Assembly: GCA_016748015.1 (NCBI GenBank)
Contig: JAAOMT010000245.1
Span: 19,941-83,940, forward strand
Length of the DNA: 64,000 bases
Source of the DNA: Geosiphon pyriformis uo1
Taxonomy: Eukaryota > Fungi > Glomeromycota
Direction: 5' to 3'
Each line of letters starts with the position of its first letter. Positions within the stretch are counted from its first letter, which is position 1. This document shows, piece after piece, positions 1 to 64,000 of the stretch. The notes below the pieces were generated by a model. The model did not search any database, was not told the DNA's origin, and saw nothing but the letters and a program-made list of their open reading frames with translations. The position numbers were made by a program, and so were the translations under genes.

Positions 1-3000
1 AGGGTTCATTGTTTGTTGTTTTGATGCTGTTAATTCAAATGGGTGTTGGTTTTGTTTTCTAATCTTGCCTCATTCTTGAGAGACAATCAACATTGGTGTG
101 GAGTTTTCCTGGTTTGTGGTGTACAATGTATCGGTAATTAGCTAAAAATCCTGTCCATCGGGTTTGTTTTGTGTTTAGCTGAGTGTTTTTGTTTTGAAGC
201 CATTTAAGTCCAATATTATCAGTGATAATATCGAATTCCTTGGGTCTGAGGTAAAGATTGAAGTGATATAAGGCCCAGATTACTGCTGCGGTTTCTAATT
301 CTGTTGTGGGGTAGTTCTTTTCAGCTGGCTTTAATGTTCTACTAGCGTAAGCAATTACTCGCTCATTTCTATTGTCATTTAACTGTAATAGAATGGCACC
401 AAAGGCAGTATAAGAGGTGTCAGTTGCTAACCGGAATCAGTTGCTGAAATCTGGGTAGGCGAGGATTGGTGCTGTTGTGAGTTTTTCCTTAAGTATCTCG
501 AAGACATTTTGGTGTTTTTCTGTCCATTTGTATTCAACATTTTTAGTAATGAGCTGGTTGAGGGGTTTTGTAATTTCTGAGAATCTTTTGATGAATTTTC
601 GGTAATAGGATGCTAATCCAATAAATCCTTTTAATTCTGTGGTATTTCGTGGAGTCTTGAAGTTTTTGACAGTACTAATTTTTCCGGGGTCTGGTTTAAT
701 TCCATCTTTGTTAACAATGTGACCAAGAAAAGCTAAACTTGTTTTTCCAAAGTAGCATTTTTCAATGTTCAGTTTCAATCCTGCTTTCTGTAATCATTGA
801 AAAACTTCTCACAGGTGAATTAAATGTAGCTCGAAAGATGGTGAATAAACATCAGTGTCATCAAGATAAACTACTACTGATTTCCAAAGGAGGCCTTTGT
901 AAACAACATCCATGAGTCTTTGGAATGTTGCTGGTGCATTGCATAATCCAAAAGGCATTACATTGAACTCGTAATTTCCTCCTTGAGTGGTGAATGCTGT
1001 TTTGGGGCGGTCTTTGGGATCCATAGCAACTTGCCAGTATCCACTCTCTAAATCTAATGTTGAAAAGTATTTGGACTTTCCAAGGGCATCCAACATGTCA
1101 TCAATTTGGGGAAGAGGGTAGGCATCTCCAATGGTGACACTGTTGAGTTGTCGGTAATCAACACAAAATCGTATCTTTCCATTTTTCTTTTTAACTAGGA
1201 CCACAGGTGAGGCCCATGGGCTCATTGATGGTTGAATAAGCCCATTGTTAAGCATCCATTATACTTCTTCTTGGATAAATTGGTGACTTTCTGGGGCAAC
1301 TCGGTAGACTTGTTGTCGTCTTGGTTTGGCATCTCCTGTATAGATTTGGTGTTGAACCAAATCAGTTCTTCCTAAGTCATTGTTGTTTTTGGCGAAAATG
1401 TCAGCAAATTCTGCAATTAACTCTTTGAGCTGGGTCTGTTGTTGTGGTTCAAGTTGTCCCATGTTGATTCGAGATAGTTTTTCCATGACAACATAGTAGT
1501 TTTCGAAGCTGGGGTTTGGGTTGGTTTTTAGTATTGAATGTCCAATAATTTCAGAGAAATCGGGGACTATTTGGAGTAATTCTTGTTGAAATATATTACT
1601 GTAAATAACTCCAATTTCTAACTTATTTAATAAAATTATGAGGTAATTATTGGGGTTGTAAAAAGTAACTCGAACTTTCTTTGTTCCTTCTGGAATATAA
1701 ATGTTTGGGATCGAAATATTATGTTTCAAGCAAACTTGTTCATTGGACTCAAAAATTTGTTGTGTGGTTGTTGGCTTTGGGCAGGTGTAGATTTCCAGAT
1801 GTTCTCCAAAAGGTGAGATAGTAATTGGTTGTGGGAGTCTGAGAATCTGGTGGGATTTGTTCTGAGTGTTAAGAGTTATATTAACTGGAACTGTGAACCA
1901 TTCAGTTGAACCAAAACCTTGGGTTCCTCTATCGTTTTTTCCTATTTGTTCTCTTTGATTGACTAGTTGCAAACCCGAAATGTTGATTAAGGATAGGTAA
2001 ATAGCTTGGGCAATTTTTTCAGCATGTTCAATCTTGAATGGTTTGTTAGTTTCATTTTGAAGCATTACTGTTATGTCTCCCATATATCCAGCATCAATTA
2101 TTCCTCCTCTGACATTGATTCCTTTGCTTGCTAGAGAGGACCAAGAGGCGATTTGAACCATTGCTCTTGGTGGGATTTTGAGTGCAATTTTGAGGTTGAT
2201 TTTTGTGAGAGACTTGGGTTTGAGAACAAAAGTATCCTTGCCTGGATATCTTAAGTCATATCTAGCATCAATTTCGTGTGTTTTTTCAGGTTTTATTTCT
2301 TGTCCGTTGTTGTTGAAGTATTTAAGTTGTAAGGCAGGCTGATTTTTGATAAGGTAGATGGGTGTTGTTTCAATTTCTTCCATTTCTTTAGGTTCTCCAA
2401 ATTCAATTTCATTCTTATTATTTTCGCTGGGCAAGGGAATATTAAGCGCATAGTATTCAGGACACCATTGTTCATTACAAGGCATAATGCATTCTTCACA
2501 TAGCCTAATGTTCATTTGTTCTAATCATTGAATTTGAGCTTCTTGGGTCAAGTAAGTATGGCTTGCAATTTGGTGGTAGACTTCTACTTCATCTTCATAA
2601 TCGAATCCAGCTAATTCCATAGTGTATTCAATGTATTCTGCTTCCTTCATTTGACAAACATCTTTTTTGGTAGCTCCATTAATTAATGCCATTGCTAAGT
2701 CAAAAATCATCTCGGCATCATGAGAGTAGTGATAAAGATTGTTGAGAGCACTGTTGTATGCTGCATTAAAGAGTGTTCCTCTTTTTATTTTTTCTAAAAT
2801 TGATAAAGCATATTGGCAGGTCTAATTGCAGATGCCTCCTCTCATTGCTACATCAATCCAATTGCATTCTTCCGGTAGCATATCTCCACAAGTCAAACAA
2901 GGGGTGTTGTCTCATTTTCCGCTCTTTTTTATTAGATGGCCCCTTTGCTCTCTGTGGCAAGCCTTGTAGTAATAACAAGTATAATTCTCATATTCTTCTT

Positions 3001-5662
3001 CAGGTGAAATGCAGGCTCCCATTGACGATAGTTTCTTGTGGCAGTCTTTACATTTAAGAGGAATATAGGGGTGTTGTTTCCTTGGTTCGGGTTTTGAGTA
3101 AGGTATATTCCATCCAGAGGTTTTGGGTTTAGTGTGTGTGGTAAAATGTTCTTGTTCTGTTTCATCGGCCCAGTTGGACATTGATCCAAGAGCCATGAAT
3201 GTTTCAATTATTGGTTTCTTTTCTTCTGGTTCAAATTCAAAAGCCGGGGCTTTTTCAGAGCGTTTGTTGAATGTACCACACATGGCAGGTACCCGGACAT
3301 GTTGTCCTTGGTAAAAGATTGTTAACTCTTGTGTTTCCCAATTCAGATTAGCATTGGCTTTTTGAAGCCAATTATTTCCGACAAGAGCTTGGTACTGGGA
3401 TGCGTTCATTACAAGAACTTTGACTGGAATGGTAATTCCATCAAGAGTAAACGGAAAATTGTCAATTTCTTCTACTGGTGTCTTTTTCATGCCATCAGCA
3501 GTGACAATTACTGTTTGAGCTGGTTGGTCGACATTTTTTTTCAACTGTTGCATTAACTGGTAGGTGATAATACTTCCGGCAGATCCACTGTCTAGGATCA
3601 AGCAAATTGGCTTTCCTTCTACTTCAGCTTCTGTGTACATTGCAGTGATGGCTTTTTGCTCATTAGCTGCTGTATTGCTAAGCAAGAATGGTGATTCATT
3701 TGCTTCAAATTTGAAAGGAAAGATATCAGAGAGATTGGCATTTTCAGCAATTCGGGCTGGTGGAATAGTGATGTGATTATGAGAAGAGTTTTGTTGTTGT
3801 GCTGCAGCTCTACCTTCCAGGAGTACAATATGATAAAAATCCTGTTCTTCTGGCATTGTTAAATAACTGGATTGGGTGTGGTAGTGGTTGGGTCTTGGTT
3901 GAGTGAAATTTCAGGAAACCAATTGGTTGTTTGGACTGATTCTATTGTTGTTTACTTGGTATTGGTTTTGTAGTGGGAATTGATTTTGTGTAATCAGTCT
4001 TCAAGCAGGTACTTGATAATGTTGTGTGGGTGGTTGTTAGTATTGCTGTTGGATTGGTTGTGGAGCGGACTGATAATAGTTATTTTGGTACTGGGATTTT
4101 GGTGGATAGTAAGCTGGTGGTGATGGTTGATAATAAGATTGTGGTGGAGAGTAACATTGATTACCCCTGTTTTGTTGGTCTCGCTGTAGCTTTCTGCAAT
4201 CTCTTTTCCAGTGGCCAGAGATTCCACAGTAATGGCAATTCTGGGGCTGGTTATTGGAAAGTGGTATAAAGTTATTTTGATTTCGTCTTTGGGGTGGTTG
4301 ATATCTTTGGGGTTGTTGTTGTTGTTGATTGGTAAAATAGTTTTCGACCTTCTTTGTGAGTTGGTCAATTTTTTCCTCAGCTGCTGAGCTGGTTTCTCCA
4401 ATTGCCAAATTTACAAGTTTTGTATGGTTGGCCTCTTCCATGGCCATTTCATATCTTTTCGCATGCTGTATGGCAGAGTTTAAATCTTCTGGCACATGTG
4501 GACAAATCTTTTTAATTAGTTTATCTTTTAGACCAGCGATAAATTGATCCAAGATTTGAGCATTGGAATAATAATCATTTGTCTCGAGTTGGCAAATCCA
4601 TCTGAGAAGTTTGTTGAATTTCCCAATATAAGTCATAATGGATTCAGAGGGTTCTTGTTTGGTATTTTGAAAACAATTGCGAAGAGTGATGGAGGTATTA
4701 TTGTCGGTGAACTGTTTAAGGAAGGCTGCTTTGAAAGTGTTCCAATCATTGAATAAGGCGGCCAGGTTTTCAAACCATTCTCCTGCTGTTCCTTTAAGAA
4801 AGTATGGAATTGTTCTTAACATTCTGGTGGCATTCCACCCATTTGCATCTTCGGCTTTAGTAACTTGGTCGAGCCATTCTTGAGGACTGGTCTCGATGTC
4901 TTCTCCATTAAAGTCAGGGATTTTTGCGATGTATGTTGTCATTTCGTCTTCTTCATTTTCACTGTCTATTGATTCTTCTTCAGTTATTTCAGAGTTGTTT
5001 TCTTTGTTTGCTGCTGTCTCAGAGTGTTCACTTTGATTTTCAGCTAAAAAATCAAGAAGATTGGAACTAGTTTGAAGGGGTTCTTGTTGTCTGGTGGAAC
5101 TTTTGAGTGATATAAAATCTTCTGGTCTTGCAAATCGATTCAAGGGTAAATTAGGTGTTTGTGCTTGTGCAAATGAAGCTGGAAAAGGTGTGATAGTAAG
5201 TGGAAGTTTTGAGCTGGTTCCTTGTTCAGGTGTTTGTAAATGTTTGAATGATATTTTGGGAGTATTGGGTGTTGTGTGAACAGGTCAGTTATCTTTTTGT
5301 CTTTTGTTGCTACTGGTTTCAGGTTCAGATTCGAGTTCAAAGGCAAATTGTGTATTTGCAGGATATTTTTCTTCACAGAACCGAATGATATTATAATCGA
5401 GTTCCTTAAAATAAGTAGCGCAAGCTTCAGCACTAATGTTTTCTGATTCAGTATTGGAATAGTGTATGTTCTTAAGAAGATCTCTTTTAACTGTTGTAAT
5501 GTTGTAGTTCCCAAAGAGGTAGTCGTTAATTCAATTTTCGATGTATTGAAAAAGTGTTTTCTTGAAAGCTATGATTCCATCGCGTATTTCAAATCGTTGT
5601 TTGCAGTGTGTATAAATCGATTGATAGTACTCTAAAGTTGTAATGTCTGAGGCAGTCGCCAC
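1..5662 (-). pseudogene. G1 gag-pol polyprotein, single reading frame broken by in-frame stops
   Basis: ORFs 4037..5143, 2912..3856, 2525..2710, 1259..2515, 809..1255 and 437..778 share one frame (gaps of 180, 201, 9, 3 and 30 nt). The frame extends upstream to GTG at 5662. RNase H (LATDTS...YASR...ELE) lies at ~80-436. Confidence 0.9.
1900..2290 (-). pseudogene. dUTPase domain of G1, between protease and RT
   Basis: Trimeric dUTPase motifs: DARYDL (I), ASWSSLA (II, normally RSS), GGIIDAGYMG (III), KIAQAI (IV), RGTQGFGST (V). Confidence 0.93.
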
Positions 5663-5692
5663 TTTAAATTTGTTGCTGTGTTATTTCCATGG

Positions 5693-5704
5693 GAGAGCAC
5701 CAAA
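5693..5704 (-). promoter_or_regulatory. Primer-binding site TTTGGTGCTCTC (tRNA 3'-end complementary)
   Basis: Directly follows LTR end GTAACA. TGG is complementary to tRNA CCA. The same motif follows the 5' LTRs at 57365-57374 and 59898-59909. Confidence 0.85.
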
Positions 5705-6685
5705 TGTTACTGGAGGTTTTTGGTCTCTTTTCTGTAATGTTGTTGATACTTATTTGCTGTGAATTCATGTTTTCTGGATGTGGTTGAACCTCTAGTAACT
5801 GAATTTATCTTCAAATTATTTCCTATAATTTGAACTTGTTGGGCTTATGAGTAGAATGGCCAATTCCGTGCCAGTTGCTTTATGTAGTTACGTTGTAGTA
5901 AATGTCAACTCTTTCCCAGGAATTGCTTGTCTGGAAGCTCACTAAAAATGTGTAGTTACTTTGCTGTGAAAGTTAACTCTTCTACAGGAATCTCATCTGT
6001 AGGTTACCCTAATGATTATAATAAGAAAATAAAAGAAAATAAAAGAAATATAAAAGAAATCGAATTTTGTCAAGAGAAATGTTTTTGATCCAGGCCTGGA
6101 GTCACTAACAGTTTTACTGAAATTGGTAGCTAATCAATTTCAAAACGTTAGTTGGGTTTTGGGAATTTTCCAAAGGCAATAATTAAAGAATTTGGTTTTT
6201 CAATTATTTGATATTTATTTGTTTTTGTGTGTATAAGAACGGTTTTTAAGAGATAAATCTAAAGTAAAATACATTTTCTCGAAAAGAGAAGCTCTTCTTT
6301 TATACAACTTGTCGTAATACTATTCTATGAACTTGAATTTTGCTATTTTCTACAATTTCGCTGAACTAAAGGTGCATTTTGGCGAACTACAAGTTATTTC
6401 TGCGAACTATTAGATATTTCGGTGAACTATCACTTATTTCGGCAAATTTCTATAAATTTCAGCGAACTTTTGAATGTTACATAGTTCGGGGTATTGCATG
6501 ATAGATCATCGCAATTAGGTTACATTTGTGTTGTGTACAATTTGGGTTATTAATTAAATGATAATTTCGGACATTCTTTGCTAATGTAATAAGTGATAAT
6601 TTGAAATGATAATATGTGTTAATTAATGATAGGAATTATAAGATAGTTTCATGCTAAATGATATCTCTAATTTCGTCTGGTAACA
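5705..6685 (-). repeat. 5' LTR of G1 (~981 bp)
   Basis: TGTTAC/GTAACA inverted termini; PBS adjacent; unrelated LTR sequence resumes at 6686. Confidence 0.85.
6357..6470. repeat. Six ~20-bp tandem units with core TTCGGCGAA in the U3 region of the G1 LTR
   Basis: Cores at 6357, 6378, 6398, 6418, 6438 and 6458. Confidence 0.85.
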
Positions 6686-7004
6686 ATGTCACAGATAGCC
6701 TAGTAAAAGACCCAGAAATAAGGGTAGAATTTTATATATTATCGGATAGCTTACTAGAAGGGCACAACTACCAGAATAAATCTGGTCTCCACACTGAGAA
6801 AGAAATTGAATGGAATTGTGATTCCGAAGACTATTACAATTACAATTGAATCTCTGTTTATTATACAAAGAACTCAATCCCAAAATCTTTAGATATCAAA
6901 ATCTTTAAATTACCAATACCAACATTAACAGAAACCAATAGCTTTTGAGCACCAAGTTATGGATTTGTTATTTATTTCCACACCAGAAATAATCACCTGT
7001 AATA
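6686..7004 (+). repeat. 3' part of an LTR related to the G2/G3 LTRs (solo or 3' LTR), interrupted by G1 and itself inserted in LINE A
   Basis: Reverse-complement similarity to 39863-40150 and 57375-57660. Ends CTGTAATA (decayed GTAACA) with no PBS after it; LINE endonuclease sequence follows. Confidence 0.85.
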
Positions 7005-10000
7005 TCAGCTTATCTTCATCAAGTTGCTTTTTAGAAATAAGCTTTCTGTTTCAATTCTGGAACTTTATGCTGGAGCTTCTCTTGCAGTCTGACTTTTTCA
7101 AGCTGATAAAATCAATTTACTTATAGCTAATGCTGTAAATGAGTCTTCTTTTGTTATTCTTAGTAGTAATTTCAATGAAAATGGTTCTCATAAGTGTGCC
7201 AGTTATAAAAAATGCATTGGTTTGGGGTTGGTCAATTCTTTGGTTGGGAGTTTGGTGGTGTGTACATCTATTTGAACAAATTCTCAGGACATTGCAAAGA
7301 CAATTGATTACATGTTTGTTTCTTCAAATTTGGTCAGTGCATTGGTGCATTGTAATATTTTGGATGTTAGTAGACATTTCAACACTGATTACTATGCAGT
7401 TTTTGTGTTAGTGAGTTTGGATGGATTACTGGATACAAAGTTGAATTTTCTTTGTAAACAAACTAATAGGAATTGTTAGAAGTTTGATATCAAGAGTGCT
7501 GATAAAGTTAAGTAGTGTGAATTTAAAGTGTCAATAGTAGCAAATGCTGCATTGTTTTCTAATGAGTTTGCTTCTTTTGTAATATTTTTTGATATGGATT
7601 CTATGTGGAATGTTGTTCATAAAGTAATGGTTTTTTTGGCTAATAAAACATTTAAGAAGAAATAATTTAAAGGCTTTAACAGTATTTTTACTAAGTGTTC
7701 TTCAAGGTTTCATAAATTAGAATTGCTGGTTTTAAAAATTGTTAAGGCTTCTCTTGAAAAGAACTCTAGTGGACTCATATCTTTGATAGACCATTGGATT
7801 TCTTTGGATCCTGATAAAGCTCTGGCTGTACAGATTTTTTTAGACTCTGGTGCGAATTTTGATTGTGTTAGATCTGCTTTTTTTGGTATACAAAAGTTTT
7901 ATCGTGCTTCCAAACTTGCTGAATCTCTAAGAGTTCAAGAGTCAAATATTAGGTCTGTTATTGATAGACATATGGAGAGTTTTGCTTCTAATAAAGGTCA
8001 TACAATTAAGAGTATTCTGAAATGTTCATTTCATAAGATGGAATTAGACCATCTGGTTGTAGGTGATAAATTGATTCTGGAATCTGATTTGGTTAAGACT
8101 AAGATGGATATGATTATGGAAGGGTGGACTAAGAGACATGGAGTGGTTTCTGACATCTCTAGCAAATGGTCTTGTCAATACCAGCCTTTGGAGTATGTTT
8201 TTGATGATACATTCTCAAATGTGATGAGTTGTTTAGTGTAATTTTTGATCTGCCTAATGACAAAGCTGCTGGTCTTTCTGGTATTTCTAACAAATTCTGA
8301 AAACACTGTGACAAATTTGTTTTGGACATGCTTTTGAGGCTTTTGAATATTTGTGTGGCTTGCAAATTGGTGCCCAGTTCTTGGAGAGAGACTTGGATCT
8401 TGATGATTCCTAAACTATATAAATGAAAAGGAGTACTCACAAATACCCATCCTATTGCCCTGATTGAGATGACCAGAAAGATTTTCTCCAAGATTCTGTC
8501 TGATAGAATTTCTCTGGCATGTAGCACCTTTAATGTTCTTCATGGTGACAATTTTTCAGTTCTGAAAGATATAACTACACAATTACCCATTTTTGCAGTT
8601 GGTTCGGTAATAGAGGATGCTTTGGAAAAAAACTGTGAACTATGGCTGGTTTTGCAAAACATGTGAAAAGCATACAATTCTGTTAGTTGGGAACATCTAA
8701 AAAATAGTTTGATTAGAATCAAAATGTGTGACAAGTTCATACATTTTTTTGGTAGTATTCATTGCAATTGTGTTAACAGAGTTATGACTGATTTTGGCTT
8801 AACTGATGGTTATTATGTTCATAATGGTCTGGATCAGGGAGAAGTCTTTTTGCCACTTCTTTGGCACATATTCTATGATCCCCTTCTTTGTGAAGTCAAA
8901 AGACAAAAGAGTGTATGTGAGTACAGATTGAACTCCAATTTTATTTTAAAAAATGGTCATCCAAAATCAAGTGCTGGGTTGTTTTCTTTCTTTGCTGCTG
9001 GGACTTTTGTTGATGATATAATTTGAATTGACAGTAGTTAGAATACTACTTAGCATATTCTCAATATTGCCAGTGAATTTTTCCAGATCAATAATATATA
9101 TATTAATATTAACAAGATGGTAGCCATCCCTATTAATTGCAGAGTTGTTGATCCTTCTTTGTCTATTAGTGGCTTACCTATTGCTATTCCCAAGAAAGGA
9201 GAATCACATCATTATTTGGGTATTTTTCTGTCAACTAATGGTCTCTTAAAGCCTAGTCTGGCCAAAGTCCAATCTGATATTCAGTTTTTTTCTAACCTTG
9301 TGCTGAGAAAGACCATCTCGAATAAGCAATTTTTGTACCTGGTTTTGGCAGTTCTCCTTTTTATTGTTAGCTACAGAACTCAGTTCAGTTTTGTTCCTAT
9401 TAGCATGTGTAACAAATGGGATGCTCTGATTCGAAAAGACCTAAAGTTGAAATCTGGTCTTCTTCTTGACTTTTCAAGTGATATAATCTATTACTCTTTC
9501 TTTTATGGTTTAAAAACTTTTGAGCAGATATAGTCTGAGAGTAAAATAGCTTTGCTGGTAAATTTTGCAAATTCTGATAAGATTTTAGGTTATTTGTTCC
9601 TCCATAGGTCTCATGACTTACAGGTTTCATGTTGGCATCCCATTCACCCCTTAAGCTTCTTGGCTTGTATTTGCATCAGTTCTTTCAATAATTTTTTAGC
9701 AGATATGGTTCATATTTTGTCAAAATACAATTTGTCTCTAAGTGGCTTTTTAAGTGATCCTTTTTGCCATTAAGATGGAGTTCTCATGTTAGTGGCTCTT
9801 GGTGAATCTGTGTTCTGTGCATGTCTCTTTTCTTTTCACCAATATGGCATTGCCTTTGTGGATCAGCTTTGTGATTATCATGGTGAAATTTTTGACTGGA
9901 AAACTTTTAAATGCTGGAAGAAGTTGGATCTTCATGGTCCAGTTCCCAATTGGTTCAGTCTTTCTGTCGCTTTCCTCAACAATGTGACTTTTCTTTCTGT

Positions 10001-11532
10001 TTGTTCTTCTTTTTTTGAAGGTGTTGGAGGTTCTTTGAGCATTTTTAAGTCTCATAAGTTTGATTTAGTATGTAATTGGTTGTTTTGTATTAGTGCTAAT
10101 AGTCTGTCTGTCTATACAGATAGTTCACTGAAGGATTTGGGCACTATAAGCAGGAAGGCTGGTGCTGCTGTTTTTTTTGAAGACATTGGTCTGGATCTGG
10201 AAGTAAAAGTTTCTGGTTTGTTGTTCTTTACGTTGACAGAGCTGTAGACTATAGCTTTAACATTAAAGTGTGTTTCTCTTTCTAGCTTAGTGTGCTTATA
10301 TTCTGATAGTCAGACTGCTCTGGATGCATGCAAGTCGGAATTGCACCAGGTTTGTTCAGACTTTCATAATTGGTACTGGGTGGAGCATCAGCATGTAGTG
10401 GACATTATTCATAGCAGGAATTTGAGAGTGGAGTGGCTTAAGGTAAAAAATCACTCAGGTACCATGGAGAATGATCGTGCTGATGTTCTTACTGCTAATG
10501 CTTCTCTCTCTGATTGGTTCCTTTCTTTTCATTTAAAAGAACATTGCCTTGTTGCTGAAGATGATTTCATTTTTGGTAATTCTAGACATTTCATTCATGA
10601 TATTTTTAGATCTGTTCATTGGGTGCATTGGGAAGTTGGTTCTGGTTCTAAATTTTTAATAAAAGATTTACTATTAGATGTTGATTGACTAAGCTTCTCT
10701 TTGGTATAGCATCTTGATTTGTACATAACTACGGGTTTCACAAGCAAACTTTTTGCCAGCTTGCATACATATTTTATAAAGACCTTACACTATCAGCTTC
10801 TTGTTGCTGTTTGAAAGCGCCTCTATTCCAGATACTACCCTAGTGTATTGTACTTATTTTGCAGTAATGTAAAAGTTTCAAATCACGTTTTTTCTTGTAA
10901 AATTGACATTTCCACCCATTATCAATTGTTAAATACCCATGCAGCTTCTTGGGAGCTGATTTCTGGTCTTTCTTAATTTTTTTTTTGTGTGTCTCAGCTT
11001 TTGTCAACCTGTGCTTTGGATGTTTCTGTTTTTACAGCTCTTTGTAAAAGTTTTATTTTTAAGAATTGGTTCCAAGAGGCTGTGTCCATCTTTTATGATC
11101 TCAAAGTTGTGAGTCAGAAGATTATAAGTTTTGTGTGTACTCTTAGTGTCAACTTCAGAGACAGTATATGGTTAGTTTATGCTAAACATCGTGTCTTTAT
11201 GGAGAAGAATGGACTAATACCACTTGATGATTCAATTCCTATTTTGATTTCTGGGTTGTTGTTGAGGCTATTGGCTGGTGTCATTGGGTTGTTTGGCATT
11301 AATGAAGCCTTTGGTGTTCACTTTGGTTTTTATAGATCTTGTTTATTTTTTTCAGGTGTTGGTAATATTGTTTCAGTCCATATAGTTGCATAGTATTGTT
11401 CTGATCAGTCTAAATGACTGGTTACATATAGAAAGAGCATGATTCACACCTAGTTTGGATTATTTAACTGATGTATTATATTAGATGGCATTTGAATCTC
11501 ACTCATTAAGCATTAATAATAATAATAAAAAA
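7005..11532 (+). mobile_element. LINE A: non-LTR retrotransposon ORF2 (APE endonuclease part, RT, RNase H, CCHC) and 3' UTR; decayed
   Basis: KLLFRNKLSVSIL, TIDYMFVS, GLDQGEVFLPLLW, AGTFVDD, VYTDSSL/YSDSQ/KVKNHSG..ENDRAD. ORF2 stop at 11393; (TAA)n tail 11514-11528. Confidence 0.92.
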
Positions 11533-13000
11533 TTTTGAATTTGAAAAAAGCCATTTAGTTTTAACTTTAAAAATAAATATATTATTAAATCTATATTTAG
11601 TTAATATATAACTAACTTTTTTACATACAAAGCAAAAAAATAAATCTTAATAAATTTATTTTAAAAATAGAATTTCTAAAAATTAAAATAATATTTAGAG
11701 TTATTATTATATTATTTTTGGACTTAAAACAAATAATTATATATTTTATATATATCTATAATTGAATAATAATTTATTATATATGTTTTTTTACTAAATT
11801 TTAAAAGATCTTACAAATTATATATGATTATACTTATTAAGAAAATATAAAACAAAATTCAATTTATATTAGTTCTAATAACTTAAACTGTATTTTTTTA
11901 ATAAGAATTAATTAATTAAATACTTAAAAGTCTGTTTAATTTTAATTATCTAACTTAATCAATGCTTTTTATTATAGTTATATTAATTATATATTAATTG
12001 ATTTAATTATATTATATTTAAAAAATACAATATATAATTTTTACAAATATTTCTATAAAATTTTTTTTTAAAATTATAATCTGATTTGTATAATTATTTC
12101 TTAGCTTTTTAAAATTAATATTTATTATAATATTATTAGTTTTAATTAAATTTAATGTTTTTAATACAGATTTTTTTAATATAAATATAATATAAATAAT
12201 TTTATTAAATATTAAAGAAATAAAAACTCTTTTAAAACTACATATTTTTAAAAACAATTTTTTAACTAATTTTAATTTATCTTAAAATAAATTTCAATTA
12301 TTATTAAAATATTAATATTAAAAATAAATAACTTTTTAATTAAAATATTTATATTTTAATTATTATTAAGTAAATATGTATTACTATTCTTATTGTTTAA
12401 TTTAGCTTTTATATTAAAAACATATTAATACTGCTAAAAAGTCTAATTAAAAATACATTTCTTTTATTATCAAATTATTTAATATTTTTAACAAAAACTT
12501 TGTATTTTTAAGAGAAAATTTTTTTGTTAGTCTTTTTTTAAACATATTATTTCTTAAAACAATTGGTAGATTTACTATAAAAAAAATTTTTTCTTTAAAA
12601 ATTGTGAATAAAATAGCAAAGAATATATTATATATTATAATTAATATTAATAATACAAAATAATAAAAAATTAACAATATCAAAAAAATTACAATATATT
12701 TTTTAAAAAAATATGCTTTAAAAAATGTTAAAAAAAATTGTTTTTTGGTTATTTTGGTAATTTAATTATTAAAAATCTTAAAATAAAAATACTTTTAAAA
12801 AAAAACATTTTTACAATTTTTGTTTAACTATTTTTATAATTAAAAAACTTTTTAAGTTTTATTTTTAAAAATAATAAAAAATAATAACTGTTATTAAAAT
12901 TATTTTCTACATTTGAATAGGTTTAAAAATTTTAAAAAAATTTGAATAAATTTAATTATAATATAATGATAATAATAAATAAAATAAATGGAAATGAAAT
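11533..13000. other. AT desert between LINE A and the LRG1 promoter region
   Basis: Nearly devoid of G/C with no credible ORF; normal composition with CpGs returns at ~13020. Confidence 0.8.
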
Positions 13001-14048
13001 TCAATATTTTAATATCATAAGCTTAATTGTCTTACAGTCTTCATTGTCTCGTTTTATAGTCTATAGCCTGTAAATCGTTATTTTGTGACAAAAACGAGGA
13101 TTCATGACCTGTTACCACTTTAAATATCAGTCACACTCTGATAATCAATCACTAGTAGTTTTGCTCCTTTTATTATAATATTCGATTGTGTCCCTCTAAT
13201 CCAGGGATGAATTATATAACATTTTATTGTACAAGGAACAAATTTGTTCATCATTGTCGGATTCGAAAATAGTGCTCATCGTGGTTTGCATTTCTTGCTT
13301 GAGACGCGTGTATGTTCAGTTCCTCCATACTTGTACTCTCTGAAAACACAAGAATATTAAGATTAGAATACTCCATTCTTTTAGCAATATACTTACAGAA
13401 ACCAAGCGTTAGATGTTTACCATGGTTTTTCCTCTTTCTTAAGCTTTGCTTATGTATTTACATCCAGACTTCTGTAAGAGAATACATGAACTTGAGAATA
13501 CAAAATCCACTCGAAACTACAATTAAGGAATCCTAAAAGCGTTAACCTGCCCTTTTCGTCAAAAGTTAATTTATCATTTTCATAACAGATATAAATAAGA
13601 GATTTTTTGATTGACCGATTCGACGTTTTGAACACAAGATAATAATTCAATGAACCACAAGCTTTCTTCATAATAGACAAAAAGTCACAAGGAGAATACT
13701 GCTATAATTAGTACTCGCTGCCATATTTAGAGTATATTTTAACCCAACCGGGATATCTTGAAATAGAAAATATAAATTTTCATTGCAGGCTGTACATACT
13801 CTATGGTGAGACAAGGTGGCTAAGCGAACTTCTACTTGTAATAACCCATTTTCCTATTCACACTTTTCTTAAAACCATAATATCTACCTGCGATCGTTTT
13901 ACCGCCTTTGCGTTAAATGGTACCGTTCGTCAAACCATCGCTCAAAACTTAAAAAAAAAACTTCTAACTGACCCCAGACAACGGCCCTCGCCTTGACCGA
14001 AATAGTTCAAACCAACCTCAGTATTTATAGTTTTCAGGTTTTCAAAAA

Positions 14049-17000
14049 ATGCCAGATCCCAACGAAGTTTCTTCAGATGAATCGGCAAACCCAAATAAAG
14101 AGAGTGTAGCAACCTGTAGAATCTGTGACCTCACAATTGCAGGGCAGTCTGTAAGGGTTTTAGACGAAAATTTTCACTTGGAATGTTACAAATGTCAGGT
14201 AAACCAAACTTCTTTCATTTGAAGCTTGCTCCCTTAAAATTAATGTGTGTACTTTAAACTTAACTCATTTTAACCTAACTTTTTTAGGATTGTGGGGAGG
14301 CGGCAACAGCTCAATTTGTCACAGACGGTCCAGACGGTAAAAAAAACCTTCTTTGCGAACGTGACCATTTCCGAAGGTTGAACCTAGCAACGTGTACAAA
14401 ATGTGGCCTTAGGATTGTAGGGCAGTTTGTAAGGGCGTTAGGTGGAACTTTTCACTTGGAATGCTTCAAGTGCCAGGTAAACCAAAGTTCTTCTTTTTGA
14501 AACTTTTTTTTGCTTAAAAGTAACCCCGTAAACATTATTTTTCAACTTCAAAGTCAACTCTTTTACCTTGACGTTTCTAGGATTGTGGTGAGGTAGTAGC
14601 AGCTAAATTTTTTCAAATAGACGGCCCGGACGGTAAACAACACCCTCTTTGCGAACGTGACTATTTTCGAAGACTTAATCTCATCTGTGCAAAGTGCGGG
14701 GAAGCTCTTCGTGGCTCTTACATCACAGCACTCGAGAAAAAGTACCACATTGAACATTTTACCTGCTCAGTATGCCCAACCGTCTTTGGGCCTCACGATT
14801 CTTATTACGAACATGACGGGCAGGTTTATTGCCACTTTCATTACTCAACAAGATTTGCGGTCAAATGCACGGGCTGTCAGACTGCCATATTAAAGCAATT
14901 TGTGGAAATAAACCGTAATAGTATTGACGAGCATTGGCACCCAGAGTGTTACATGATTCATAAGGTATGTTCCTAATCTAATGGGTGGAATTTCGAATTT
15001 TTCTATTCCAGATTTTATAATTTATTTCATTATTTTTTTGCATAGTTTTGGAACGTGAAATTGGCATCACATATTGATGATACGTCAGATCAACGCCCAG
15101 GTATCAATTGATTGAAAAAACTTCTTTCTAAATTTGACTCGATATTTCATTAAAAAGAGTTCATTTGATAGAAAGTGAATCTACGATACCGGAGGAACTC
15201 AAAAAACAGCAAAAGTCCATGGAAGAAAAAGTTTACAATATATGGTCGGTTCTTTCGGTATTTGAAGAATCATCGGCTGCATGTATATCAGACATGTTGT
15301 TGCACGTTTCAAATGGATCCTATATTGATGGTGTAAAAATGGCAGAAAAATTTATAATGCATGTAGAAGTTCTCTTTACAGCTATTGATGAACTGGAATA
15401 TCACCTAAAGCAGGCTAGTGGAGAAGGTATGTTAAATATATAAAATTTTTAAATGCCAATGTTCAATAACTGAACGATCCTTCGATACACCTTGTTCTTG
15501 AAAGGGCTTCAACACAATAGGGAAGCCAAAATGCTTTGCAAGAAAATTGTCAACTTTTTCTCCCTATTGTCCCACACGCAGGAAACAGGCGTCAGACGAA
15601 TGGGCATTACCCAAGAATTGTTATCTTTAGTAACAGGATTGGCGCACTACTTGAAGGTTTTGATTAGAATTGCGTTGACCGGAGCTTTGAAATTGGTGAT
15701 TAATCATATAAATCTTTCATCAAAGCCTCTTAATTAGATAAGTCACTTGGTTTCTTATGAAATTAATCAATTGAAATTTATTATAAAAATAGGAGCGAGA
15801 TTACAATAACACGACCGCAATTAGTCGATTTTTGAATAAATTAGTTGAGCTTGCCAACAAAGAAAGTCGACAGCCACGAGAAAGTAGTATGGACAATGAA
15901 GTAACATCTGATCTTTGTCATGCATGTCGAGTCACTGTTGAAGAGGAATGCTTCAAATACGAACATTATCGCTGGCATAGTAGTTGCCTTAGGTGTTCCC
16001 GATCGGTCTGTGCACGTGAATTGCATTCATTTTACCGTGAAGCGAAATTTAATCGCTCGACGGAAAGGGCTTTTTGTCCTGGTTGTGCTTCAGAACCGGC
16101 GTCTACTGGATTTGAATATGTTACTCAACTCGGACAATATACATACTTGCTAAGAGTTGCATTGTCTCGACTTTATAATTTACTTCGGCGAAAAGGTTTG
16201 TTTTCAAATCTTTCTAGACGAAAGCAATTATTAATAAATTTTAAAATTTACCTTTTTTCTCTCAGATGACCTCAACTTATCTGATTATGAAGCAACTCGT
16301 GGACGTAGAGATAAAGAAGTTCCTCCTGGACTTACTCGTAAAGATACCAGGTCTAAGTCGTATTCTAGTGGTGACAAGCCTTTTGAATCTATCAACATTG
16401 GTGACATCAAACGTATGAAATCTGTACACTTGGATCGAAAGCTATCAACATCAGCAAAGTTCGCCCAAAGATCAAGGATAATAGAGCAAGAATCATTATC
16501 TGCATTAAATCCAGGGAACAATGATTCACTGCGAAATAATTTGATAAGAGCACCTTCTCAAAGACAATTAAAAATTGTCGAAGATAAAATACCTGATTCC
16601 CGTGAAGAGGATAATTTAGATTTTGAAAGGAGGCAAAAGGAGCCTATTACCTTGGCAGACATTTCTGTAATTGCAGCTGCTGAAATGGCTGCTGTTGAAG
16701 AGCAGGGAATCCTGGATAAAACCCCTAAAAACATGCGACGTATATCTAGAGCCAAGAGTTATCTATCCGAACTTTCTCATCTAGAATTCTTCATAGTCAA
16801 GCATGTTGCAGTTCTTGTTATGGAACAATACTTGAAGGATCATTACACTTTGGAGGAATTACTTGATTTAATTGGTTCAAAAAAGGCTACATTATGGAAC
16901 AAATTTGTGACAACTATTAAGCCATCAGAAAAAAAACCAGTCAAAAAGAAAGGTACAAGAACAACTGATCTTGATGTGATCTTCTCTTGATTTCAGGTAT

Positions 17001-18307
17001 CATTCTAACGATTGGCAGCACAATTCTATGGAAATTTTCAATGTATGAAATTCAACCATCATAAATAGGAACTTTTGGTGTCCCACTCGATGTTCTCGTT
17101 GAACGATATGGAGTTGATTCTGCTCTTGGGGCAGGTCCCGGTCGCATAAGAATACCCAGCTTTATCGATGATAGTATAGCTGCTATGAAAACAATGGGTA
17201 TAATTGAGTTAACCTTGTCTTTTTAATTGAATCTGGATTCAATTATTCACTTAAATTAAACACATTAAATAGACATGTCTGTTGAGGGAATATTTCGTAA
17301 AAACGGCAATATAAGACGACTAAAAGACCTTATCGAAGCTATTGACAGGAGTCCATCATCAGTGAACTTGTGTGAGGACAATCCTGTACAGGTTGCTGCT
17401 TTGATGAAGAAATTCTTGCGCGAACTTCCCGATCCATTGCTCACCTTTAAACTTCATAAATTATTCATCACATCTCAAAGTAAGCTTTTGAAATTAAAAT
17501 TTCAAAAATTTATGTCAAGTATTACTAAGCATATGTTTTATATTCAAAAATCATCATCACACATTATTTATCGTTTCTATTCCAGAGCTTGAAGATGAAG
17601 TCACAAGAAAGAAAATCTTACATCTTACTTGTTGTCTTTTGCCAACCGTTAATAGAGATACTATGGAAGTATTATTTATATTCTTTAAATGGGTCGCATC
17701 ATTTTCCCATGTCGATGAGGAAACAGGGAGTAAAATGGACTTGCATAATCTCGCCACTGTGATCACCCCCAATATTCTATATTCAAAATCAAAAGATCCC
17801 ACAAAAGATGATTCATTTTTGGCAATTGAGGCGGTCCATAGTCTCTTAAGATATCAGGATGAATTTTGGACAGTGAGTTCAATTTTTTCATTATGATATT
17901 TTTGATCAAACCTATTGCTTACAAAGATCCTTTTTTTTAAAAAGGTACCGGAAGATTTGGGAGCCATTTTGCACGATCAGGATTTGTTTACAAATCTTGA
18001 AGCTTTGACAACCAAAGATATTCTTAAAAGATGCGAAAATTTCGTGAATTTAAAGAAATCTCATTCATCAGCTGACATTCCTCATTCATCGGTCGACTTT
18101 CATATTGTCGATATTGCAGATCAAAAATCAGGAACTGCCGCAGAGGAAGGATACGTTTTAGCGGAACACGAGAATCCACCTATACAACAGCCAGCAATTG
18201 TGCATCATGGTAGCAATGAAAGTACCAGCGGAAATAGTATATACCCACCATCAACAAACTCCCTAGTCAATGAGACCTCTATACCAGTAGAGCAAAGAGC
18301 CTCTTGA
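14049..18307 (+). CDS. LRG1: LIM-domain Rho GTPase-activating protein (Lrg1/Rga1-like), 12 exons
   Basis: Exons 14049-14198, 14288-14476, 14581-14964, 15046-15100, 15172-15426, 15505-15695, 15793-16195, 16266-16952, 17069-17197, 17273-17479, 17586-17872, 17945-18307, all GT-AG and frame-consistent. N-terminal LIM domains, REAKMLCKKIV block, internal LIM, RhoGAP (GTFGVPL, VEGIFRKNG Arg finger, KMDLHNLATVITPNIL). Confidence 0.93.
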
Positions 18308-18999
18308 CAAAATTTTGGTAAAAGCTGGAAGACGGCAGATTTGAGGATCGGATGAGAATTCTTGGATCGATCACAGAGTCATTTTGTGCTGGCGCATTTT
18401 ACATATATTTTTTGTATTTATATTTAGAGCATTTTACTGTATGATTATATTCCTAGTTGCTCCTTTATACCATTCACTGCTACATCATTATAGTCACCCT
18501 CGTTTTTATTTATTCTGAAGTTTGATATATCTCCACGTTGGTCATCCCGTGTTATTTTCTTGAGCACGAAAATCACAAAACACATGATGAACAAAAATAT
18601 CCGAGGAATTTCCTTGGTGGGTTGAAAGGAGCATCAAAGAAAAAGGATCAGGGAATAATTGAAAAAATAATGCAGAACGGGCTTCTAGCTTTTTCACTCG
18701 TGTGATGGTGATAGTTATTTTTGGCAGACTTCATATTTTTAGCTTATTATAAATTATACGTAGATCCACACACAATAATCTATAAATATTCTAATAGATA
18801 ATTAATTTCTTTTGGTTGTTAACCAAAACGATACATTATGTCTTCATTAGAAAGATTACGATGCTCTCTAACAATGCCCATTTAAATTGCCAATGAAAAT
18901 ATTTGTTTAACAATGTTTATCAATAAGATAATCAGATTCAAAATTGCGAAAATAAAAATCCCACTTTTTTTTAAAGTTAATTTTGAAATGTTGATACAA

Positions 19000-20124
19000 T
19001 TACTATTATTACTTTTACCATTTTTGCTATTAAAAATACCAAGCTTATTTTTATATTCATGTTTTTAATCCAAAGCAATTTCAAATTAGAATAAACAAAG
19101 CTTGAAAATTGTGGCTATTTATTATAGTAAATTTTGCCAATTTGTTTTTAAATGTTTCTTTCATTTTGTAAAACTTGTATTTTTTTAATAAATTGTAATT
19201 AATATAATGCTTGATTATTACATAATTGTAATTTTAAATTATCTAAATATAATTATTTATTATTTATATAATACTTATTTGTTATATATATAAATTCTAT
19301 TGATTTATTATAACCAACTTAAATATTCAAATAAAAAAATATTATATAAATACAATAATTATAATTTATATAATATATTTTTTATTGTTGTATTTTTATA
19401 AAAAATTTTATTATTATTTTGTAAACTTTACATATTAAAAAAATTTCAAAATTAATTACAATTAATTAATTTTTTATGTTATAAACATTTAAAAATTATT
19501 TTTAAATTGATTAAAACTTTTAAACAAACTAATAGTTAAGTTAAAAATATATTAAATTTAAGTTTTTAAAAAAATAAAATGGTTTTCAATATTTATAATA
19601 GAAGTTATTTTAGTAGCCAAAAAAATATGATTAAATTTATTAAAAACATAATCTTTTTAACAATAAATTTTACAAATCAACAAAATTTTGTAATTTAAAT
19701 TTTAATAAGTTTAATCTAAATTTATATATTTTATTGGTAATAATATTAAAAAAATCAAAATTGTGTAACAACAAAAAAGCAATAATATTAATATAAGATA
19801 TTAAATTAATAATTTAATTTAAATATTAACAAAACTTAAAAAAAATTTTGACAAATTAAAATAAATAGTTTTATAATTAATAGCTAAGTAATTTAAAATT
19901 TAACATCTATAATAATATTAATATTTAAAAAAACCTAAAATATAAATTTTATACAAAAAACTTAATATATTAATAAAATTATATAAAAATTAAAATACAG
20001 TTTTAATATAAATTATTTTAATAAAAATTATTTTAATTTTAATAATTTTATTAAATATTAGAATAAAAATTATTTAATCAAAGAATTTTTGATAATTAAT
20101 AATTGTTTTTTAAATATTATTAAA
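19000..20124. other. AT desert between LRG1 and LINE B
   Basis: Extreme A/T bias, no credible ORF. Confidence 0.75.
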
Positions 20125-20270
20125 ACTAATGTTTTTTTATTTTTTTTTATTTGCTTTACAAGTGAGATCCAAACACTACCTAGTGCTATACATCAAAGAA
20201 ATGATCTAAACTAAGCATAAATCATGCACTTTCTACATGTGACCAGCCACTCAGACCAATCAGAACAATA

Positions 20271-23200
20271 CTATACAGCTATATAAACTGAAACTGAGTT
20301 ACTTATGCCTGAAAAAAACAAACAAGATTTGTGAAAGCCAAAACAAACACCAAAAACATTGGTAATACCAAGCAATTTGACCACCCCAGTTGACAACCCT
20401 AAGACCAATCCAGAAACTAAAACAAGAACCGAACCATCAAGAGAAATTAACACATTTTTTTCCATATAAGCACAATGTTTAGCACAAACTGATCAGACAT
20501 TACTCCTAAAAGCAAAACTAAGAGAGTGCACAAATTTAACAATCTCCAAACCAACAACCTTGGGATTATGAAAGATAGTAACCACCTTGTGAAACCAATC
20601 TTTAAAAATGAAACCTTTGTAAAGAGCTATGGACAAAAAGGAGTTAAAAACGCACAAAGACAACAGTTGTAGTATGTCCAAAGAAGAATGAGAGAAACCA
20701 AAAACTGCTTTCCAGGAGTCTACATGGGATTCCAACAACTGACATCGAACAAAATCATCAATCTTGTAAGAGAACACATGATCTGATGCCTCCACATCAC
20801 CATAATATAAGCATAACACACTTGGATATAATCTATTATAAAGACATTTCCGAATAACAACTGGCAGCCAGTGGTGCAAAGCCTTCATGAAATAAGTACA
20901 TGCATTAGCCAAAAGTCTGCTGGTAAAACCAGTGGCCATATGCAAGTTAGGATGTCAAATCAAAGATAAATGGAACCAGTCAACCTTAGAAAGCAAACTG
21001 CCTGCCAAAAACTTGGAATCAGAACCAACCTCTCAGTACACACAACAAACCAAACAATAAATATCATGGACAAAATGTCTGGAATTACCAGAAATCACAC
21101 CACCATTAGCTATTATGAAGTGTTTATCCAAACAAGAAAGAAGATACCAACTAGAGAAAGAAGTGTTACTAGCAATTGTGTCAGCATGCTCATTTACTGA
21201 AACACCAAAATGGCTTTTAATCTTATGCCAGCTAACTTTCAAATTCTTACTGTAAATAATATTGACAATATGATGATGTTTGACCCAACACTGATTACGA
21301 AAGTCAAGACACACTAGATTCACCTCTGACTTACAGGCATTCAGAGCAGATTGACTATCCAAAAACAATTTAATAGAGCTCAGTAGGGGAACACACTCCA
21401 GAGCCAGTGCAATAGTCTGCAACCCTGCCAAAGTAAACGACATTAAACCTGACATACCAATACCCAAACCCAAATCAATGTCCTCAAAAAAAGTGGCAGT
21501 GCTAGCTCTACAGCCAACTGTGCCCAGATTACTAAGGGACTTATCTGTATACACCAACAAACTGTTAGCACCAACTTGTAAGAGATGATTACAGACAGAA
21601 ACAAAATTACTAGATTCAAGAATGTTGAAAGAACTAACATTATTTAAAACTGAGGGATGAGTAAGAGAGAAACCTCTACCATCTAGAAATGCAATAGAAA
21701 GCTTGAACCATTTAGGAATATGGCCACAAAGGTCTAATTTTTTTTAATGCTTGAAGGTGTGCCAATCAAAGACAGAACCACGATGATCACAAAGTTGATC
21801 CACAAAGACAATACCATATCATCAGAGAGAAAAAAAAACCTGAGAAACTGTGACTTGTCCAGAACAGCAGACATAGGAACCCCACCACAAAACCAAAAGA
21901 GATTGGCCAAAAAGCCACCCAGGGACAAATTGTAATCAAGAAAAATATGAACCATGTCTGCCAGAAAGTTATTGAAAGCATTAACACGAATATACACAGG
22001 AGAACTTAATGGATGAACAGGGTACCAGCACAGAACTTGCAAGTTATGGGACTTGTAAGAGAACAAACAATCCAGGACGTCACCCAAGTTTGCAAAACTA
22101 ATAAAAGAGGCCACCTTGCTCTCAGACTGAACTTGAAAGAAAGATTTCAAACCATAAAAGAAAGAGTGATGAATTGTATCACTAGAAAAATTAAAAGATA
22201 GGCCAGATTTAAACTTCAAGCTCTTATGAATCAAAGCATCCCACTTGTTGCACATACTAATGGGAACAAAGCTGAACTGTGTTTTATAACTAACTATAGG
22301 ATGAAGAACTGCTAATACTAAATATAAGAACTGTTTATTTAAAACAAAACCAGATTGTTAAAAAAATAAATGTCCGAATTTGCCTTCATCAAACTAGGCT
22401 TTGAAAAACCTTCAGTTAAGAGAAAAATACCTAAATATTGATGAGATTCACATTTTTTGGCAATGGAAATTGGCAAGCCACTAATAGAAAGAGAAGAAAT
22501 GCTCACTCTGCTATTGATGGGAATGGCCACTGTTTTGTTATTATTGATAGAAATATCTTTTATCTGAAAAAATTCACTTGTAACATCAAAAATATGTTAA
22601 GTAGTCACCTGACTACTACCAACTCAAATTGTATCATCAACAAAAGTGTCAGCAGCAAAAAAAGAAGAGAGCCTAGCCCAAGACTTTGCACAACCATTTC
22701 TTGAAATAAAATAAGAACTTAACCTATAACCATACATGCTTTCCTGTCTCTTGACTTTGCATAGTAGAGGATCATAAAATATATGCCACAGAAGAGGAGA
22801 AAAGACCTCCTCTTGGTCCAAATTATCATGTACACAATAACTATCTGTCAACCCAAAGTCTGTCATCACCCTATTAGTACAATTCTTATAAATACTACCA
22901 AAAAACCAAATGAACCTGCCACACATCTTGATTCTGACCAAACTTTTCTCAAGATGTTCCCAGCTGACTGAATCATATGCTTTCCGCATATCCTGCAAAA
23001 CCAGCCAGAGCTTCCAATTTTTTTCCAATGCATTCTCAACCACAGATCCAATTGCAAAAATAAGAGACTGAATTGTTGTACCCTTTAAAACCAAAAAATT
23101 GTTCCCACAAAGAACATCAAAAGTGCCACATGCCAAAGAAATCCTATTAAAGAGTATCTTGAAAAGAATTTTATAAGCCATCTTGATCAAAGCAATAGGG

Positions 23201-24947
23201 CAGATATTTGTAAGAACACCTTCTCACTTATATGGTTTAGGAATCATTAAGACTCAAACCTCTTTTTAAGATCTGAGCACCAATTCGCAAGAAAGACAAA
23301 AGTTCAAAAGTACTAAAAGCATATCCAGAATTGACTTGTTACAATGTTTTCAAAGCTTGTTTGTGATACCCAAGAGACCAGCAGCTTTGCCATCAGGCAG
23401 ATCGAAAATCATATCAACAGCTCACTAAACTTTACTAAATACATTATACCAGAAAAAGCCTCATTAAAAACATAATCTAATGGCCAATATTGACAAAACC
23501 AAACATCAAAGACATCAGCAACCATACTATATTTTCTGGTCCATTCTTCCATAATAATGTTTATTTTAGATTTAACTGAATTGGACTCCAAAATAAGCTC
23601 ATTATTAACAACCAGATGGTCCAAAACCACTTTGCAAAAAAAACACTCCAAAACATTCCTGATAGTATGACTCTTATTTATCTCGAAGCTTTCCATCCTC
23701 CTATTTATAGCAGATCTAATGTTTGCTTCCTTAGCTGCCAGAGATTTAGCAAGCTTGAATGCACAATATGACTTTCTTATGCCAAAGAGAGCAAAATAAA
23801 CACGATTAAAGTTCACACCAGAGTCAATGAGATCCTGAACAACTGAGGTTTTAATACTGTCCAAAGAGTCTCAGCACTTTATAAGGGAGACAAAACCGAC
23901 ATTATTTCTTTCACGAAAGGCCTTGATAATTTTTGAAACCAAAAGCTCCAACCTGTGAAACTTTGAAGAAACTTTGGTAAACACACTGTCAAAATTCTTA
24001 AACCATTTCTTTCTAAATATCTCATTTGCTAAAAGAGTTATTATCCTGTGTAAAACATTCCACATGGCATCCAGATCTGAGAACTTGACAGCAGTAGCAA
24101 ACTCATCAGAGAACATCCCAGCATTGACTGATGTGGCATTTTTAAAATTTTCTCACTTATTGACATCAGCACTCTTGAAATCAAACTTCCAATGATTTTT
24201 ATTAGCCTGCTTATGAAAAGAGTTCAACTGAATATTCAGCAAACCACCCAGACCCACCAACACTGAAATGGCTTGATGATCAGTATCAAAGTGCTTACTA
24301 ACATCCATGATGCTGCAGTCTAAAACTGCATTAACCAAATTAGAAGAAACTAATATGTAATCAATTGTTTTTTTTACACCCCTCGAATTTTCTCACATGA
24401 AATTTTTTACAACCAAACTACCAACCAGAGAATTAACCAGTCCCAGATTGAGATATTTTTTAAAACTAGCACATTTCCACAAACCATTTTCATTGAAATC
24501 TTCACCCAGAATAATGAAAGAAGATTTATTTACAGTCTTTGCAATAGAAGAGTTGATATCACCAGTTTGAAAGAACCAAACTACAGAAGATGCACCAGCA
24601 TAGAGCCCCAAAATTGACACGGAAAATTTATTCTTGAAGAGCAGCTTAACAGACAGGAGCCAATCAGGTACTTTAGAAATTTTGCACACATGTTGTGCCA
24701 GAGAAATGTTTATGATAATTGTGACATCAGAACCCATATGACCAGAATCCAAACCAGAAGTAAAAACCTGGATGCTACTAAACTTGTTCATGATCCACGG
24801 ATGGATTTTATCATTTAACTTAGTTTCAGTAACAATAGAGATCAAATTGTTTATATTCTTATGCCAATAAATGATATTATTCTGCTTTGCAGGATTGTTC
24901 ATTTCCTTAACATTACAGGTAACAACTCTCCAAACTAATTTACTCAT
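20271..24947 (-). pseudogene. LINE B ORF2 (APE endonuclease, RT, RNase H, CCHC finger)
   Basis: MSKLVWRVVTCNV..ETKL..GEDFN; QDMRKAYDSV; ADTFVDDTI; VYTDKSL..LDSQ..KSHFGVSVNEHAD; CLYYGDVEASDHVF; many in-frame stops. Confidence 0.92.
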
Positions 24948-26779
24948 TAAAAAGGAGGTTGTGAAATCAAACCTGCATCAAGACTATTTACTTTGGCTGA
25001 AAGGCCCAAAACAGTTTCTATTAGACACTTTATGCTGTCTTCTAGCTTTGATACTGAAAACATATTGAATGACACCACTTCTGCAATAGTCTCACCACTA
25101 GTAAATACACCCAAACTCTCACTCATTACTACATCTGTCCCTTGATTCTGTGATAAAGAGATCACCAATGGCTGACATCCAGGGCTAGACTGGGAAACCA
25201 TTGGTCCAAATGCATCTAACCTCTTAGCCAGCTTATCAACCTTCTCCATAAGGCTGGTAAGACTGTACTCAAGAGTGGCAAACCTATCATTAACTTCCAT
25301 TGTAACCAGTAGGGATGGCTTCATCTCCAAAGAGGAGCCAATTTTCACTGAAACACTATGACCAGAGAGAGAGGAGAAAGAAGACCCACCAGCAATCTTT
25401 GCCCAAAAAAGACCACCAAAAGAAACAAAATGAGCAACCAGAGCCGAATGTTTGGCATAAATTGCAGCCAGCCTGCTTTTATCCATGTCCAAAAGTACTC
25501 TATGTGATGGTATCCCAGAAAGAACTTTTCCACTAGCAGCACAGCCCAATGATATGTAACCCAATTTTTTACACTTGGCACATTCAGCAAGAACCAGACA
25601 GAACCAGTACAGATTGGCACTTCTTAATACCAGTGTGGTTCTCATGATAGCATCCAGTGACTCAACAAAATCAAAGCAGATAACAGCACACCTTGCCCAA
25701 GCATACATAATCAGATAATGATTGATGACACATGTTTTTCCATTCACAGCTCTAACAAAGTCCCAGATGTCATAAGTATTCGTTTCTATTGATAGTGTAT
25801 AAAGCAGTGCTCTATGTTGATCCTTTACATCCCACATTTTCTTATCTAAAGCTGCCTTAGCAACATACACTGCATCTTTCCCAATTAAGATAGACCATTC
25901 AGCTGCAACCAAATTAGCATGATTCATTTGCTCAAATTCCACTACTGTTTTCTGCCACAGCCCTACCAATTGCATTTTAATTGACTTAATTATACCAAAC
26001 TTGGATAGTGCAGCATGTACAGCCTCAGCCATTGTCCCAATTGGTATCTCTTTTATGACCACAGCCTGATCTGATCACCCAGTAAATTTCTTAAAATTGG
26101 TGTTTACTATGATTTTCGCACCAGCAGCCTTTTCAGTGGCTTTTATCAAACCCAATTTGAAAGTAAATGTTGCTCAGATGATCTCAGAGAATTTTGAGGA
26201 AGTAGAGGCCCTCCTAAAATCTTTGATTCCTGAAAATAATTTTCTGATCACTGTGCATTTTTTATGAGAAGATTTATCTACTACTTTGTCTAGTCCAATA
26301 TCCAAAGCAAAAAATTTACAAACAGAAACATTGACCAAGTTTTTCAAAGGAGAAGGGAGGACCACAGGTTTGTTCAAGAGAATGTTATCATCATTATTAC
26401 CCAAAAAGTTGATTTTTCTTAATGGCTTACTCAGTGCTTTTTTGGTCAAAATTTTTGAATTCTTAGGAGTATGATCCAAGTTCTTACCAGCAAAAGTACC
26501 ATCTTTATCATAATCAAAGCTGGTTTTTTCAACCAAACATTCCTCCTCCATGTTCACACTATTAGATTCAATAGTATTACCAGTTTTAGACCTCCAAGAA
26601 TGATCACTTGACATCTTAACAATGGCAAATTTTCTATTACCAATATTATCCACCAAAACACCATCTCTTCTCTTTTTTCTAGACTTAGCAGACTTAACCC
26701 CAATATTAAAACTAGATTCTATGATAGACTTGTTCAGAACAGCAATACTAGAGCTGACGGTAGTTTCATAATTAAACAA
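24947..26779 (-). pseudogene. LINE B ORF1 (RRM-like region, CCHC-like knuckle, coiled coil)
   Basis: ORFs 26174..26779 and 24947..26062; VIKEIPIG...FGIIKSIKMQL; CAKCKKLGYISLGC; homologous to LINE C ORF1. Confidence 0.85.
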
Positions 26780-26900
26780 AAATGGTTTGAATTTATCATG
26801 TTGAATGTTGAAAAAACTTCTTTCAAAAAAATTTCTTGGCTTTTTTTGGGAATTTGGAACAAATAAAAGAAAGAAGTTTTTTTTACTAATGTGTTTTTAT

Positions 26901-27680
26901 AAAACAAAAAATAATAATTTAAGTTTTATTTTTTTAGTTTAATCTTTGTAATTTAATAATTTAATAACTTAATAATATAATTAATTAAAATTATATATTA
27001 AAATATAACATGTTTTGTTTTTAAAACTAATAATAATTAATATATTAAACAACATAATTATATATTAATACAAATTAAATTTGGCAAATATGTTATTTTT
27101 ATTCTTATTTAAAACAAAATTAAATATTATAATTGGTATCAATATAATAAAACTAATAAAACTGATAAAATCATTAAAAAAAGTAAAAATTTTATTTATC
27201 AAAAAAGAAAAAATATAAAAAAAGTGCTTTAAAAAACACCAAAAAAAACACTATTCTTTAATATTATTATTGGCAAAAAAAAATTGCATTTTATTATATA
27301 GAAAAAATGCTTTAAAAAAATAAAATAGTTTATTATATATATATATGAAAAAAAGTTATTATTAGAAAAATAATATAAAAATTATTTATTATAAAAAATA
27401 CCATTAAAAAATTGGTTTTAATTAATTTCAAAATAATAATTTTATTTAATTATATTAATCGTTTTTTGATTACATATTTTAATACTTAAAAAAGTATTCA
27501 AAATAAAGATGTTTTTTAAATCAAAATGAAAAAAAATAAAAAAAATATTATTATGTTTGTTTAAGAGTAACTCGAAATAAAAAAAATTATACAAGAATAA
27601 TAATAATAATAACAAAATTAGATTTAAAACTTCATTATTAAAACTGATTAACTATTATAGATTGCTTACTTATATACAAT
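26901..27680. other. AT desert between LINE B and the PET117/CBF5 island
   Basis: Extreme A/T bias. Confidence 0.75.
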
Positions 27681-28155
27681 TTGTGTTTTATTCATTTACT
27701 TTATTTTTGTGATTAAAGTTAGAACAATGACAAATTAAAAGATGCAAAAAGTTGAATTCTTTTAAATAAGAAATTTTCTTATATTGTATATAATACAAGG
27801 AAGATAAGGGTGTAAAAATTCTAAAGCCATTTTTAAGGCAAAGTTCCGAACAGGCTCTAAACATTGGGAAGCCTGGGTTATCGAAATCATTCAGGTTTGT
27901 ATTTCCACTTGTTAGCAAACATTGGCCTTTTCTCAAAACCAGACTAATGTTCCTATGCGCTTTGCTTTTTCATAGTTAAATCCACTTTTAAGCTCGTTGA
28001 CAAGATCAGGAAATTTATGCAGGAGACTGGACAAGAGAAAAATGTCGAGAAACTGAGAATTTGGCCCGCAATTATCGAGAACATCCAAGAAAATATATTT
28101 TCTTGGTTCTTGTTCAAGATCTAGTCTGCTCATTCTACTTTATTCTTCTCATGGA

Positions 28156-28601
28156 TCAAGAACTAGCAGATCCAGATACTGGCTGAATTTTTTTATACTT
28201 TTCACGTAATAATATTTGCTCTTCTAATTCTTTTTTGTTCCTTTCAAATTTTTTATGATTTTCTGAAGGCAAGCGTTTTGAAGACAAGGCTTGTTGACGT
28301 TCAAGCTCTTCTTCATGTGCTATGGATGCATGCATTAACTATGATATGATTCGAAATTTTGGATAAATGGTTATAGGGCAAAAGATAAAATTGTTAAATA
28401 GATTTCGAAAAATCAAGTCAGTTCTCGATTTTGAACAAACCTTCAAAAGGAAATATGGACTCGATAGGGCAAAAGATGTTCCAAAGATCTGTGACTTTTT
28501 CTTACCTCTTTCTCTTTAATTTGCATGTAATGCACGCCCCAAACTGTAGTGGCAGTCGCCACGATGCTCACTCCTAGGGTTGCTTTCGCTGTGCGAGACA
28601 T
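28156..28601 (-). CDS. PET117: Cytochrome c oxidase assembly factor Pet117 (92 aa, 2 exons)
   Basis: Exons 28506-28601 and 28156-28338 with a GT-AG intron. MSRTAKATLGVSIVATATTVWGVHYMQIKEKE-LMH...ELEEQILLREKYKKIQPVSG matches the Pet117 pattern (MSR..K.T...GVHY.Q..E; EQ..LR.KY...QP). Confidence 0.85.
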
Positions 28602-28792
28602 TGAACGCAAATTTATTTTGCGTAGTTTTACGGTAGAATTTTCGAATGATCTTATTGGTCTCAAGATCAAATTTTTTGATGAAATTGATTATCAGAACCT
28701 AATTAGTAAAATTCGAAAAAATTGTTCGTAAAGTAGGAGGTAGGTATAAGTATTTCAGTAAATCTTTTCTAGACTGAGTTTTGCACTTTAAA
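28602..28792. promoter_or_regulatory. Compact divergent (bidirectional) promoter region PET117 / CBF5
   Basis: 191 bp between the two predicted start codons on opposite strands. Confidence 0.6.
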
Positions 28793-30958
<2,166 letters not shown>

Positions 30959-31199
30959 TGTTCCTCTCGCTGTACGTTTACGAAATTTAAATTCAATTTA
31001 CTTGGAAAATTTCGATCAATCCGAGTTTTTACTCTTTCCTATCTGAACCTTTTACAGTTATAGCTTTAAAGAACCAAGATTTCTTGACGGTCTAATGAAC
31101 TGATTAAATTCTTGATGATGTAGTTTGGTTTTTTTCAAATTTATCTTTTGTAACAATTGTCTATACAATTATTAACACCAAGTCTTCAAACAAAATTTT

Positions 31200-32383
31200 C
31201 AACTTTAAAATGTTCTTGTTAAGCGTTCTGAACATAATTAAAATAATCATTTTTTTAATAATTCTGGATTTTTAACTATTAACTTTAATATTTTGTAATA
31301 TGTATTTTATAAACCAAATTTTTTTGTTATTATTTGAATTATTTTTATCAACTTAATTAAATATTAACATGAAAAATATTCAATTTAATTTTTTAAATAT
31401 TTAATGTTTTTTTAAATATGAATTATTTATAAAATTATATTAAAAAATTAAAATTCTATTGTTCAAACAATTTGAAAGACCAAAACAGCAAAAAAAAATT
31501 TTTTAAAAAAAATAAGACTTGGTTTTTTTTGTTTGGTATTATTAGTACTAATTATAATGTTCATTTTATTTTGCCTCTAAATAATAATCTTTTCTGTTTT
31601 AAATTAATGTTTGGCTATATTGTTTAATAAAAATAATTTTAATTAATTATTACCAATTTAATTTAATTATAATATTAAGCTAATTATTGAAACAATATAA
31701 TAACTGGTTACATATAGTTGTTGCATAATTCATGTTTAATATACGAACACGAATTTACACAGAAATAGTGATCAAAAAAAACAATATTAGACTTTTTTTG
31801 TATAAATTTTGTATCTTAAATTTTTTTAAATACTATTATTAAAATTGAATTTGTTGAATTTTGTTATTATTTTTCAGATTTTAAAATCTGCTAAGGTATT
31901 TAATTTTCATTTTATTTTTGTTATTATTATTTTTTATAATATTTTTTTAAATATTACATTAATAATATTAAAAATGTTTTTAAAATATTTGGTAAAGTTT
32001 TTAGTTAATTAATTTTAATAAAAAAATAGTATTTAACTTTTTTTTTCTTAATTAAAAAAAGATAATATTTTTAAGATCAAATTGGTTAATTTTTTAATTA
32101 TGTAATTTTTTAAATTAATAATATAATTTTTAGTTTTTTAATTTAATTATTATTAAAATTTTGTTATTATTATAAAAATTTACTTTAACAATTATTAAAA
32201 CTTAATATTTTTATATTTATTAAAGTTTAAACTATTTAATTTATATATATAAAATTATTTTCTTTAATTTATTAAAATTTTTTTAAAGTTTTTTGTTATA
32301 ATTAAAGTTTTTTTAAGTTATTTTACTAGTTTAGTATTTTATTTTAAAGCTGTTGCTATTTTTGTATTGTATTATATTTTTTT
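31200..32383. other. AT desert between CBF5 and LINE C
   Basis: Extreme A/T bias. Confidence 0.75.
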
Positions 32384-32612
32384 AAAAAAAAAACTTCTTT
32401 CTCTTATTCATCCCAAATTCCCAAAAAGACCCAAAAAATTTTTCTGAAAGAAGTTTTTTCAATATTCAGCATAATAAATCCAAAAAACTCTTTCTTTTAT
32501 TGATTCTCTGGTCATGAAGAGAGCATTGAGTTGTCATTGAAATAGCCTTCCTTTTCCCTTTCTCCTTCAACTTTCTCCAGTTATTTATTCAGACATTCTT
32601 TTTTTTATAGTT

Positions 32613-34585
32613 ATGGAACTGGTGGGCTTTGCTGCTGGTGGTTTTGGATTCATTTCGGCTGGATTGAGGACCCAGTCTGGTGTCAAAAATAAGTGTTCAG
32701 TTGGTTCTCAATCTCGTGATGCTCCTATAAGAAGCTGAAGAAATCTGTGGCAGTTGATGGTTTGGTGGAGTTGTCTATTGGTGTCTTGAATGTTATAGAT
32801 GAAAGTGGTGACAGACTTAATATTGGACAATCGTGGGCTAGCAAAGTTAACAGCAAAGTGGACAGCGTAAGTGGTATCTCAGACTTGGATAACTTAGAAA
32901 ATATCATCGCTGAGAAAATTAGCTATGCAGAGTCGGATGTTTCGAGTTTGGACAATAACATGAACAATACCATGCCAAAGAAGACACAGACCTACACCTA
33001 TGTTCTGGACAGTAAGCTGCCACCTCTCTTTTTCAATGTTCCAAGTAATGGTGAAGATACTTTGCCTCTTCAGAGTCCCAAATTTTATGGATCCAATCAC
33101 CTTCCTCTAGTTAGATCACGTGCAATGGAGAAACAGAATTTTAATTCATCAAAATTGTTTGCATTAGATATTAAGCTATCTGCTATTTCTGGCAAAACTA
33201 ATGGTAATAAGTTAGTCTTAATCAAAAAAATTTTTTATCATGTTGATGGTTTTGAGGGGGGGGCCTCCATTCTCTCAAGGTTCTCTGGGATCATCAGATC
33301 TACTTTCACTTCAGAAGCTAGTATGAATAAGGCAAAGAGTTTGGCTGTCAGTAAGAAGATTTTAGTTAATAATGAATTAAGAAAAGTAAACAATCATTCA
33401 AATCAGGAAATTGTGGTCAAAGAGATTCTGGTCAATCTTCCCAAATCGGCTGTGGAATCAGTTTTTTCCAAGTTTGATAAGATTGTTTCAATCAGAATGC
33501 AGCTAATTGGTCTATGGCAAAAGGTCTTAGTGAAGTTTGAGTCAGCTGAGATAGCCAGCATGGTTGCTTCTAAGTGGTCAGTTCTCATGGGTAAGGATTC
33601 TGTGTGAATGGCTTTGGCAACTGAAGATAAACAATTGTGGGTTTTCAGGAATCAACATTGGACTTTGTTGTATACTTTGCCAGTAGGAACAATAGCCCAT
33701 GACTTTTCTGATTTGTTGAAATCATATGGTGGAAAGACATGTTTTATTGGTCACAATCCTGTCTCTTACATTTGCAATAGGTGTGCAACTGTTTGTTTTG
33801 ATGATGAAGCAACCAGATTGGCTGCTATTGGTTCAGCTCCAGTCTTCAAGAGTGTGGGTTTACGTTGGGCTGGTCTCTCTTTGGCTCATTGTACCAAGTG
33901 CAAACATTTTGGTCATGTTTCAAATATGTGTTCAGTAGGTGGTTTCTCTGGTGATCGTGGAAGAAAGATGGCGTCTGTTCATGATCAGGTTCACTTGGTA
34001 AATATATATAAGAAAAGACATGCTCCAGTTGCTCGCCCTGTCTTTTTTGGTGGCAAGTCTTGGGCTCAGGTTGCTTTATTTGCTGCTCCTTCTGGTGCTG
34101 GTGTTTGACCTGTCTTTGGTTCTGGTGTTTTCATGTCTGGTGCCCCTCCTGCTGGTAGATTACTGATGGAAGTTCCAGATGTTTCTTGTATTGTTGATCA
34201 CCTGGCTGTATTGGAACAGTCTTTCGAGCTTTTGTCTGACCAAGTGTCTAAAATAGTGCATAGACTGAATAGTGTGAATTTGGTTCCTCTGGTTTCTGTT
34301 TTTTCTGTTGTGTCTTCTGTTGTTTCTGCTTCTCCTATAGCACTCTCTGTTCAGGACTTGGCTTTGGACCCTCCATTTTCTTTTTCTCATTCTTTTTCCT
34401 CAGTTCCTGTTTTGGAGAACATTGTTTCCAATTTAAGTTTAAGCAGTTCAAAGGTTCTTACCTCTAAAGTTGGTGGGCTTGAATCTAAGTTGATGGCTCT
34501 CGATGTTGCTATTGGTTCCATATTAGTAAAATTGAATTAGCTGGGTACAGATTCGGGGTCCCCTTAATACTCTCCTCCCCAATGA
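32613..34585 (+). pseudogene. LINE C ORF1
   Basis: ORFs 32747..33607, 33608..34108 and 34133..34540 are collinear and homologous to LINE B ORF1; CCHC knuckle. Confidence 0.85.
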
Positions 34586-37500
34586 CAGATCTTATTTGGA
34601 AAATAGCCATGTGCAATGTCAGGGGTATAAACAATGTGGTGAAGCAAGAAGATATTGTGCACTGACATAACTCTATGAACAATTTGGTTTCGATTTTTAC
34701 GGAAACGAAGCTCAAAGGGCATGCTCGTCTCTGGATAGCTGACAAATTCGATGGTGTTTGTGTGTTTGTCTCTGGTTTGGACTCTGGTCATCTTGGTTCT
34801 GGTGTGGCAATCATAATGAACAATTTTCTAGCCAAGCATGTGTGCAAAGTTTCTGAGATTTCCAGTCAACTTTTATCTGTCAAGTTGCTTTTTAAAAATA
34901 AACTTTCTGTGTCTGTGTTAGGGCTGTATGCTGGCACTTTTTTGGCTGTTCGTTTCTCCCAGGCCAGTGAAATCAATTCTTTTGTCACTAAGGCCATGAA
35001 TGATTTTTCTTTTGTCATTCTTGGTAGTGATTTCAATGAAAATGGTTCTCATAGGTGTGCTAGTTTCAAAAAGTGTTTTGACTTGGGCTTGATTAATGCT
35101 TTGGGTGGGAGTTTGTTTTCAAAATCACTTACATGGTGCAATTCTCGTGGTGTTGCTAAAATGATTGATTACATGTTCATCTCTTCTGGTTTGGTCAATG
35201 CAATTGTGGATCGCAGTGTGACAGATGTTGTGGAATTTTTCAATACTAATCATAAGGCTGTTTCCATTTCCATGGATTTGGGTGGCTTGTTGGACATGCA
35301 GCTTTCTGTTATGTGCAAACAGGCCAACAAAGATCATTGGAAATTTGATGTCAAAAGTGCTGATGTTTTGAAATGGGGCAAGTTTGGGGACATGTTAGTT
35401 GTCAATGCTTCTGTGTTTTTGAATGAATTTGCTGTGGCTAAGGATTGCTCGAATTTAGATTCAATGTGGGATGTCATTCATAGGATTATGGTTCTTTCTA
35501 CTAATAGAACATTCAAAAAAAAATGGTTTAAAGGTTATGATAGTGTTTTTACCAAAGTGTCTTCTAGGTTTTATAAGTTGGAGTTGCTGGTCTCCAAGTT
35601 AGTAAGAGCTTCTCATTTGGCATTTGGTGATGCCTTTGCATTACTGTTGGAGATGTGGAATAAGCTCAACCTGGTTAGTGTCTTAGCAACAAAATTGGTC
35701 TTTTTTTTAGGTGCTAATTTTGATGCTGTTCAGTCTGTGCTGGCTAAAGCAAGGAAATCTTATCACTTCTTCAAGCTTCTAAAATCCAAGCATGCAGAGG
35801 AGTCCCAGATCAGACAGGCTATTACCAGGCATATGGAAAGCTTTGCATTGGACAAAAGTCATACTATCAGGAGCATGTTAAAGTGTCTCTTTCGCAAGGT
35901 GGTGTTGGACCATCTGATAGTCAGTGATGAACTGGTCTTGGAGTCTGAGTTGGTGAAATCTAGAGTAGATGTGGTTATGGAGGGCTAAACACGGACACGT
36001 GGGGTGGTCTTTGATATGTCTGATGTTTGGATTTGTCAATATCAACCTTTGGATTACATCTTTGATGGCGCTTTTTCTGATGTTATGTGCTCAATCAGCT
36101 TTGATGAGATGTCTGCAGTTATTTCAGATTTACCTGATGAGAAGGTGGCTAGTCTCTTAGGTATTTCAAATGAATTGTGAAAGCACTGTGACAAGTCGGT
36201 TTTGGATATGCTGTGGTTCTTTTGAACTCTTGTTTGGTTTGTGAATTGGTTCCTGAACCTTAGAAGAAAGCTTGGGTTTCTATGATTCCTAAACCTTATG
36301 AATGGGAGGGTGTTCTCATGAATATCTGTTCTATTGCTTTAATTGAAACAGCCTGCAAGGTTCTGTCCAAGATCTTGTCAGATAGGATTTTTTTGGCTTG
36401 TAGCAAGTTTGACGTTTTACATGGGGACAATTTCTCAGTTTTGAAGGGTACAATAACACAGTCTCTGATCTTTGCTGTTGGTCTGTGATTGAGGATGCCT
36501 TGGAGAAGAACCGTGAACTATGGTTGGTTTTGCAGGACATGCACAAAGCCTATGATTCTGTTGGTTGGAAGCACCTTAGGAGGAGTTTGGTTAAGATCAA
36601 GATATGTGACAGTTTTATTAAGTTCTTTGGCTCTATCCACAATAGTCGCACTAACAGGGTGATGACAGATTTTGGTTTAACAGACAGATATCATGTGCAT
36701 AATGGCTTGGATCAAGGAGAAGTTTTCTCGCTGCTTTTGTGGCGCATATTTTATGATTTACTTCTTTGTAAGGTCAAGAGGCAGGAGGCTGTATGTAGCT
36801 ATAGATTAAATTCTTATTTTGTTTCCAAAACTGGCCAGGTGGAATTTCAAGCTGAACTGACATCATTTCTGGCCACCGGTGCTTTTGTGGATAATATGAT
36901 TTGGGTAGGCAATAGCCAGTCGGCTACTCAACACATTCTCAATGTTGCTAATGATTTCTTCAGAATTAATGACATTTCAATAAATAATGAGAAGACTGTG
37001 GCCATCCTTATTAACTGTTGGATGGCAAATCCTACTTTTTATATTAGTGACTTGCCTATCTCTGTTGCTAAAAAGAGGAAACTTCATCGTTATCTGGGAA
37101 TTTTTCTTTTTTCTAAAGGTTTGTTTAACCCTAGCTTGGTTAGGACACATTCAGATGTTCGGTTTTTTATTAATTTTGTCTTAAGAAAAGCAATTTCAGA
37201 TAAACAATTTGCATATTTAGTGTCAGCAGTTCTTGTTCCTATTGTCAGTTACAGGACTCAGTTCAGTTTTGTCTCTACTAGTGTATGCAACAAATAGGAT
37301 GCTCTCATTCGAAAGGGTTTGAAATCTAAGTCTGGTCTGCCTCTTAATTTTCCCAATAATACACTTTATTACCCTTCTTTATATGAGTTAAAAACATTCG
37401 AGCAGATTCAGGCTGAGTGTAAATCAGCTTCCATTGTTTCTTTTGCGAATTTGGTTGGTGTTTTGGGTTGGTTGTTTTCTCACAGATCCCACAATCTCCA

Positions 37501-37699
37501 GGTTTTCAGCTGGTGCCCGTGACATCCATTGCTATTTCCAATTCATATTAGGGTTGACTTTTCAAATAATTTTTTGGCTGGTGTGGTCTGTATTTTTTCA
37601 GATTTAGATTTGTCTTTGGGTGGCTTGGTAACCAGTGCTTTTTACCTTCAGTCTGGTACTCCTTTGTCTCTTGTGCTTGGTGATAAGATGTTTTTCAAA
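34582..37699 (+). pseudogene. LINE C ORF2 (endonuclease + RT), truncated
   Basis: MTDLIWKIAMCNVRG, ETKL, GSDFN, IDYMF, QDMHKAYDSV, GLDQGE, GAFVDNMIW. Confidence 0.9.
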
Positions 37700-39862
37700 A
37701 TTAAAAATGCTAAAATTGACAAGTGGTTGTAGTTTAGAGAGTGCTTATTGGACAAATTCTTGAAAAAAGTGGCTAAATTTAATAGTACAAGAAATTGTAA
37801 TAATTTAGATATTATGTAAAAGATTCTAAAGAAGATAATAGTAAGCTTTACTAATAAAATATTTTATAAACTTTGGTTTAGTAATTTAAAATATTCAAAA
37901 AATAGGCAATTATCAAAATTTTTCAAACTGGAATTATTAATGACCAAAATTATAAAAGATTTAGATTTGAATTAAGATCCAAAAACTGATTGTTTTATTA
38001 ATACCTGGATTAACATTAATGAAAAAATCTCTAAATTACACATTATAAATGATAATAGTATAAATTTAAAAGAAATTCTACTTTATCTGTTAAGAATCAA
38101 GAAAAAATATCATAAATTCAAATATCATGAATTCAAGATTGTCCAAGATGATCTTATCAAAAAAGTAATTGATAAGTATATGAAAAATTTTGTTTTAATA
38201 AGAGAAAAATGATCAAAAGCATTTTGGATTGACTATTTCAAAAAGTAGTATTTAATTATTTATAATTAATAATAAGTTAATTTTAGAGCCATATAAAGTT
38301 AGGTTCATGATTAACACAATTATAGAGGGATGAATGAGAAAATGTGTAGTGTCTGGTGCTCTGTTTAATAAATAATCTAATCAATATGCTCTTCTAAATC
38401 ATGTCAATAATGATGCTTTCTTAAAAATAATGTGCAATATTAAGTTTAATGAATTTTTACAAGTTGTTAAGGATTTACTTGATAGAAAAGCCATTGATTT
38501 TTCTGATATCCCTAATGAGCTTTAAAAATATAGTAATGTGCAAGTTTTAAGTGATTTATTGGATATTTTTAATGTGTGTTTAGTGTTAGACACAGTTTTT
38601 ATACAATAAAAAAGTGCTTAGATTTTTATAATATCAAAGTCTTATGAATAAAAGAGAATTTTTATAAATATTAGACCAATAGTCTTGATTAAAACAGTCT
38701 GAAAAATTCTATCTAAGATTTTTTCCAATAAGATTTCTTTAGTCTATAACAATTTTAACATTTTGTATGATAATAATTTTTTAGTTTAAAAGACATATTT
38801 ACTTAAATTCCAATTTTTGCTGTTGGTTTCATTATTAAAGATATATTAAAAAAGAACAGAAAACTGTGGCTAATTTTTTAGAACATACATAAAACATATA
38901 ATTTTGTTGGGTAATGTTTTTTAAAAAACAGTTTGACCAAAATCAAAATATATCCCTGTTTTATTAAATTTTTTAAAAGTATACACAATAATTAAATTAA
39001 CCAAGTGATAACAGATTTTAAGTTTATAAAAGAATATACTATTTATGATAGATTAAATTAAAGTAAGATATTCTTGTTTTTGTTGTGAAAAATCTTTTAT
39101 AACTCTTTGTTTTATAAAGTTAAAAAACATAACAGTTTATATAAATACAAGTTAGATTTAAAATTTTTTACACAAATTGACAAGTGAGATTTTAGGAGTA
39201 ACATAACATCTTTTCTGAAAACAGGAGCTTTCATAAATAACACAATTTGGATTAAGAATAACATAGCTACTACTTAGTACATTCTGAACATAGCTAATAA
39301 ATTTTTTTGAATAAATAATATTTTAATTAATACAAATAAAATAGTTGCTATACCAATTAATCAAAAAATAAAAATCTTTAATTTAGTAATAAATAAATCA
39401 AACATTTTAATAGCTAAAAAAAATAAATTACATAGATACTTAGACATTTTTTTGTTTATAGACAGTCTTTTTAACCAAGTTTTATTAAGATTTATTCAAA
39501 CATTAAGTTTTTCACAAACTTGGTATTAAGAAAAACTGTATCTAATAAGCAGTTTTTATATCTGATGTCTGTTGTTTTACAGTCAATAATTAACTACAGA
39601 TTGCAATTTAGTTATGTTTTAGCAAATATATGTGAAAAATAAAACAGAATATTAAGAAAAAAACTTAAATTCAAGACCAATTTACTTAAAAATTTTTCTA
39701 ATAAAGTCATTGTTTATTCTGAATTATATAGTTAAAAATTATTTAAACAATTACAAACCAAAAATTTTTTGGTAAATTTGGTAGTTTTTGCCAATTTAAA
39801 AAACATTTTTGACAAATTGTTTGAACATAGAGCTATGAATTTACAGACCATCAATTAGATGC
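37694..39862 (+). mobile_element. LINE D, left part (EN-RT linker and RT), heavily AT-mutated
   Basis: Degenerate homology to ORF2 (RPIVLIKTV.KILSKI, GAFINNTIW, LVLRKTVSNKQFLYL); interrupted at 39863 by an LTR. Confidence 0.85.
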
Positions 39863-40741
39863 TGTTATAAGTGATTATTTGAGATTTTAAATCAAATAAC
39901 AAACTTATAACTTGGTGCTTAATTAATATATTAATGATGTATATAATTTAATGGTTTTATCAGTCTGAAGGTTTTGGTTATAGTTCTTTGTATAATGGAC
40001 AGAAATAGTAGTTGTTTCTTGAAATTGCAATTTTTGCCCAATTTTTTTTTCAGCTTGGCAGCCAAATTTATTCTGACAATTATGCCTTTCTGATAAGCTA
40101 ATTGTTAATATATATAATTCTACCCTTATTTCTGGGTTTTTTACCAAACTATTCTTGATGTTAATAATTCAGTGCTTTAATCCTTAATCAATTAGTATAC
40201 AACAATAAAATCAAAGAAAAGAAAAGAAATAAAAAAAATAAAATAAAAAAAATAAAAGAAATAAGCCAAGGCAATTTGCAAATTAGTATCCCATCAATAG
40301 TTATAATCAAAAGCTATTGTTCTAGTGTAGTTAAGTATCAATTACTATTAACATAGAGTGTTGATAGTGGAAAGTGAATTTAAGATAGTAAATAATTATT
40401 TATTGATTAGAAAAGTTGCTTAGATTAAATCTAAACTGAGAGGTCTGTCTTTTCTACTTTTAATGCTACCATTATATATACATAATTAAAATTCCTTAAT
40501 TTCTCAATTTTTTATACCAGAAATTCTGGAATTCCTAAAATCCTGCAATTCTTTTGAGAGGAATCCTGGAATTCTAGAATTCTGCAATTTTTCACTCAAG
40601 AATCTTGAAATTTCTGGAATCCTACGATTCTTTTAAGAGAAATCCTGAAATTTCTGGAATCCTGGAATTCCACATTTACTATGTCTACCTCTGATTGGCT
40701 AATTTATATGCTAATATACTTTTTATATTCTATAAGTAACA
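39863..40741 (-). repeat. G2 3' LTR
   Basis: TGTTAT...GTAACA; preceded in element sense by a decayed PPT; near-identical to 59910-60675. Confidence 0.9.
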
Positions 40742-40754
40742 TTATTCTCTTATT

Positions 40755-41316
40755 TTAATATTGAGCTCTATCAAAATTTCCTAAATCTCCTAACTCTACT
40801 TCTCCATTTTTGAGTATTTCTTGAATTTCTTTTTTGAGAATTACTTGTGTTATCTTGTTCAAATTGGGCATTGGTTATTTTTTCCATTTGGTTAACAGTA
40901 ACAGTATTCATTTCTGTGTTGAGTAAAATTTCTGGTCAATCTTAAAATCTAGTATGTATCCAATAAATGGCTCTTGTTTGTGTGGTCAAATTGTTCTTTC
41001 CAATAAATTGTTTTAGTTGTTGCAGTATTGCTGTATCAAATAATTATTTTGTTTTATCCATATATAAATTTTGAATATTCAAGTGTTGTCTCAAATAAAA
41101 GTAACAAAAGTTTCTTGGAAATTGTTGTATCTACTAATTCTAAATTTCTATAGTTAACTCTTAGTATTGAGTAATTTTTGGTTGTGCTTCTATTGCCAAT
41201 TTCACTTTTGTGATTATTTTGTCAACAGTGTTTTCTGTTTTTCTCTGTACTTTATCCTGTGGTCTTTTTCTGGTGGTTGTGTATCTGATAGTTTTTTGAT
41301 TGATTGTGATTTTCAT
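40755..41316 (-). pseudogene. G2 ORF3 (unknown protein between integrase and PPT)
   Basis: Collinear with the G3 copy 49267-49839; most stops are complemented by the other copy; 11-bp deletion near the 3' end. Confidence 0.7.
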
Positions 41317-41442
41317 TTCTTGTTGTTGAATTAATTGGAAGAGTTATTGTGCTAATGAGTGAATATTGTCAGTAATTTCTATTTTTTTGATGTCTTTCAT
41401 TACATCTACTCTGTCTTTATATACTCTTTTTATTGTTCAATT

Positions 41443-44400
41443 TTATGTGTTTGTTTCAATGATTATGATTGGTTCCAGATCTCATGAAATCTCATCTGGT
41501 TAGACTAGTATTTGCTGTACTCTCAGTTGTGGAATATTATTCATAGATAATGATACTGTATGATAATATGGTTTTAGTCAATCACTATGTGCTGCTTTGG
41601 CCAAGATTTTGTTGTTTCATCTTAATTTATAAGCTTCATTTCCTAGAATTTCTTCTATGTAAAATGGTCTATCCCATTTGGAGTCGAATTTTCTACTTCA
41701 TTGTTTTTCTGCTTTGGTACAATGTAAAAGTATTTTGTCTCTAATCTTGAATTCAACTGGTTTATCTGGTAATTAGTTATTATGTTATTCTTTTTGTTTT
41801 TCTTGTAACTTTTGAATATTATTAGCTGCTCTTTGCCTTTTGTTTTCTAGTGTTTCTATTATGTCATATGTTCTTTTCAACAATGTTTCTTGAAAATTAT
41901 CTTCTGTTATTGGTTCAGTTGGATATGTGTTGACTTCTATCTCTACTGGTAATATTGCTGTTCTACTATACACTAATTCAAATGGTGTCACTTGTATAGT
42001 ATCTTGCTTCATTGTCTGATAAGCAAATAATACTAATAGTAAACAAATCCCATTTATCCTGGTTTTTTTGGCTGATCTTGGCAATTGCTTTACACAATGT
42101 TCTATTGAATCTTTCAATTAAGCCATTTGTTTATGGATGATATAATAATGATAATGGTCTTTTAATTCCAAATCTTTGACTTAATTCTGACAATGTTCTA
42201 TTTACAAAGTGAGTTCCTTGATCTAATAGTAATTTTTTTGAACATTCATGTTGACAAATCAAATCTTGATGGACAAATTTGGCAATGAATTCTGCATCTG
42301 TTCTTTGAATGGCTTTTGCTTCTGGCCATTTAGTGAGATAATCCATGACTACTGCAATATATTTGTTGTCTCTGCTAGTGATTGTTAATGGTTTGACTAA
42401 GTCAATTCCAATGTAATCAAATAGTTGTTCTATTCTGATTGGTTTTAATGGTTCAGTCAGTCTTGTTCCTTTTCTTCTTTGACAAGTATTACAATTCTAA
42501 ACATATTGAATGATATCTGAATATATTGATGGCCAATAGTATCTATTTTTGGTTCTTTTTATGGTTGCTTCTTTATGAAAATGTTCTGCTGTTGGGTCTG
42601 AGTGCATATTGAATAGTATTGTCTCTTTTTCTGGTTCTGTAACTACTCTGATTGGTTGATCTGAATTTCTTTTGTTTTTCTGATAAAATATATTTTGATG
42701 GTTAATAAAGTATTTTGATTGTTGTTTTATGTTGTTTCGTTTCTTTTGAGATAATTTTTTTTTAAACTGTTAAGTATTTATATAATGTTAAAATTGTTGA
42801 TATTTTTGTGTGTTCATTTTTTGTTATATATTTATGTTTTCAATTTGTTTGGATTTGTTATATTTTTGGGTTAAAATGCTCAGATTTGTTTCATTTATAA
42901 CAAATTATCAGCATTTTTATTTTTTTTTCCCTTTTTATAGTGTACTGTAAAAGTATATAGTAAAAGTACTATTTTTCATCTTGCATGTCAATCATCTCCA
43001 AATTCTTGCTTCTGGATTAAAGTCAATCCTTTGTGATCAGTGTGCATCTTAAATTTTTGGCTTAAGTATTTTTTTCATTTCATAACTGCCCAATAGATTG
43101 CTAAGTGTTCTAATATTGGTGTTTTATAATTTTTTTCAGCTGGAGTCAAACCTCAGCTGGTATATGTAACTGGATGTTTTCTTCCATTTGGTTCTCTCTG
43201 AGATAGTACTGCTCCTAATATTTAACCTAACACATATGTGGTGATAATGAATGGCTTACTATGATCTGAATATATCAACACTGGAGCTTAAATAAGCTTT
43301 TTTCTTAAAATGTCAAAAGCTTCTTGCTGAATTTCTGTCCATTTGTATTTTATATTCTTGGTTTGGAAATGGTTAAGTGGCTGAGCTATTTTAGAAAAGT
43401 CTTTAATGAAGTGATGATAATAGCCTGTGAATCCCAAGAATGATTTTAATTTGGTTAAGTTGGTTGGTACCAGAAATTTTTTTACTATCTTTATTTCTCT
43501 GAATTCATTTTGATTCTGTTTTTGCTCATTACATGTTCTAAGAATTTCAGTTCTGTTTTGCTAAAAAAACACTTAGTAGTATTTAACTTTAGTTCTGCTC
43601 ATCGTAGCCTTTCAAATACTTGCTGTAGATAATAGATGTAATTATTGAACATTCTTAAGAATACGTTGGTATTGTCCAAATACATGACTACTAATTTCCA
43701 TAGCAGTCTAGTATATACTATTTCCATTAGCCATTGAAATGTGGCTGGTGCTTTCATTAAGCTGAATGGCATGACTTCAAATTCAAAATTTCCCTCTTTT
43801 GTGGTAAATGCCATTTTCTCTTTGTTGGCTGAATTCATGGCTACTTGCTAGTAGTCACTATCTAAATTCAATGTTGAGAACCATTTCTTTTCTTTGAAAG
43901 CATCAAACAATTTCTGAATTCATGGAGTTGGGTAACTGTCTCCACAAATAACTCTATTGAGTTTTCTATAATCCACACAAAAGTGAATCTTTCCATTCTT
44001 TTTCTAAACTAGTACCACTGGTAATGACCATGGGCTTATTGATGGCTGAATTAGTCTGTTGTCAAGCATCCGATTGATTTCTTGACAAATGATTTCATGG
44101 CTGACTGGTAGTATCCAATATGCTCTTTGTTTAATTGGCATTGCATCTCCAGTCTTAATCTAATGCTGGATAATATCAGTTTGGCCAAATTTGTTTTTAC
44201 TTGCAAAGATGTCATTGAAGTTTTTAAGTAACATCTTGAGTTGCATATATTGAAATGAGTCTAAGTTTCCCATGTTTATTTGGTTCAATTGTGCTGATTG
44301 AAACAAGTAGCATTCATTTCATCCATATATTGTCTGTGATGTAATATTCACATATCCACACAGTTGTGGAAAATCCAAAATGGTGCTTGGTGGTTGCTCT

Positions 44401-47400
44401 TCAAGTTCCATGCTTAAGTATTCAATGATAATTCTTTTGAGTATTGTAATGACATCTCCTGTTGTATTGTGGATGAGAATTTTGATATGGTTATGATTCT
44501 TGGCTGATATGTAGAAATTAATGAGTCCAATTTCTCTTGATTCACAAATTGTTGCTTCTGTCTCAAAGATCTGGGCTTGGTTCTTCATTTTCCTTTCTAT
44601 TACTAACATGTACTAATCATATGGTGGAATGAAAATTGATTGATGGGTGGAGATAATTTCTTCCTTGTTAACAATTTCTTCCTCTGCCATATTGATTGGT
44701 ACATTGTTACCCAAGTAGAAAAACCAATCCAAAGTTATAAAGAAACATGACCAAAATGTGACATAACACAGAATAATACGCAATAATGTTGGATAACGCG
44801 TTATAATGTTGGATAACATGTTATAATGCAGGATAACACAGAATAGCATGCAATAACATAGGATAACACAGAATAACATGTAATAATGTCAGATAACGTG
44901 TTATAATATAGGATAACTAGCGATAACGTAGAAAAACAAAGCAATAACAGAAACAACAAAGCAATAGCTAGCGATAGCGAGACAATTGAAAGCAATCCTA
45001 TAAAACCAAAAGAATGTATAAAAGCAAGTAGTTGTAGAAGTGAGAAAAGACAGAAAAGAAAAAATAGATATGAACCTCTAAACCAGAAATTAAAATATTC
45101 ATATTCCTTCATTTTTTATTATCTTCCCTATTTCATCTCCTAAAATAAACCAATTATTAAAAGAAATCAGAATCACGAATTCATGTTCTCGAACTTCATG
45201 GAATTTACGTGAATTAACCCTTGTCTCGTACTTCCATTCTAGAACAGATGCTCTTAGCATAACTATCTCGAACCTATTAACGATTTGGACCAATCGCTCT
45301 TGATCATGGCAATTGACAATACTAATTTATCTTTTTTCTTTTTTCTTTTCTTTTCTTTTTCTTTTTTTTTCTTTTTCTGTCTTATTTTTTTGTGGAGCGG
45401 CAACATAGTAAAATTGACTGTCTGGGAATAAACTTCGTGATAGCCTGGTAAAAGAGGGAAGCTTCCCCTAAGTTTTGGATATTAACATTATCTTGTTAGC
45501 TTACCAGAAGGGCAAAAAGACAACGCCAGACCCTAACAACTGTACTCGTTAGCTCGGAGAAGAAAGCTCACATTTATGAAAAACGTTGCAATTGACAAAA
45601 AACAAACTCTCTGCCTTATAACCAAAGAACTCAATGGGTAAAATTCACATCCAGGAATAGACCTTTAGAAACTGATAATCAAGACTAAGCCAACAGAATT
45701 ACACAGAAGACGCATCATCAATAATTGAGAGCACCAAATGTTACCATTTCCCATACCCACCAAGTTTACCTGTAACAACGTTTATTCTATTTGTTGATTC
45801 AAATTTACTTATTTCTCTTGCTGTGATTTCTAATTCTTCTCTATTTCCCACTGAAATTAACTGAGCTACTTTAACCAAAGGTAAGAATATTGCCTGTATT
45901 ATCTTTTTATTTGGCTCTATGATATAAGTCTTTTCTGAGTTATTTTGTAGCATTGCAATAATATTTCCTATGTATTCTACATCAATTATCCCTCCTCTAA
46001 TATTGATTTCTTTTTTTGTTAAACTACTTTTAGAGACTAGTTGAATCATTGTTGTTGCTGGGATCTCTAATTCTATTTTTAAATCAATACATGTTTATGA
46101 ATGTGGTTCCAATTTTATGGCTTCTTTTCTGAAATATCTCAGATCAAACTCTGCATCTGTATCATGCACGCATTTTGACATGATATTTTCATCATTATCA
46201 CTGAATTATTTAAGTTCTTGCTTTTTGGTGAGATTGGGGAGTGCAATGTATTGTTCAAAGTTTGAATTTGAGTTTGAGTTATTGTCATTTTGGTTGTTAT
46301 ATTAGATAGAGCTAAAACCAGTGTTTTTGTTGTCATTGTTGTTGGAGTTTGAATTGGGATCGAAAATTGATTTCAATTCTGATGCACAGCTGCTGATTGG
46401 TTTTTTTTCTTTGGAGATTGTATAGATCATGTATGGTAGTAGATTGTAAATAAGGTCACAATTATCACAATATTCAAAATTACTGAGAATTAAACAGTGT
46501 TAGTATAGTCTGGTATTTAATTCTTTTAGCCATTGTTTTTGCTCTTCCCTAGTCAGTGCCAATTCCTGGTAATGTTTATAGAATTGCTCTGGGTCTATTG
46601 GCTTTAAGACAATATCTGAGTTTGGGCCCTAGTTAAGTTTTATTGGTTTGAATGAATTGTTTTTGATCACTCTGATCTCTTTGGATATCACTCCTTCGAT
46701 TTTTGTGAGTGCCATTCACCAAATTTTGTTGTTATTGTGTGGGCAACCATCCAGACATTTTACAGTTCTTCTTCAGGTGGCTTTTATTGGTGTTCCTTTT
46801 TTAACCTAGTTACTTATTAGAATCATGTATTGACACAATTTGTCACATGTTTCTCTTCACTCAAGAATGTTATTCCACATTTCTTTATCTAAAAAAGTTT
46901 TTTCACAAGCCAAGCATGGTTTATTATCCCATTTTTCAACTCATTTTGGTCTTCCAAAGTGTTCTAGGATGCATGGACAACAATAAAACTTAGTTGCCAT
47001 TTGGTATTCCTCATTATCACCACAGCATGCATCTATTGACAACAATTTTTTGCTGCAATTAATACATATGAGCTTTGGTCAGCAATAAGTGGATCATTGT
47101 GGTATAGTATAAGTGTAGGAGTTATAAGTGGTGATGTTGGTGAGTGTTGTTTCTTCTTCCTTCCCTTTTTGTTTTTCCTTATTGCTTTTTTCTCCCTCCC
47201 AAGTTATTGGTTTTTCTTGGTCATTATTATTTACTCAGGCTTGGTTAGAATTCCAGATAAGTTCTTCTTTTTGCTTTCATTTTCCAGTGTTATTCCAAGA
47301 GAGTATCAGTAATAGCTTATTGTGGTCTTGATTGGTCCATAAAACTTGATAAACTTCTCAGATAGGTTTTTTTTCTTTTTTTTTGAACTCGATGAGAGTT

Positions 47401-48446
47401 GCTGTTAGTGTGTTGATAAGTTTAAAGTGGCTGGTACACATGTGTGTTGACTATTTTGGTTAATTTGAAGCTTCTGCATGGTCCAGTCAAGCATCACATT
47501 TGTTTTGGACAGCCAATTATTACCAACAAATGCTTAGTATTGGGTGGCTTTTATGACTAATATCATGATGGGTACAATAATGCCATTGACTTTAAAAGAA
47601 AAGTTATCAATTTTGTCTATAGGAGTCTTAGTAGCTCCAATAGCAGTAATGATTTTGGCACTGGCAATGCAATCAACTCAGTGATCTAATTGGTCTATAA
47701 GTTGTTTTGTTATGATACTGCCAGCTGACCTACTATTAAGGATAAGCTTGATAGATTGCTCATCGACTTTGATGTCAGTATATATGGCAGTAATTAGTTT
47801 GGTGTCAAGAGCAGCTCCACTAAATAATAGGATGGGTATAGTGTCCTTAAGTTTGAAAGAAAAAATGGTTGCTAAGAATTCATTGTTGGTAACAGTTGCT
47901 GGTAGTATGTTGCTAATAAGTAATTGTTTTTGGTTGACTTTTGAGTTATTGGATAAGTTGTCTTTTGGGATAACCAAAAGACTTAAATAGTGTTGGAAAT
48001 TCGGGTTTTGAACATGCCCAGTTTCCAAATTCTGAGAACATAATCCTGTTGGTTGGTGAAAGGAGCTGGGGATCAGTTAATAGACAACTATCACTGATTT
48101 CCAGTTCTGAATGACTCTTGATCTGGGATTTCCTGATGTCATATGAGCTGGGTTTGGTGGTAGTGTTTGAAATTGCTGTGATTGATAAATTACTGGTGGC
48201 TGTGGTTGATATATGACTTGTGGCTACTGTTAATAGACTGGAGTTTGATATACAGGTGGTTAATACATTGGTTGTTGCATCAATGGCAGGTAAGTCAATT
48301 GATATGGGGCTGGATTTGATTAAAAACTTGGAGTTTAAAACTGGTAATTGGGGTTTTGATATTAATTTCCTGATCATTGGTTATTTAAATATTGGCAGCA
48401 GTTGATTTGCAAATGTCTTTGTCTACCATAATAGTGGCAAGCATGC
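41443..48446 (-). pseudogene. G2 gag C-terminus and pol (zinc knuckle, PR, Cys-rich domain, dUTPase, RT, RH, IN), interrupted by a solo LTR
   Basis: LILNSRSAGSII; IRGGIIDVEYIG; YLDN; integrase HHCC, MDYLTKWPEA, DQGTHF and a GPF-type C-terminus. Confidence 0.9.
44705..45777 (+). repeat. Solo LTR (~1073 bp) of a further related family, antisense within G2 pol just after the dUTPase
   Basis: TGTTAC...GTAACA termini; 4-bp TSD ACAT/ACGT; host frame STNRINV|PINMAEEE rejoins; U5 blocks homologous to 6690-6960; ~10-bp ATAACACAGG-type tandem array at 44760-44930. Confidence 0.88.
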
Positions 48447-49253
48447 TGTTACAAGTGATTATTTGGGATCTTAAAACAAATAACAAACCCATAACTTGGT
48501 GCTCAATTGCTAATTCATGTATTAATATCTAAAGGTTTTGGTGTCTGAAGGTTTTTGGTTGAGTCCTTTGTATAATAGACAAAGATTCGATAATTGTTTT
48601 ATCCATTACTTCTTAAAACCACAGTTTCGTCAATTTTTTTCTTGGCATGATGGCCAGCAATTTTCTGGTAAGCTATTTTCAAATCTATGAGTGTTTATCC
48701 TTATTCCTAGGTCTTTTACCAGTGCTATATCCTGATGTCAGTACCTCTGTACATTTTTCTTTTAATTAATTAGTACACAACAATAAAATCAAAAAAGGAA
48801 AATAAAGAAAAAAAAGAAAGAAATAAAATAAATAAAGAAATAAGCCAATGCAATTGCAAGTTAGTATCCCATCAATAGTCATAATTAAGAGCTATTGTTC
48901 CAGTGTGATCAAGTATTAATTACTATTACCATGAAGTATTAATAACAAAGAGTAGATTTAAGATAGTGAATAATTATTTATTAATTAGGAAGGTTACTTA
49001 GATTAAATCTAAACTAAGAGATCTGTTTTTTCTACCTTTAATGCTACTGCTATATATACATAATTGAGATTTTTCAATTCCTTTGAGAAGAATCCTAAAA
49101 TTCTGCAATCCTGTGATTCCTCATATGAGAATTCTAAAATTCCTGAAATTCTGCAATTTCTCTGAGAAAAATTCTGAAATTCCATATTTACTATGCCTAC
49201 TTCTGATTGGCTAATCTATATGCTAATATATTTCTTATATTCTATGAGTAACA
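48447..49253 (-). repeat. G3 3' LTR
   Basis: TGTTAC...GTAACA; PPT adjacent at 49254-49268. Confidence 0.92.
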
Positions 49254-49266
49254 TTATTCCCTCCTT

Positions 49267-49935
49267 TTAATATTGAGCTCTATTGAGATCTCCTAAATCT
49301 CTTAACTCTAATTCTCCATTTTTGAATATTTCTTGACTTTTTTTTTCAAGAATTATTTGTGTTATCTTGTTCTGTAATTCTTCAAATTGGGCATTGGTTA
49401 TTTTTCCCATTTGGTTAACAGTAATGGTGTTCATTTCTGTATTGAGTAGAATTTCTGGTCTGTCTTAAAATCTTGTATGTAGCCAATAAATGGCTCTTGC
49501 TTGTGTGGTCAAATTGTTTTTCCTCACAAATTGTTCTAATTGTTGCAGTATTGTTGTGTTAAATAATTGTTTTGTCTTATCTGTGTATAACTTCTGAATA
49601 TTCAAGTGTTATCTCAAGTAAAAGTAACAAAAGTTTTTTGGAAATTGTTGTATCCACCAATTCCATATTTCTATAGTCAACTCTTGATATTGGGTGACTT
49701 TTGATTGTGTTTTTATCACCAATTTCACTTTTGTGATTATTTTGTTGACAGTGTTTTCTGTTTTTCTCTATACTTTATCTTATAGTCTTTTTCTGGTATT
49801 TGTGTATCTGATGGTTTGTTAATTGATTGTGATTTCCATTTCTTGTTATTGGATTAATTGAAAGAGTTGTTGTGCTAGTGAATGAATGTTGTCAGTAATT
49901 TCTATTTTTCTGATGTTTTTTGTTGCATCTACCAT
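49267..49935 (-). pseudogene. G3 ORF3 (unknown, ~190-220 aa, env position)
   Basis: One frame from ATG 49935/49839 to TAA 49267 abutting the PPT; internal stops are TAA/TAG, mostly at positions that are CAA/CAG in G2. Confidence 0.75.
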
Positions 49936-49966
49936 GTTTTTATATACTTTTTTTTATTGTTCAATT

Positions 49967-52900
49967 TTACATGTTTGGTTTAATGATTATAATTGGTTCT
50001 CGATCTTGTGGAATCTTATCTGGTTGGACTAATATCTGTTGTACTCCCAGTTATGAAATATTATTAGTGGATAATAATACTATATGGTAATATGGTTTCA
50101 GTTGATCACTATGTGCTGCTTTGGCCAAAATTTTGTTGTCCCATCTTAATTTATAAGCTCTATTTCTTAGAATTTCTTCTATGTGAAATGGTTTATTCTA
50201 TTTGGGGTTAAATTTCCACTTCATTGTTTTTCTGTTTTGGTACAATATAAAAGTACTTTGTTTCCAATCTTGAATTCAACTGGTTTATCTAATAGTTGGT
50301 TATTATGTCGTTTTTTTTGTTTTTTTTGTAACTTTTGAATGTTATCAACTGTTCTTTGCCATTTGTTTTCTAGTGTCTCCATTAAGTTATATGTTTTTCT
50401 TAGCAATGTTTTCTGAAAATTGTTTTTTGTTATTAGTTCTGTTGGATATGTATTGACTTTTATCTCAACTGGTAATGTTGTTGTTCTACTGTATACTAAT
50501 TCAAATGGTGTTGCTTGTGTAGTATCTTGCTTTATTGTCCAATAAACAAATAATACTAATGATCTAAACAAATTTCATTTGTCTTGATTTTTTTGACTAA
50601 TTTTGGCAATTGCTTCATACAATGTTCTATTGAATCTTTTAACTAAGCTATTGGTTTGTGGATGATATGGTGATAATAATGGTCTTTTGATTTCAAATCT
50701 TTGACTTAATTCTGTTAATGTTCTGTTCACAAAGTGGGTTCCTTGATCTGATAGTAATTTTTTTGGACATCCGTGTTGACAGATCAAATCTTGATAAACA
50801 AATTTGGCAATGAATTCTACATCTGCTCTTTAAATAGCTTTTGCTTCTGGCCATTTAGTAAGATAATTTATGGCTATTGCAATATATCTGTTGTCTCTGT
50901 TGGTAATTGTTAATGGTCTGACTAAGTCAATTCCAATGTGATCAAATAGTTGTTCTACTTTGATTGGTCTTAATGGTTTACCTGGTCTTGCTTCTTCTTT
51001 TCTTTGACAAGCATTACAATTTTGAACATATTGAATAATATCTGAATATATTGATGGTCAATAGTATTTTTTTCTGGTTCTTTCTATGGTTGCTTCTTTA
51101 TGAAAATGTCCTGCTGTTGGATCAGAGTGTATGTTGAATAATATTGTCTCTTTTTTTGATTCTGTGATTACTCTGATTGGTTAATCTGGATTTTTTCTGT
51201 TCTTCCAATATAGTATATTTTGATAAGTAATAAAATATTTGAATTGTTGTTTGATGTTGTTTTGTTTCTTTTGAGATAATTTCTTCTTGAACTGTTGGGT
51301 ATTTATATAATGCTGGAGTTGTTGATATTTTTGTGTATTTATCTTTTGTTATATTTTTGTTTTCAATTGTTTGGATTTTGTTATATTTTTGAATTAAAAT
51401 GCTCAGATTTGTTTCATTTACAACAGACTGTCAATATTTCTATTTTCTTTTTCCTTTTTATAGTACACTATAAAAGTATATGGTGAGAGTGCTATTTTCT
51501 ATCTTGCATGTCAATCATCTCCAAATTTTTGCTTCTGGATTAAAGTCAATCCTCTGTGATCAGTATGCACCTCAAATTTTTGGCTTAAGTATTCTATTTC
51601 ATGGCTGCCCAATAAATTGCTAAGTGTTCTAGTGCTAGTGTTTTATAGTTTTTTTCAGCTGGTATTAAGCTTTAACTGGTGTATACTACTGGATGTTTTC
51701 TTTCATCTGGTCATTTTTGTAATAATACTGCTCCTAATGCTTGGCCAGATGCATCAGTAGTGATGATAAATGGTTTGCTATGATTTGGATAGATTAATAC
51801 TGGGGTCTAAATAAGTTTTGTTTTCAGTATATTAAAAGCTTTTTGCTGAGTTTCAGTCCATTTGTATTTGGTGTTTTTTATCTGAAGTTGATATAGTGGT
51901 TGAGCTATTTTGGAAAAGTTTTTGATAAAGTGACAGTAGTATCTAGCTAATCCCAAGAATGCTCTTAATTCTGTGAGATTATTTGATACTAGAAAGTTCT
52001 TAATAATCTTAATCTTATCTGGATCTGTTTTGATTCCATTTTTACTCACAACATATCCCAAAAATTTGAGTTCAGTTTTCCCAAAAAAGCATTTGGTGGC
52101 ATTTAGCTTCAATTCAGCTCTTTTTAATCTTTTGAATACTTGTTGAAAATGGTGTAGATGATCATTGAATATCTTAGAGAATATATTAGTGTTGTCTAAA
52201 TATACAACTATTGATTTTCATAACAATCCAGTATAGACAATTTCTATAAGCCATTGGAATATTGTTGGTATATTCATCAAGCCAAATAGCATTACTTCAA
52301 ACTCAAAATTTTCTTCTCGAGTTGTAAAAGCCATTTTCTCTTTATCTTCTGGTTTCATGGCTACCTGCCAGTAACCACTGTCTAAGTTTAAAGTTGAAAA
52401 TTATTTCTTTCCTCCAAAGGCATCAAACAGTTCTTGGATCTTTGGAGTTGGGTTGCTGTCTTTCTTGGTTACTCTATTAAGTTTCTGGTAATCCACACAA
52501 AAACGGATTTTCTCATTTTTCTTATGGACTAATACTACTGGTAATGACCATGGGCTCATAGATGGCTGAATTAGTCCGTTGTCAAGCATCTGATTGATTT
52601 CTTAATGAATGATCTTATGGCTGGCTGGTAATACTCAATATGCTCTTTGTTTGATTGGCATTGTATCTCCAGTCTTAATTTGGTACTGAATTATGTCCAT
52701 TCTGCCAAACTCATTTTCACTTGCAAAAATGTTGGTAAAGTTGTTGAGTAACATTTTGAGTTCTATATGCTGGAGTGGGTCTAAGTTTCTCAGATTTATC
52801 TGTTTTAACTGTTTTGATTGAAGCAAATAACATTTATTTTGTTTATAAATTGTTTGTGATGTTATATCAACATATCTACACAGTTATAGAAAGTCTGAAA

Positions 52901-55900
52901 TGGAGTTTGGTGGTTGGTTCTCAATTTCAGTAATTAAGTATCTAATAATGGTTTTTTCTGGTATTTCCATGATATTTTCTATATTGTTGTAAATAAGAAT
53001 TTTGATGTAATGGTGGAATGAAAATTGATTGACAGATGGAGGTAATTTTTCATTTGTCAACAACTTCTTTCTCTGTCATATTAATTAGTATATCTATTCT
53101 ACTTGTGAATCCAAATTCACTTATTCTTCTTGCTGTGATCCCTAATTCTTCCCTATTTCCTACTGAAACTAACTGAGCTACTTTAACCAAAGGTAAAAAT
53201 ATTGTCTGTGCAATCTTTTCATTTGGCTCTATGATATAGACTTTTTCTGAGTCATTTTGTAGCATTGCAATAATATTTCTTACATATCCTGCATTAATTA
53301 TTCCTCCTCTGATGTTGATTCCTTTTTTTGCTAAACTACTCCTAGATGCTAGTTGAATCATGGTGGTCACTGAAATTTCCAGTGCTATTTTAAAATCAAT
53401 GCAAGTGAATGTGGTTCCAATTTGATGACATTTTTTCCTGAATACCTCAGATCAAACCTTGCATTGGTATCATGTGCATGTTCTGGCATGATATCTTCAT
53501 CATTATTACTGAACCATTTTAGTTCTTGCTTCTTAGTAAGATCAGGGAGTGCAATAAATGTTTTAGAATTTAAATCAGAGTCCGAATCATTGTTATTTTC
53601 ATTGTCATATTGAACAGAGCTGGAACTGGTGTTTTCATTGTCATCATTGTCGGAGTTTGAATTGGGATCAAAAATTGATTCTGATTCTAATATGCAGCTG
53701 CTGATTGGTTTTTCCTCTTTTGGGATCATGTAGATCATGTGTGGTGGTGAATTATAAATAAGGTCACACTCATTACAATATTGAAAGTCACATGGAATCA
53801 AACAGTAGTCACATAATCAAGTGTTTATTTCTTCCAAACATTGTTTTTGTTCTTCTCTGGTGGGTGCTAGGTTCTGATAGTGTTCATGAAATTCTTTTGG
53901 GTCCGTTTCAATGTTTAGGAAAGCATTTGAATTGGAAATTAACACAACATTAATTGGTTCAAATGGGTTATTTTTGATCTCTAAGATTTCTTTGGGTGAA
54001 GTGTCTTTGACTTTGGCATTTGCCATTTGCCAGATCTCATTCTCATCATGTGGGTAACCATCCAAGTGAGAGATTACTTGGTGCCATGTGACAGTAATAG
54101 GTGTGCTACAACTAATTCAGTTGCTTATGAAGATTATATACTGACATAAAGTATTACATATTTCTCCTTGTCCAGAAATGTTATTCCATATTCTTTCATC
54201 CAGTAGTTGTTCACCACAAGTAAGACATGGTTTGTTGTTTCACTTGCCTTGTTTTTTAGGATAACCATAGCATTTAGGGTGGCATGATTTGTAGCAATAA
54301 TAAGTTTATGTCTAGTAATTTTCATCTGGCACTACTCAGGCTCCCATGGAGGACAGTTTTTTTTTGCAGTCTTTGCACCTGAGGAAAATATAAGGTGGTT
54401 CTGGCCTGGTATTCATGGAGTATGAACTTCTCCAACTGCTAGTTTCCATGTTGTCATTGGTCTTTTCAGATATGTCTTTTTCCTTTTTTTTCTCTTTCCC
54501 TTTGTCTTTTTCTTCCCAGTCTAGAATTGGTGGTAGCTCATTGTGGTCTTCATTAGCCCATGAAACTTAATAAGCTTCCCAGGTAAGTTTTTTTCTTTCT
54601 TTCTTGAATTCAATAAGTGGTGCTGCCATGGTGGTGTTTTTGAAGTGATCACATGTGGCTGGTACATGTGTGTGTTGACTGTTCTGGCTCAGTTAGAGCT
54701 TCTGCATGTTTTAGTTGAATGTTATGTTGATTTTGGACAACTAGTTATTGCCAACAAGTGCTTGATACTGAGTGGCTTTCATGATTAATATCTTGATTGG
54801 TACAATAATGCCATTAACTTCTATGGGGAGATTATCAATTTTGCCAATTGGAGTTTTGGTCACTCTATTGGCCATTATGATTTTGGTGCTGGCAGTGTAA
54901 TCAACTCAGCAATCTAATTGGTTTATGAATTGTTATGTGATAATGCTGTCTGTTGACTCATTATCTAATATGAATTTGATGGAATGGCCATCAACTTTAG
55001 CATTAGTGTACATAGTAGTGATTGGTTTTTCTTTGAGCACAGCTCCACTGAACAAAAATGTGGATGACAGTTCTTCGAGTTTAAATGAAAAGATTGCTGC
55101 CAATGATTTATTGTTGGTGACAGTGGCTGGAGATATGTTGCTGGTGAGTGTTTGTGTTTGGTTGGTTTCTATGTTGTTGGATGTGGCATTTTCTGGGATA
55201 ACTAGGAGACTTAAATAGTTCTGAGAACTCAGGTTTTGGTTATACCCAGTTCTTGAATTCCACTGGCATGATCCTGATGGCTAGTTGGATGAATTAGGAA
55301 TCAGTTGGTAAACAACCATCACTAATCTCCAGTTTTGAATGACTTTTGATCTAGAATTTCCTGATGTTATTTAAACTGAGTTTGTTGTGAGAATTTGAGG
55401 TTAATATATTATTTGTGGCTGTAGTTGATAGATAGATTGTGGCTGCAGCTGATAAATTACAGGTGCTGGAGGCTGATAGATTGATGGTAAGTAGATTTGC
55501 TGTGGCATTAGTGGGTAATGGGGTTGATAGTGGTTCTGATTTGAGTGGTAATTTGAAGTTTGAAATCAGCAATTGGGGTTTTGATATTTATTTCCTGATT
55601 GTTAATTATTAATTCTAATATAGCAGTTAATTCTAATGTGCCCTTGTTTACCACAATTGTGGCAAATATGCATCTCTTGCTACCATAATGATTGTGTTGT
55701 CATAAAATGTGACTGATGTTGTTGCTGCTCAATGGTTCTGAGATTGTTGCAATGTTGTGGTGGTTAATATATGGTTTGATTATTGTTAGCTAAGTAACTC
55801 TTTAGTTTCTAATTAATTGAATTACTGAATTGTTTCAATTTAGAATCCAATTCAGATGATTTGTTCATTACTAAATTGATAGTTTGGGCATAGTTTGCTT

Positions 55901-57312
55901 CAAGTTTAGCAGATTCAAAATCTCTTGCATTGGTAACTGCGTCTTGGAGCATTTGTGAGTGCATTGGATGTATGTATTGGAAGATGCTACTGTATAATTC
56001 ACGGATGAACTGGTTCAGAATCTGTGGTGCTGTAAAGTAATCTGCATTGATTGCTTATATTTGGTGTAAATTTTTATGAAAACATCCTAGGTAAGTAGTA
56101 ACTGCTTCAGTTTCTCTTTGCTTAATGGTGGTAAAAGTATTTGCTAAGTGGTTAATACTATTATGGTTGCTAAAATATCTCAAAAATTCTGTTTTAAATA
56201 CATTAAAAGTGATAGGTTTGTTGATTAGACTTTGATATCATAAATCAGCAATATCTTGCAAAAAGTATAAAATGGCCTGTAGGGCTCTGGCATTGTCTTA
56301 ATTGTTAGCCATGATTGCTTTGGTGATGTCATTGAGCCACACTTGGGTGTTATCTTTTTTGCCCATAAATTTTTCTAATTTGACAATAGAAGTGTAGGCC
56401 ATTTGTTGTTGTGGTTGCTGTTGCAGCTGCTGCTAGAATTGTTGTTGGGATAGCAGTTGTGGCTGTTGTTGCTGCTCAACAATTGGTGGAATGGGTGGTA
56501 GATTGATCTCAATTATTGGAGATAAGTTTTTCTTAATTATGTCAGAGTTTAAATTGTTTAGATTTTCTGGAGTTTGAATATTTGGGGTTTGATTTTCTGG
56601 ATTTTCTGAGATTGGGTTTTGATAATTAAATTCTCAATCTTCATTTTCTTTTTCCTCAGATTCCGTTACTTTCCAAGAACTCACAGTTCCAAAATCTGGT
56701 AAGGATAACAGCAATTGAAGTTTTGATGGTATTGGTAATCACAAATTAAATTCTTCAAAATATTTGCCATAAGTTCTTAATAATTTTGCTTTCTTTTGTT
56801 TACTTTGGAATGAAAATCATCTAAATATTGATGTTGTGTTTGATGTAGATGCACCTGTTGATGTAATATTAATGGCACTTCCAGGTATATAGTAGTATGA
56901 TGAATTAGTTGGTGGTTTAAACTCTTGTTTTCTTCCAAGTGGGTGGTTGTACCTTTTAAGATGTTACTGCTGGTGTTTGTAGTTTTCTCTTGCCTTTGTT
57001 TGCATAGGTAATTGGGTATCTTTGCTGAATATGATATTCAATTTTCTTGTTGATCTCCATAAGGATTGCTGTAAAATTGTGGTTTGCTAGTAAGCTAGTG
57101 TTTTAAATTAATTTGTTGTAAAAGTTTCTTTTTGCTGAATCAGTTTCTACTGGTACTCTTAACAAGTATGAAATTTTTTCATTGACATAGAAGTTGAAAG
57201 CTGATTCTGTTGATAGGTGATTACTGGTTAATTCCAAGTGTTGACAGTAGTATTGGAATAAGAATTTGGTGAATTCTAAATGGTTTGTTCTTATTTTTTC
57301 TGGTTTTGCCAC
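49967..57312 (-). pseudogene. G3 gag-pol (N-terminal domain, Gag, PR, Cys-rich domain, dUTPase, RT, RH, IN)
   Basis: MAYTSIVKLEKF Gag start at 56402; CHNCGKQGHIRINC; ASRSSLAKKG..GGIINAGY; LDSGYWQ; TDASG; integrase ending EPIIIIKPNM*. Confidence 0.92.
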
Positions 57313-57374
57313 TTTTGGATGATTGTTGTTGGTGCTGGTTCTCTTTAAAATTATACCTCACAAGGAGCACCAAA

Positions 57375-58196
57375 TGTTACAGATGATTATTTGGGGTCTT
57401 GAAACAAATAACAAACCCATAACTTGGTGCTTAATTGCTGATTTGTGTATTAATATCTAAAAATTTTGGTGTCTGAAGGTTTTTGGTTGAGTTTTTTGTA
57501 TAATGAACAGAGATTTGATAATTGTTTTATCCGTCACTTCCCGAAACTGCAGTTTTATTATTTTTTTTCTTGGCATGGTGGCTGGCAATCTTTTGATAAG
57601 CTATCCTTAAATCTATGAGTGTTTACCCTTATTTCTGGGTTTTTTACCAGTGCTATATTCTGATGTCAGTATCTTTGTGCATTCTTCTTTTAATCAATTA
57701 GTACACAACAATAAAATCAAAAAAAAAATAAAGAAAAAAAAGAAAAAAAGAAAATAAATAAAAAAATAGGCCAATGCAATTACAAGTTAGTATTCCATTA
57801 ATAGCTGTGATTAAGAGCTATTGTTCTAGTGTGGTCAAGTATTAATTACTATTAACATGAAATATTGATAGCAGAAAGTGGATTTAAGATAGTGAATAAT
57901 TATTTATTAATTGGGAAGATTGCTTAGATTAAATTTAAACTGAGAGATCTGTCTTTTTTACCTCTAATACTACTGCTATATATACATAATTGAAATTCCT
58001 CAATTCCTCGATTCCTGCAATTCCTTTAAGAAGAATTCTGGAATTCTGGAATTCTGCGATTCCTTATATGAGAATCCTGAAATTTCTAGAATTCTGCAAT
58101 TTCTCTAAGAGGAATTCTGGAATTCCATATTTACTATGCTTACTTTTGATTGGCTAATCTATATGCTAATATATTTTTTATATTCTATGAGTAACA
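57375..58196 (-). repeat. G3 5' LTR
   Basis: TGTTAC...GTAACA; PBS adjacent; in element sense CCAAT box (AGCCAATC) near the 5' end and a TATATA box. Confidence 0.92.
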
Positions 58197-59846
58197 GTGC
58201 ATTTTCTGTTGCCACTGTTGATTGGTTGATAATGCTAAATGTGGTTGATTTTAGAAACAATTGGAGTTTCCTTGATTGCTATGTCATTGTGGTGATTGAT
58301 AGATTGTCTGATTGTTGTTAGCTAAGTATCTTTTTAATTTTTGATTGATTGAATCACTAAATTGTTTCAATTTGGAATTTAATTCAGATGATCTATTCAT
58401 TACTAGATTTATGGTTTGGGCATGATTAGCTTCAAGTTTGGCAAATTCGAAATCCTGTGCATTAATAATTGCATCTTAGAGAGTTTGTAAGTACATTAGA
58501 CATATGTATTGGAAAATATTACTGTACAGTCCACAGATGAACTGGTTCAAAATTTGTGATACTGTAAAGTAATTCATGTCAATTGCTTGTATTTGGTGCA
58601 AGTTTCTATAAAAACATCTTAAGTAAGTAATAACTGCTTTAGTTTTTCTTTTCTTAATAGTAGTGAAGAAATTTGCTAACTGGTTGATGCTGTTATTATT
58701 ACTAAAATATCTCAAGAACTCAAGTTTGAATGTATTGAAATCTTGAGGTTTGTTGACCAGACTTTGATACTATGAGTTGGTGGTATCCTGGAGGAAATAT
58801 GAGATGGCTTGCATAACTTTGGCATTATTTCATCCATTAGTCATAATGGCTTTTTCTATGTCATTGAGTTATACTTGGATGTCATTTTTTTTGTTCGTAA
58901 ATTTTTTGAGTTTTACAATTGGTGAATATGTCATTTGCACAATTGATTATTGCTGTTATACTGATAGTGGTTAAAGTTGTTATTAAAGTGGTTGTTAAAT
59001 TAGTTCAATGGGTGGCTAATCAATGATGATTTCTGGAAGTAAGTTCAGTTAATTAATTAAGTTGAGATTTTGATTATTCTGATTTTGCTGATTAATATTA
59101 TCAGAGTTTGGGTTGTTCAGATTTTCAATTTCTGGATTTTCTAAAATTGGATTTTAATAATTAAATTTCTAATTCTCTTTTTTCTCTTCTTTTAATGTTA
59201 TTATTTCTCACAGATCAGCTGTTCTAAAATCTGGTTAAGATGACAGTAATCAAAATGCTAATGGTATTGGTGATCATAATTTAAATTCTTTGAAATAATT
59301 ATCATAAGTTCCTAATAACTCTGCTTTCTTTTGTTTACTTTAAAATAGGAGTTATCCAAATGTTGATGTCATGTTTGATATAGACATGTCTGCTGATGAA
59401 ATATTGATTGTACTTTTGAGTGTGTAGTAATATAATGAATATGTTGGAGATTCAATTTTTTGTTTCTTCCAGTTTGGTACTTGAATTCCTTTTGGTGTTA
59501 CTGCTGGTGTTTGTAACTTTCCTTTACTTTTGTCTATGTAGGTAATAGAAAATTGTTGTTGAGTGTATTTTTCAATGGTTTGATTGATTTTCCTAATGAT
59601 TGGCATGAAACTATGATTTTGTAGTAAGCTAGTGTGTTGAATTAATTCTGTGTAGAAATTTTTCCTTGCTGATTTAATGTTAATAGGTACTCCTAGAAAA
59701 TCTTTGATTTTTTTATTGATGTAAAAATTGAAGACTAATTCTGCTAGATAATGATTGTTGCTTAATCTTAATGGTTGACTGTACTGTTGAAATAAGGATT
59801 TGGTGAATCCTAAATGATTTGTTTTGATTATTTTTGTTTCTGCCAC
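58197..59846 (-). pseudogene. G2 gag 5' part (N-terminal domain and capsid)
   Basis: ORFs 59352..59846 and 58476..58715 are homologous to G3 57103..57312 and its Gag. Confidence 0.88.
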
Positions 59847-59909
59847 TTTTGGAATGGTTGTTGCTAGTGCTGGTTTTCTGTAGGATTATACCTTACAGAG
59901 AGCACCAAA

Positions 59910-60675
59910 TGTTACAGGTAATTATTTAGGGTCTCAAATCAAATAACAAACTCGTAACTTAGTGCTTAATTAATATATTAATGATATATGTAATTTGATG
60001 GTTTTATCAGTCTGAAGGTTTTGGTTGTAGTTTTTTGTATAATAGACAGAGATTCAGTAGAAATAGTAGTTGTTTCCTGAAATTGCAATTCTTGCCCAAT
60101 TTCTTTCTCAGCTTGGCAGCCAGATTTATTCTGGCAGTTATGCCCTTCTGATAAGCTAATTGTTAATATATATAATTCTACTCTTATTTCTGGGTTTTTT
60201 ATCAGACTATCTTTAATGTCAATAATTCAGTGCTTTAATTCTCAATCAATTAGTATACAACAATAAAATCAAAGAAAAAAAAAAATAAGGAAAAAAAAAT
60301 AAAAAAAATAAGTCAAGGCAATTCGCAAGTTAGTATTCTGTCAATAGCTATGATTAAAAGCTATTGTTCCAGTGTGGTTAAGTATCAATTACTATCAACA
60401 TAAAGTGTTAATAGTAAAAAGTGAATTTGAGATAATAAATAATTATTTATTGATTAAAAAAATTGCTTAGATTAAATCTAAACTGAGAAGTCTGTCTTTT
60501 TTACTTCTAATACTACTGCTATATATACATAATTGAGATTTCTTGATTCCTCAATTTTTCACACCAAAAATTTTGGAATTTCTCTAAGAGGAATCCTAAT
60601 ATTTTACATTTACTATGTCTATCTCTGATTGGCTAATTTATATGCTAATATACTTCCTATATTCTATGAGTAACA
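59910..60675 (-). repeat. G2 5' LTR
   Basis: TGTTAC...GTAACA; PBS adjacent; matches 39863-40741. Confidence 0.92.
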
Positions 60676-62566
60676 ATGTTCTGACAACTTTTTTGCTTTT
60701 TAATTACATTGTTAATCAATTTTATAAACTGTTTTCTAGCTGCTATAACCAACACTCTTGTATTATGTAAGTTGTTTTTGAGCAATAATTTGCTTAATGT
60801 TTTCCAAATTGCTAATAATATTACTATTGTAGATGTTTTAAACTTAGAATAATATTTAAGTATAGTAAGTTTGCTAAAGAGATTTGGTATTATTTTTGCA
60901 AACCAGTTTTTAAATTATTATGGCATATGTTTTATATAGAGTATATTTTACAAGTAAAAAAAATTAGATCTTAAAGATCTAATTCCTAATTAATTAAATT
61001 TATTAATCAAGTTTATTAAGAATAATAATTTGAATAGTAATAGTGCTCTGGTCTTTTATTTTACTTCTGTTTAATGTTTGGGCAAATTTGGTTCTGTTTG
61101 TGAATATTTTTTAAAAAATAAAACTAATATTATAATTATTTATATAAATAATTTGGTCAAAAGTTTGGGATTTGTAAGTACTTATAATAGTACTGCTTTT
61201 TACTTTCTAAATATAGACATAAATATAAGAATTAAGATGAATGACTTGTTCTTTTCAACTTTGATAGAACTACAAGCCATTACTCTTGCTTTAAAATATG
61301 TTTTAGTGTCCAGTTTAGTTGTGTTATTTATAAATAGTCAGATGTTATTGGATATAAGTATCTCAATTGGAAAAAATATTAGTCTTAATTTTTGCAATAA
61401 ATGCTAAATAGAAAGAAAACATATTTATTATGTTATTATGTCTAAAGATCTGTCAGTTAATTAGAATAAGATCAAAAGTCATTTCAAAATTATTGACAAT
61501 AAACATGCTGATTTTTTTGTTAATACTATTATTATGTTTGATTTTACATTATTTATTAGAATGCTATACTGTTTTCTTGCTGTTGAAAACAGATCTGTTT
61601 TTGAAAACATTTGCTATTTCATCAAGTATCTTTTTGAAATTATTAGTTTTGTTAATTGAGATTTCAAATATGTTAATGATATTATAAAGAAGTCTTTGTA
61701 TAGCTTAATTAATATGTATAAAACCTTTAATATATAACATTTAGATGGTTAAATTCATTTAAGTTTTACTAGTTCAATCTTTGTAATACTTTAGTATTAT
61801 TTTATAAAAACTTTATACTACTAATTGTCTATAGCCAAAAGAAAAAAATTATATAATTCAAGTTATTTTAGTGTGTTGTATATTTAATATAAGTTAGTTA
61901 AAAATTCTAATCATATATTTTCTTATATTTATAATATTTGTGTTAGGATAAATTTGATTCTAAACATTATTAAAATATGAATTGGTTTATTAAATGTCTG
62001 TATTACTAACAGTATGGTTCTCTAGTTTTTGTATAAGGCCAAATCTTTTAATTATTTATATATGTTTTTGGCCAAAAGTTTTGTGATAAGAAAATAAATA
62101 ATTAACACAATATATTTATTAAGTAGCAAATCTGATAATGTGTTATTAATTATCTATTTGATCTAAGATTTTGTTAAGAATTACAGATTTACCATGTGAT
62201 TGTCAACTGTCAAAATAAGGATGTATTATAAAAAACATAATTTTTTGTCATATAATAGGTCTATAATTTTAGTTGTATCTAATTTAACATCTATATGATC
62301 TCTTAAAATGATTTATGATTTTGGTTTTAAGTTAGGTGTTTATGTTTGTTTTGGTTTGTATTTTTGTTTATCTAATATATATTTTGGTTTTTTGCATGAT
62401 TTTTCTGTTATAAGTAATTTAGATATATAATGTTGTCTTGATTAATTCAAGTGGTTGGTCACATATAAAAAGAACATAAATCATACTTAATTTAAGATTT
62501 TGTATGATTTTATGATTTTAAATAGTAGTTAAGTTGTATTTATAAAACAATTTATAAAAAAAAATA
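60676..62566 (+). mobile_element. LINE D, right part (RNase H, CCHC region, 3' UTR), heavily AT-mutated
   Basis: IYINNL/ELQAITLAL/FINSQ/KIKSHF..NKHAD (decayed RNase H); 3' UTR motif at 62439-62490 shared with LINEs A and B; A-rich end. Confidence 0.8.
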
Positions 62567-64000
62567 TACATAAAATATAAATTTATATTAATTTGTTAAT
62601 AATATAAACTATTCTTTTATTTTTAAATTTTTTTATTGTTTTTTAAAAAATAATAATTAATATATTTATAAGATTAATTTTATATATTAAACTTTATAAA
62701 TGTAATTTACTTATTAAGTTAAGTTTATTCTTAGATTGTTTTTTATATTATAATATTTGTTATTAATTTTAAATATATTAATTAAAAACATAAAATTATA
62801 ATAATTGTATTATTTTTTATAATTATAAAAAGTTTTGTTTATATAACTAATAAAAAAGAAAAAATAAGTTAATAATTAAATTAATAATTAAGTAATTAAT
62901 ATATTATTTTAAATTATAATTATAATTTTTTAATTGTTAAAAAATTTATTTATTTTTTATAGTCTGTTTTTATCTTAATTTTAAGATGCAAATTTTATTT
63001 TTATGTTTAATTATAAATAATTTAACAAAGTTTACTATTTTTACAATAACTATTTTAGTCATATTATAAATTTTGCATATTTTTTTATATCAATTTTTCA
63101 ACACAAATTTCTTGATTAAAATTATGTAAAGTTGAATTTTTGTTGTTAATCTTATATTTTTGTCTTTAAATAATTTTTAACTTTGTTTTAATTTACTAAT
63201 AACTGCTTTTTCAATATTAAGTTTACTATCTTGTATTTTTTATTCAATATTTTTTATATAATTAAGTTTAGATTTTGCAATTTCAGATTTGCACATATTA
63301 ATAACAACATTACTGTTTATAAAAATATTGCACACTTTTTTTGAATATGTATTTTAGAATTAATTTAATAGCTGTTAATTTAATCAATATTAATAATATT
63401 ATCCTTTTTATTCCAACTTTAATTTTTTTATTTATATTAATAAAATGTTATTATGTTACCAAAGACTGCTACAGAATTTATATTTTTTTTTATAAAAGTG
63501 TGTGTAAATATTAAAAACATCTCATTAATTTTTTAAATATTTAATTAAAAACTAATTTTCATATTATCAAGATTTTATTCTGTAATTTTGTTGTGTAAAA
63601 TAAAAATTTTTTGATTCTTTTAGATATTTTACACAAAACTTGTACCAATTTGGAATTGGATTTTTAGAACCCAAATATTTTTATTTTCTGAACATTTTCT
63701 AAGTTATTACTGTATTTTTTTGTTAATTAGTTGCTCTACATAAACAATGTCTAAGTTTTTTAATATTTAAATAAATCCACAATATTTATTTTTTCTCAGT
63801 ATTTTATTATATTTAAATAACACCATTACATTAATTATTTATATATTGGTTTTTATTAAAATTTTTATATATTAACGAAAAAATATTTACAAAATTTGTT
63901 TTTAATTTTACTAGTATTATCAAATGTGATTTGTAATTATTTAGTATTTATTAAAAATATCTTTTCATTTATCTTTCATAACTAGAAATTTTTTTTTGTT
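62567..64000. other. AT desert
   Basis: Extreme A/T bias, no ORFs. Confidence 0.7.

What the first reader, a model, noticed from the sequence alone, without database searches (positions are those of the whole stretch)
45727..45777. U5 'anti-PBS': a tRNA-3'-end mimic able to fold onto the LTR-end/PBS junction in all LTR types
Seen: the solo LTR has GAGAGCACCAAATGTTAC (45727-45744), the exact 18-nt reverse complement of GTAACA+TTTGGTGCTCTC, which is the LTR end plus PBS as seen in G1 and G2. G2/G3-type LTRs have GAGCACCAAGTTA(C) about 45 nt before the end (48492-48504, 57420-57432, 59954-59967; also 6947-6959), pairing with a 2-nt bulge around an inner TTATTTG/CAAATAA stem. G1 has AGAG-ACCAAA (5719-5728) only 14 nt from the end. 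The spacing differs while the complementarity is kept. Known: Tf1-group elements self-prime with an LTR segment complementary to the PBS, and retroviral U5-PBS stems regulate initiation. Inference: either self-priming derived from a tRNA-type PBS, or a switch that occludes the PBS from tRNA or 3' tRNA fragments until Gag remodels it.
Basis: partly seen in the sequence, partly recalled or inferred. Interest (0 to 1): 0.8.

Follow-up and report, generated by a model that had tools for sequence, protein, structure and literature searches.

The report
Retrotransposon hairpin masking its primer site
Two related types of jumping-gene end in a soil fungus carry a short copy of a tRNA end that is predicted to fold over the start site of reverse transcription, likely a retrovirus-style brake on tRNA priming rather than self-priming, and the third type in the window lacks it.

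Summary
Real, but narrower than claimed. The window holds decayed Geosiphon pyriformis Ty3/gypsy elements. Six of seven LTR copies (the solo LTR and five G2/G3-type) carry an arm complementary to the LTR end and the first 8-10 PBS bases, beyond chance. G1 does not: its AGAG-ACCAAA match is at chance level, and its real structure is a 13-bp stem on the LTR end alone. The 'exact 18-mer' is partly copy-specific, because the solo family has a CpG there. Solo and G2/G3 LTRs are homologous, so the arm needs only one origin. Tf1-type self-priming is unlikely: the arm lies 560-710 nt downstream of the predicted TATA and AATAAA, the PBS keeps tRNA register beyond the arm's reach, and no chromodomain was found. 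Best reading: tRNA priming, with a U5 hairpin that covers the CCA-pairing half of the PBS until a chaperone opens it, as shown for HTLV-1. Function, host tRNA, RNA ends and covariation across families are untested; covariation among five copies was not above its control. The scan noted tRNA-end mimics in an LTR of another genome before (e1-9503628).

The parts
44705..45777 (+). Solo LTR, 1073 bp, inserted in G2 pol; high-copy family
   Evidence: TG..CA ends, near 4-bp TSD, homology to G2/G3 LTR; 1754 contigs laid on its last 261 nt
45727..45744 (+). U5 arm of the solo LTR: 12 nt against spacer + first 10 PBS bases, then 5-6 nt against the LTR end; CpG in the family at 45739-45740
45017..45024 (+). 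Predicted TATA box of the solo LTR, 710 nt upstream of the arm
   Evidence: only TATAWAWR in this LTR; block aligns with G2/G3 TATA block; distance
45144..45149 (+). AATAAA 127 nt after the TATA box (predicted poly(A) signal; a second lies at about 45427)
59910..60675 (-). G2 5' LTR; TATA-like box 60520-60527, AATAAA about 60451
59954..59967 (-). U5 arm in G2 5' LTR (decayed)
59890..59907 (-). G2 PBS, tRNA-type, after a 2-nt TT spacer
39907..39920 (-).
57419..57432 (-). U5 arm in G3 5' LTR (57375-58196)
57355..57372 (-). G3 PBS; its complement equals the 3' 14 nt (before CCA) of 21 tRNA genes with CAT anticodon in viral contigs
48491..48504 (-). U5 arm in G3 3' LTR (48447-49253)
6947..6960 (+). 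U5 arm in a G2/G3-type LTR remnant (6686-7004) cut by the G1 insertion
5705..6685 (-). G1 5' LTR, a separate LTR type; TATA box 6297-6304, AATAAA about 6219
5787..5799 (-). G1 upstream arm pairing with the last bases of the LTR (5706-5718): 12 of 13 pairs here, 13 of 13 in most of the family; leaves the PBS outside
   Evidence: 0/300 shuffles, pair probability 0.95-0.99 for core pairs; 5793 T>C in 92% of depth
5719..5728 (-). G1 AGAG-ACCAAA: chance-level match, not an anti-PBS
5685..5702 (-). G1 PBS, same first 10 nt as G2, different distal half, CpG at 5688-5689 in the family

Best explanation
These Geosiphon Ty3/gypsy elements likely prime reverse transcription with a host tRNA, and in the solo and G2/G3 LTR types a U5 arm is predicted to fold over the LTR end and the first 8-10 PBS bases, where it would act as a kinetic brake until Gag or a helicase opens it. 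Shown in sequence: the arm, its complementarity, the CA-TT-TGG junction, the tRNA register of the PBS, and the order TATA, AATAAA, T-rich tract, arm. Predicted by folding: a long hairpin made of an inner stem, a stem on the LTR end, an unpaired terminal A and a PBS helix. Inferred: that the RNA starts about 30 nt after the TATA box and ends near AATAAA (so the arm is in U5 and present only at the 5' end), that the primer is an Ile(UAU)- or Met(CAU)-type tRNA, and that the hairpin delays primer loading until packaging. The part shared by all three LTR types is only the stem on the LTR end (U5-IR-like).
For: Arm in 6 of 7 LTR copies, beyond shuffles in the last 150 nt; 41 of 42 unrelated contigs that hold the same 16-nt junction by chance reach only -6.6 to -12.7 kcal/mol against -19.9 for the solo LTR (one had too little flank). 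Among five G2/G3-type copies the arm core is invariant in 10 of 11 columns against 138 of 324 overall; the stems inside the LTR are paired in 96.5% of 85 cells while the loop varies. The arm survives in solo and G2/G3 LTRs whose last 60 nt do not otherwise align. All three PBS complements read as 7-nt acceptor strand + T-stem strand starting at C61 after a pyrimidine (numbering from general tRNA knowledge). G3's equals the commonest 3' end (21 of 99 matching tRNA calls in 120 loci) among viral tRNA genes with that T arm; the G1-type T arm gives Ile(TAT) in 10 of 11 calls from 14 loci. Loose ends behind the solo LTR give a noisy consensus (39 contigs, agreement 0.45) that matches the G2 leader at 14 of the first 18 places, 6 of 6 at places 13-18 beyond the arm (compared by eye). 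Opening the PBS costs about 17 kcal/mol in G2 and G3, 6.9 in G1, against -33 to -36 for an 18-bp primer duplex (no shuffle control, tRNA unfolding ignored). Both 3' LTRs are preceded by AA, mirroring TT after the 5' LTR. HTLV-1 precedent.
Against: No compensatory change above control: 1 pair of 17, reached by 403/500 shuffles. G1, whose family gave the deeper contig pile and which shares the first 10 PBS bases, has no such arm, so the brake is dispensable. Solo and G2/G3 LTRs are homologous, so this is one origin, not convergence. G2's hairpin alone is not unusual (z -1.53, 12/200; G3 z -2.74, 2/200). The matching tRNAs are from viral contigs, not the host; none has exactly the G1 or G2 acceptor strand. 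The PBS patterns searched were built from the PBS itself. No RNA data. TATA and AATAAA are motif matches in AT-rich DNA; G2-type LTRs hold further matches. All copies are decayed, almost only by transitions (83 of 85 and 94 of 98 differences between LTR pairs), which G-U pairs absorb and which inflates apparent stem conservation.
Confidence: 0.55

Rival explanations
1. Relic or by-product: a reverse-transcription slip once copied the primer/LTR-end junction into U5 in inverted form; only the stem on the LTR end (or nothing) is selected and the PBS-pairing part is inherited baggage.
For: The solo arm reads exactly like the primer-cDNA junction; one origin suffices; G1 does without it; no covariation; an earlier scan note found tRNA-end copies in another LTR to be mostly units of an unstable repeat (not checked here).
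Against: The arm core is one of the best kept blocks among five copies and persists across LTR types whose neighbouring sequence no longer aligns, with different loop and bulge.
Confidence: 0.25
2. Tf1-type self-priming: the RNA starts at the arm, its first 10-12 nt pair with the PBS and are cut off at the junction to serve as primer.
For: Arm length and the continuation into a stem on the LTR end resemble the Tf1 central and inner duplexes; in both types the helix breaks at the LTR's last A, where a cut would fall; the solo arm would pass the 10-bp rule used to predict self-primers (PMC6317226); Tf2 uses alternative start sites (PMC5341516); a conserved ATTATACAAA block about 70 nt upstream of the G2/G3 arm could be a promoter element.
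Against: R and U5 would have to fit in 39-48 nt; the conserved TATA and AATAAA lie 500-760 nt upstream and no TATAWAWR lies in the 177 nt before the solo arm; the PBS keeps tRNA register past the arm; no chromodomain in G2, G3 or three long relatives; G1 has the same PBS start and no arm.
Confidence: 0.08
3. 3'-end priming or circularisation: R is long, the transcript ends at or just after the arm in the 3' LTR, and this tRNA-like end pairs with the PBS to close the genome into a circle or to prime minus-strand synthesis itself.
For: The arm ends in CCA followed by AA that could pair with the TT spacer; end-to-end pairing is needed in Ty1 and Ty3 (PMC4974528); poly(A) sites are unmapped here.
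Against: AATAAA sits 76-127 nt after the TATA box in all three types, which points to a short R; local folding would trap the arm only in the 5' copy; G1 lacks it; the PBS has full tRNA register.
Confidence: 0.07
4. Shield against 3' tRNA fragments: the hairpin hides the PBS from small RNAs.
For: The PBS is the target of 3' tRFs in mammals (PMC7472051).
Against: The arm covers the CCA-pairing half; the distal half, which a fragment's 5' seed would read (inferred from tRF geometry, recalled), is cheaper to open (6.8-7.5 against 11-12 kcal/mol). No evidence here on tRFs in this fungus.
Confidence: 0.05

Closest known systems
HTLV-1 PBS stem-loop (PMC13366004; abstract and passages)
   Same: tRNA-type PBS buried in a hairpin of about 10 bp that must be opened before annealing.
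   Different: Shown by probing there, only predicted here; a fungal Ty3/gypsy element, not a retrovirus; here the helix runs on over the LTR end.
Retroviral U5-IR and U5-PBS stems (RSV, HIV-1; titles seen in reference lists, detail recalled)
   Same: U5 sequence pairs with the LTR end next to the PBS; G1's 13-bp stem is of this kind; CA-TT-TGG and AA-TG junctions.
   Different: The solo and G2/G3 arms extend over 8-10 PBS bases; a U5-leader stem was only suggestive here (27/200, 39/200).
Tf1/Tf2/Tj1/Tcn1/sushi self-priming 'pretzel' (10.1101/2022.12.06.519325, PMC7175516, PMC4600332; passages)
   Same: LTR segment of about 11 nt complementary to the PBS, followed by a duplex with the PBS-adjacent LTR end.
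   Different: There the segment is the RNA's 5' end and the elements are chromoviruses; here it is predicted deep in U5, the PBS is tRNA-like, and no chromodomain was found.
dUTPase-bearing fungal Ty3/gypsy elements (Tmt1, PosPlaTy3-5; PMC2864245, passages)
   Same: dUTPase between protease and RT.
   Different: No relationship tested; nearest Gag relatives are Geosiphon and Ambispora.

Membership tests
Tf1/sushi self-priming group | LTR segment of 10 nt or more complementary to the PBS | tested here: met
   12 nt in the solo LTR; 9-10 in G2/G3; not in G1
Tf1/sushi self-priming group | That segment is the 5' end of the RNA | tested here: inconclusive
   No RNA reads. Motifs put the start 560-710 nt upstream, which argues against
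Tf1/sushi self-priming group | PBS not complementary to a tRNA | tested here: not met
   TGG start, tRNA register over 17-18 nt, exact match of G3 to real tRNA 3' ends; host tRNA itself not seen
Tf1/sushi self-priming group | Three-duplex pretzel with both side duplexes from LTR sequence downstream of the self-primer | tested here: inconclusive
   Inner duplex present; no significant third duplex, and the best leader partner in the folds lies upstream of the arm
Tf1/sushi self-priming group | Chromodomain at the integrase C-terminus | tested here: not met
   No Chromo hit at E up to 1 in six frames after G2/G3 integrase or in 3 long relatives; copies are decayed, G1 integrase lies outside the window
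Tf1/sushi self-priming group | RT groups with fungal/vertebrate chromoviruses | not tested
   No named chromovirus references were available; no tree built
Tf1/sushi self-priming group | RT/RNase H cleaves the primer free | not testable with these tools
   needs biochemistry
Ty3/gypsy LTR retrotransposon, tRNA-primed | gag-PR-RT-RNase H-IN order between TG..CA LTRs with TSD and PPT | tested here: met
Ty3/gypsy LTR retrotransposon, tRNA-primed | PBS matches the 3' end of a host tRNA | tested here: inconclusive
   tRNA-like by register and by viral tRNA genes; no host genome, no tRNA gene in the window
Retrovirus-type PBS-occluding U5 hairpin | PBS bases paired with U5 in the free leader RNA | tested here: inconclusive
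   Predicted at probability 0.9 or more for G2 and G3; no probing
Retrovirus-type PBS-occluding U5 hairpin | Pairing kept by compensatory change | tested here: inconclusive
   Five close copies only; not above shuffles; no related families with LTRs obtained
Retrovirus-type PBS-occluding U5 hairpin | Hairpin stability controls primer annealing | not testable with these tools
   needs annealing assays

The most novel reading that the evidence does not exclude
The arm is a working primer: a non-chromovirus Ty3/gypsy lineage that kept a tRNA-type PBS has evolved its own tRNA-end mimic and primes from it, either from a second start site at the arm or from the 3' end of its own RNA. That would be an independent origin of self-priming caught midway from tRNA priming, with G1 as the tRNA-only sister.
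Probability: 0.12. Interest if true: 0.8.

Novelty: new variant of a known kind. Interest (0 to 1): 0.35.

Why it matters
If the brake reading holds, control of primer loading by a PBS-masking U5 hairpin, known from retroviruses such as HTLV-1, extends to a fungal Ty3/gypsy lineage that fills much of the Geosiphon genome (41.2% LTR sequence, PMC11952901). It also warns that an LTR-PBS complement is not by itself evidence of self-priming, and it shows a ready starting point from which self-priming could evolve. Sister families with and without the arm in one genome make the question testable.

Tried and rejected
No host genome is held, so no genome-wide LTR survey or host tRNA scan. No RNA holder listed; X2 and X3 gave 1 and 0 contigs per stretch, nothing usable on RNA ends. 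Related loci: none in viral contigs by Gag or RT; the Gag alignment had no searchable conserved stretch; the one metagenome scan, by a junction pattern, gave 4 loci, none related to these elements, although RT relatives of 66-75% identity from metagenome sources exist, so an RT query might have served better; 42 viral hits of a 16-nt junction were unrelated and served only as a chance control; 17 RT-bearing contigs in prokaryote assemblies were distant elements, of which 2 with LTR pairs were viewed by eye and not tested. G1 anti-PBS rejected (29-141/300; 109/400). A second G1 candidate about 217 nt before the LTR end pairs with the distal PBS in one fold at 0.9 but is not above shuffles (72/300 and 57/300). 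A U5-leader stem from the conserved ATTATAC block appears in G2 and G3 folds but is not significant (27/200, 39/200; 114/200 for solo against the G2 leader); my notebook entry 2 overstates it. The bacterial promoter scan is not applicable and was ignored. The Atlas gave no usable hit for the extra ORF. Literature searches showed no paper on a PBS-complementary U5 arm in tRNA-primed Ty3/gypsy elements or on PBS types in Glomeromycotina; the library lacks most subscription papers, and no supplements were opened, including those of PMC6317226 and PMC11952901, which may bear on this.

Full report
Setting. The G1 Gag ORF is identical over 300 aa to a Geosiphon pyriformis protein, and all 120 listed of 352 hits are from that fungus; relatives at about 39% include Ambispora gerdemannii. 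Self-comparison and Pfam give three minus-strand Ty3/gypsy elements with gag, protease, dUTPase, RT, RNase H and (G2, G3) integrase. G3 (48447-58196) is nested in G2 (39863-60675); the solo LTR (44705-45777, + strand) sits in G2 pol; G1's LTR (5705-6685) interrupts a + strand G2/G3-type LTR remnant. Target duplications are 4 bp and decayed. LTR pairs differ almost only by transitions (83 of 85, 94 of 98).

Observation. The solo LTR's 45727-45744 is the exact reverse complement of the G1/G2 LTR-end/PBS junction. With the last 150 nt of each LTR as target, shuffles matched the duplex in 0, 0, 0, 3, 5 and 8 of 400 for solo, remnant, G3 3', G2 5', G2 3' and G3 5', and in 109 of 400 for G1; against whole LTRs the G2/G3 figures are 2-16 of 150. 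With the PBS part alone, G2 5' is weak (12/300 and 29/300). Unrelated contigs that hold the same 16-nt junction by chance reach at best -12.7 kcal/mol (41 of 42 tested), which overlaps G1 (-11.0) and G2 5' (-10.6) but not solo (-19.9), remnant (-16.3) or G3 3' (-15.9).

What the families show. Contigs of one DNA run were laid on two stretches; they show variation per place, not linkage, and the run may be the window's own sample. On the solo LTR end (1754 contigs) 45739 reads C in 60% and 45740 A in 46% of depth: a decaying CpG. The perfect 18-mer is therefore this copy's state; the founder likely had 12 pairs, a mismatch opposite the LTR's last A, then 5 pairs. The G2/G3 fold also leaves that A unpaired. 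Eleven variant rows were cut from that table, so silence elsewhere in the arm is not proof of constancy. Loose ends behind 45777 (39 contigs, agreement 0.45) match the G2 leader at 14 of 18 places and at 6 of 6 beyond the arm's reach (by eye), so the solo family has a G2-like PBS longer than its arm. On G1 (2059 contigs) there is no variant at 4% or more and no indel at 5713-5731: AGAG-ACCAAA is the family state, not a broken longer arm. 5793 reads C in 92%, which completes a 13-bp stem between 5787-5799 and the LTR end; the two common variants in it (5712, 5795; 36% and 40%) would give G-U pairs. This stem beats 300 of 300 shuffles and dominates the fold, while AGAG-ACCAAA pairs with the PBS at 0.05 or less. 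The two are mutually exclusive (-11.5 against -8.2 kcal/mol for this copy).

How many origins. Solo and G2/G3 LTRs align in two blocks (62-70%; TATA block), but their last 60 nt do not align except for the arm and the end. G1's LTR shares only a T-rich tract. So there are two LTR lineages, one with the arm and one without. Among five G2/G3-type copies the arm core is invariant in 10 of 11 columns against 138 of 324. The 17 pairs inside the LTR hold in 96.5% of 85 cells, against 36-55% when slid, but compensatory change is not above shuffles (1 pair; 403/500).

The PBS is tRNA-type. Each LTR end is followed by TT and TGG, and both 3' LTRs are preceded by AA. The three PBS complements fall in tRNA register: CCA, A73, a 7-nt acceptor strand, then a 5-nt T-stem strand starting with C after a pyrimidine (sequence; numbering from general knowledge). 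A T-arm pattern built on the G3 PBS found 120 viral loci of about 160; of 99 tRNA calls that hold it, 45 have a CAT anticodon and 21 end in exactly G3's 14 nt. These look like phage tRNAs, so they show shape, not the host primer. The G1-type T arm gave Ile(TAT) in 10 of 11 calls from 14 loci, none with G1's exact acceptor strand. The G2/G3 differences in the PBS are all transitions and may be decay. The host tRNA remains unidentified.

Where the RNA likely starts and ends. All three types carry a TATA-like box 600-761 nt before the LTR end and AATAAA 76-127 nt after it, then a T-rich tract; this is the usual LTR order (PMC3601003, section 9). It puts the arm 560-710 nt into the RNA, in U5. In Tf1 the primer is the first 11 nt of the RNA (PMC7175516, passages) and the side duplexes come from LTR sequence downstream of it (10.1101/2022.12.06.519325, passages). 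An internal arm cut the same way would leave a 39-48-nt strong-stop product that does not reach R (inference). No chromodomain was found. Against this: the motifs are predictions in AT-rich DNA, Tf2 has alternative starts (PMC5341516, passages), and the longest invariant run in G2/G3 U5 (ATTATACAAA) has no assigned role.

Mechanism. In the contiguous G2 and G3 leaders the first PBS bases pair with the arm at 0.9 or more in three window sizes. Opening 18 PBS bases costs about 17 kcal/mol (G1: 6.9), a full primer duplex yields -33 to -36, so annealing stays favourable and the hairpin would be a kinetic barrier at the bases that the tRNA's free CCA end would bind first (inference). HTLV-1 has its PBS in a 10-bp hairpin that needs Gag, RPL7 and DDX21 to open (PMC13366004, abstract and passages). 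G1's Gag has a weak zinc-knuckle hit (E 5e-4); G2/G3 Gag was not examined for one. I give this reading 0.55, an unselected relic 0.25, Tf1-type priming 0.08, 3'-end priming or circularisation 0.07 and a tRF shield 0.05.

Papers. Seen as passages only: PMC6317226, PMC4600332, PMC11181671, PMC3185550, PMC7472051, PMC4974528, PMC2864245, PMC11952901, PMC5371799 and those cited above; no whole text and no supplement was read. Lin and Levin 1998 and the HIV-1 U5-PBS papers were seen as titles in reference lists; RSV and HIV-1 stem details are recalled. Eight searches showed no report of this feature in tRNA-primed Ty3/gypsy elements, within an open-access library. One earlier scan note (e1-9503628) describes tRNA-end copies in an LTR of another genome; it was not checked and is not support.

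Verdict. A real, conserved U5 arm in one of two LTR lineages; not universal, probably not a self-primer, most like a retroviral PBS-masking hairpin. New variant of a known kind, function unproven; interest 0.35.

Noticed in passing
window 49255-50000 and 40742-41500 (minus strand): After integrase, G2 and G3 share a further decayed reading frame of roughly 250 codons running up to the PPT; no Pfam family and no Atlas hit for a related piece.
   Followed up: partly
window about 60030-60050, 57495-57515, 45605-45630: Conserved U5 block (TCTG..TTATA..CAAA), the longest invariant run in G2/G3 U5 and present in the solo LTR; 7 nt of it complement the leader just after the PBS, but not above shuffles.
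   Followed up: partly
window 5787-5799 with 5706-5718: G1 family has a 13-bp stem on the LTR end with a loop of about 68 nt; common variants keep G-U pairs.
   Followed up: yes
window 44701-44704/45778-45781, 48443-48446/58197-58200, 39859-39862/60676-60679: Target duplications are 4 bp with an alternating purine-pyrimidine pattern.
   Followed up: partly
window 44743-44961: Array of 10-bp units in the predicted U3 of the solo LTR; G2/G3 U3 has a variable-length repeat at the same place.
   Followed up: no
window 59892-59897 and 57357-57362 (minus strand): The distal PBS of G2 and G3 reads GTAAGG / GTGAGG, like a 5' splice site; an alternative reason for its conservation.
   Followed up: no
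window 1259-2524, 53008-53412, 45777-46217: dUTPase between protease and RT in all three elements.
   Followed up: partly
window 7019-11787, 19902-24758, 34771-37626: Three decayed copies (about 68% alike) of another retroelement with RT and RNase H hits, probably non-LTR type.
   Followed up: no
whole window: LTR pairs differ almost only by C/T and A/G changes; CpG observed/expected 0.32, pointing to methylation-driven decay.
   Followed up: partly
L188:3224-3511 and 9685-9972: A near-intact gypsy element with 99% identical LTRs inside a bacterial MAG contig, likely eukaryotic contamination; its LTR holds a short T-loop-like stretch.
   Followed up: no

Follow-up and report, generated by a model that had tools for sequence, protein, structure and literature searches.

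A decayed Ty3/Gypsy retrotransposon of Geosiphon pyriformis with an N-domain and a Cys-rich module ahead of its dUTPase, probably from an uncatalogued lineage

The window analysed here, a stretch of 64,000 nucleotides from Geosiphon pyriformis, contains three related Ty3/Gypsy elements, G1, G2 and G3, of which G3 is described in detail. Their features are as follows.

48447-58196, minus strand: G3, with two LTRs, a 4-bp target duplication and a tRNA-type primer site; lies within G2 (in gag)
58197-58200 (right copy) and 48443..48446 (left copy): 4-bp target duplication of G3
57375..58196, minus: 5' LTR of G3, 822 bp
57424..57432, minus: U5 anti-PBS of the 5' LTR, 5' arm of a predicted hairpin
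57355..57372, minus: PBS of G3, 18 nt, beginning TGG, 2 nt past the LTR; its sequence would fit a tRNA 3' end
56962..57312, minus: N-domain, about 110 aa, starting at GTG in the context AAA-GTG-G
55776..56402, minus: Gag capsid domain (PF03732), starting at a conserved Met
55623..55664, minus: CCHC zinc knuckle (PF00098 in G1), followed by a Gln/Pro-rich stretch
54651..55022, minus: aspartic protease (PF13975), decayed
53721..54398, minus: Cys-rich module, three Cys clusters and a helical bundle
53508..53720, minus: acidic low-complexity spacer
53095..53495, minus: trimeric-type dUTPase (PF00692), decayed, frame-shifted near 53406
52737..53094, minus: dUTPase-RT linker, 131 nt shorter than in G2
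51990..52736, minus: reverse transcriptase (RT; PF00078), decayed
51480..51989, minus: RT connection and RNase H (PF17919, PF17917), 3' limit approximate, frame-shifted near 51595
50009..51243, minus: integrase (PF17921, PF00665) with HHCC, core and GPY/F-type C terminus
49267..49935, minus: ORF3, about 222 codons, own AUG, predicted helical
49254..49268, minus: polypurine tract (PPT) of G3
48447..49253, minus: 3' LTR of G3, 807 bp, with its anti-PBS at 48496-48504
39863..60675, minus: G2, of the same architecture as G3, LTRs at 60675-59910 and 40741-39863, with G3 inserted in its gag and a solo LTR as a second interruption
44705..45777, plus: solo LTR of a third family, inside G2
1..6685, minus: G1, of another family, LTR at 6685-5713, cut by the window start

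The LTRs of G3 end in TGTTAC...GTAACA, and 4-bp target duplications, as first proposed, are found for both G3 (GCAC/GCAT) and G2 (ACAT/GCAT), with one transition each. In run X1, five contigs jump over 9754 bases where G3 is inserted, that is, 9750 plus 4. The order along G3 is N-domain, Gag, protease, Cys-rich module, dUTPase, RT, RNase H, integrase, and ORF3; in a Pfam search of the three elements, in which stops were read as X, the gag, protease, dUTPase, RT, RNase H, integrase H2C2, and rve domains of G3 were recovered in this order. G2 is colinear with G3, and G1, in which N-domain to RNase H form one reading frame, has the same Pfam order up to RNase H, where the window start cuts it. 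The domain order given in the preliminary description is therefore real, integrase and ORF3 are indeed visible only in G2 and G3, and G1 does belong to a different LTR family, the LTRs being unalignable between families.

G3 is heavily decayed. Its two LTRs are 88% alike and differ by 94 transitions versus 4 transversions; about 40 in-frame stops fall within the domains scored, and the frame changes near 56930, 53406, 51595, and 50217. Classical CpA-type RIP was rejected as the cause of the transitions, their 3' contexts being those of the background. Probable T-to-C changes are also present. G3 is a dead copy, complete in outline: all parts can be recognized, as its description as a complete copy implied, but frameshifts and the 131-nt deletion have accrued besides the transitions. 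Given indels, this deletion, and the probable T-to-C changes, the suggestion that an ancestor can be rebuilt from G3 by transition reversal is unsupported. An Rfam search of 39800-60800 gave no match.

The TG...CA LTRs, PBS, PPT, target duplication, and gag followed by protease-RT-RNase H-integrase place the element in Ty3/Gypsy (Metaviridae). It does not look like a chromovirus: no chromodomain was matched by Pfam after the integrase of the decayed G2 and G3 copies, the integrase frame ends shortly past the GPY/F part in stops common to both, and RT-RNase H lies apart from the chromodomain-type rows sampled. In the tree, G1, G2, and G3 group with the metagenome protein P0354 in a single clade (95/83), which joins four metagenome Gypsy proteins, P0239 to P0242 (98/98), the nearest to the lineage in RT-RNase H among the sequences compared (55-57%). 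Grouping of the lineage with three algal rows, two of them chromodomain-bearing, was rejected (AU p 0.0155) in this tree, which holds no fungal chromovirus. Named homologues are all Geosiphon pyriformis gene models save one from Ambispora; among the 120 listed of 7151 RT matches, most are multi-RT chimeric models, mainly animal. We hold it rather doubtful that the lineage is already catalogued (in Repbase, Dfam, or the repeat library of a genome paper) or belongs to a named clade, its extra segments being known spacers. Automated annotation did put most G. pyriformis repeats in known classes, according to the available text of PMC11952901, and protease-dUTPase-RT arrangements appear in the accessible descriptions of Postia (PMC2864245) and rotifer elements (PMC5408684); however, union with the chromodomain-type rows is rejected by the AU test above, the Cys module and ORF3 match no Pfam family or structure, and no paper on the lineage was found in a search of the freely accessible literature. 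The lineage is thus likely a variant, so far uncatalogued, of a familiar type of retrotransposon, the functions of whose extra modules we infer. The proposal of a distinct, probably undescribed lineage gains from the single clade and the conserved modules, but uniqueness of the layout is unsupported: protease-dUTPase-RT-RH-IN with an ORF3 has been described for rotifer elements (PMC5408684).

Computed on transversions between G2 and G3, dN/dS is 0.15 for gag, 0.16 for protease, 0.10 for RT, 0.13 for RNase H, and 0.10 to 0.14 for dUTPase; in the integrase, used as a control, the two copies share 0 stops, versus 19 and 18 in the other frames. P0354 (1064 aa, protease-Cys-dUTPase-RT) is stop-free, with one frame from the Gln-rich stretch to RT. 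Its dUTPase matches PF00692 (E 2e-20) over residues 8-129 of 129, and all five dUTPase motifs are recognizable in its sequence; its RT ranks the Ty3 entries 7q5b and 4ol8 first among solved structures. That the dUTPase-RT linker is a second, degenerate dUTPase was unsupported (probability 0.6%).

The Cys-rich module consists of a first cluster, CxxC-x22/24-CxxC, a second, CxxC-x19-CxxxC, followed by the helical bundle, and a third, CxxC-x3-C-x4-CxxC. Its structure model has a pLDDT of 77, with a core above 90. No Pfam family matched the module, its profile found nothing among PDB sequences, and fold searches with the model against PDB, viral, and wide VIA sets matched nothing significantly (none at Z 5 or E 0.001); an Atlas search with the range of Cys module plus protease gave only protease-type leads, under 0.9. 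The weak fold matches are treble-clef fingers (LIM, GATA), as well as MYM and PHD fingers, and ribosomal L24e-family chains appear at Z 3.4 to 3.8, tied with unrelated rows. The second cluster has a 2-19-3 spacing in P0354 and P0392 and is followed by a helix in the model, in agreement with the TRASH/MYM-type treble-clef signature (CxxC-x19/22-CxxxC, then a helix). The module is likely a three-zinc-finger module, the types of finger being suggested by spacing and these weak matches.

The dN/dS values of the parts of the Cys module are 0.38, 0.41, and 0.26 (transversions, G2 versus G3), and the third-position transversion excess is significant for the helical part (p 0.033) and not for the finger parts (p 0.087 and 0.17). 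Together with the N-domain, the module is conserved across deeply split families, as the preliminary description supposed for the accessory modules. The 120 listed Cys-domain matches are all Geosiphon models, with a protease upstream in 113/120 and downstream in 0/120, and a dUTPase downstream in 73/120 and upstream in 1/120. HMMER with the module over 1.84 billion representatives yielded 213 matches; among 144 new ones, 26 were looked up (21 Geosiphon, 1 Ambispora gerdemannii, 4 ENA). Scans for related loci found none in viral contigs, 132 pattern matches in metagenome contigs, none of them related, and 0/50 related loci by motif.

We think it likely that the module binds zinc; during reverse transcription it is predicted to hold the dUTPase on nucleic acid as a tether. 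The protease would release a zinc-module-dUTPase protein keeping uracil out of cDNA, as is thought for the betaretroviral nucleocapsid-dUTPase, a step to which we give somewhat less than an even chance. It is also conceivable, though we think it unlikely, that the module is a dUTPase-independent targeting or chromatin-reading adaptor that steers integration into repeats in place of a chromodomain, for which G2 and G3 gave no Pfam match. The LIM, GATA, MYM, and PHD resemblances would suit such a role, and all four LTR insertions with visible surroundings sit in other mobile elements, three at duplicated targets of alternating purine-pyrimidine type; yet nesting is expected where LTR sequence makes up 41% of a genome, as it does in G. 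pyriformis by the accessible account (PMC11952901), and a long stretch of the polyprotein separates the module from the integrase. P0241 and P0242 have no dUTPase, and a Cys insert of another kind sits between their protease and RT, so such inserts need not serve dUTPase. The P0242 insert proved unrelated to the Cys module.

No in-frame AUG lies upstream of the GTG that begins the N-domain. An ancestral AUG at or before this GTG was sought and discarded: no variant reached 14% there, the GTG lying 15 nt from the stretch edge. The absence of AUG is the only point established for this start; the N-domain may extend Gag at its N terminus, with translation from a non-AUG codon (candidate GUG) or, as a rival, through a spliced leader. 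The N-domains of the G1 and G3 families are matched by HHalign (91%, E 1e-6, 14% identity). The N-domain is not related to ORF3. ORF3 homologues come from Geosiphon only (84/84), and its subfamilies, 56-76% identical, share a start and a stop and are mostly colinear in between. No membrane segment was found in ORF3 (best 19-residue hydropathy 0.27-0.63 in 4/4 models), so it is not env-like, and it shows neither a membrane anchor nor a Pfam match that would mark an errantivirus-like env; the "retrovirus-like" accessory complexity once attributed to the lineage is unsupported. Structure searches gave no match, a fold search on a poor model (pLDDT 46) gave nothing, and the Atlas search gave no usable match.

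The poor folding of ORF3 and the G2 versus G3 comparison, in which dN/dS is not significantly below 1 for either part (N-domain 0.57; third-position transversion excess p 0.37 for the N-domain and p 0.53 for ORF3, with 11 transversions), would be compatible with neutral passenger sequence. We judge this very improbable: ORF3 has 1 stop shared by G2 and G3, versus 20 and 6 in the other frames, and the N-domain 0, versus 5 and 4, while N-domain homology spans families with unalignable LTRs and the ORF3 subfamilies keep their start and stop. The integrase-ORF3 half, unlike RT-RNase H, has nearly no transversions between G2 and G3, so these copies are not independent witnesses for ORF3. Judged by its reading frame, ORF3 is ancestrally open, and it would encode a soluble accessory protein, not an envelope.

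The U5 anti-PBS, claimed earlier, is present in G3 about 58 nt ahead of the LTR end, as part of a predicted hairpin that joins U5 to the end of the LTR and to the initial 8 nt of the PBS, and it recurs in a third LTR family; the solo LTR within G2 carries in its U5 18 nt that are perfectly complementary to the LTR end together with the PBS. Among U5 shuffles, 1/500 fold as well for G3 (strong) and 21/500 for G2 (moderate), and the G1 hairpin is not above chance (175/500). Two different PBSs (that of G1 and that of G2/G3) reach 18 nt, with G16 and a purine at position 17, the pattern that a tRNA T-arm demands. A putative tRNA would prime at this site, and the hairpin would hide its first 8 to 10 nt and leave the rest as a toehold, so that priming may be gated. 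A CCA terminus, pairing to the start of the PBS, and presence in three LTR families are features of the arm that would also be expected of a Tf1-type self-primer, and hairpin priming is known in some chromoviruses, as the accessible text of PMC3601003 has it. Self-priming is nonetheless improbable here, as a self-primer of 8 to 10 nt would not preserve 18-nt PBSs with G16 and purine 17, and the box that most resembles TATA is situated some 550 nt upstream of the anti-PBS.

We consider it probable that G3 is a dead, transition-riddled, non-chromodomain Ty3/Gypsy element of G. pyriformis or close kin with a one-frame Gag-Pol that includes an N-domain and a Cys module before dUTPase, the rest of the above explanation included. 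A bolder reading, to which we give little credence, is that an Archaeosporales-specific lineage drove much of the Geosiphon LTR expansion. On this reading, the lineage would encode a new multi-finger zinc-dUTPase fusion (a convergent nucleocapsid-dUTPase), a Gag extension with a non-AUG start, and a soluble ORF3 that is likewise novel, and its U5 arm would imitate a tRNA and keep the primer site locked until displaced by a full tRNA, which might protect the site from tRNA fragments. The analysis assigns identities to the parts of a lineage that probably ranks among the major Geosiphon repeats (LTR sequence being 41% of the genome in the available text of PMC11952901), identifies hundreds of Geosiphon "hypothetical protein" models as pieces of dead retrotransposons, and contributes an orphan ORF3 as well as two protein domains so far unclassified; P0354 offers a stop-free natural relative for zinc-binding, nucleic-acid-binding, and dUTPase assays. 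The general understanding of retrotransposons is unchanged by the lineage. Should the zinc modules next to Gypsy dUTPases turn out to act as tethers, they would represent repeated convergence on a betaretroviral design.

Among known systems, the related metagenome proteins P0239 to P0242 differ from the lineage in lacking a dUTPase, two of them carrying an unrelated Cys insert. The bdelloid rotifer elements Juno, Vesta, and TelKA, in the accessible part of their description (PMC5408684), have protease-dUTPase-RT-RH-IN plus, in some, an ORF3 of 210 to 230 aa; compared by layout, they share the order, GPY/F module, lack of a chromodomain, and separate ORF3. However, an extra zinc knuckle follows dUTPase in Juno, whereas a 215-aa three-cluster module precedes it here; the rotifer ORF3s are env-like, membrane, GDSL, or DEDDy proteins, unlike the soluble ORF3 predicted here, and the present lineage has an N-domain besides. 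The Gypsy elements PosPlaTy3-5 of Postia placenta and those of Phanerochaete and Tuber also bear a dUTPase; PosPlaTy3-5 resembles the lineage in its fungal host and in the position of dUTPase between protease and RT, but these elements are treated among chromodomain-containing ones, and the available portion of their description mentions no Cys module or N-domain (PMC2864245). In the betaretroviruses MMTV and M-PMV (PMC4531489, as far as its available text goes), the zinc part is the CCHC nucleocapsid, fused trans-frame upstream of protease, whereas the lineage has a separate non-CCHC module downstream of protease, so that the likeness is a functional analogy only; in both, a zinc-binding (here predicted) module immediately precedes a trimeric dUTPase within a polyprotein that the protease processes.

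The domain order of G3 (58196-48447, minus strand), a Gypsy element nested in a second one, G2 (39863-60675, minus strand), was compared with that of G1 (1-6685, minus strand), which belongs to another LTR family and is cut by the window start. With stops written as X, Pfam gives gag, protease, dUTPase, reverse transcriptase (RT), RNase H, and integrase in G3, and G1 repeats this order as far as RNase H, in a single frame from the N-domain, the accessory part preceding gag. G2 is colinear with G3, which is inserted in its gag. G3, G2, and the solo LTR within G2 each have a 4-bp target duplication with one transition, and where G3 is inserted, five contigs of sequence run X1 read straight across, leaving out exactly 9754 bases. 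The domain order, LTRs, and 4-bp duplications confirm the composite Gypsy architecture claimed in the preliminary description.

Features of the window (window positions)
58196-57375 and 49253-48447, minus strand: G3 LTRs, starting TGTTAC and ending GTAACA
44705-45777, plus strand: third-family solo LTR (1073 bp), duplication ACAT/ACGT (4 bp)
6686-7003, plus strand: 3' part of a G2/G3-like LTR, orientation opposite
7005-12365, plus; 19320-27400, minus; 31900-39850, plus; about 61000-63000: decayed LINE-like copies with RT and their own RNase H
About 14100-18300, plus; 29300-30700, plus: host gene regions, LIM plus RhoGAP protein; Cbf5/dyskerin-like TruB-PUA pseudouridine synthase

G1 appears to have inserted into the LTR fragment at 6686-7003, and G2 into one of the LINE-like copies. 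The solo LTR contains a T-rich run as well as tandemly repeated 10-bp units (44743-44941); a long, weak, very AT-rich self-inverted stretch (11739-12989) follows the first LINE. G3 carries more than transition damage: it also has frame changes (near 56930, 53406, 51595, and 50217) and a dUTPase-RT linker short by 131 nt, besides about 40 in-frame stops in the scored domains; G1 has 10 internal stops in 1742 translated codons, plus 1 in the N-domain. Transitions and transversions number 94 and 4 across 805 columns of the G3 LTR pair and 83 and 2 in the G2 pair, with no CpA preference, and CpG observed/expected is 0.08-0.17 in G2, G3, and a LINE versus 0.8-0.9 in host genes. Because a 5' T occurs at about half of the variable LTR columns versus 16/84 invariant C, and CpG context is absent in 28/44 columns where one LTR alone has C/G, T-to-C change may also occur.

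The Cys module, lying between protease and dUTPase, has three clusters around a helical bundle (spacings 2-24-2, 2-19-3, and 2-3-4-2 in P0354, a stop-free metagenome relative) and is kept in G1, G2, G3, other Geosiphon families, and outside relatives at 30-60% identity. Its region matched 176 proteins; the 120 listed are all Geosiphon pyriformis gene models, with protease upstream in 113 and downstream in none; dUTPase follows the module in 73 of them and precedes it in 1, so its position is fixed. Between G2 and G3, transversion dN/dS is 0.26-0.41 for the module, significant for the helical part only, and 0.10-0.16 for the enzymes. The structure model reaches a fair pLDDT of 77, with values close to 90 or higher across residues 71-150; structure searches with it gave no significant match, the weak rows being LIM, GATA, MYM, and L24e-type treble-clef fingers.

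HMMER against 1.84 billion representatives found 213 Cys module matches, 150 of them listed; 26 of the 144 new ones, picked mostly for divergence, comprised 21 from Geosiphon, 1 from Ambispora gerdemannii (third Cys cluster and dUTPase start), and 4 ENA proteins, including P0354 (1064 aa, no stop; protease, Cys module, dUTPase, linker, RT). Geosiphon and Ambispora are both Archaeosporales, an order whose members have LTR bursts in common (part of PMC11952901). The G3 family is very abundant, since 76,420 run X1 contigs fall on G3 at no less than 80%. Run X2 has almost none of the element apart from record 14, a 629-nt contig (depth 65) over the N-domain region 56726-57175 with 40 differences.

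For lineage placement, 102 RT-RNase H regions were extracted and thinned at 75% identity to 43; the final tree has 28 rows, with 18 left out (two long branches and redundant arachnid, frog, and fish rows). G1, G2, G3, and P0354, the last covering just 36% of columns, form one clade (support 95/83) within a larger clade (98/98) that adds four metagenome proteins lacking dUTPase; union with three algal rows, two of them chromodomain-bearing, was rejected (AU p 0.0155). Branch terms follow part of PMC2774666, and non-chromoviral Ylt1-like Gypsy elements are known from fungi (part of PMC3248453); the clade is left without a name because no named reference element is among the rows. No description of the lineage was found in the literature searched, and repeat libraries or supplements may hold one.

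ORF3, after integrase, has its own AUG past the pol stops and a 3' end at the polypurine tract; G2 and G3 share 1 stop in its frame versus 20 and 6 in the others. Its subfamilies are 56-76% identical and mostly colinear, and all 84 matches are Geosiphon pyriformis gene models. Together with the 120 listed Cys-region matches, this suggests that the window stems from that Glomeromycota fungus or a near relative. The ORF3 structure model is helical and poor; no match emerged from Pfam or Atlas, nor from a fold search, and no membrane segment was found. G2-G3 transversions stand at 3-7% in RT-RNase H and at 0.3-2.6% beyond about 51600, dropping sharply between RNase H and integrase (about 51600 in G3, 43075 in G2), and are low again in U3. 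The two families look recombinant, with the integrase-ORF3-U3 half in common; as this recent half is shared, ORF3 selection is not measurable from G2/G3. The distinct lineage with conserved modules thus holds, given the 95/83 clade, whereas its description as retrovirus-like does not, ORF3 having no membrane segment. This is a real, apparently uncatalogued Ty3/Gypsy variant with conserved unclassified modules rather than a categorically new element.

The G1 and G3 families have homologous N-domains (HHalign 91%, E 1e-6), and no stop in this domain is common to G2 and G3; its transversion dN/dS of 0.57 is not significant. The N-domain begins at AAA-GTG-G in G1, G2, and G3 with no in-frame AUG after the primer binding site (PBS), Phe-Lys-Val stands at its start in 33/39 G1-type gene models, and no variant at the GTG or upstream ATA reached 14% (3156 contigs), which makes a GUG start possible. 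A spliced mRNA could produce the domain instead, since a few residues upstream of the GTG look conserved and the leader contains a splice acceptor. The capsid domain begins at a conserved Met.

tRNA position rules were applied to the PBS, which starts TGG two bases past the LTR, fits an 18-nt tRNA 3' end in G1 and G2/G3, and may resemble tRNA-Ile. In the predicted fold, the anti-PBS, a U5 segment complementary to the PBS, is a hairpin arm, where U5 pairs to both the end of the LTR and 7-8 bases of the PBS. U5 shuffles folded equally well in 1/500 (G3), 21/500 (G2), and 175/500 (G1), and a longer 146-nt stretch gave z of -1.1, -2.4, and +0.5 for G3, G2, and G1. The LTR fragment carries the anti-PBS too (at 6947), and so does the unrelated solo LTR (at 45729), where the complementarity is perfect over 18 nt; this recurrence in unrelated LTRs argues for a function, which may be gating of tRNA priming, with self-priming as an unlikely rival (hairpin priming and U5 stems are described in part of PMC3601003). 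Downstream of the PBS, the leader contains a second segment nearly complementary to it (57329-57337, minus strand).

In the proposed mechanism, which starts from the observed domain order, single frame, and conservation, tRNA priming would be gated by the U5-PBS hairpin, and protease would free a zinc-module-dUTPase whose zinc module would hold dUTPase at the reverse-transcription complex. This last step is modelled on the betaretroviral nucleocapsid-dUTPase (part of PMC4531489), to which we liken the zinc-module-dUTPase by analogy; such a tether is conceivable, if somewhat short of probable. Counted against it are the metagenome sister proteins P0241 and P0242, which carry an unrelated Cys insert (CxC...CxxC, later CxxC...H) in the protease-RT interval and no dUTPase. 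A targeting role for the Cys module seems unlikely.

Entomophthora gene models are enriched in dUTPase (part of bioRxiv 2023.09.13.557621). Like this lineage, Postia PosPlaTy3-5 has dUTPase between protease and RT (part of PMC2864245), and the rotifer elements Juno, Vesta, and TelKA share both this placement and ORF3s, Juno having an extra knuckle besides (part of PMC5408684).

What the first reader, a model, noticed from the sequence alone, without database searches (positions are those of the whole stretch)
49267..49935. Hidden ORF3 at the env position, recoverable only by comparing two mutated copies
Seen: after the integrase stop, one frame runs to a TAA that overlaps the PPT (G3: 573 nt from the shared ATG at 49839; G2: 40755-41316). 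Most stops in one copy are CAA/CAG in the other. Reconstructed protein: MEITINQQTIRYTTTRKRPQDKVQRKTENTVDKIITKVKLAIEAQPKVTQYQELTIEIWNWWIQQFPRNFCYFYLRQHLNIQKLYTDKTKQLFDTAILQQLEQFVGKNNLTTQARAIYWLHTRF(Q)DRPEILLNTEMNTITVNQMGKITNAQFEELQNKITQIILEK...RAQY. It has no signal peptide or TM segment, looks helical and has a basic RKRP patch. The ORF track misses it. Inference: a soluble accessory protein such as a transactivator, anti-silencing factor or targeting factor, not Env.
Basis: partly seen in the sequence, partly recalled or inferred. Interest (0 to 1): 0.8.

Follow-up and report, generated by a model that had tools for sequence, protein, structure and literature searches.

The report
Unnamed extra gene in fungal retrotransposons
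Two dead copies of a fungal jumping gene carry a real, separate extra gene just after the integrase; it belongs to an old, unnamed protein family with no envelope features, predicted to be helical, and likely works in the nucleus to switch on the element, though that job is untested.

Summary
The ORF is real. In window element G3 one frame runs from ATG 49935 to TAA 49267, which overlaps the PPT. It has six stops; five are CAA/CAG in copy G2. The gene is separate from integrase: the integrase stop is nearly fixed among related copies and the spacer carries indels. G2/G3 differences favour silent sites (omega about 0.44, P=0.001). Homologues occur in five Geosiphon pyriformis subfamilies and in metagenome elements, at 18-42% identity. 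One is unbroken (230 aa) between integrase and PPT (L001). There is no hydrophobic segment, no Pfam or PDB match and no clear fold match for confident helical models. It is not Env. A PY-NLS-like or basic linker points to the nucleus. My best guess is a Tas-like transactivator (35%); Rev/CERV-like RNA export, integration targeting and anti-silencing remain open. Additional ORFs at this position are a known kind; this family is not named in the papers I searched.

The parts
49267..49935 (-). Accessory ORF in element G3: 222 codons from ATG 49935 (212 from the decayed Met position 49905), six in-frame stops, terminal TAA 49269-49267
   Evidence: profile hit 49905-49294, E 1.8e-86
40755..41412 (-). 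Same ORF in element G2: eight stops and an 11-nt deletion that shifts the last about 35 codons
   Evidence: profile hit 41382-40834, E 6.2e-73
49936..49966 (-). 31-nt spacer between the integrase stop and ATG 49935; poly-A length varies among copies
49967..51342 (-). Integrase of G3, decayed; its own ORF (start codon ATG in G2, ATA in G3, about 60 nt after the RNase H stop); ends at TAA 49969-49967
   Evidence: SH3-like tail weakly matched in G2
49257..49268 (-). Polypurine tract overlapping the ORF's stop codon, preceded by a GAGCTCAA motif also present in L001
48447..49253 (-). 3' LTR of G3 (87.8% identical to the 5' LTR)
57375..58196 (-). 5' LTR of G3, followed by a TGG-starting PBS-like sequence
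51403..57374 (-). Decayed gag, protease, dUTPase, RT and RNase H region of G3
39863..60675 (-). Element G2 (LTRs 39863-40741 and about 59910-60675, 88.9% identical) with G3 nested inside it

Best explanation
This is a separate accessory gene of a fungal Ty3/Gypsy lineage, lying between integrase and the 3' LTR, whose roughly 210-240 aa product is predicted to be a soluble helical protein that likely enters the nucleus and likely acts as a transactivator of its own element, much as Tas does for foamy viruses. Shown: a separate ORF; constraint on its frame; conservation across distant elements; the same position in window G2/G3, L001 and L002; no membrane features. Predicted: an N-terminal helix plus beta-hairpin, a flexible basic linker and a helical core containing a three-helix unit with a conserved G-K-x-N turn. 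Inferred: the linker is an import signal; the helical core binds nucleic acid; the target is a repeated site in the LTR and, where the spacer is long, an internal promoter in front of the gene. The window copies are dead. Odds: real separate gene 0.97; nuclear non-enzymatic regulator of some kind about 0.65; specifically a DNA-binding transactivator about 0.35.
For: Separate gene: integrase stop 49969 shows no other letter at 5% or more among 631 laid contigs, while decayed stop 49848 reads as CAA in 98% of depth. L001 has integrase, stop, 316-nt spacer, then an unbroken 230-aa ORF. L002 has the integrase tail, a spacer, another ORF, then the homologue. Constraint: 31 synonymous differences against 19.3 expected, P=0.0012. 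Homology of window ORF to the metagenome proteins: hhalign 97.2%, 185 columns. Nuclear signal: an R/K/H-x2-5-PY motif in the low-confidence linker of 6 of 7 representatives, each at 3-8% by shuffling (consensus from PMC2408616, abstract). The few invariant columns across 7 representatives are P, N, F and L, with no invariant acidic, His or Cys residue, which argues against an enzyme. Weak, recurring helix-turn-helix rows: sigma-F 57 of 57 residues at 2.4 A (Z 3.8), KorB Z 3.8, Spo0J Z 3.7, ParB Z 3.4. In L001 TTGCCCT occurs 5 times against 0.35 expected: twice in the spacer before the ORF and three times in the inferred LTR. Foamy Tas acts on both LTR and internal promoter (PMC4929722, PMC8670036; abstracts in search listing).
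Against: All structural Z-scores are at background level, and the window-family model gave none of those HTH rows. The ParB-HTH profile comparison is not significant (0.13%). The window's own subfamily lacks the PY motif (0 of 99 models). LTR/upstream motif sharing is seen in L001 only, not in G2 or G3, and G3's spacer is only 31 nt. The two metagenome proteins are acidic overall (pI 5.4 and 5.9). The repeated motif could bind a host factor. The representatives are related, so the PY motif counts are not independent.
Confidence: 0.35

Rival explanations
1. Rev/CERV-like RNA factor: the protein binds the element's genomic RNA in the nucleus and promotes export or controls splicing. An element whose integrase and third gene are separate ORFs may need several RNAs.
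For: NLS-like linker. Split pol in L001, G1, G2 and G3. Precedent: CERV of Cer1 is required for export of unspliced RNA (PMC10309623, abstract and section 6 seen). ESM Atlas lists a closterovirus coat-protein cluster at 0.93, a weak lead.
Against: No known RNA-binding family or fold matched. The Atlas recognition value (2186) was below the level at which scores are reliable.
Confidence: 0.2
2. Integration-targeting cofactor: it bridges integrase to chromatin or CpG sites, doing the job of a chromodomain.
For: Integrase ends in an SH3-like tail with no chromodomain hit. The 4-bp flanks of G2 and G3 (ATGC/ATGT, ATGC/GTGC) are centred on TG, as decayed CG would be. HTH-like helices (weak).
Against: A CpG preference could lie in integrase itself. 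Being a separate 3' ORF fits a regulator as well as a particle component.
Confidence: 0.15
3. Anti-silencing factor (VANC-like, name recalled) that binds element DNA and counters cytosine methylation or small-RNA silencing.
For: The copies are heavily deaminated: CpG observed/expected 0.07 in G3; 93 of 98 LTR differences are transitions. mCG and small RNAs target TEs in Rhizophagus (PMC8647823, passages). The family expanded in a genome that is 41.2% LTR sequence (PMC11952901, passage).
Against: No similarity to a known suppressor in Pfam. Silencing pressure applies to every TE, so it does not single out this function. It overlaps with the transactivator reading.
Confidence: 0.12
4. TAV-like translation factor that promotes reinitiation on a polycistronic RNA (pol, integrase, ORF3).
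For: Closely spaced ORFs in the window family: about 60 nt from RNase H stop to integrase start, 31 nt from integrase stop to ORF3 ATG. CaMV TAV precedent (PMC5902531, passages).
Against: No Pfam match to TAV. NLS-like linker. L001 and L002 have spacers of about 300 nt before the next ORF.
Confidence: 0.08
5. Not a separate gene but a C-terminal extension of integrase whose junction stops are decay products.
For: In G2 integrase and the ORF share one frame, with only TAA and TGA between them. 29 gene models join pol-derived sequence (mostly integrase) to ORF sequence.
Against: The stop is nearly fixed. About 84% of depth has the G3 spacer length, which is out of frame; 10.5% and 5.5% lack 1 or 2 nt. 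L001 and L002 separate the two by stops and long spacers. The joined models skip varying parts, as spurious introns would.
Confidence: 0.03
6. Env-like fusion or membrane protein.
For: Position only.
Against: No hydrophobic stretch, 1-3 Cys, about 210-240 aa; no Pfam or viral-structure match.
Confidence: 0.01

Closest known systems
Additional ORFs (ORF3, 'add. ORF') of Ty3/Gypsy elements: fungal elements drawn with an ORF of unknown function (PMC2864245, passages) and bdelloid ORF3s (PMC5408684, abstract; PMC6431247, passages)
   Same: Extra ORF downstream of pol in place of env; dUTPase between protease and RT.
   Different: No match to the named ORF3 types (Env, GDSL lipase, DEDDy nuclease) in Pfam. 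Here integrase is also a separate ORF. Whether the fungal 'add. ORF' is homologous was not tested: I saw only the figure legend, and the .DOC supplements were not read.
Foamy virus Tas/Bel1 (PMC4929722, PMC8670036, PMC13220597; abstracts in search listing)
   Same: Small non-structural gene next to the 3' LTR; the L001 spacer shares a repeated motif with its LTR, as an internal promoter might.
   Different: No sequence match in Pfam scans; no env gene; promoter activity and DNA binding not shown; window copies show no such motif sharing.
CERV of C. elegans Cer1 (PMC10309623; abstract, outline, section 6)
   Same: Accessory protein of an LTR retrotransposon that acts in the nucleus.
   Different: CERV is made from a spliced mRNA and exports genomic RNA; neither is shown here, and homology was not tested.
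ParB/KorB/sigma-type helix-turn-helix domains
   Same: Three-helix unit; both the structural and the profile alignment place the G-K turn in register.
   Different: Z 3.4-3.8 and hhalign probability 0.13% are both background level; a lead only.
Unnamed Mucoromycota protein clusters in the ESM Atlas (127 and 190 aa; 63 and 98 members)
   Same: Top feature hits, scores 0.95 and 0.94, 168-176 of 256 features shared.
   Different: No alignment is available, so kinship is unproven; they carry no Pfam name.

Membership tests
Ty3/Gypsy (Metaviridae) LTR retrotransposon (the carrier element) | LTRs bounded by TG...CA, PPT, short target duplication | tested here: met
   (duplications match at 3 of 4 bases in both elements)
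Ty3/Gypsy (Metaviridae) LTR retrotransposon (the carrier element) | Order gag, protease, RT, RNase H, integrase | tested here: met
   the L001 integrase's best solved match is Ty3 (E 2e-24), then foamy integrase
Ty3/Gypsy (Metaviridae) LTR retrotransposon (the carrier element) | Integrase as part of one Pol polyprotein | tested here: not met
   stop after RNase H in L001, G1, G2, G3, with a new start shortly after; a variant layout
Env (retroviral or errantiviral envelope) | Signal peptide and transmembrane anchor | tested here: not met
   best 19-residue hydropathy 0.27-1.29 in 7 of 7 proteins; no dedicated signal-peptide predictor was run
Env (retroviral or errantiviral envelope) | Sequence similarity to fusion glycoproteins | tested here: not met
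   no such Pfam family among recurrent hits for 23 and 43 members
Foamy virus Tas/Bel1 | Sequence homology | tested here: not met
   no Pfam family for P0001, P0004 or P0162
Foamy virus Tas/Bel1 | Internal promoter sharing sites with the LTR | tested here: inconclusive
   motif shared in L001, not in G2 or G3
Foamy virus Tas/Bel1 | Binds and activates the LTR | not testable with these tools
   needs a reporter or binding assay
CERV / Rev-like export factor | Made from a spliced RNA; required for export of genomic RNA | not testable with these tools
   needs RNA data and a live element
CERV / Rev-like export factor | Sequence homology to CERV | not tested
   no CERV sequence was fetched
ParB-type HTH (PF17762) | Profile or fold similarity | tested here: inconclusive
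   hhalign 0.13-0.14% against 12 ParB sequences; VIA Z 3.4-3.8
DUF1016/YhcG N-terminal domain | Profile similarity | tested here: not met
   hhalign 0.11-0.14% against 71 sequences, 14 columns only
PY-NLS (Kap104/transportin cargo) | R/H/K-x2-5-PY in a disordered, basic segment | tested here: inconclusive
   present in 6 of 7 representatives within or next to the low-pLDDT linker; absent from the window's subfamily

The most novel reading that the evidence does not exclude
A fungal Gypsy lineage is organised like a complex retrovirus without env. It has a stand-alone integrase gene and, behind it, a transactivator gene of a new helical family with its own internal promoter that shares repeated sites with the LTR. 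This would be a Tas-like feedback circuit evolved independently, and could help explain the large LTR expansion in Geosiphon.
Probability: 0.2. Interest if true: 0.75.

Novelty: new variant of a known kind. Interest (0 to 1): 0.47.

Why it matters
Few accessory proteins of LTR retrotransposons have a known function, and I found none described for Glomeromycotina. This family is old (18-42% identity), keeps its position and has an unbroken natural representative that can be expressed (L001). It gives a direct test of whether fungal retrotransposons regulate their own transcription or RNA export. It also shows that well over a hundred 'hypothetical proteins' in the G. pyriformis annotation are fragments of one transposon gene.

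Tried and rejected
No whole genome is held for the window, so no genome-wide copy census or multi-copy dN/dS. No RNA holder was listed among sequencing runs, so expression and splicing are unexamined. Pfam: nothing for P0001; only scattered hits for alignment members, the best in 4 of 43. PHROGs: no family shared among 7 proteins. PDB by sequence profile: 0 matches to E 5. Foldseek PDB and viral libraries: 0 at E 0.001 or better. VIA wide: best Z 4.7 and 5.6; second look best Z 4.2. These blanks do not show a new fold. IMG/VR scan: 409 candidate stretches, none related. DUF1016 and ParB leads (recalled resemblances) not significant. The extra L002 ORF is not detectably related. Branch-point/acceptor patterns upstream of the ORF gave one loose match per element: uninformative. 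The sigma-70 scan does not apply to a fungus. The C-terminal GAQY/GAQF was dropped as protein evidence: it is the translation of a DNA motif before the PPT that L001 reads in another frame. The Spuma protease Pfam hit in G1 lies just ahead of RT and I did not treat it as a second protease. As a control, the constraint test on integrase gave omega 0.76 (P=0.11) and 1.26 (P=0.81), so the two-copy test is noisy; RT gave 0.41.

Full report
Setting. The window holds several decayed retroelements and a few host genes. Self-comparison and boundary reading show element G3 on the minus strand at 48447-58196, with LTRs 87.8% identical. It is nested in a related element G2 at 39863-60675, with LTRs 88.9% identical. 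All 94 hits of the first protein search, and all 5 of the search for longer proteins, are named Geosiphon pyriformis hypothetical proteins. The host is therefore likely this fungus or a close relative. Decay is mostly by C-to-T change: CpG observed/expected is 0.07 in G3 and 93 of 98 LTR differences are transitions.

One G3 frame runs from ATG 49935 to TAA 49269-49267, whose AA begins the purine tract. Five of its six internal stops are CAA or CAG in G2 and one is shared. G2 has eight stops and an 11-nt deletion near the end. A profile of the family finds only these two copies in the window. Distant relatives also begin near the 49905 position. The RKRP patch is the G2 reading; the subfamily keeps a basic linker but not that motif.

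Is it a separate gene? In G2 the integrase and the ORF share a frame with only two stops between, so a fused integrase tail had to be excluded. Among 631 contigs of one DNA run laid on the junction, the T of the integrase stop (49969) shows no other letter at 5% or more. The middle base varies in 6.7% of depth, and the second stop varies only to another stop (21.5%). The poly-A spacer lacks 1 nt in 10.5% and 2 nt in 5.5% of depth. By contrast the decayed stop at 49848 reads as CAA in 98% of depth. These depths are summed contig figures from one run, limited to 80% likeness or better. Independent elements agree. Metagenome contig L001 shows RT-RNase H, stop, integrase (one internal TGA), stop, a 316-nt AT-rich spacer and an unbroken 230-aa ORF that runs over the purine tract into the inferred LTR. 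L002 shows the integrase tail, a spacer, a 128-aa unrelated ORF and then the homologue. 29 gene models join pol-derived sequence (27 the integrase C-terminal half, 1 the integrase core, 1 RNase H) to ORF sequence; they skip different parts, which I read as spurious introns.

Constraint. G2/G3 differences in this frame are 31 synonymous and 28 non-synonymous, against 19.3 synonymous expected when each kind of change is placed at random (P=0.0012, omega about 0.44). The shifted frames give 0.79 and 3.0. RT gives 0.41, but two integrase segments give 0.76 and 1.26, so the two-copy test is noisy. The stronger evidence is family conservation. A search of 1.84 billion representatives gave 84 hits and a profile search 54. 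The 204 collected proteins sort into five Geosiphon subfamilies (139, 44, 13, 4, 1) and three environmental proteins. Representatives are 18-42% identical and form well-separated clades with long branches. The window ORF aligns to the environmental proteins over 185 columns at 97.2% probability. The position behind integrase is shown for subfamilies A and C, L001 and L002, not for B, D, E or P0155.

The protein. No 19-residue window exceeds a hydropathy of 1.29 and there are 1-3 Cys, so it is not Env. AlphaFold2 on 43-row alignments gave mean pLDDT 79.4 and 75.2: an N-terminal helix and hairpin, a disordered linker, and a helical core above 85. No family or fold was matched. The wide structural search of the L001 model lists four HTH domains among its 50 rows (sigma-F, KorB, Spo0J, ParB; Z 3.4-3.8). 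The window-family model does not repeat them, and profile tests against ParB and DUF1016 are at 0.1%, so HTH is only a lead. Invariant columns are P, N, F and L, with no catalytic-type residue. Six of seven representatives carry R/K/H-x2-5-PY in the linker, the PY-NLS core (PMC2408616, abstract); the window's subfamily has a basic patch instead. The ESM Atlas returns unnamed Mucoromycota clusters first (0.94-0.95), hinting at a wider fungal family, with weak recognition. The terminal GAQY is explained by a DNA motif before the PPT, which L001 reads in another frame.

Mechanism. Position, size, solubility, an import-like linker and lack of catalytic residues fit a nuclear regulator (inferred, about 0.65). 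Within that I favour a transactivator (0.35). The reasons are the weak HTH geometry and that L001 repeats TTGCCCT twice in the spacer before the gene and three times in the inferred LTR (5 found, 0.35 expected). That layout recalls the internal promoter and LTR of foamy viruses, both Tas targets (PMC4929722, PMC8670036; abstracts). G2 and G3 show no such sharing, and their ORF starts only 31 nt after the integrase stop, so it would need splicing, reinitiation or a promoter inside integrase. Rivals are CERV-like RNA export (PMC10309623), integration targeting, anti-silencing and TAV-like reinitiation (PMC5902531, passages). None was directly tested, and binding to integrase remains open.

Comparison and novelty. 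Extra ORFs in place of env are documented for Ty3/Gypsy elements (PMC6431247 passages; PMC5408684 abstract), including fungal elements with an ORF of unknown function and dUTPase between protease and RT (PMC2864245, passages; its .DOC supplements were not read and could bear on this). Searches found no description of this family; the library lacks most subscription journals, and I could not check Repbase. Earlier notes of this scan report unnamed third genes and stand-alone integrases in fungal Gypsy elements of other genomes. Sequence look-ups found no look-alike of this family among them. They are unchecked AI notes, and they suggest the kind is common. Verdict: a real, uncharacterised accessory gene family, a new variant of a known kind, interest 0.47.

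Noticed in passing
window ~51403 (G3), ~42880 (G2), ~60 (G1); L001 772-799: Integrase is split from RT-RNase H by a stop, with its own start 25-60 nt later, in four elements; three small indels separate G2 and G3 in that spacer.
   Followed up: partly
window 48443-48446 / 58197-58200 and 39859-39862 / 60676-60679: The 4-bp flanks of both elements are centred on TG (ATGC/GTGC, ATGC/ATGT), as decayed CpG-centred target duplications would be.
   Followed up: partly
window 58079-58091, 40607-40619, 40647-40659: TTCnnGAAnnTTC repeats at the U3 end of the LTRs resemble heat-shock elements (label recalled); 4 in the window against 1.06 expected, 2 of 100 shuffles reach 4.
   Followed up: partly
L002:425-811: An intact 128-aa ORF lies between integrase and the ORF3 homologue and is not detectably related to it.
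   Followed up: partly
window 49270-49281; L001 3091-3117: A GAGCTCAA motif directly before the PPT is conserved at DNA level between distant elements and read in different frames; possibly a cis signal for plus-strand priming.
   Followed up: partly
window 51600-52170 versus G2: G2 and G3 differ far more in RT (149 differences in 187 codons, 38 transversions) than in integrase or ORF3, suggesting recombination between subfamilies.
   Followed up: no
window 53400-54400 and 2500-3400: Between protease and dUTPase both G3 and G1 carry a long Cys-rich stretch with several CxxC pairs and an acidic/Asn-rich segment, without a Pfam match.
   Followed up: no
window 7019-11787, 19902-24647, 34771-37626: Three related RT-bearing stretches about 68-70% identical, separate from the LTR elements; possibly LINE-like copies.
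   Followed up: no
window 14581-17896 and 29338-30166: Host genes: LIM and RhoGAP domains; TruB and PUA domains of a pseudouridine synthase.
   Followed up: no
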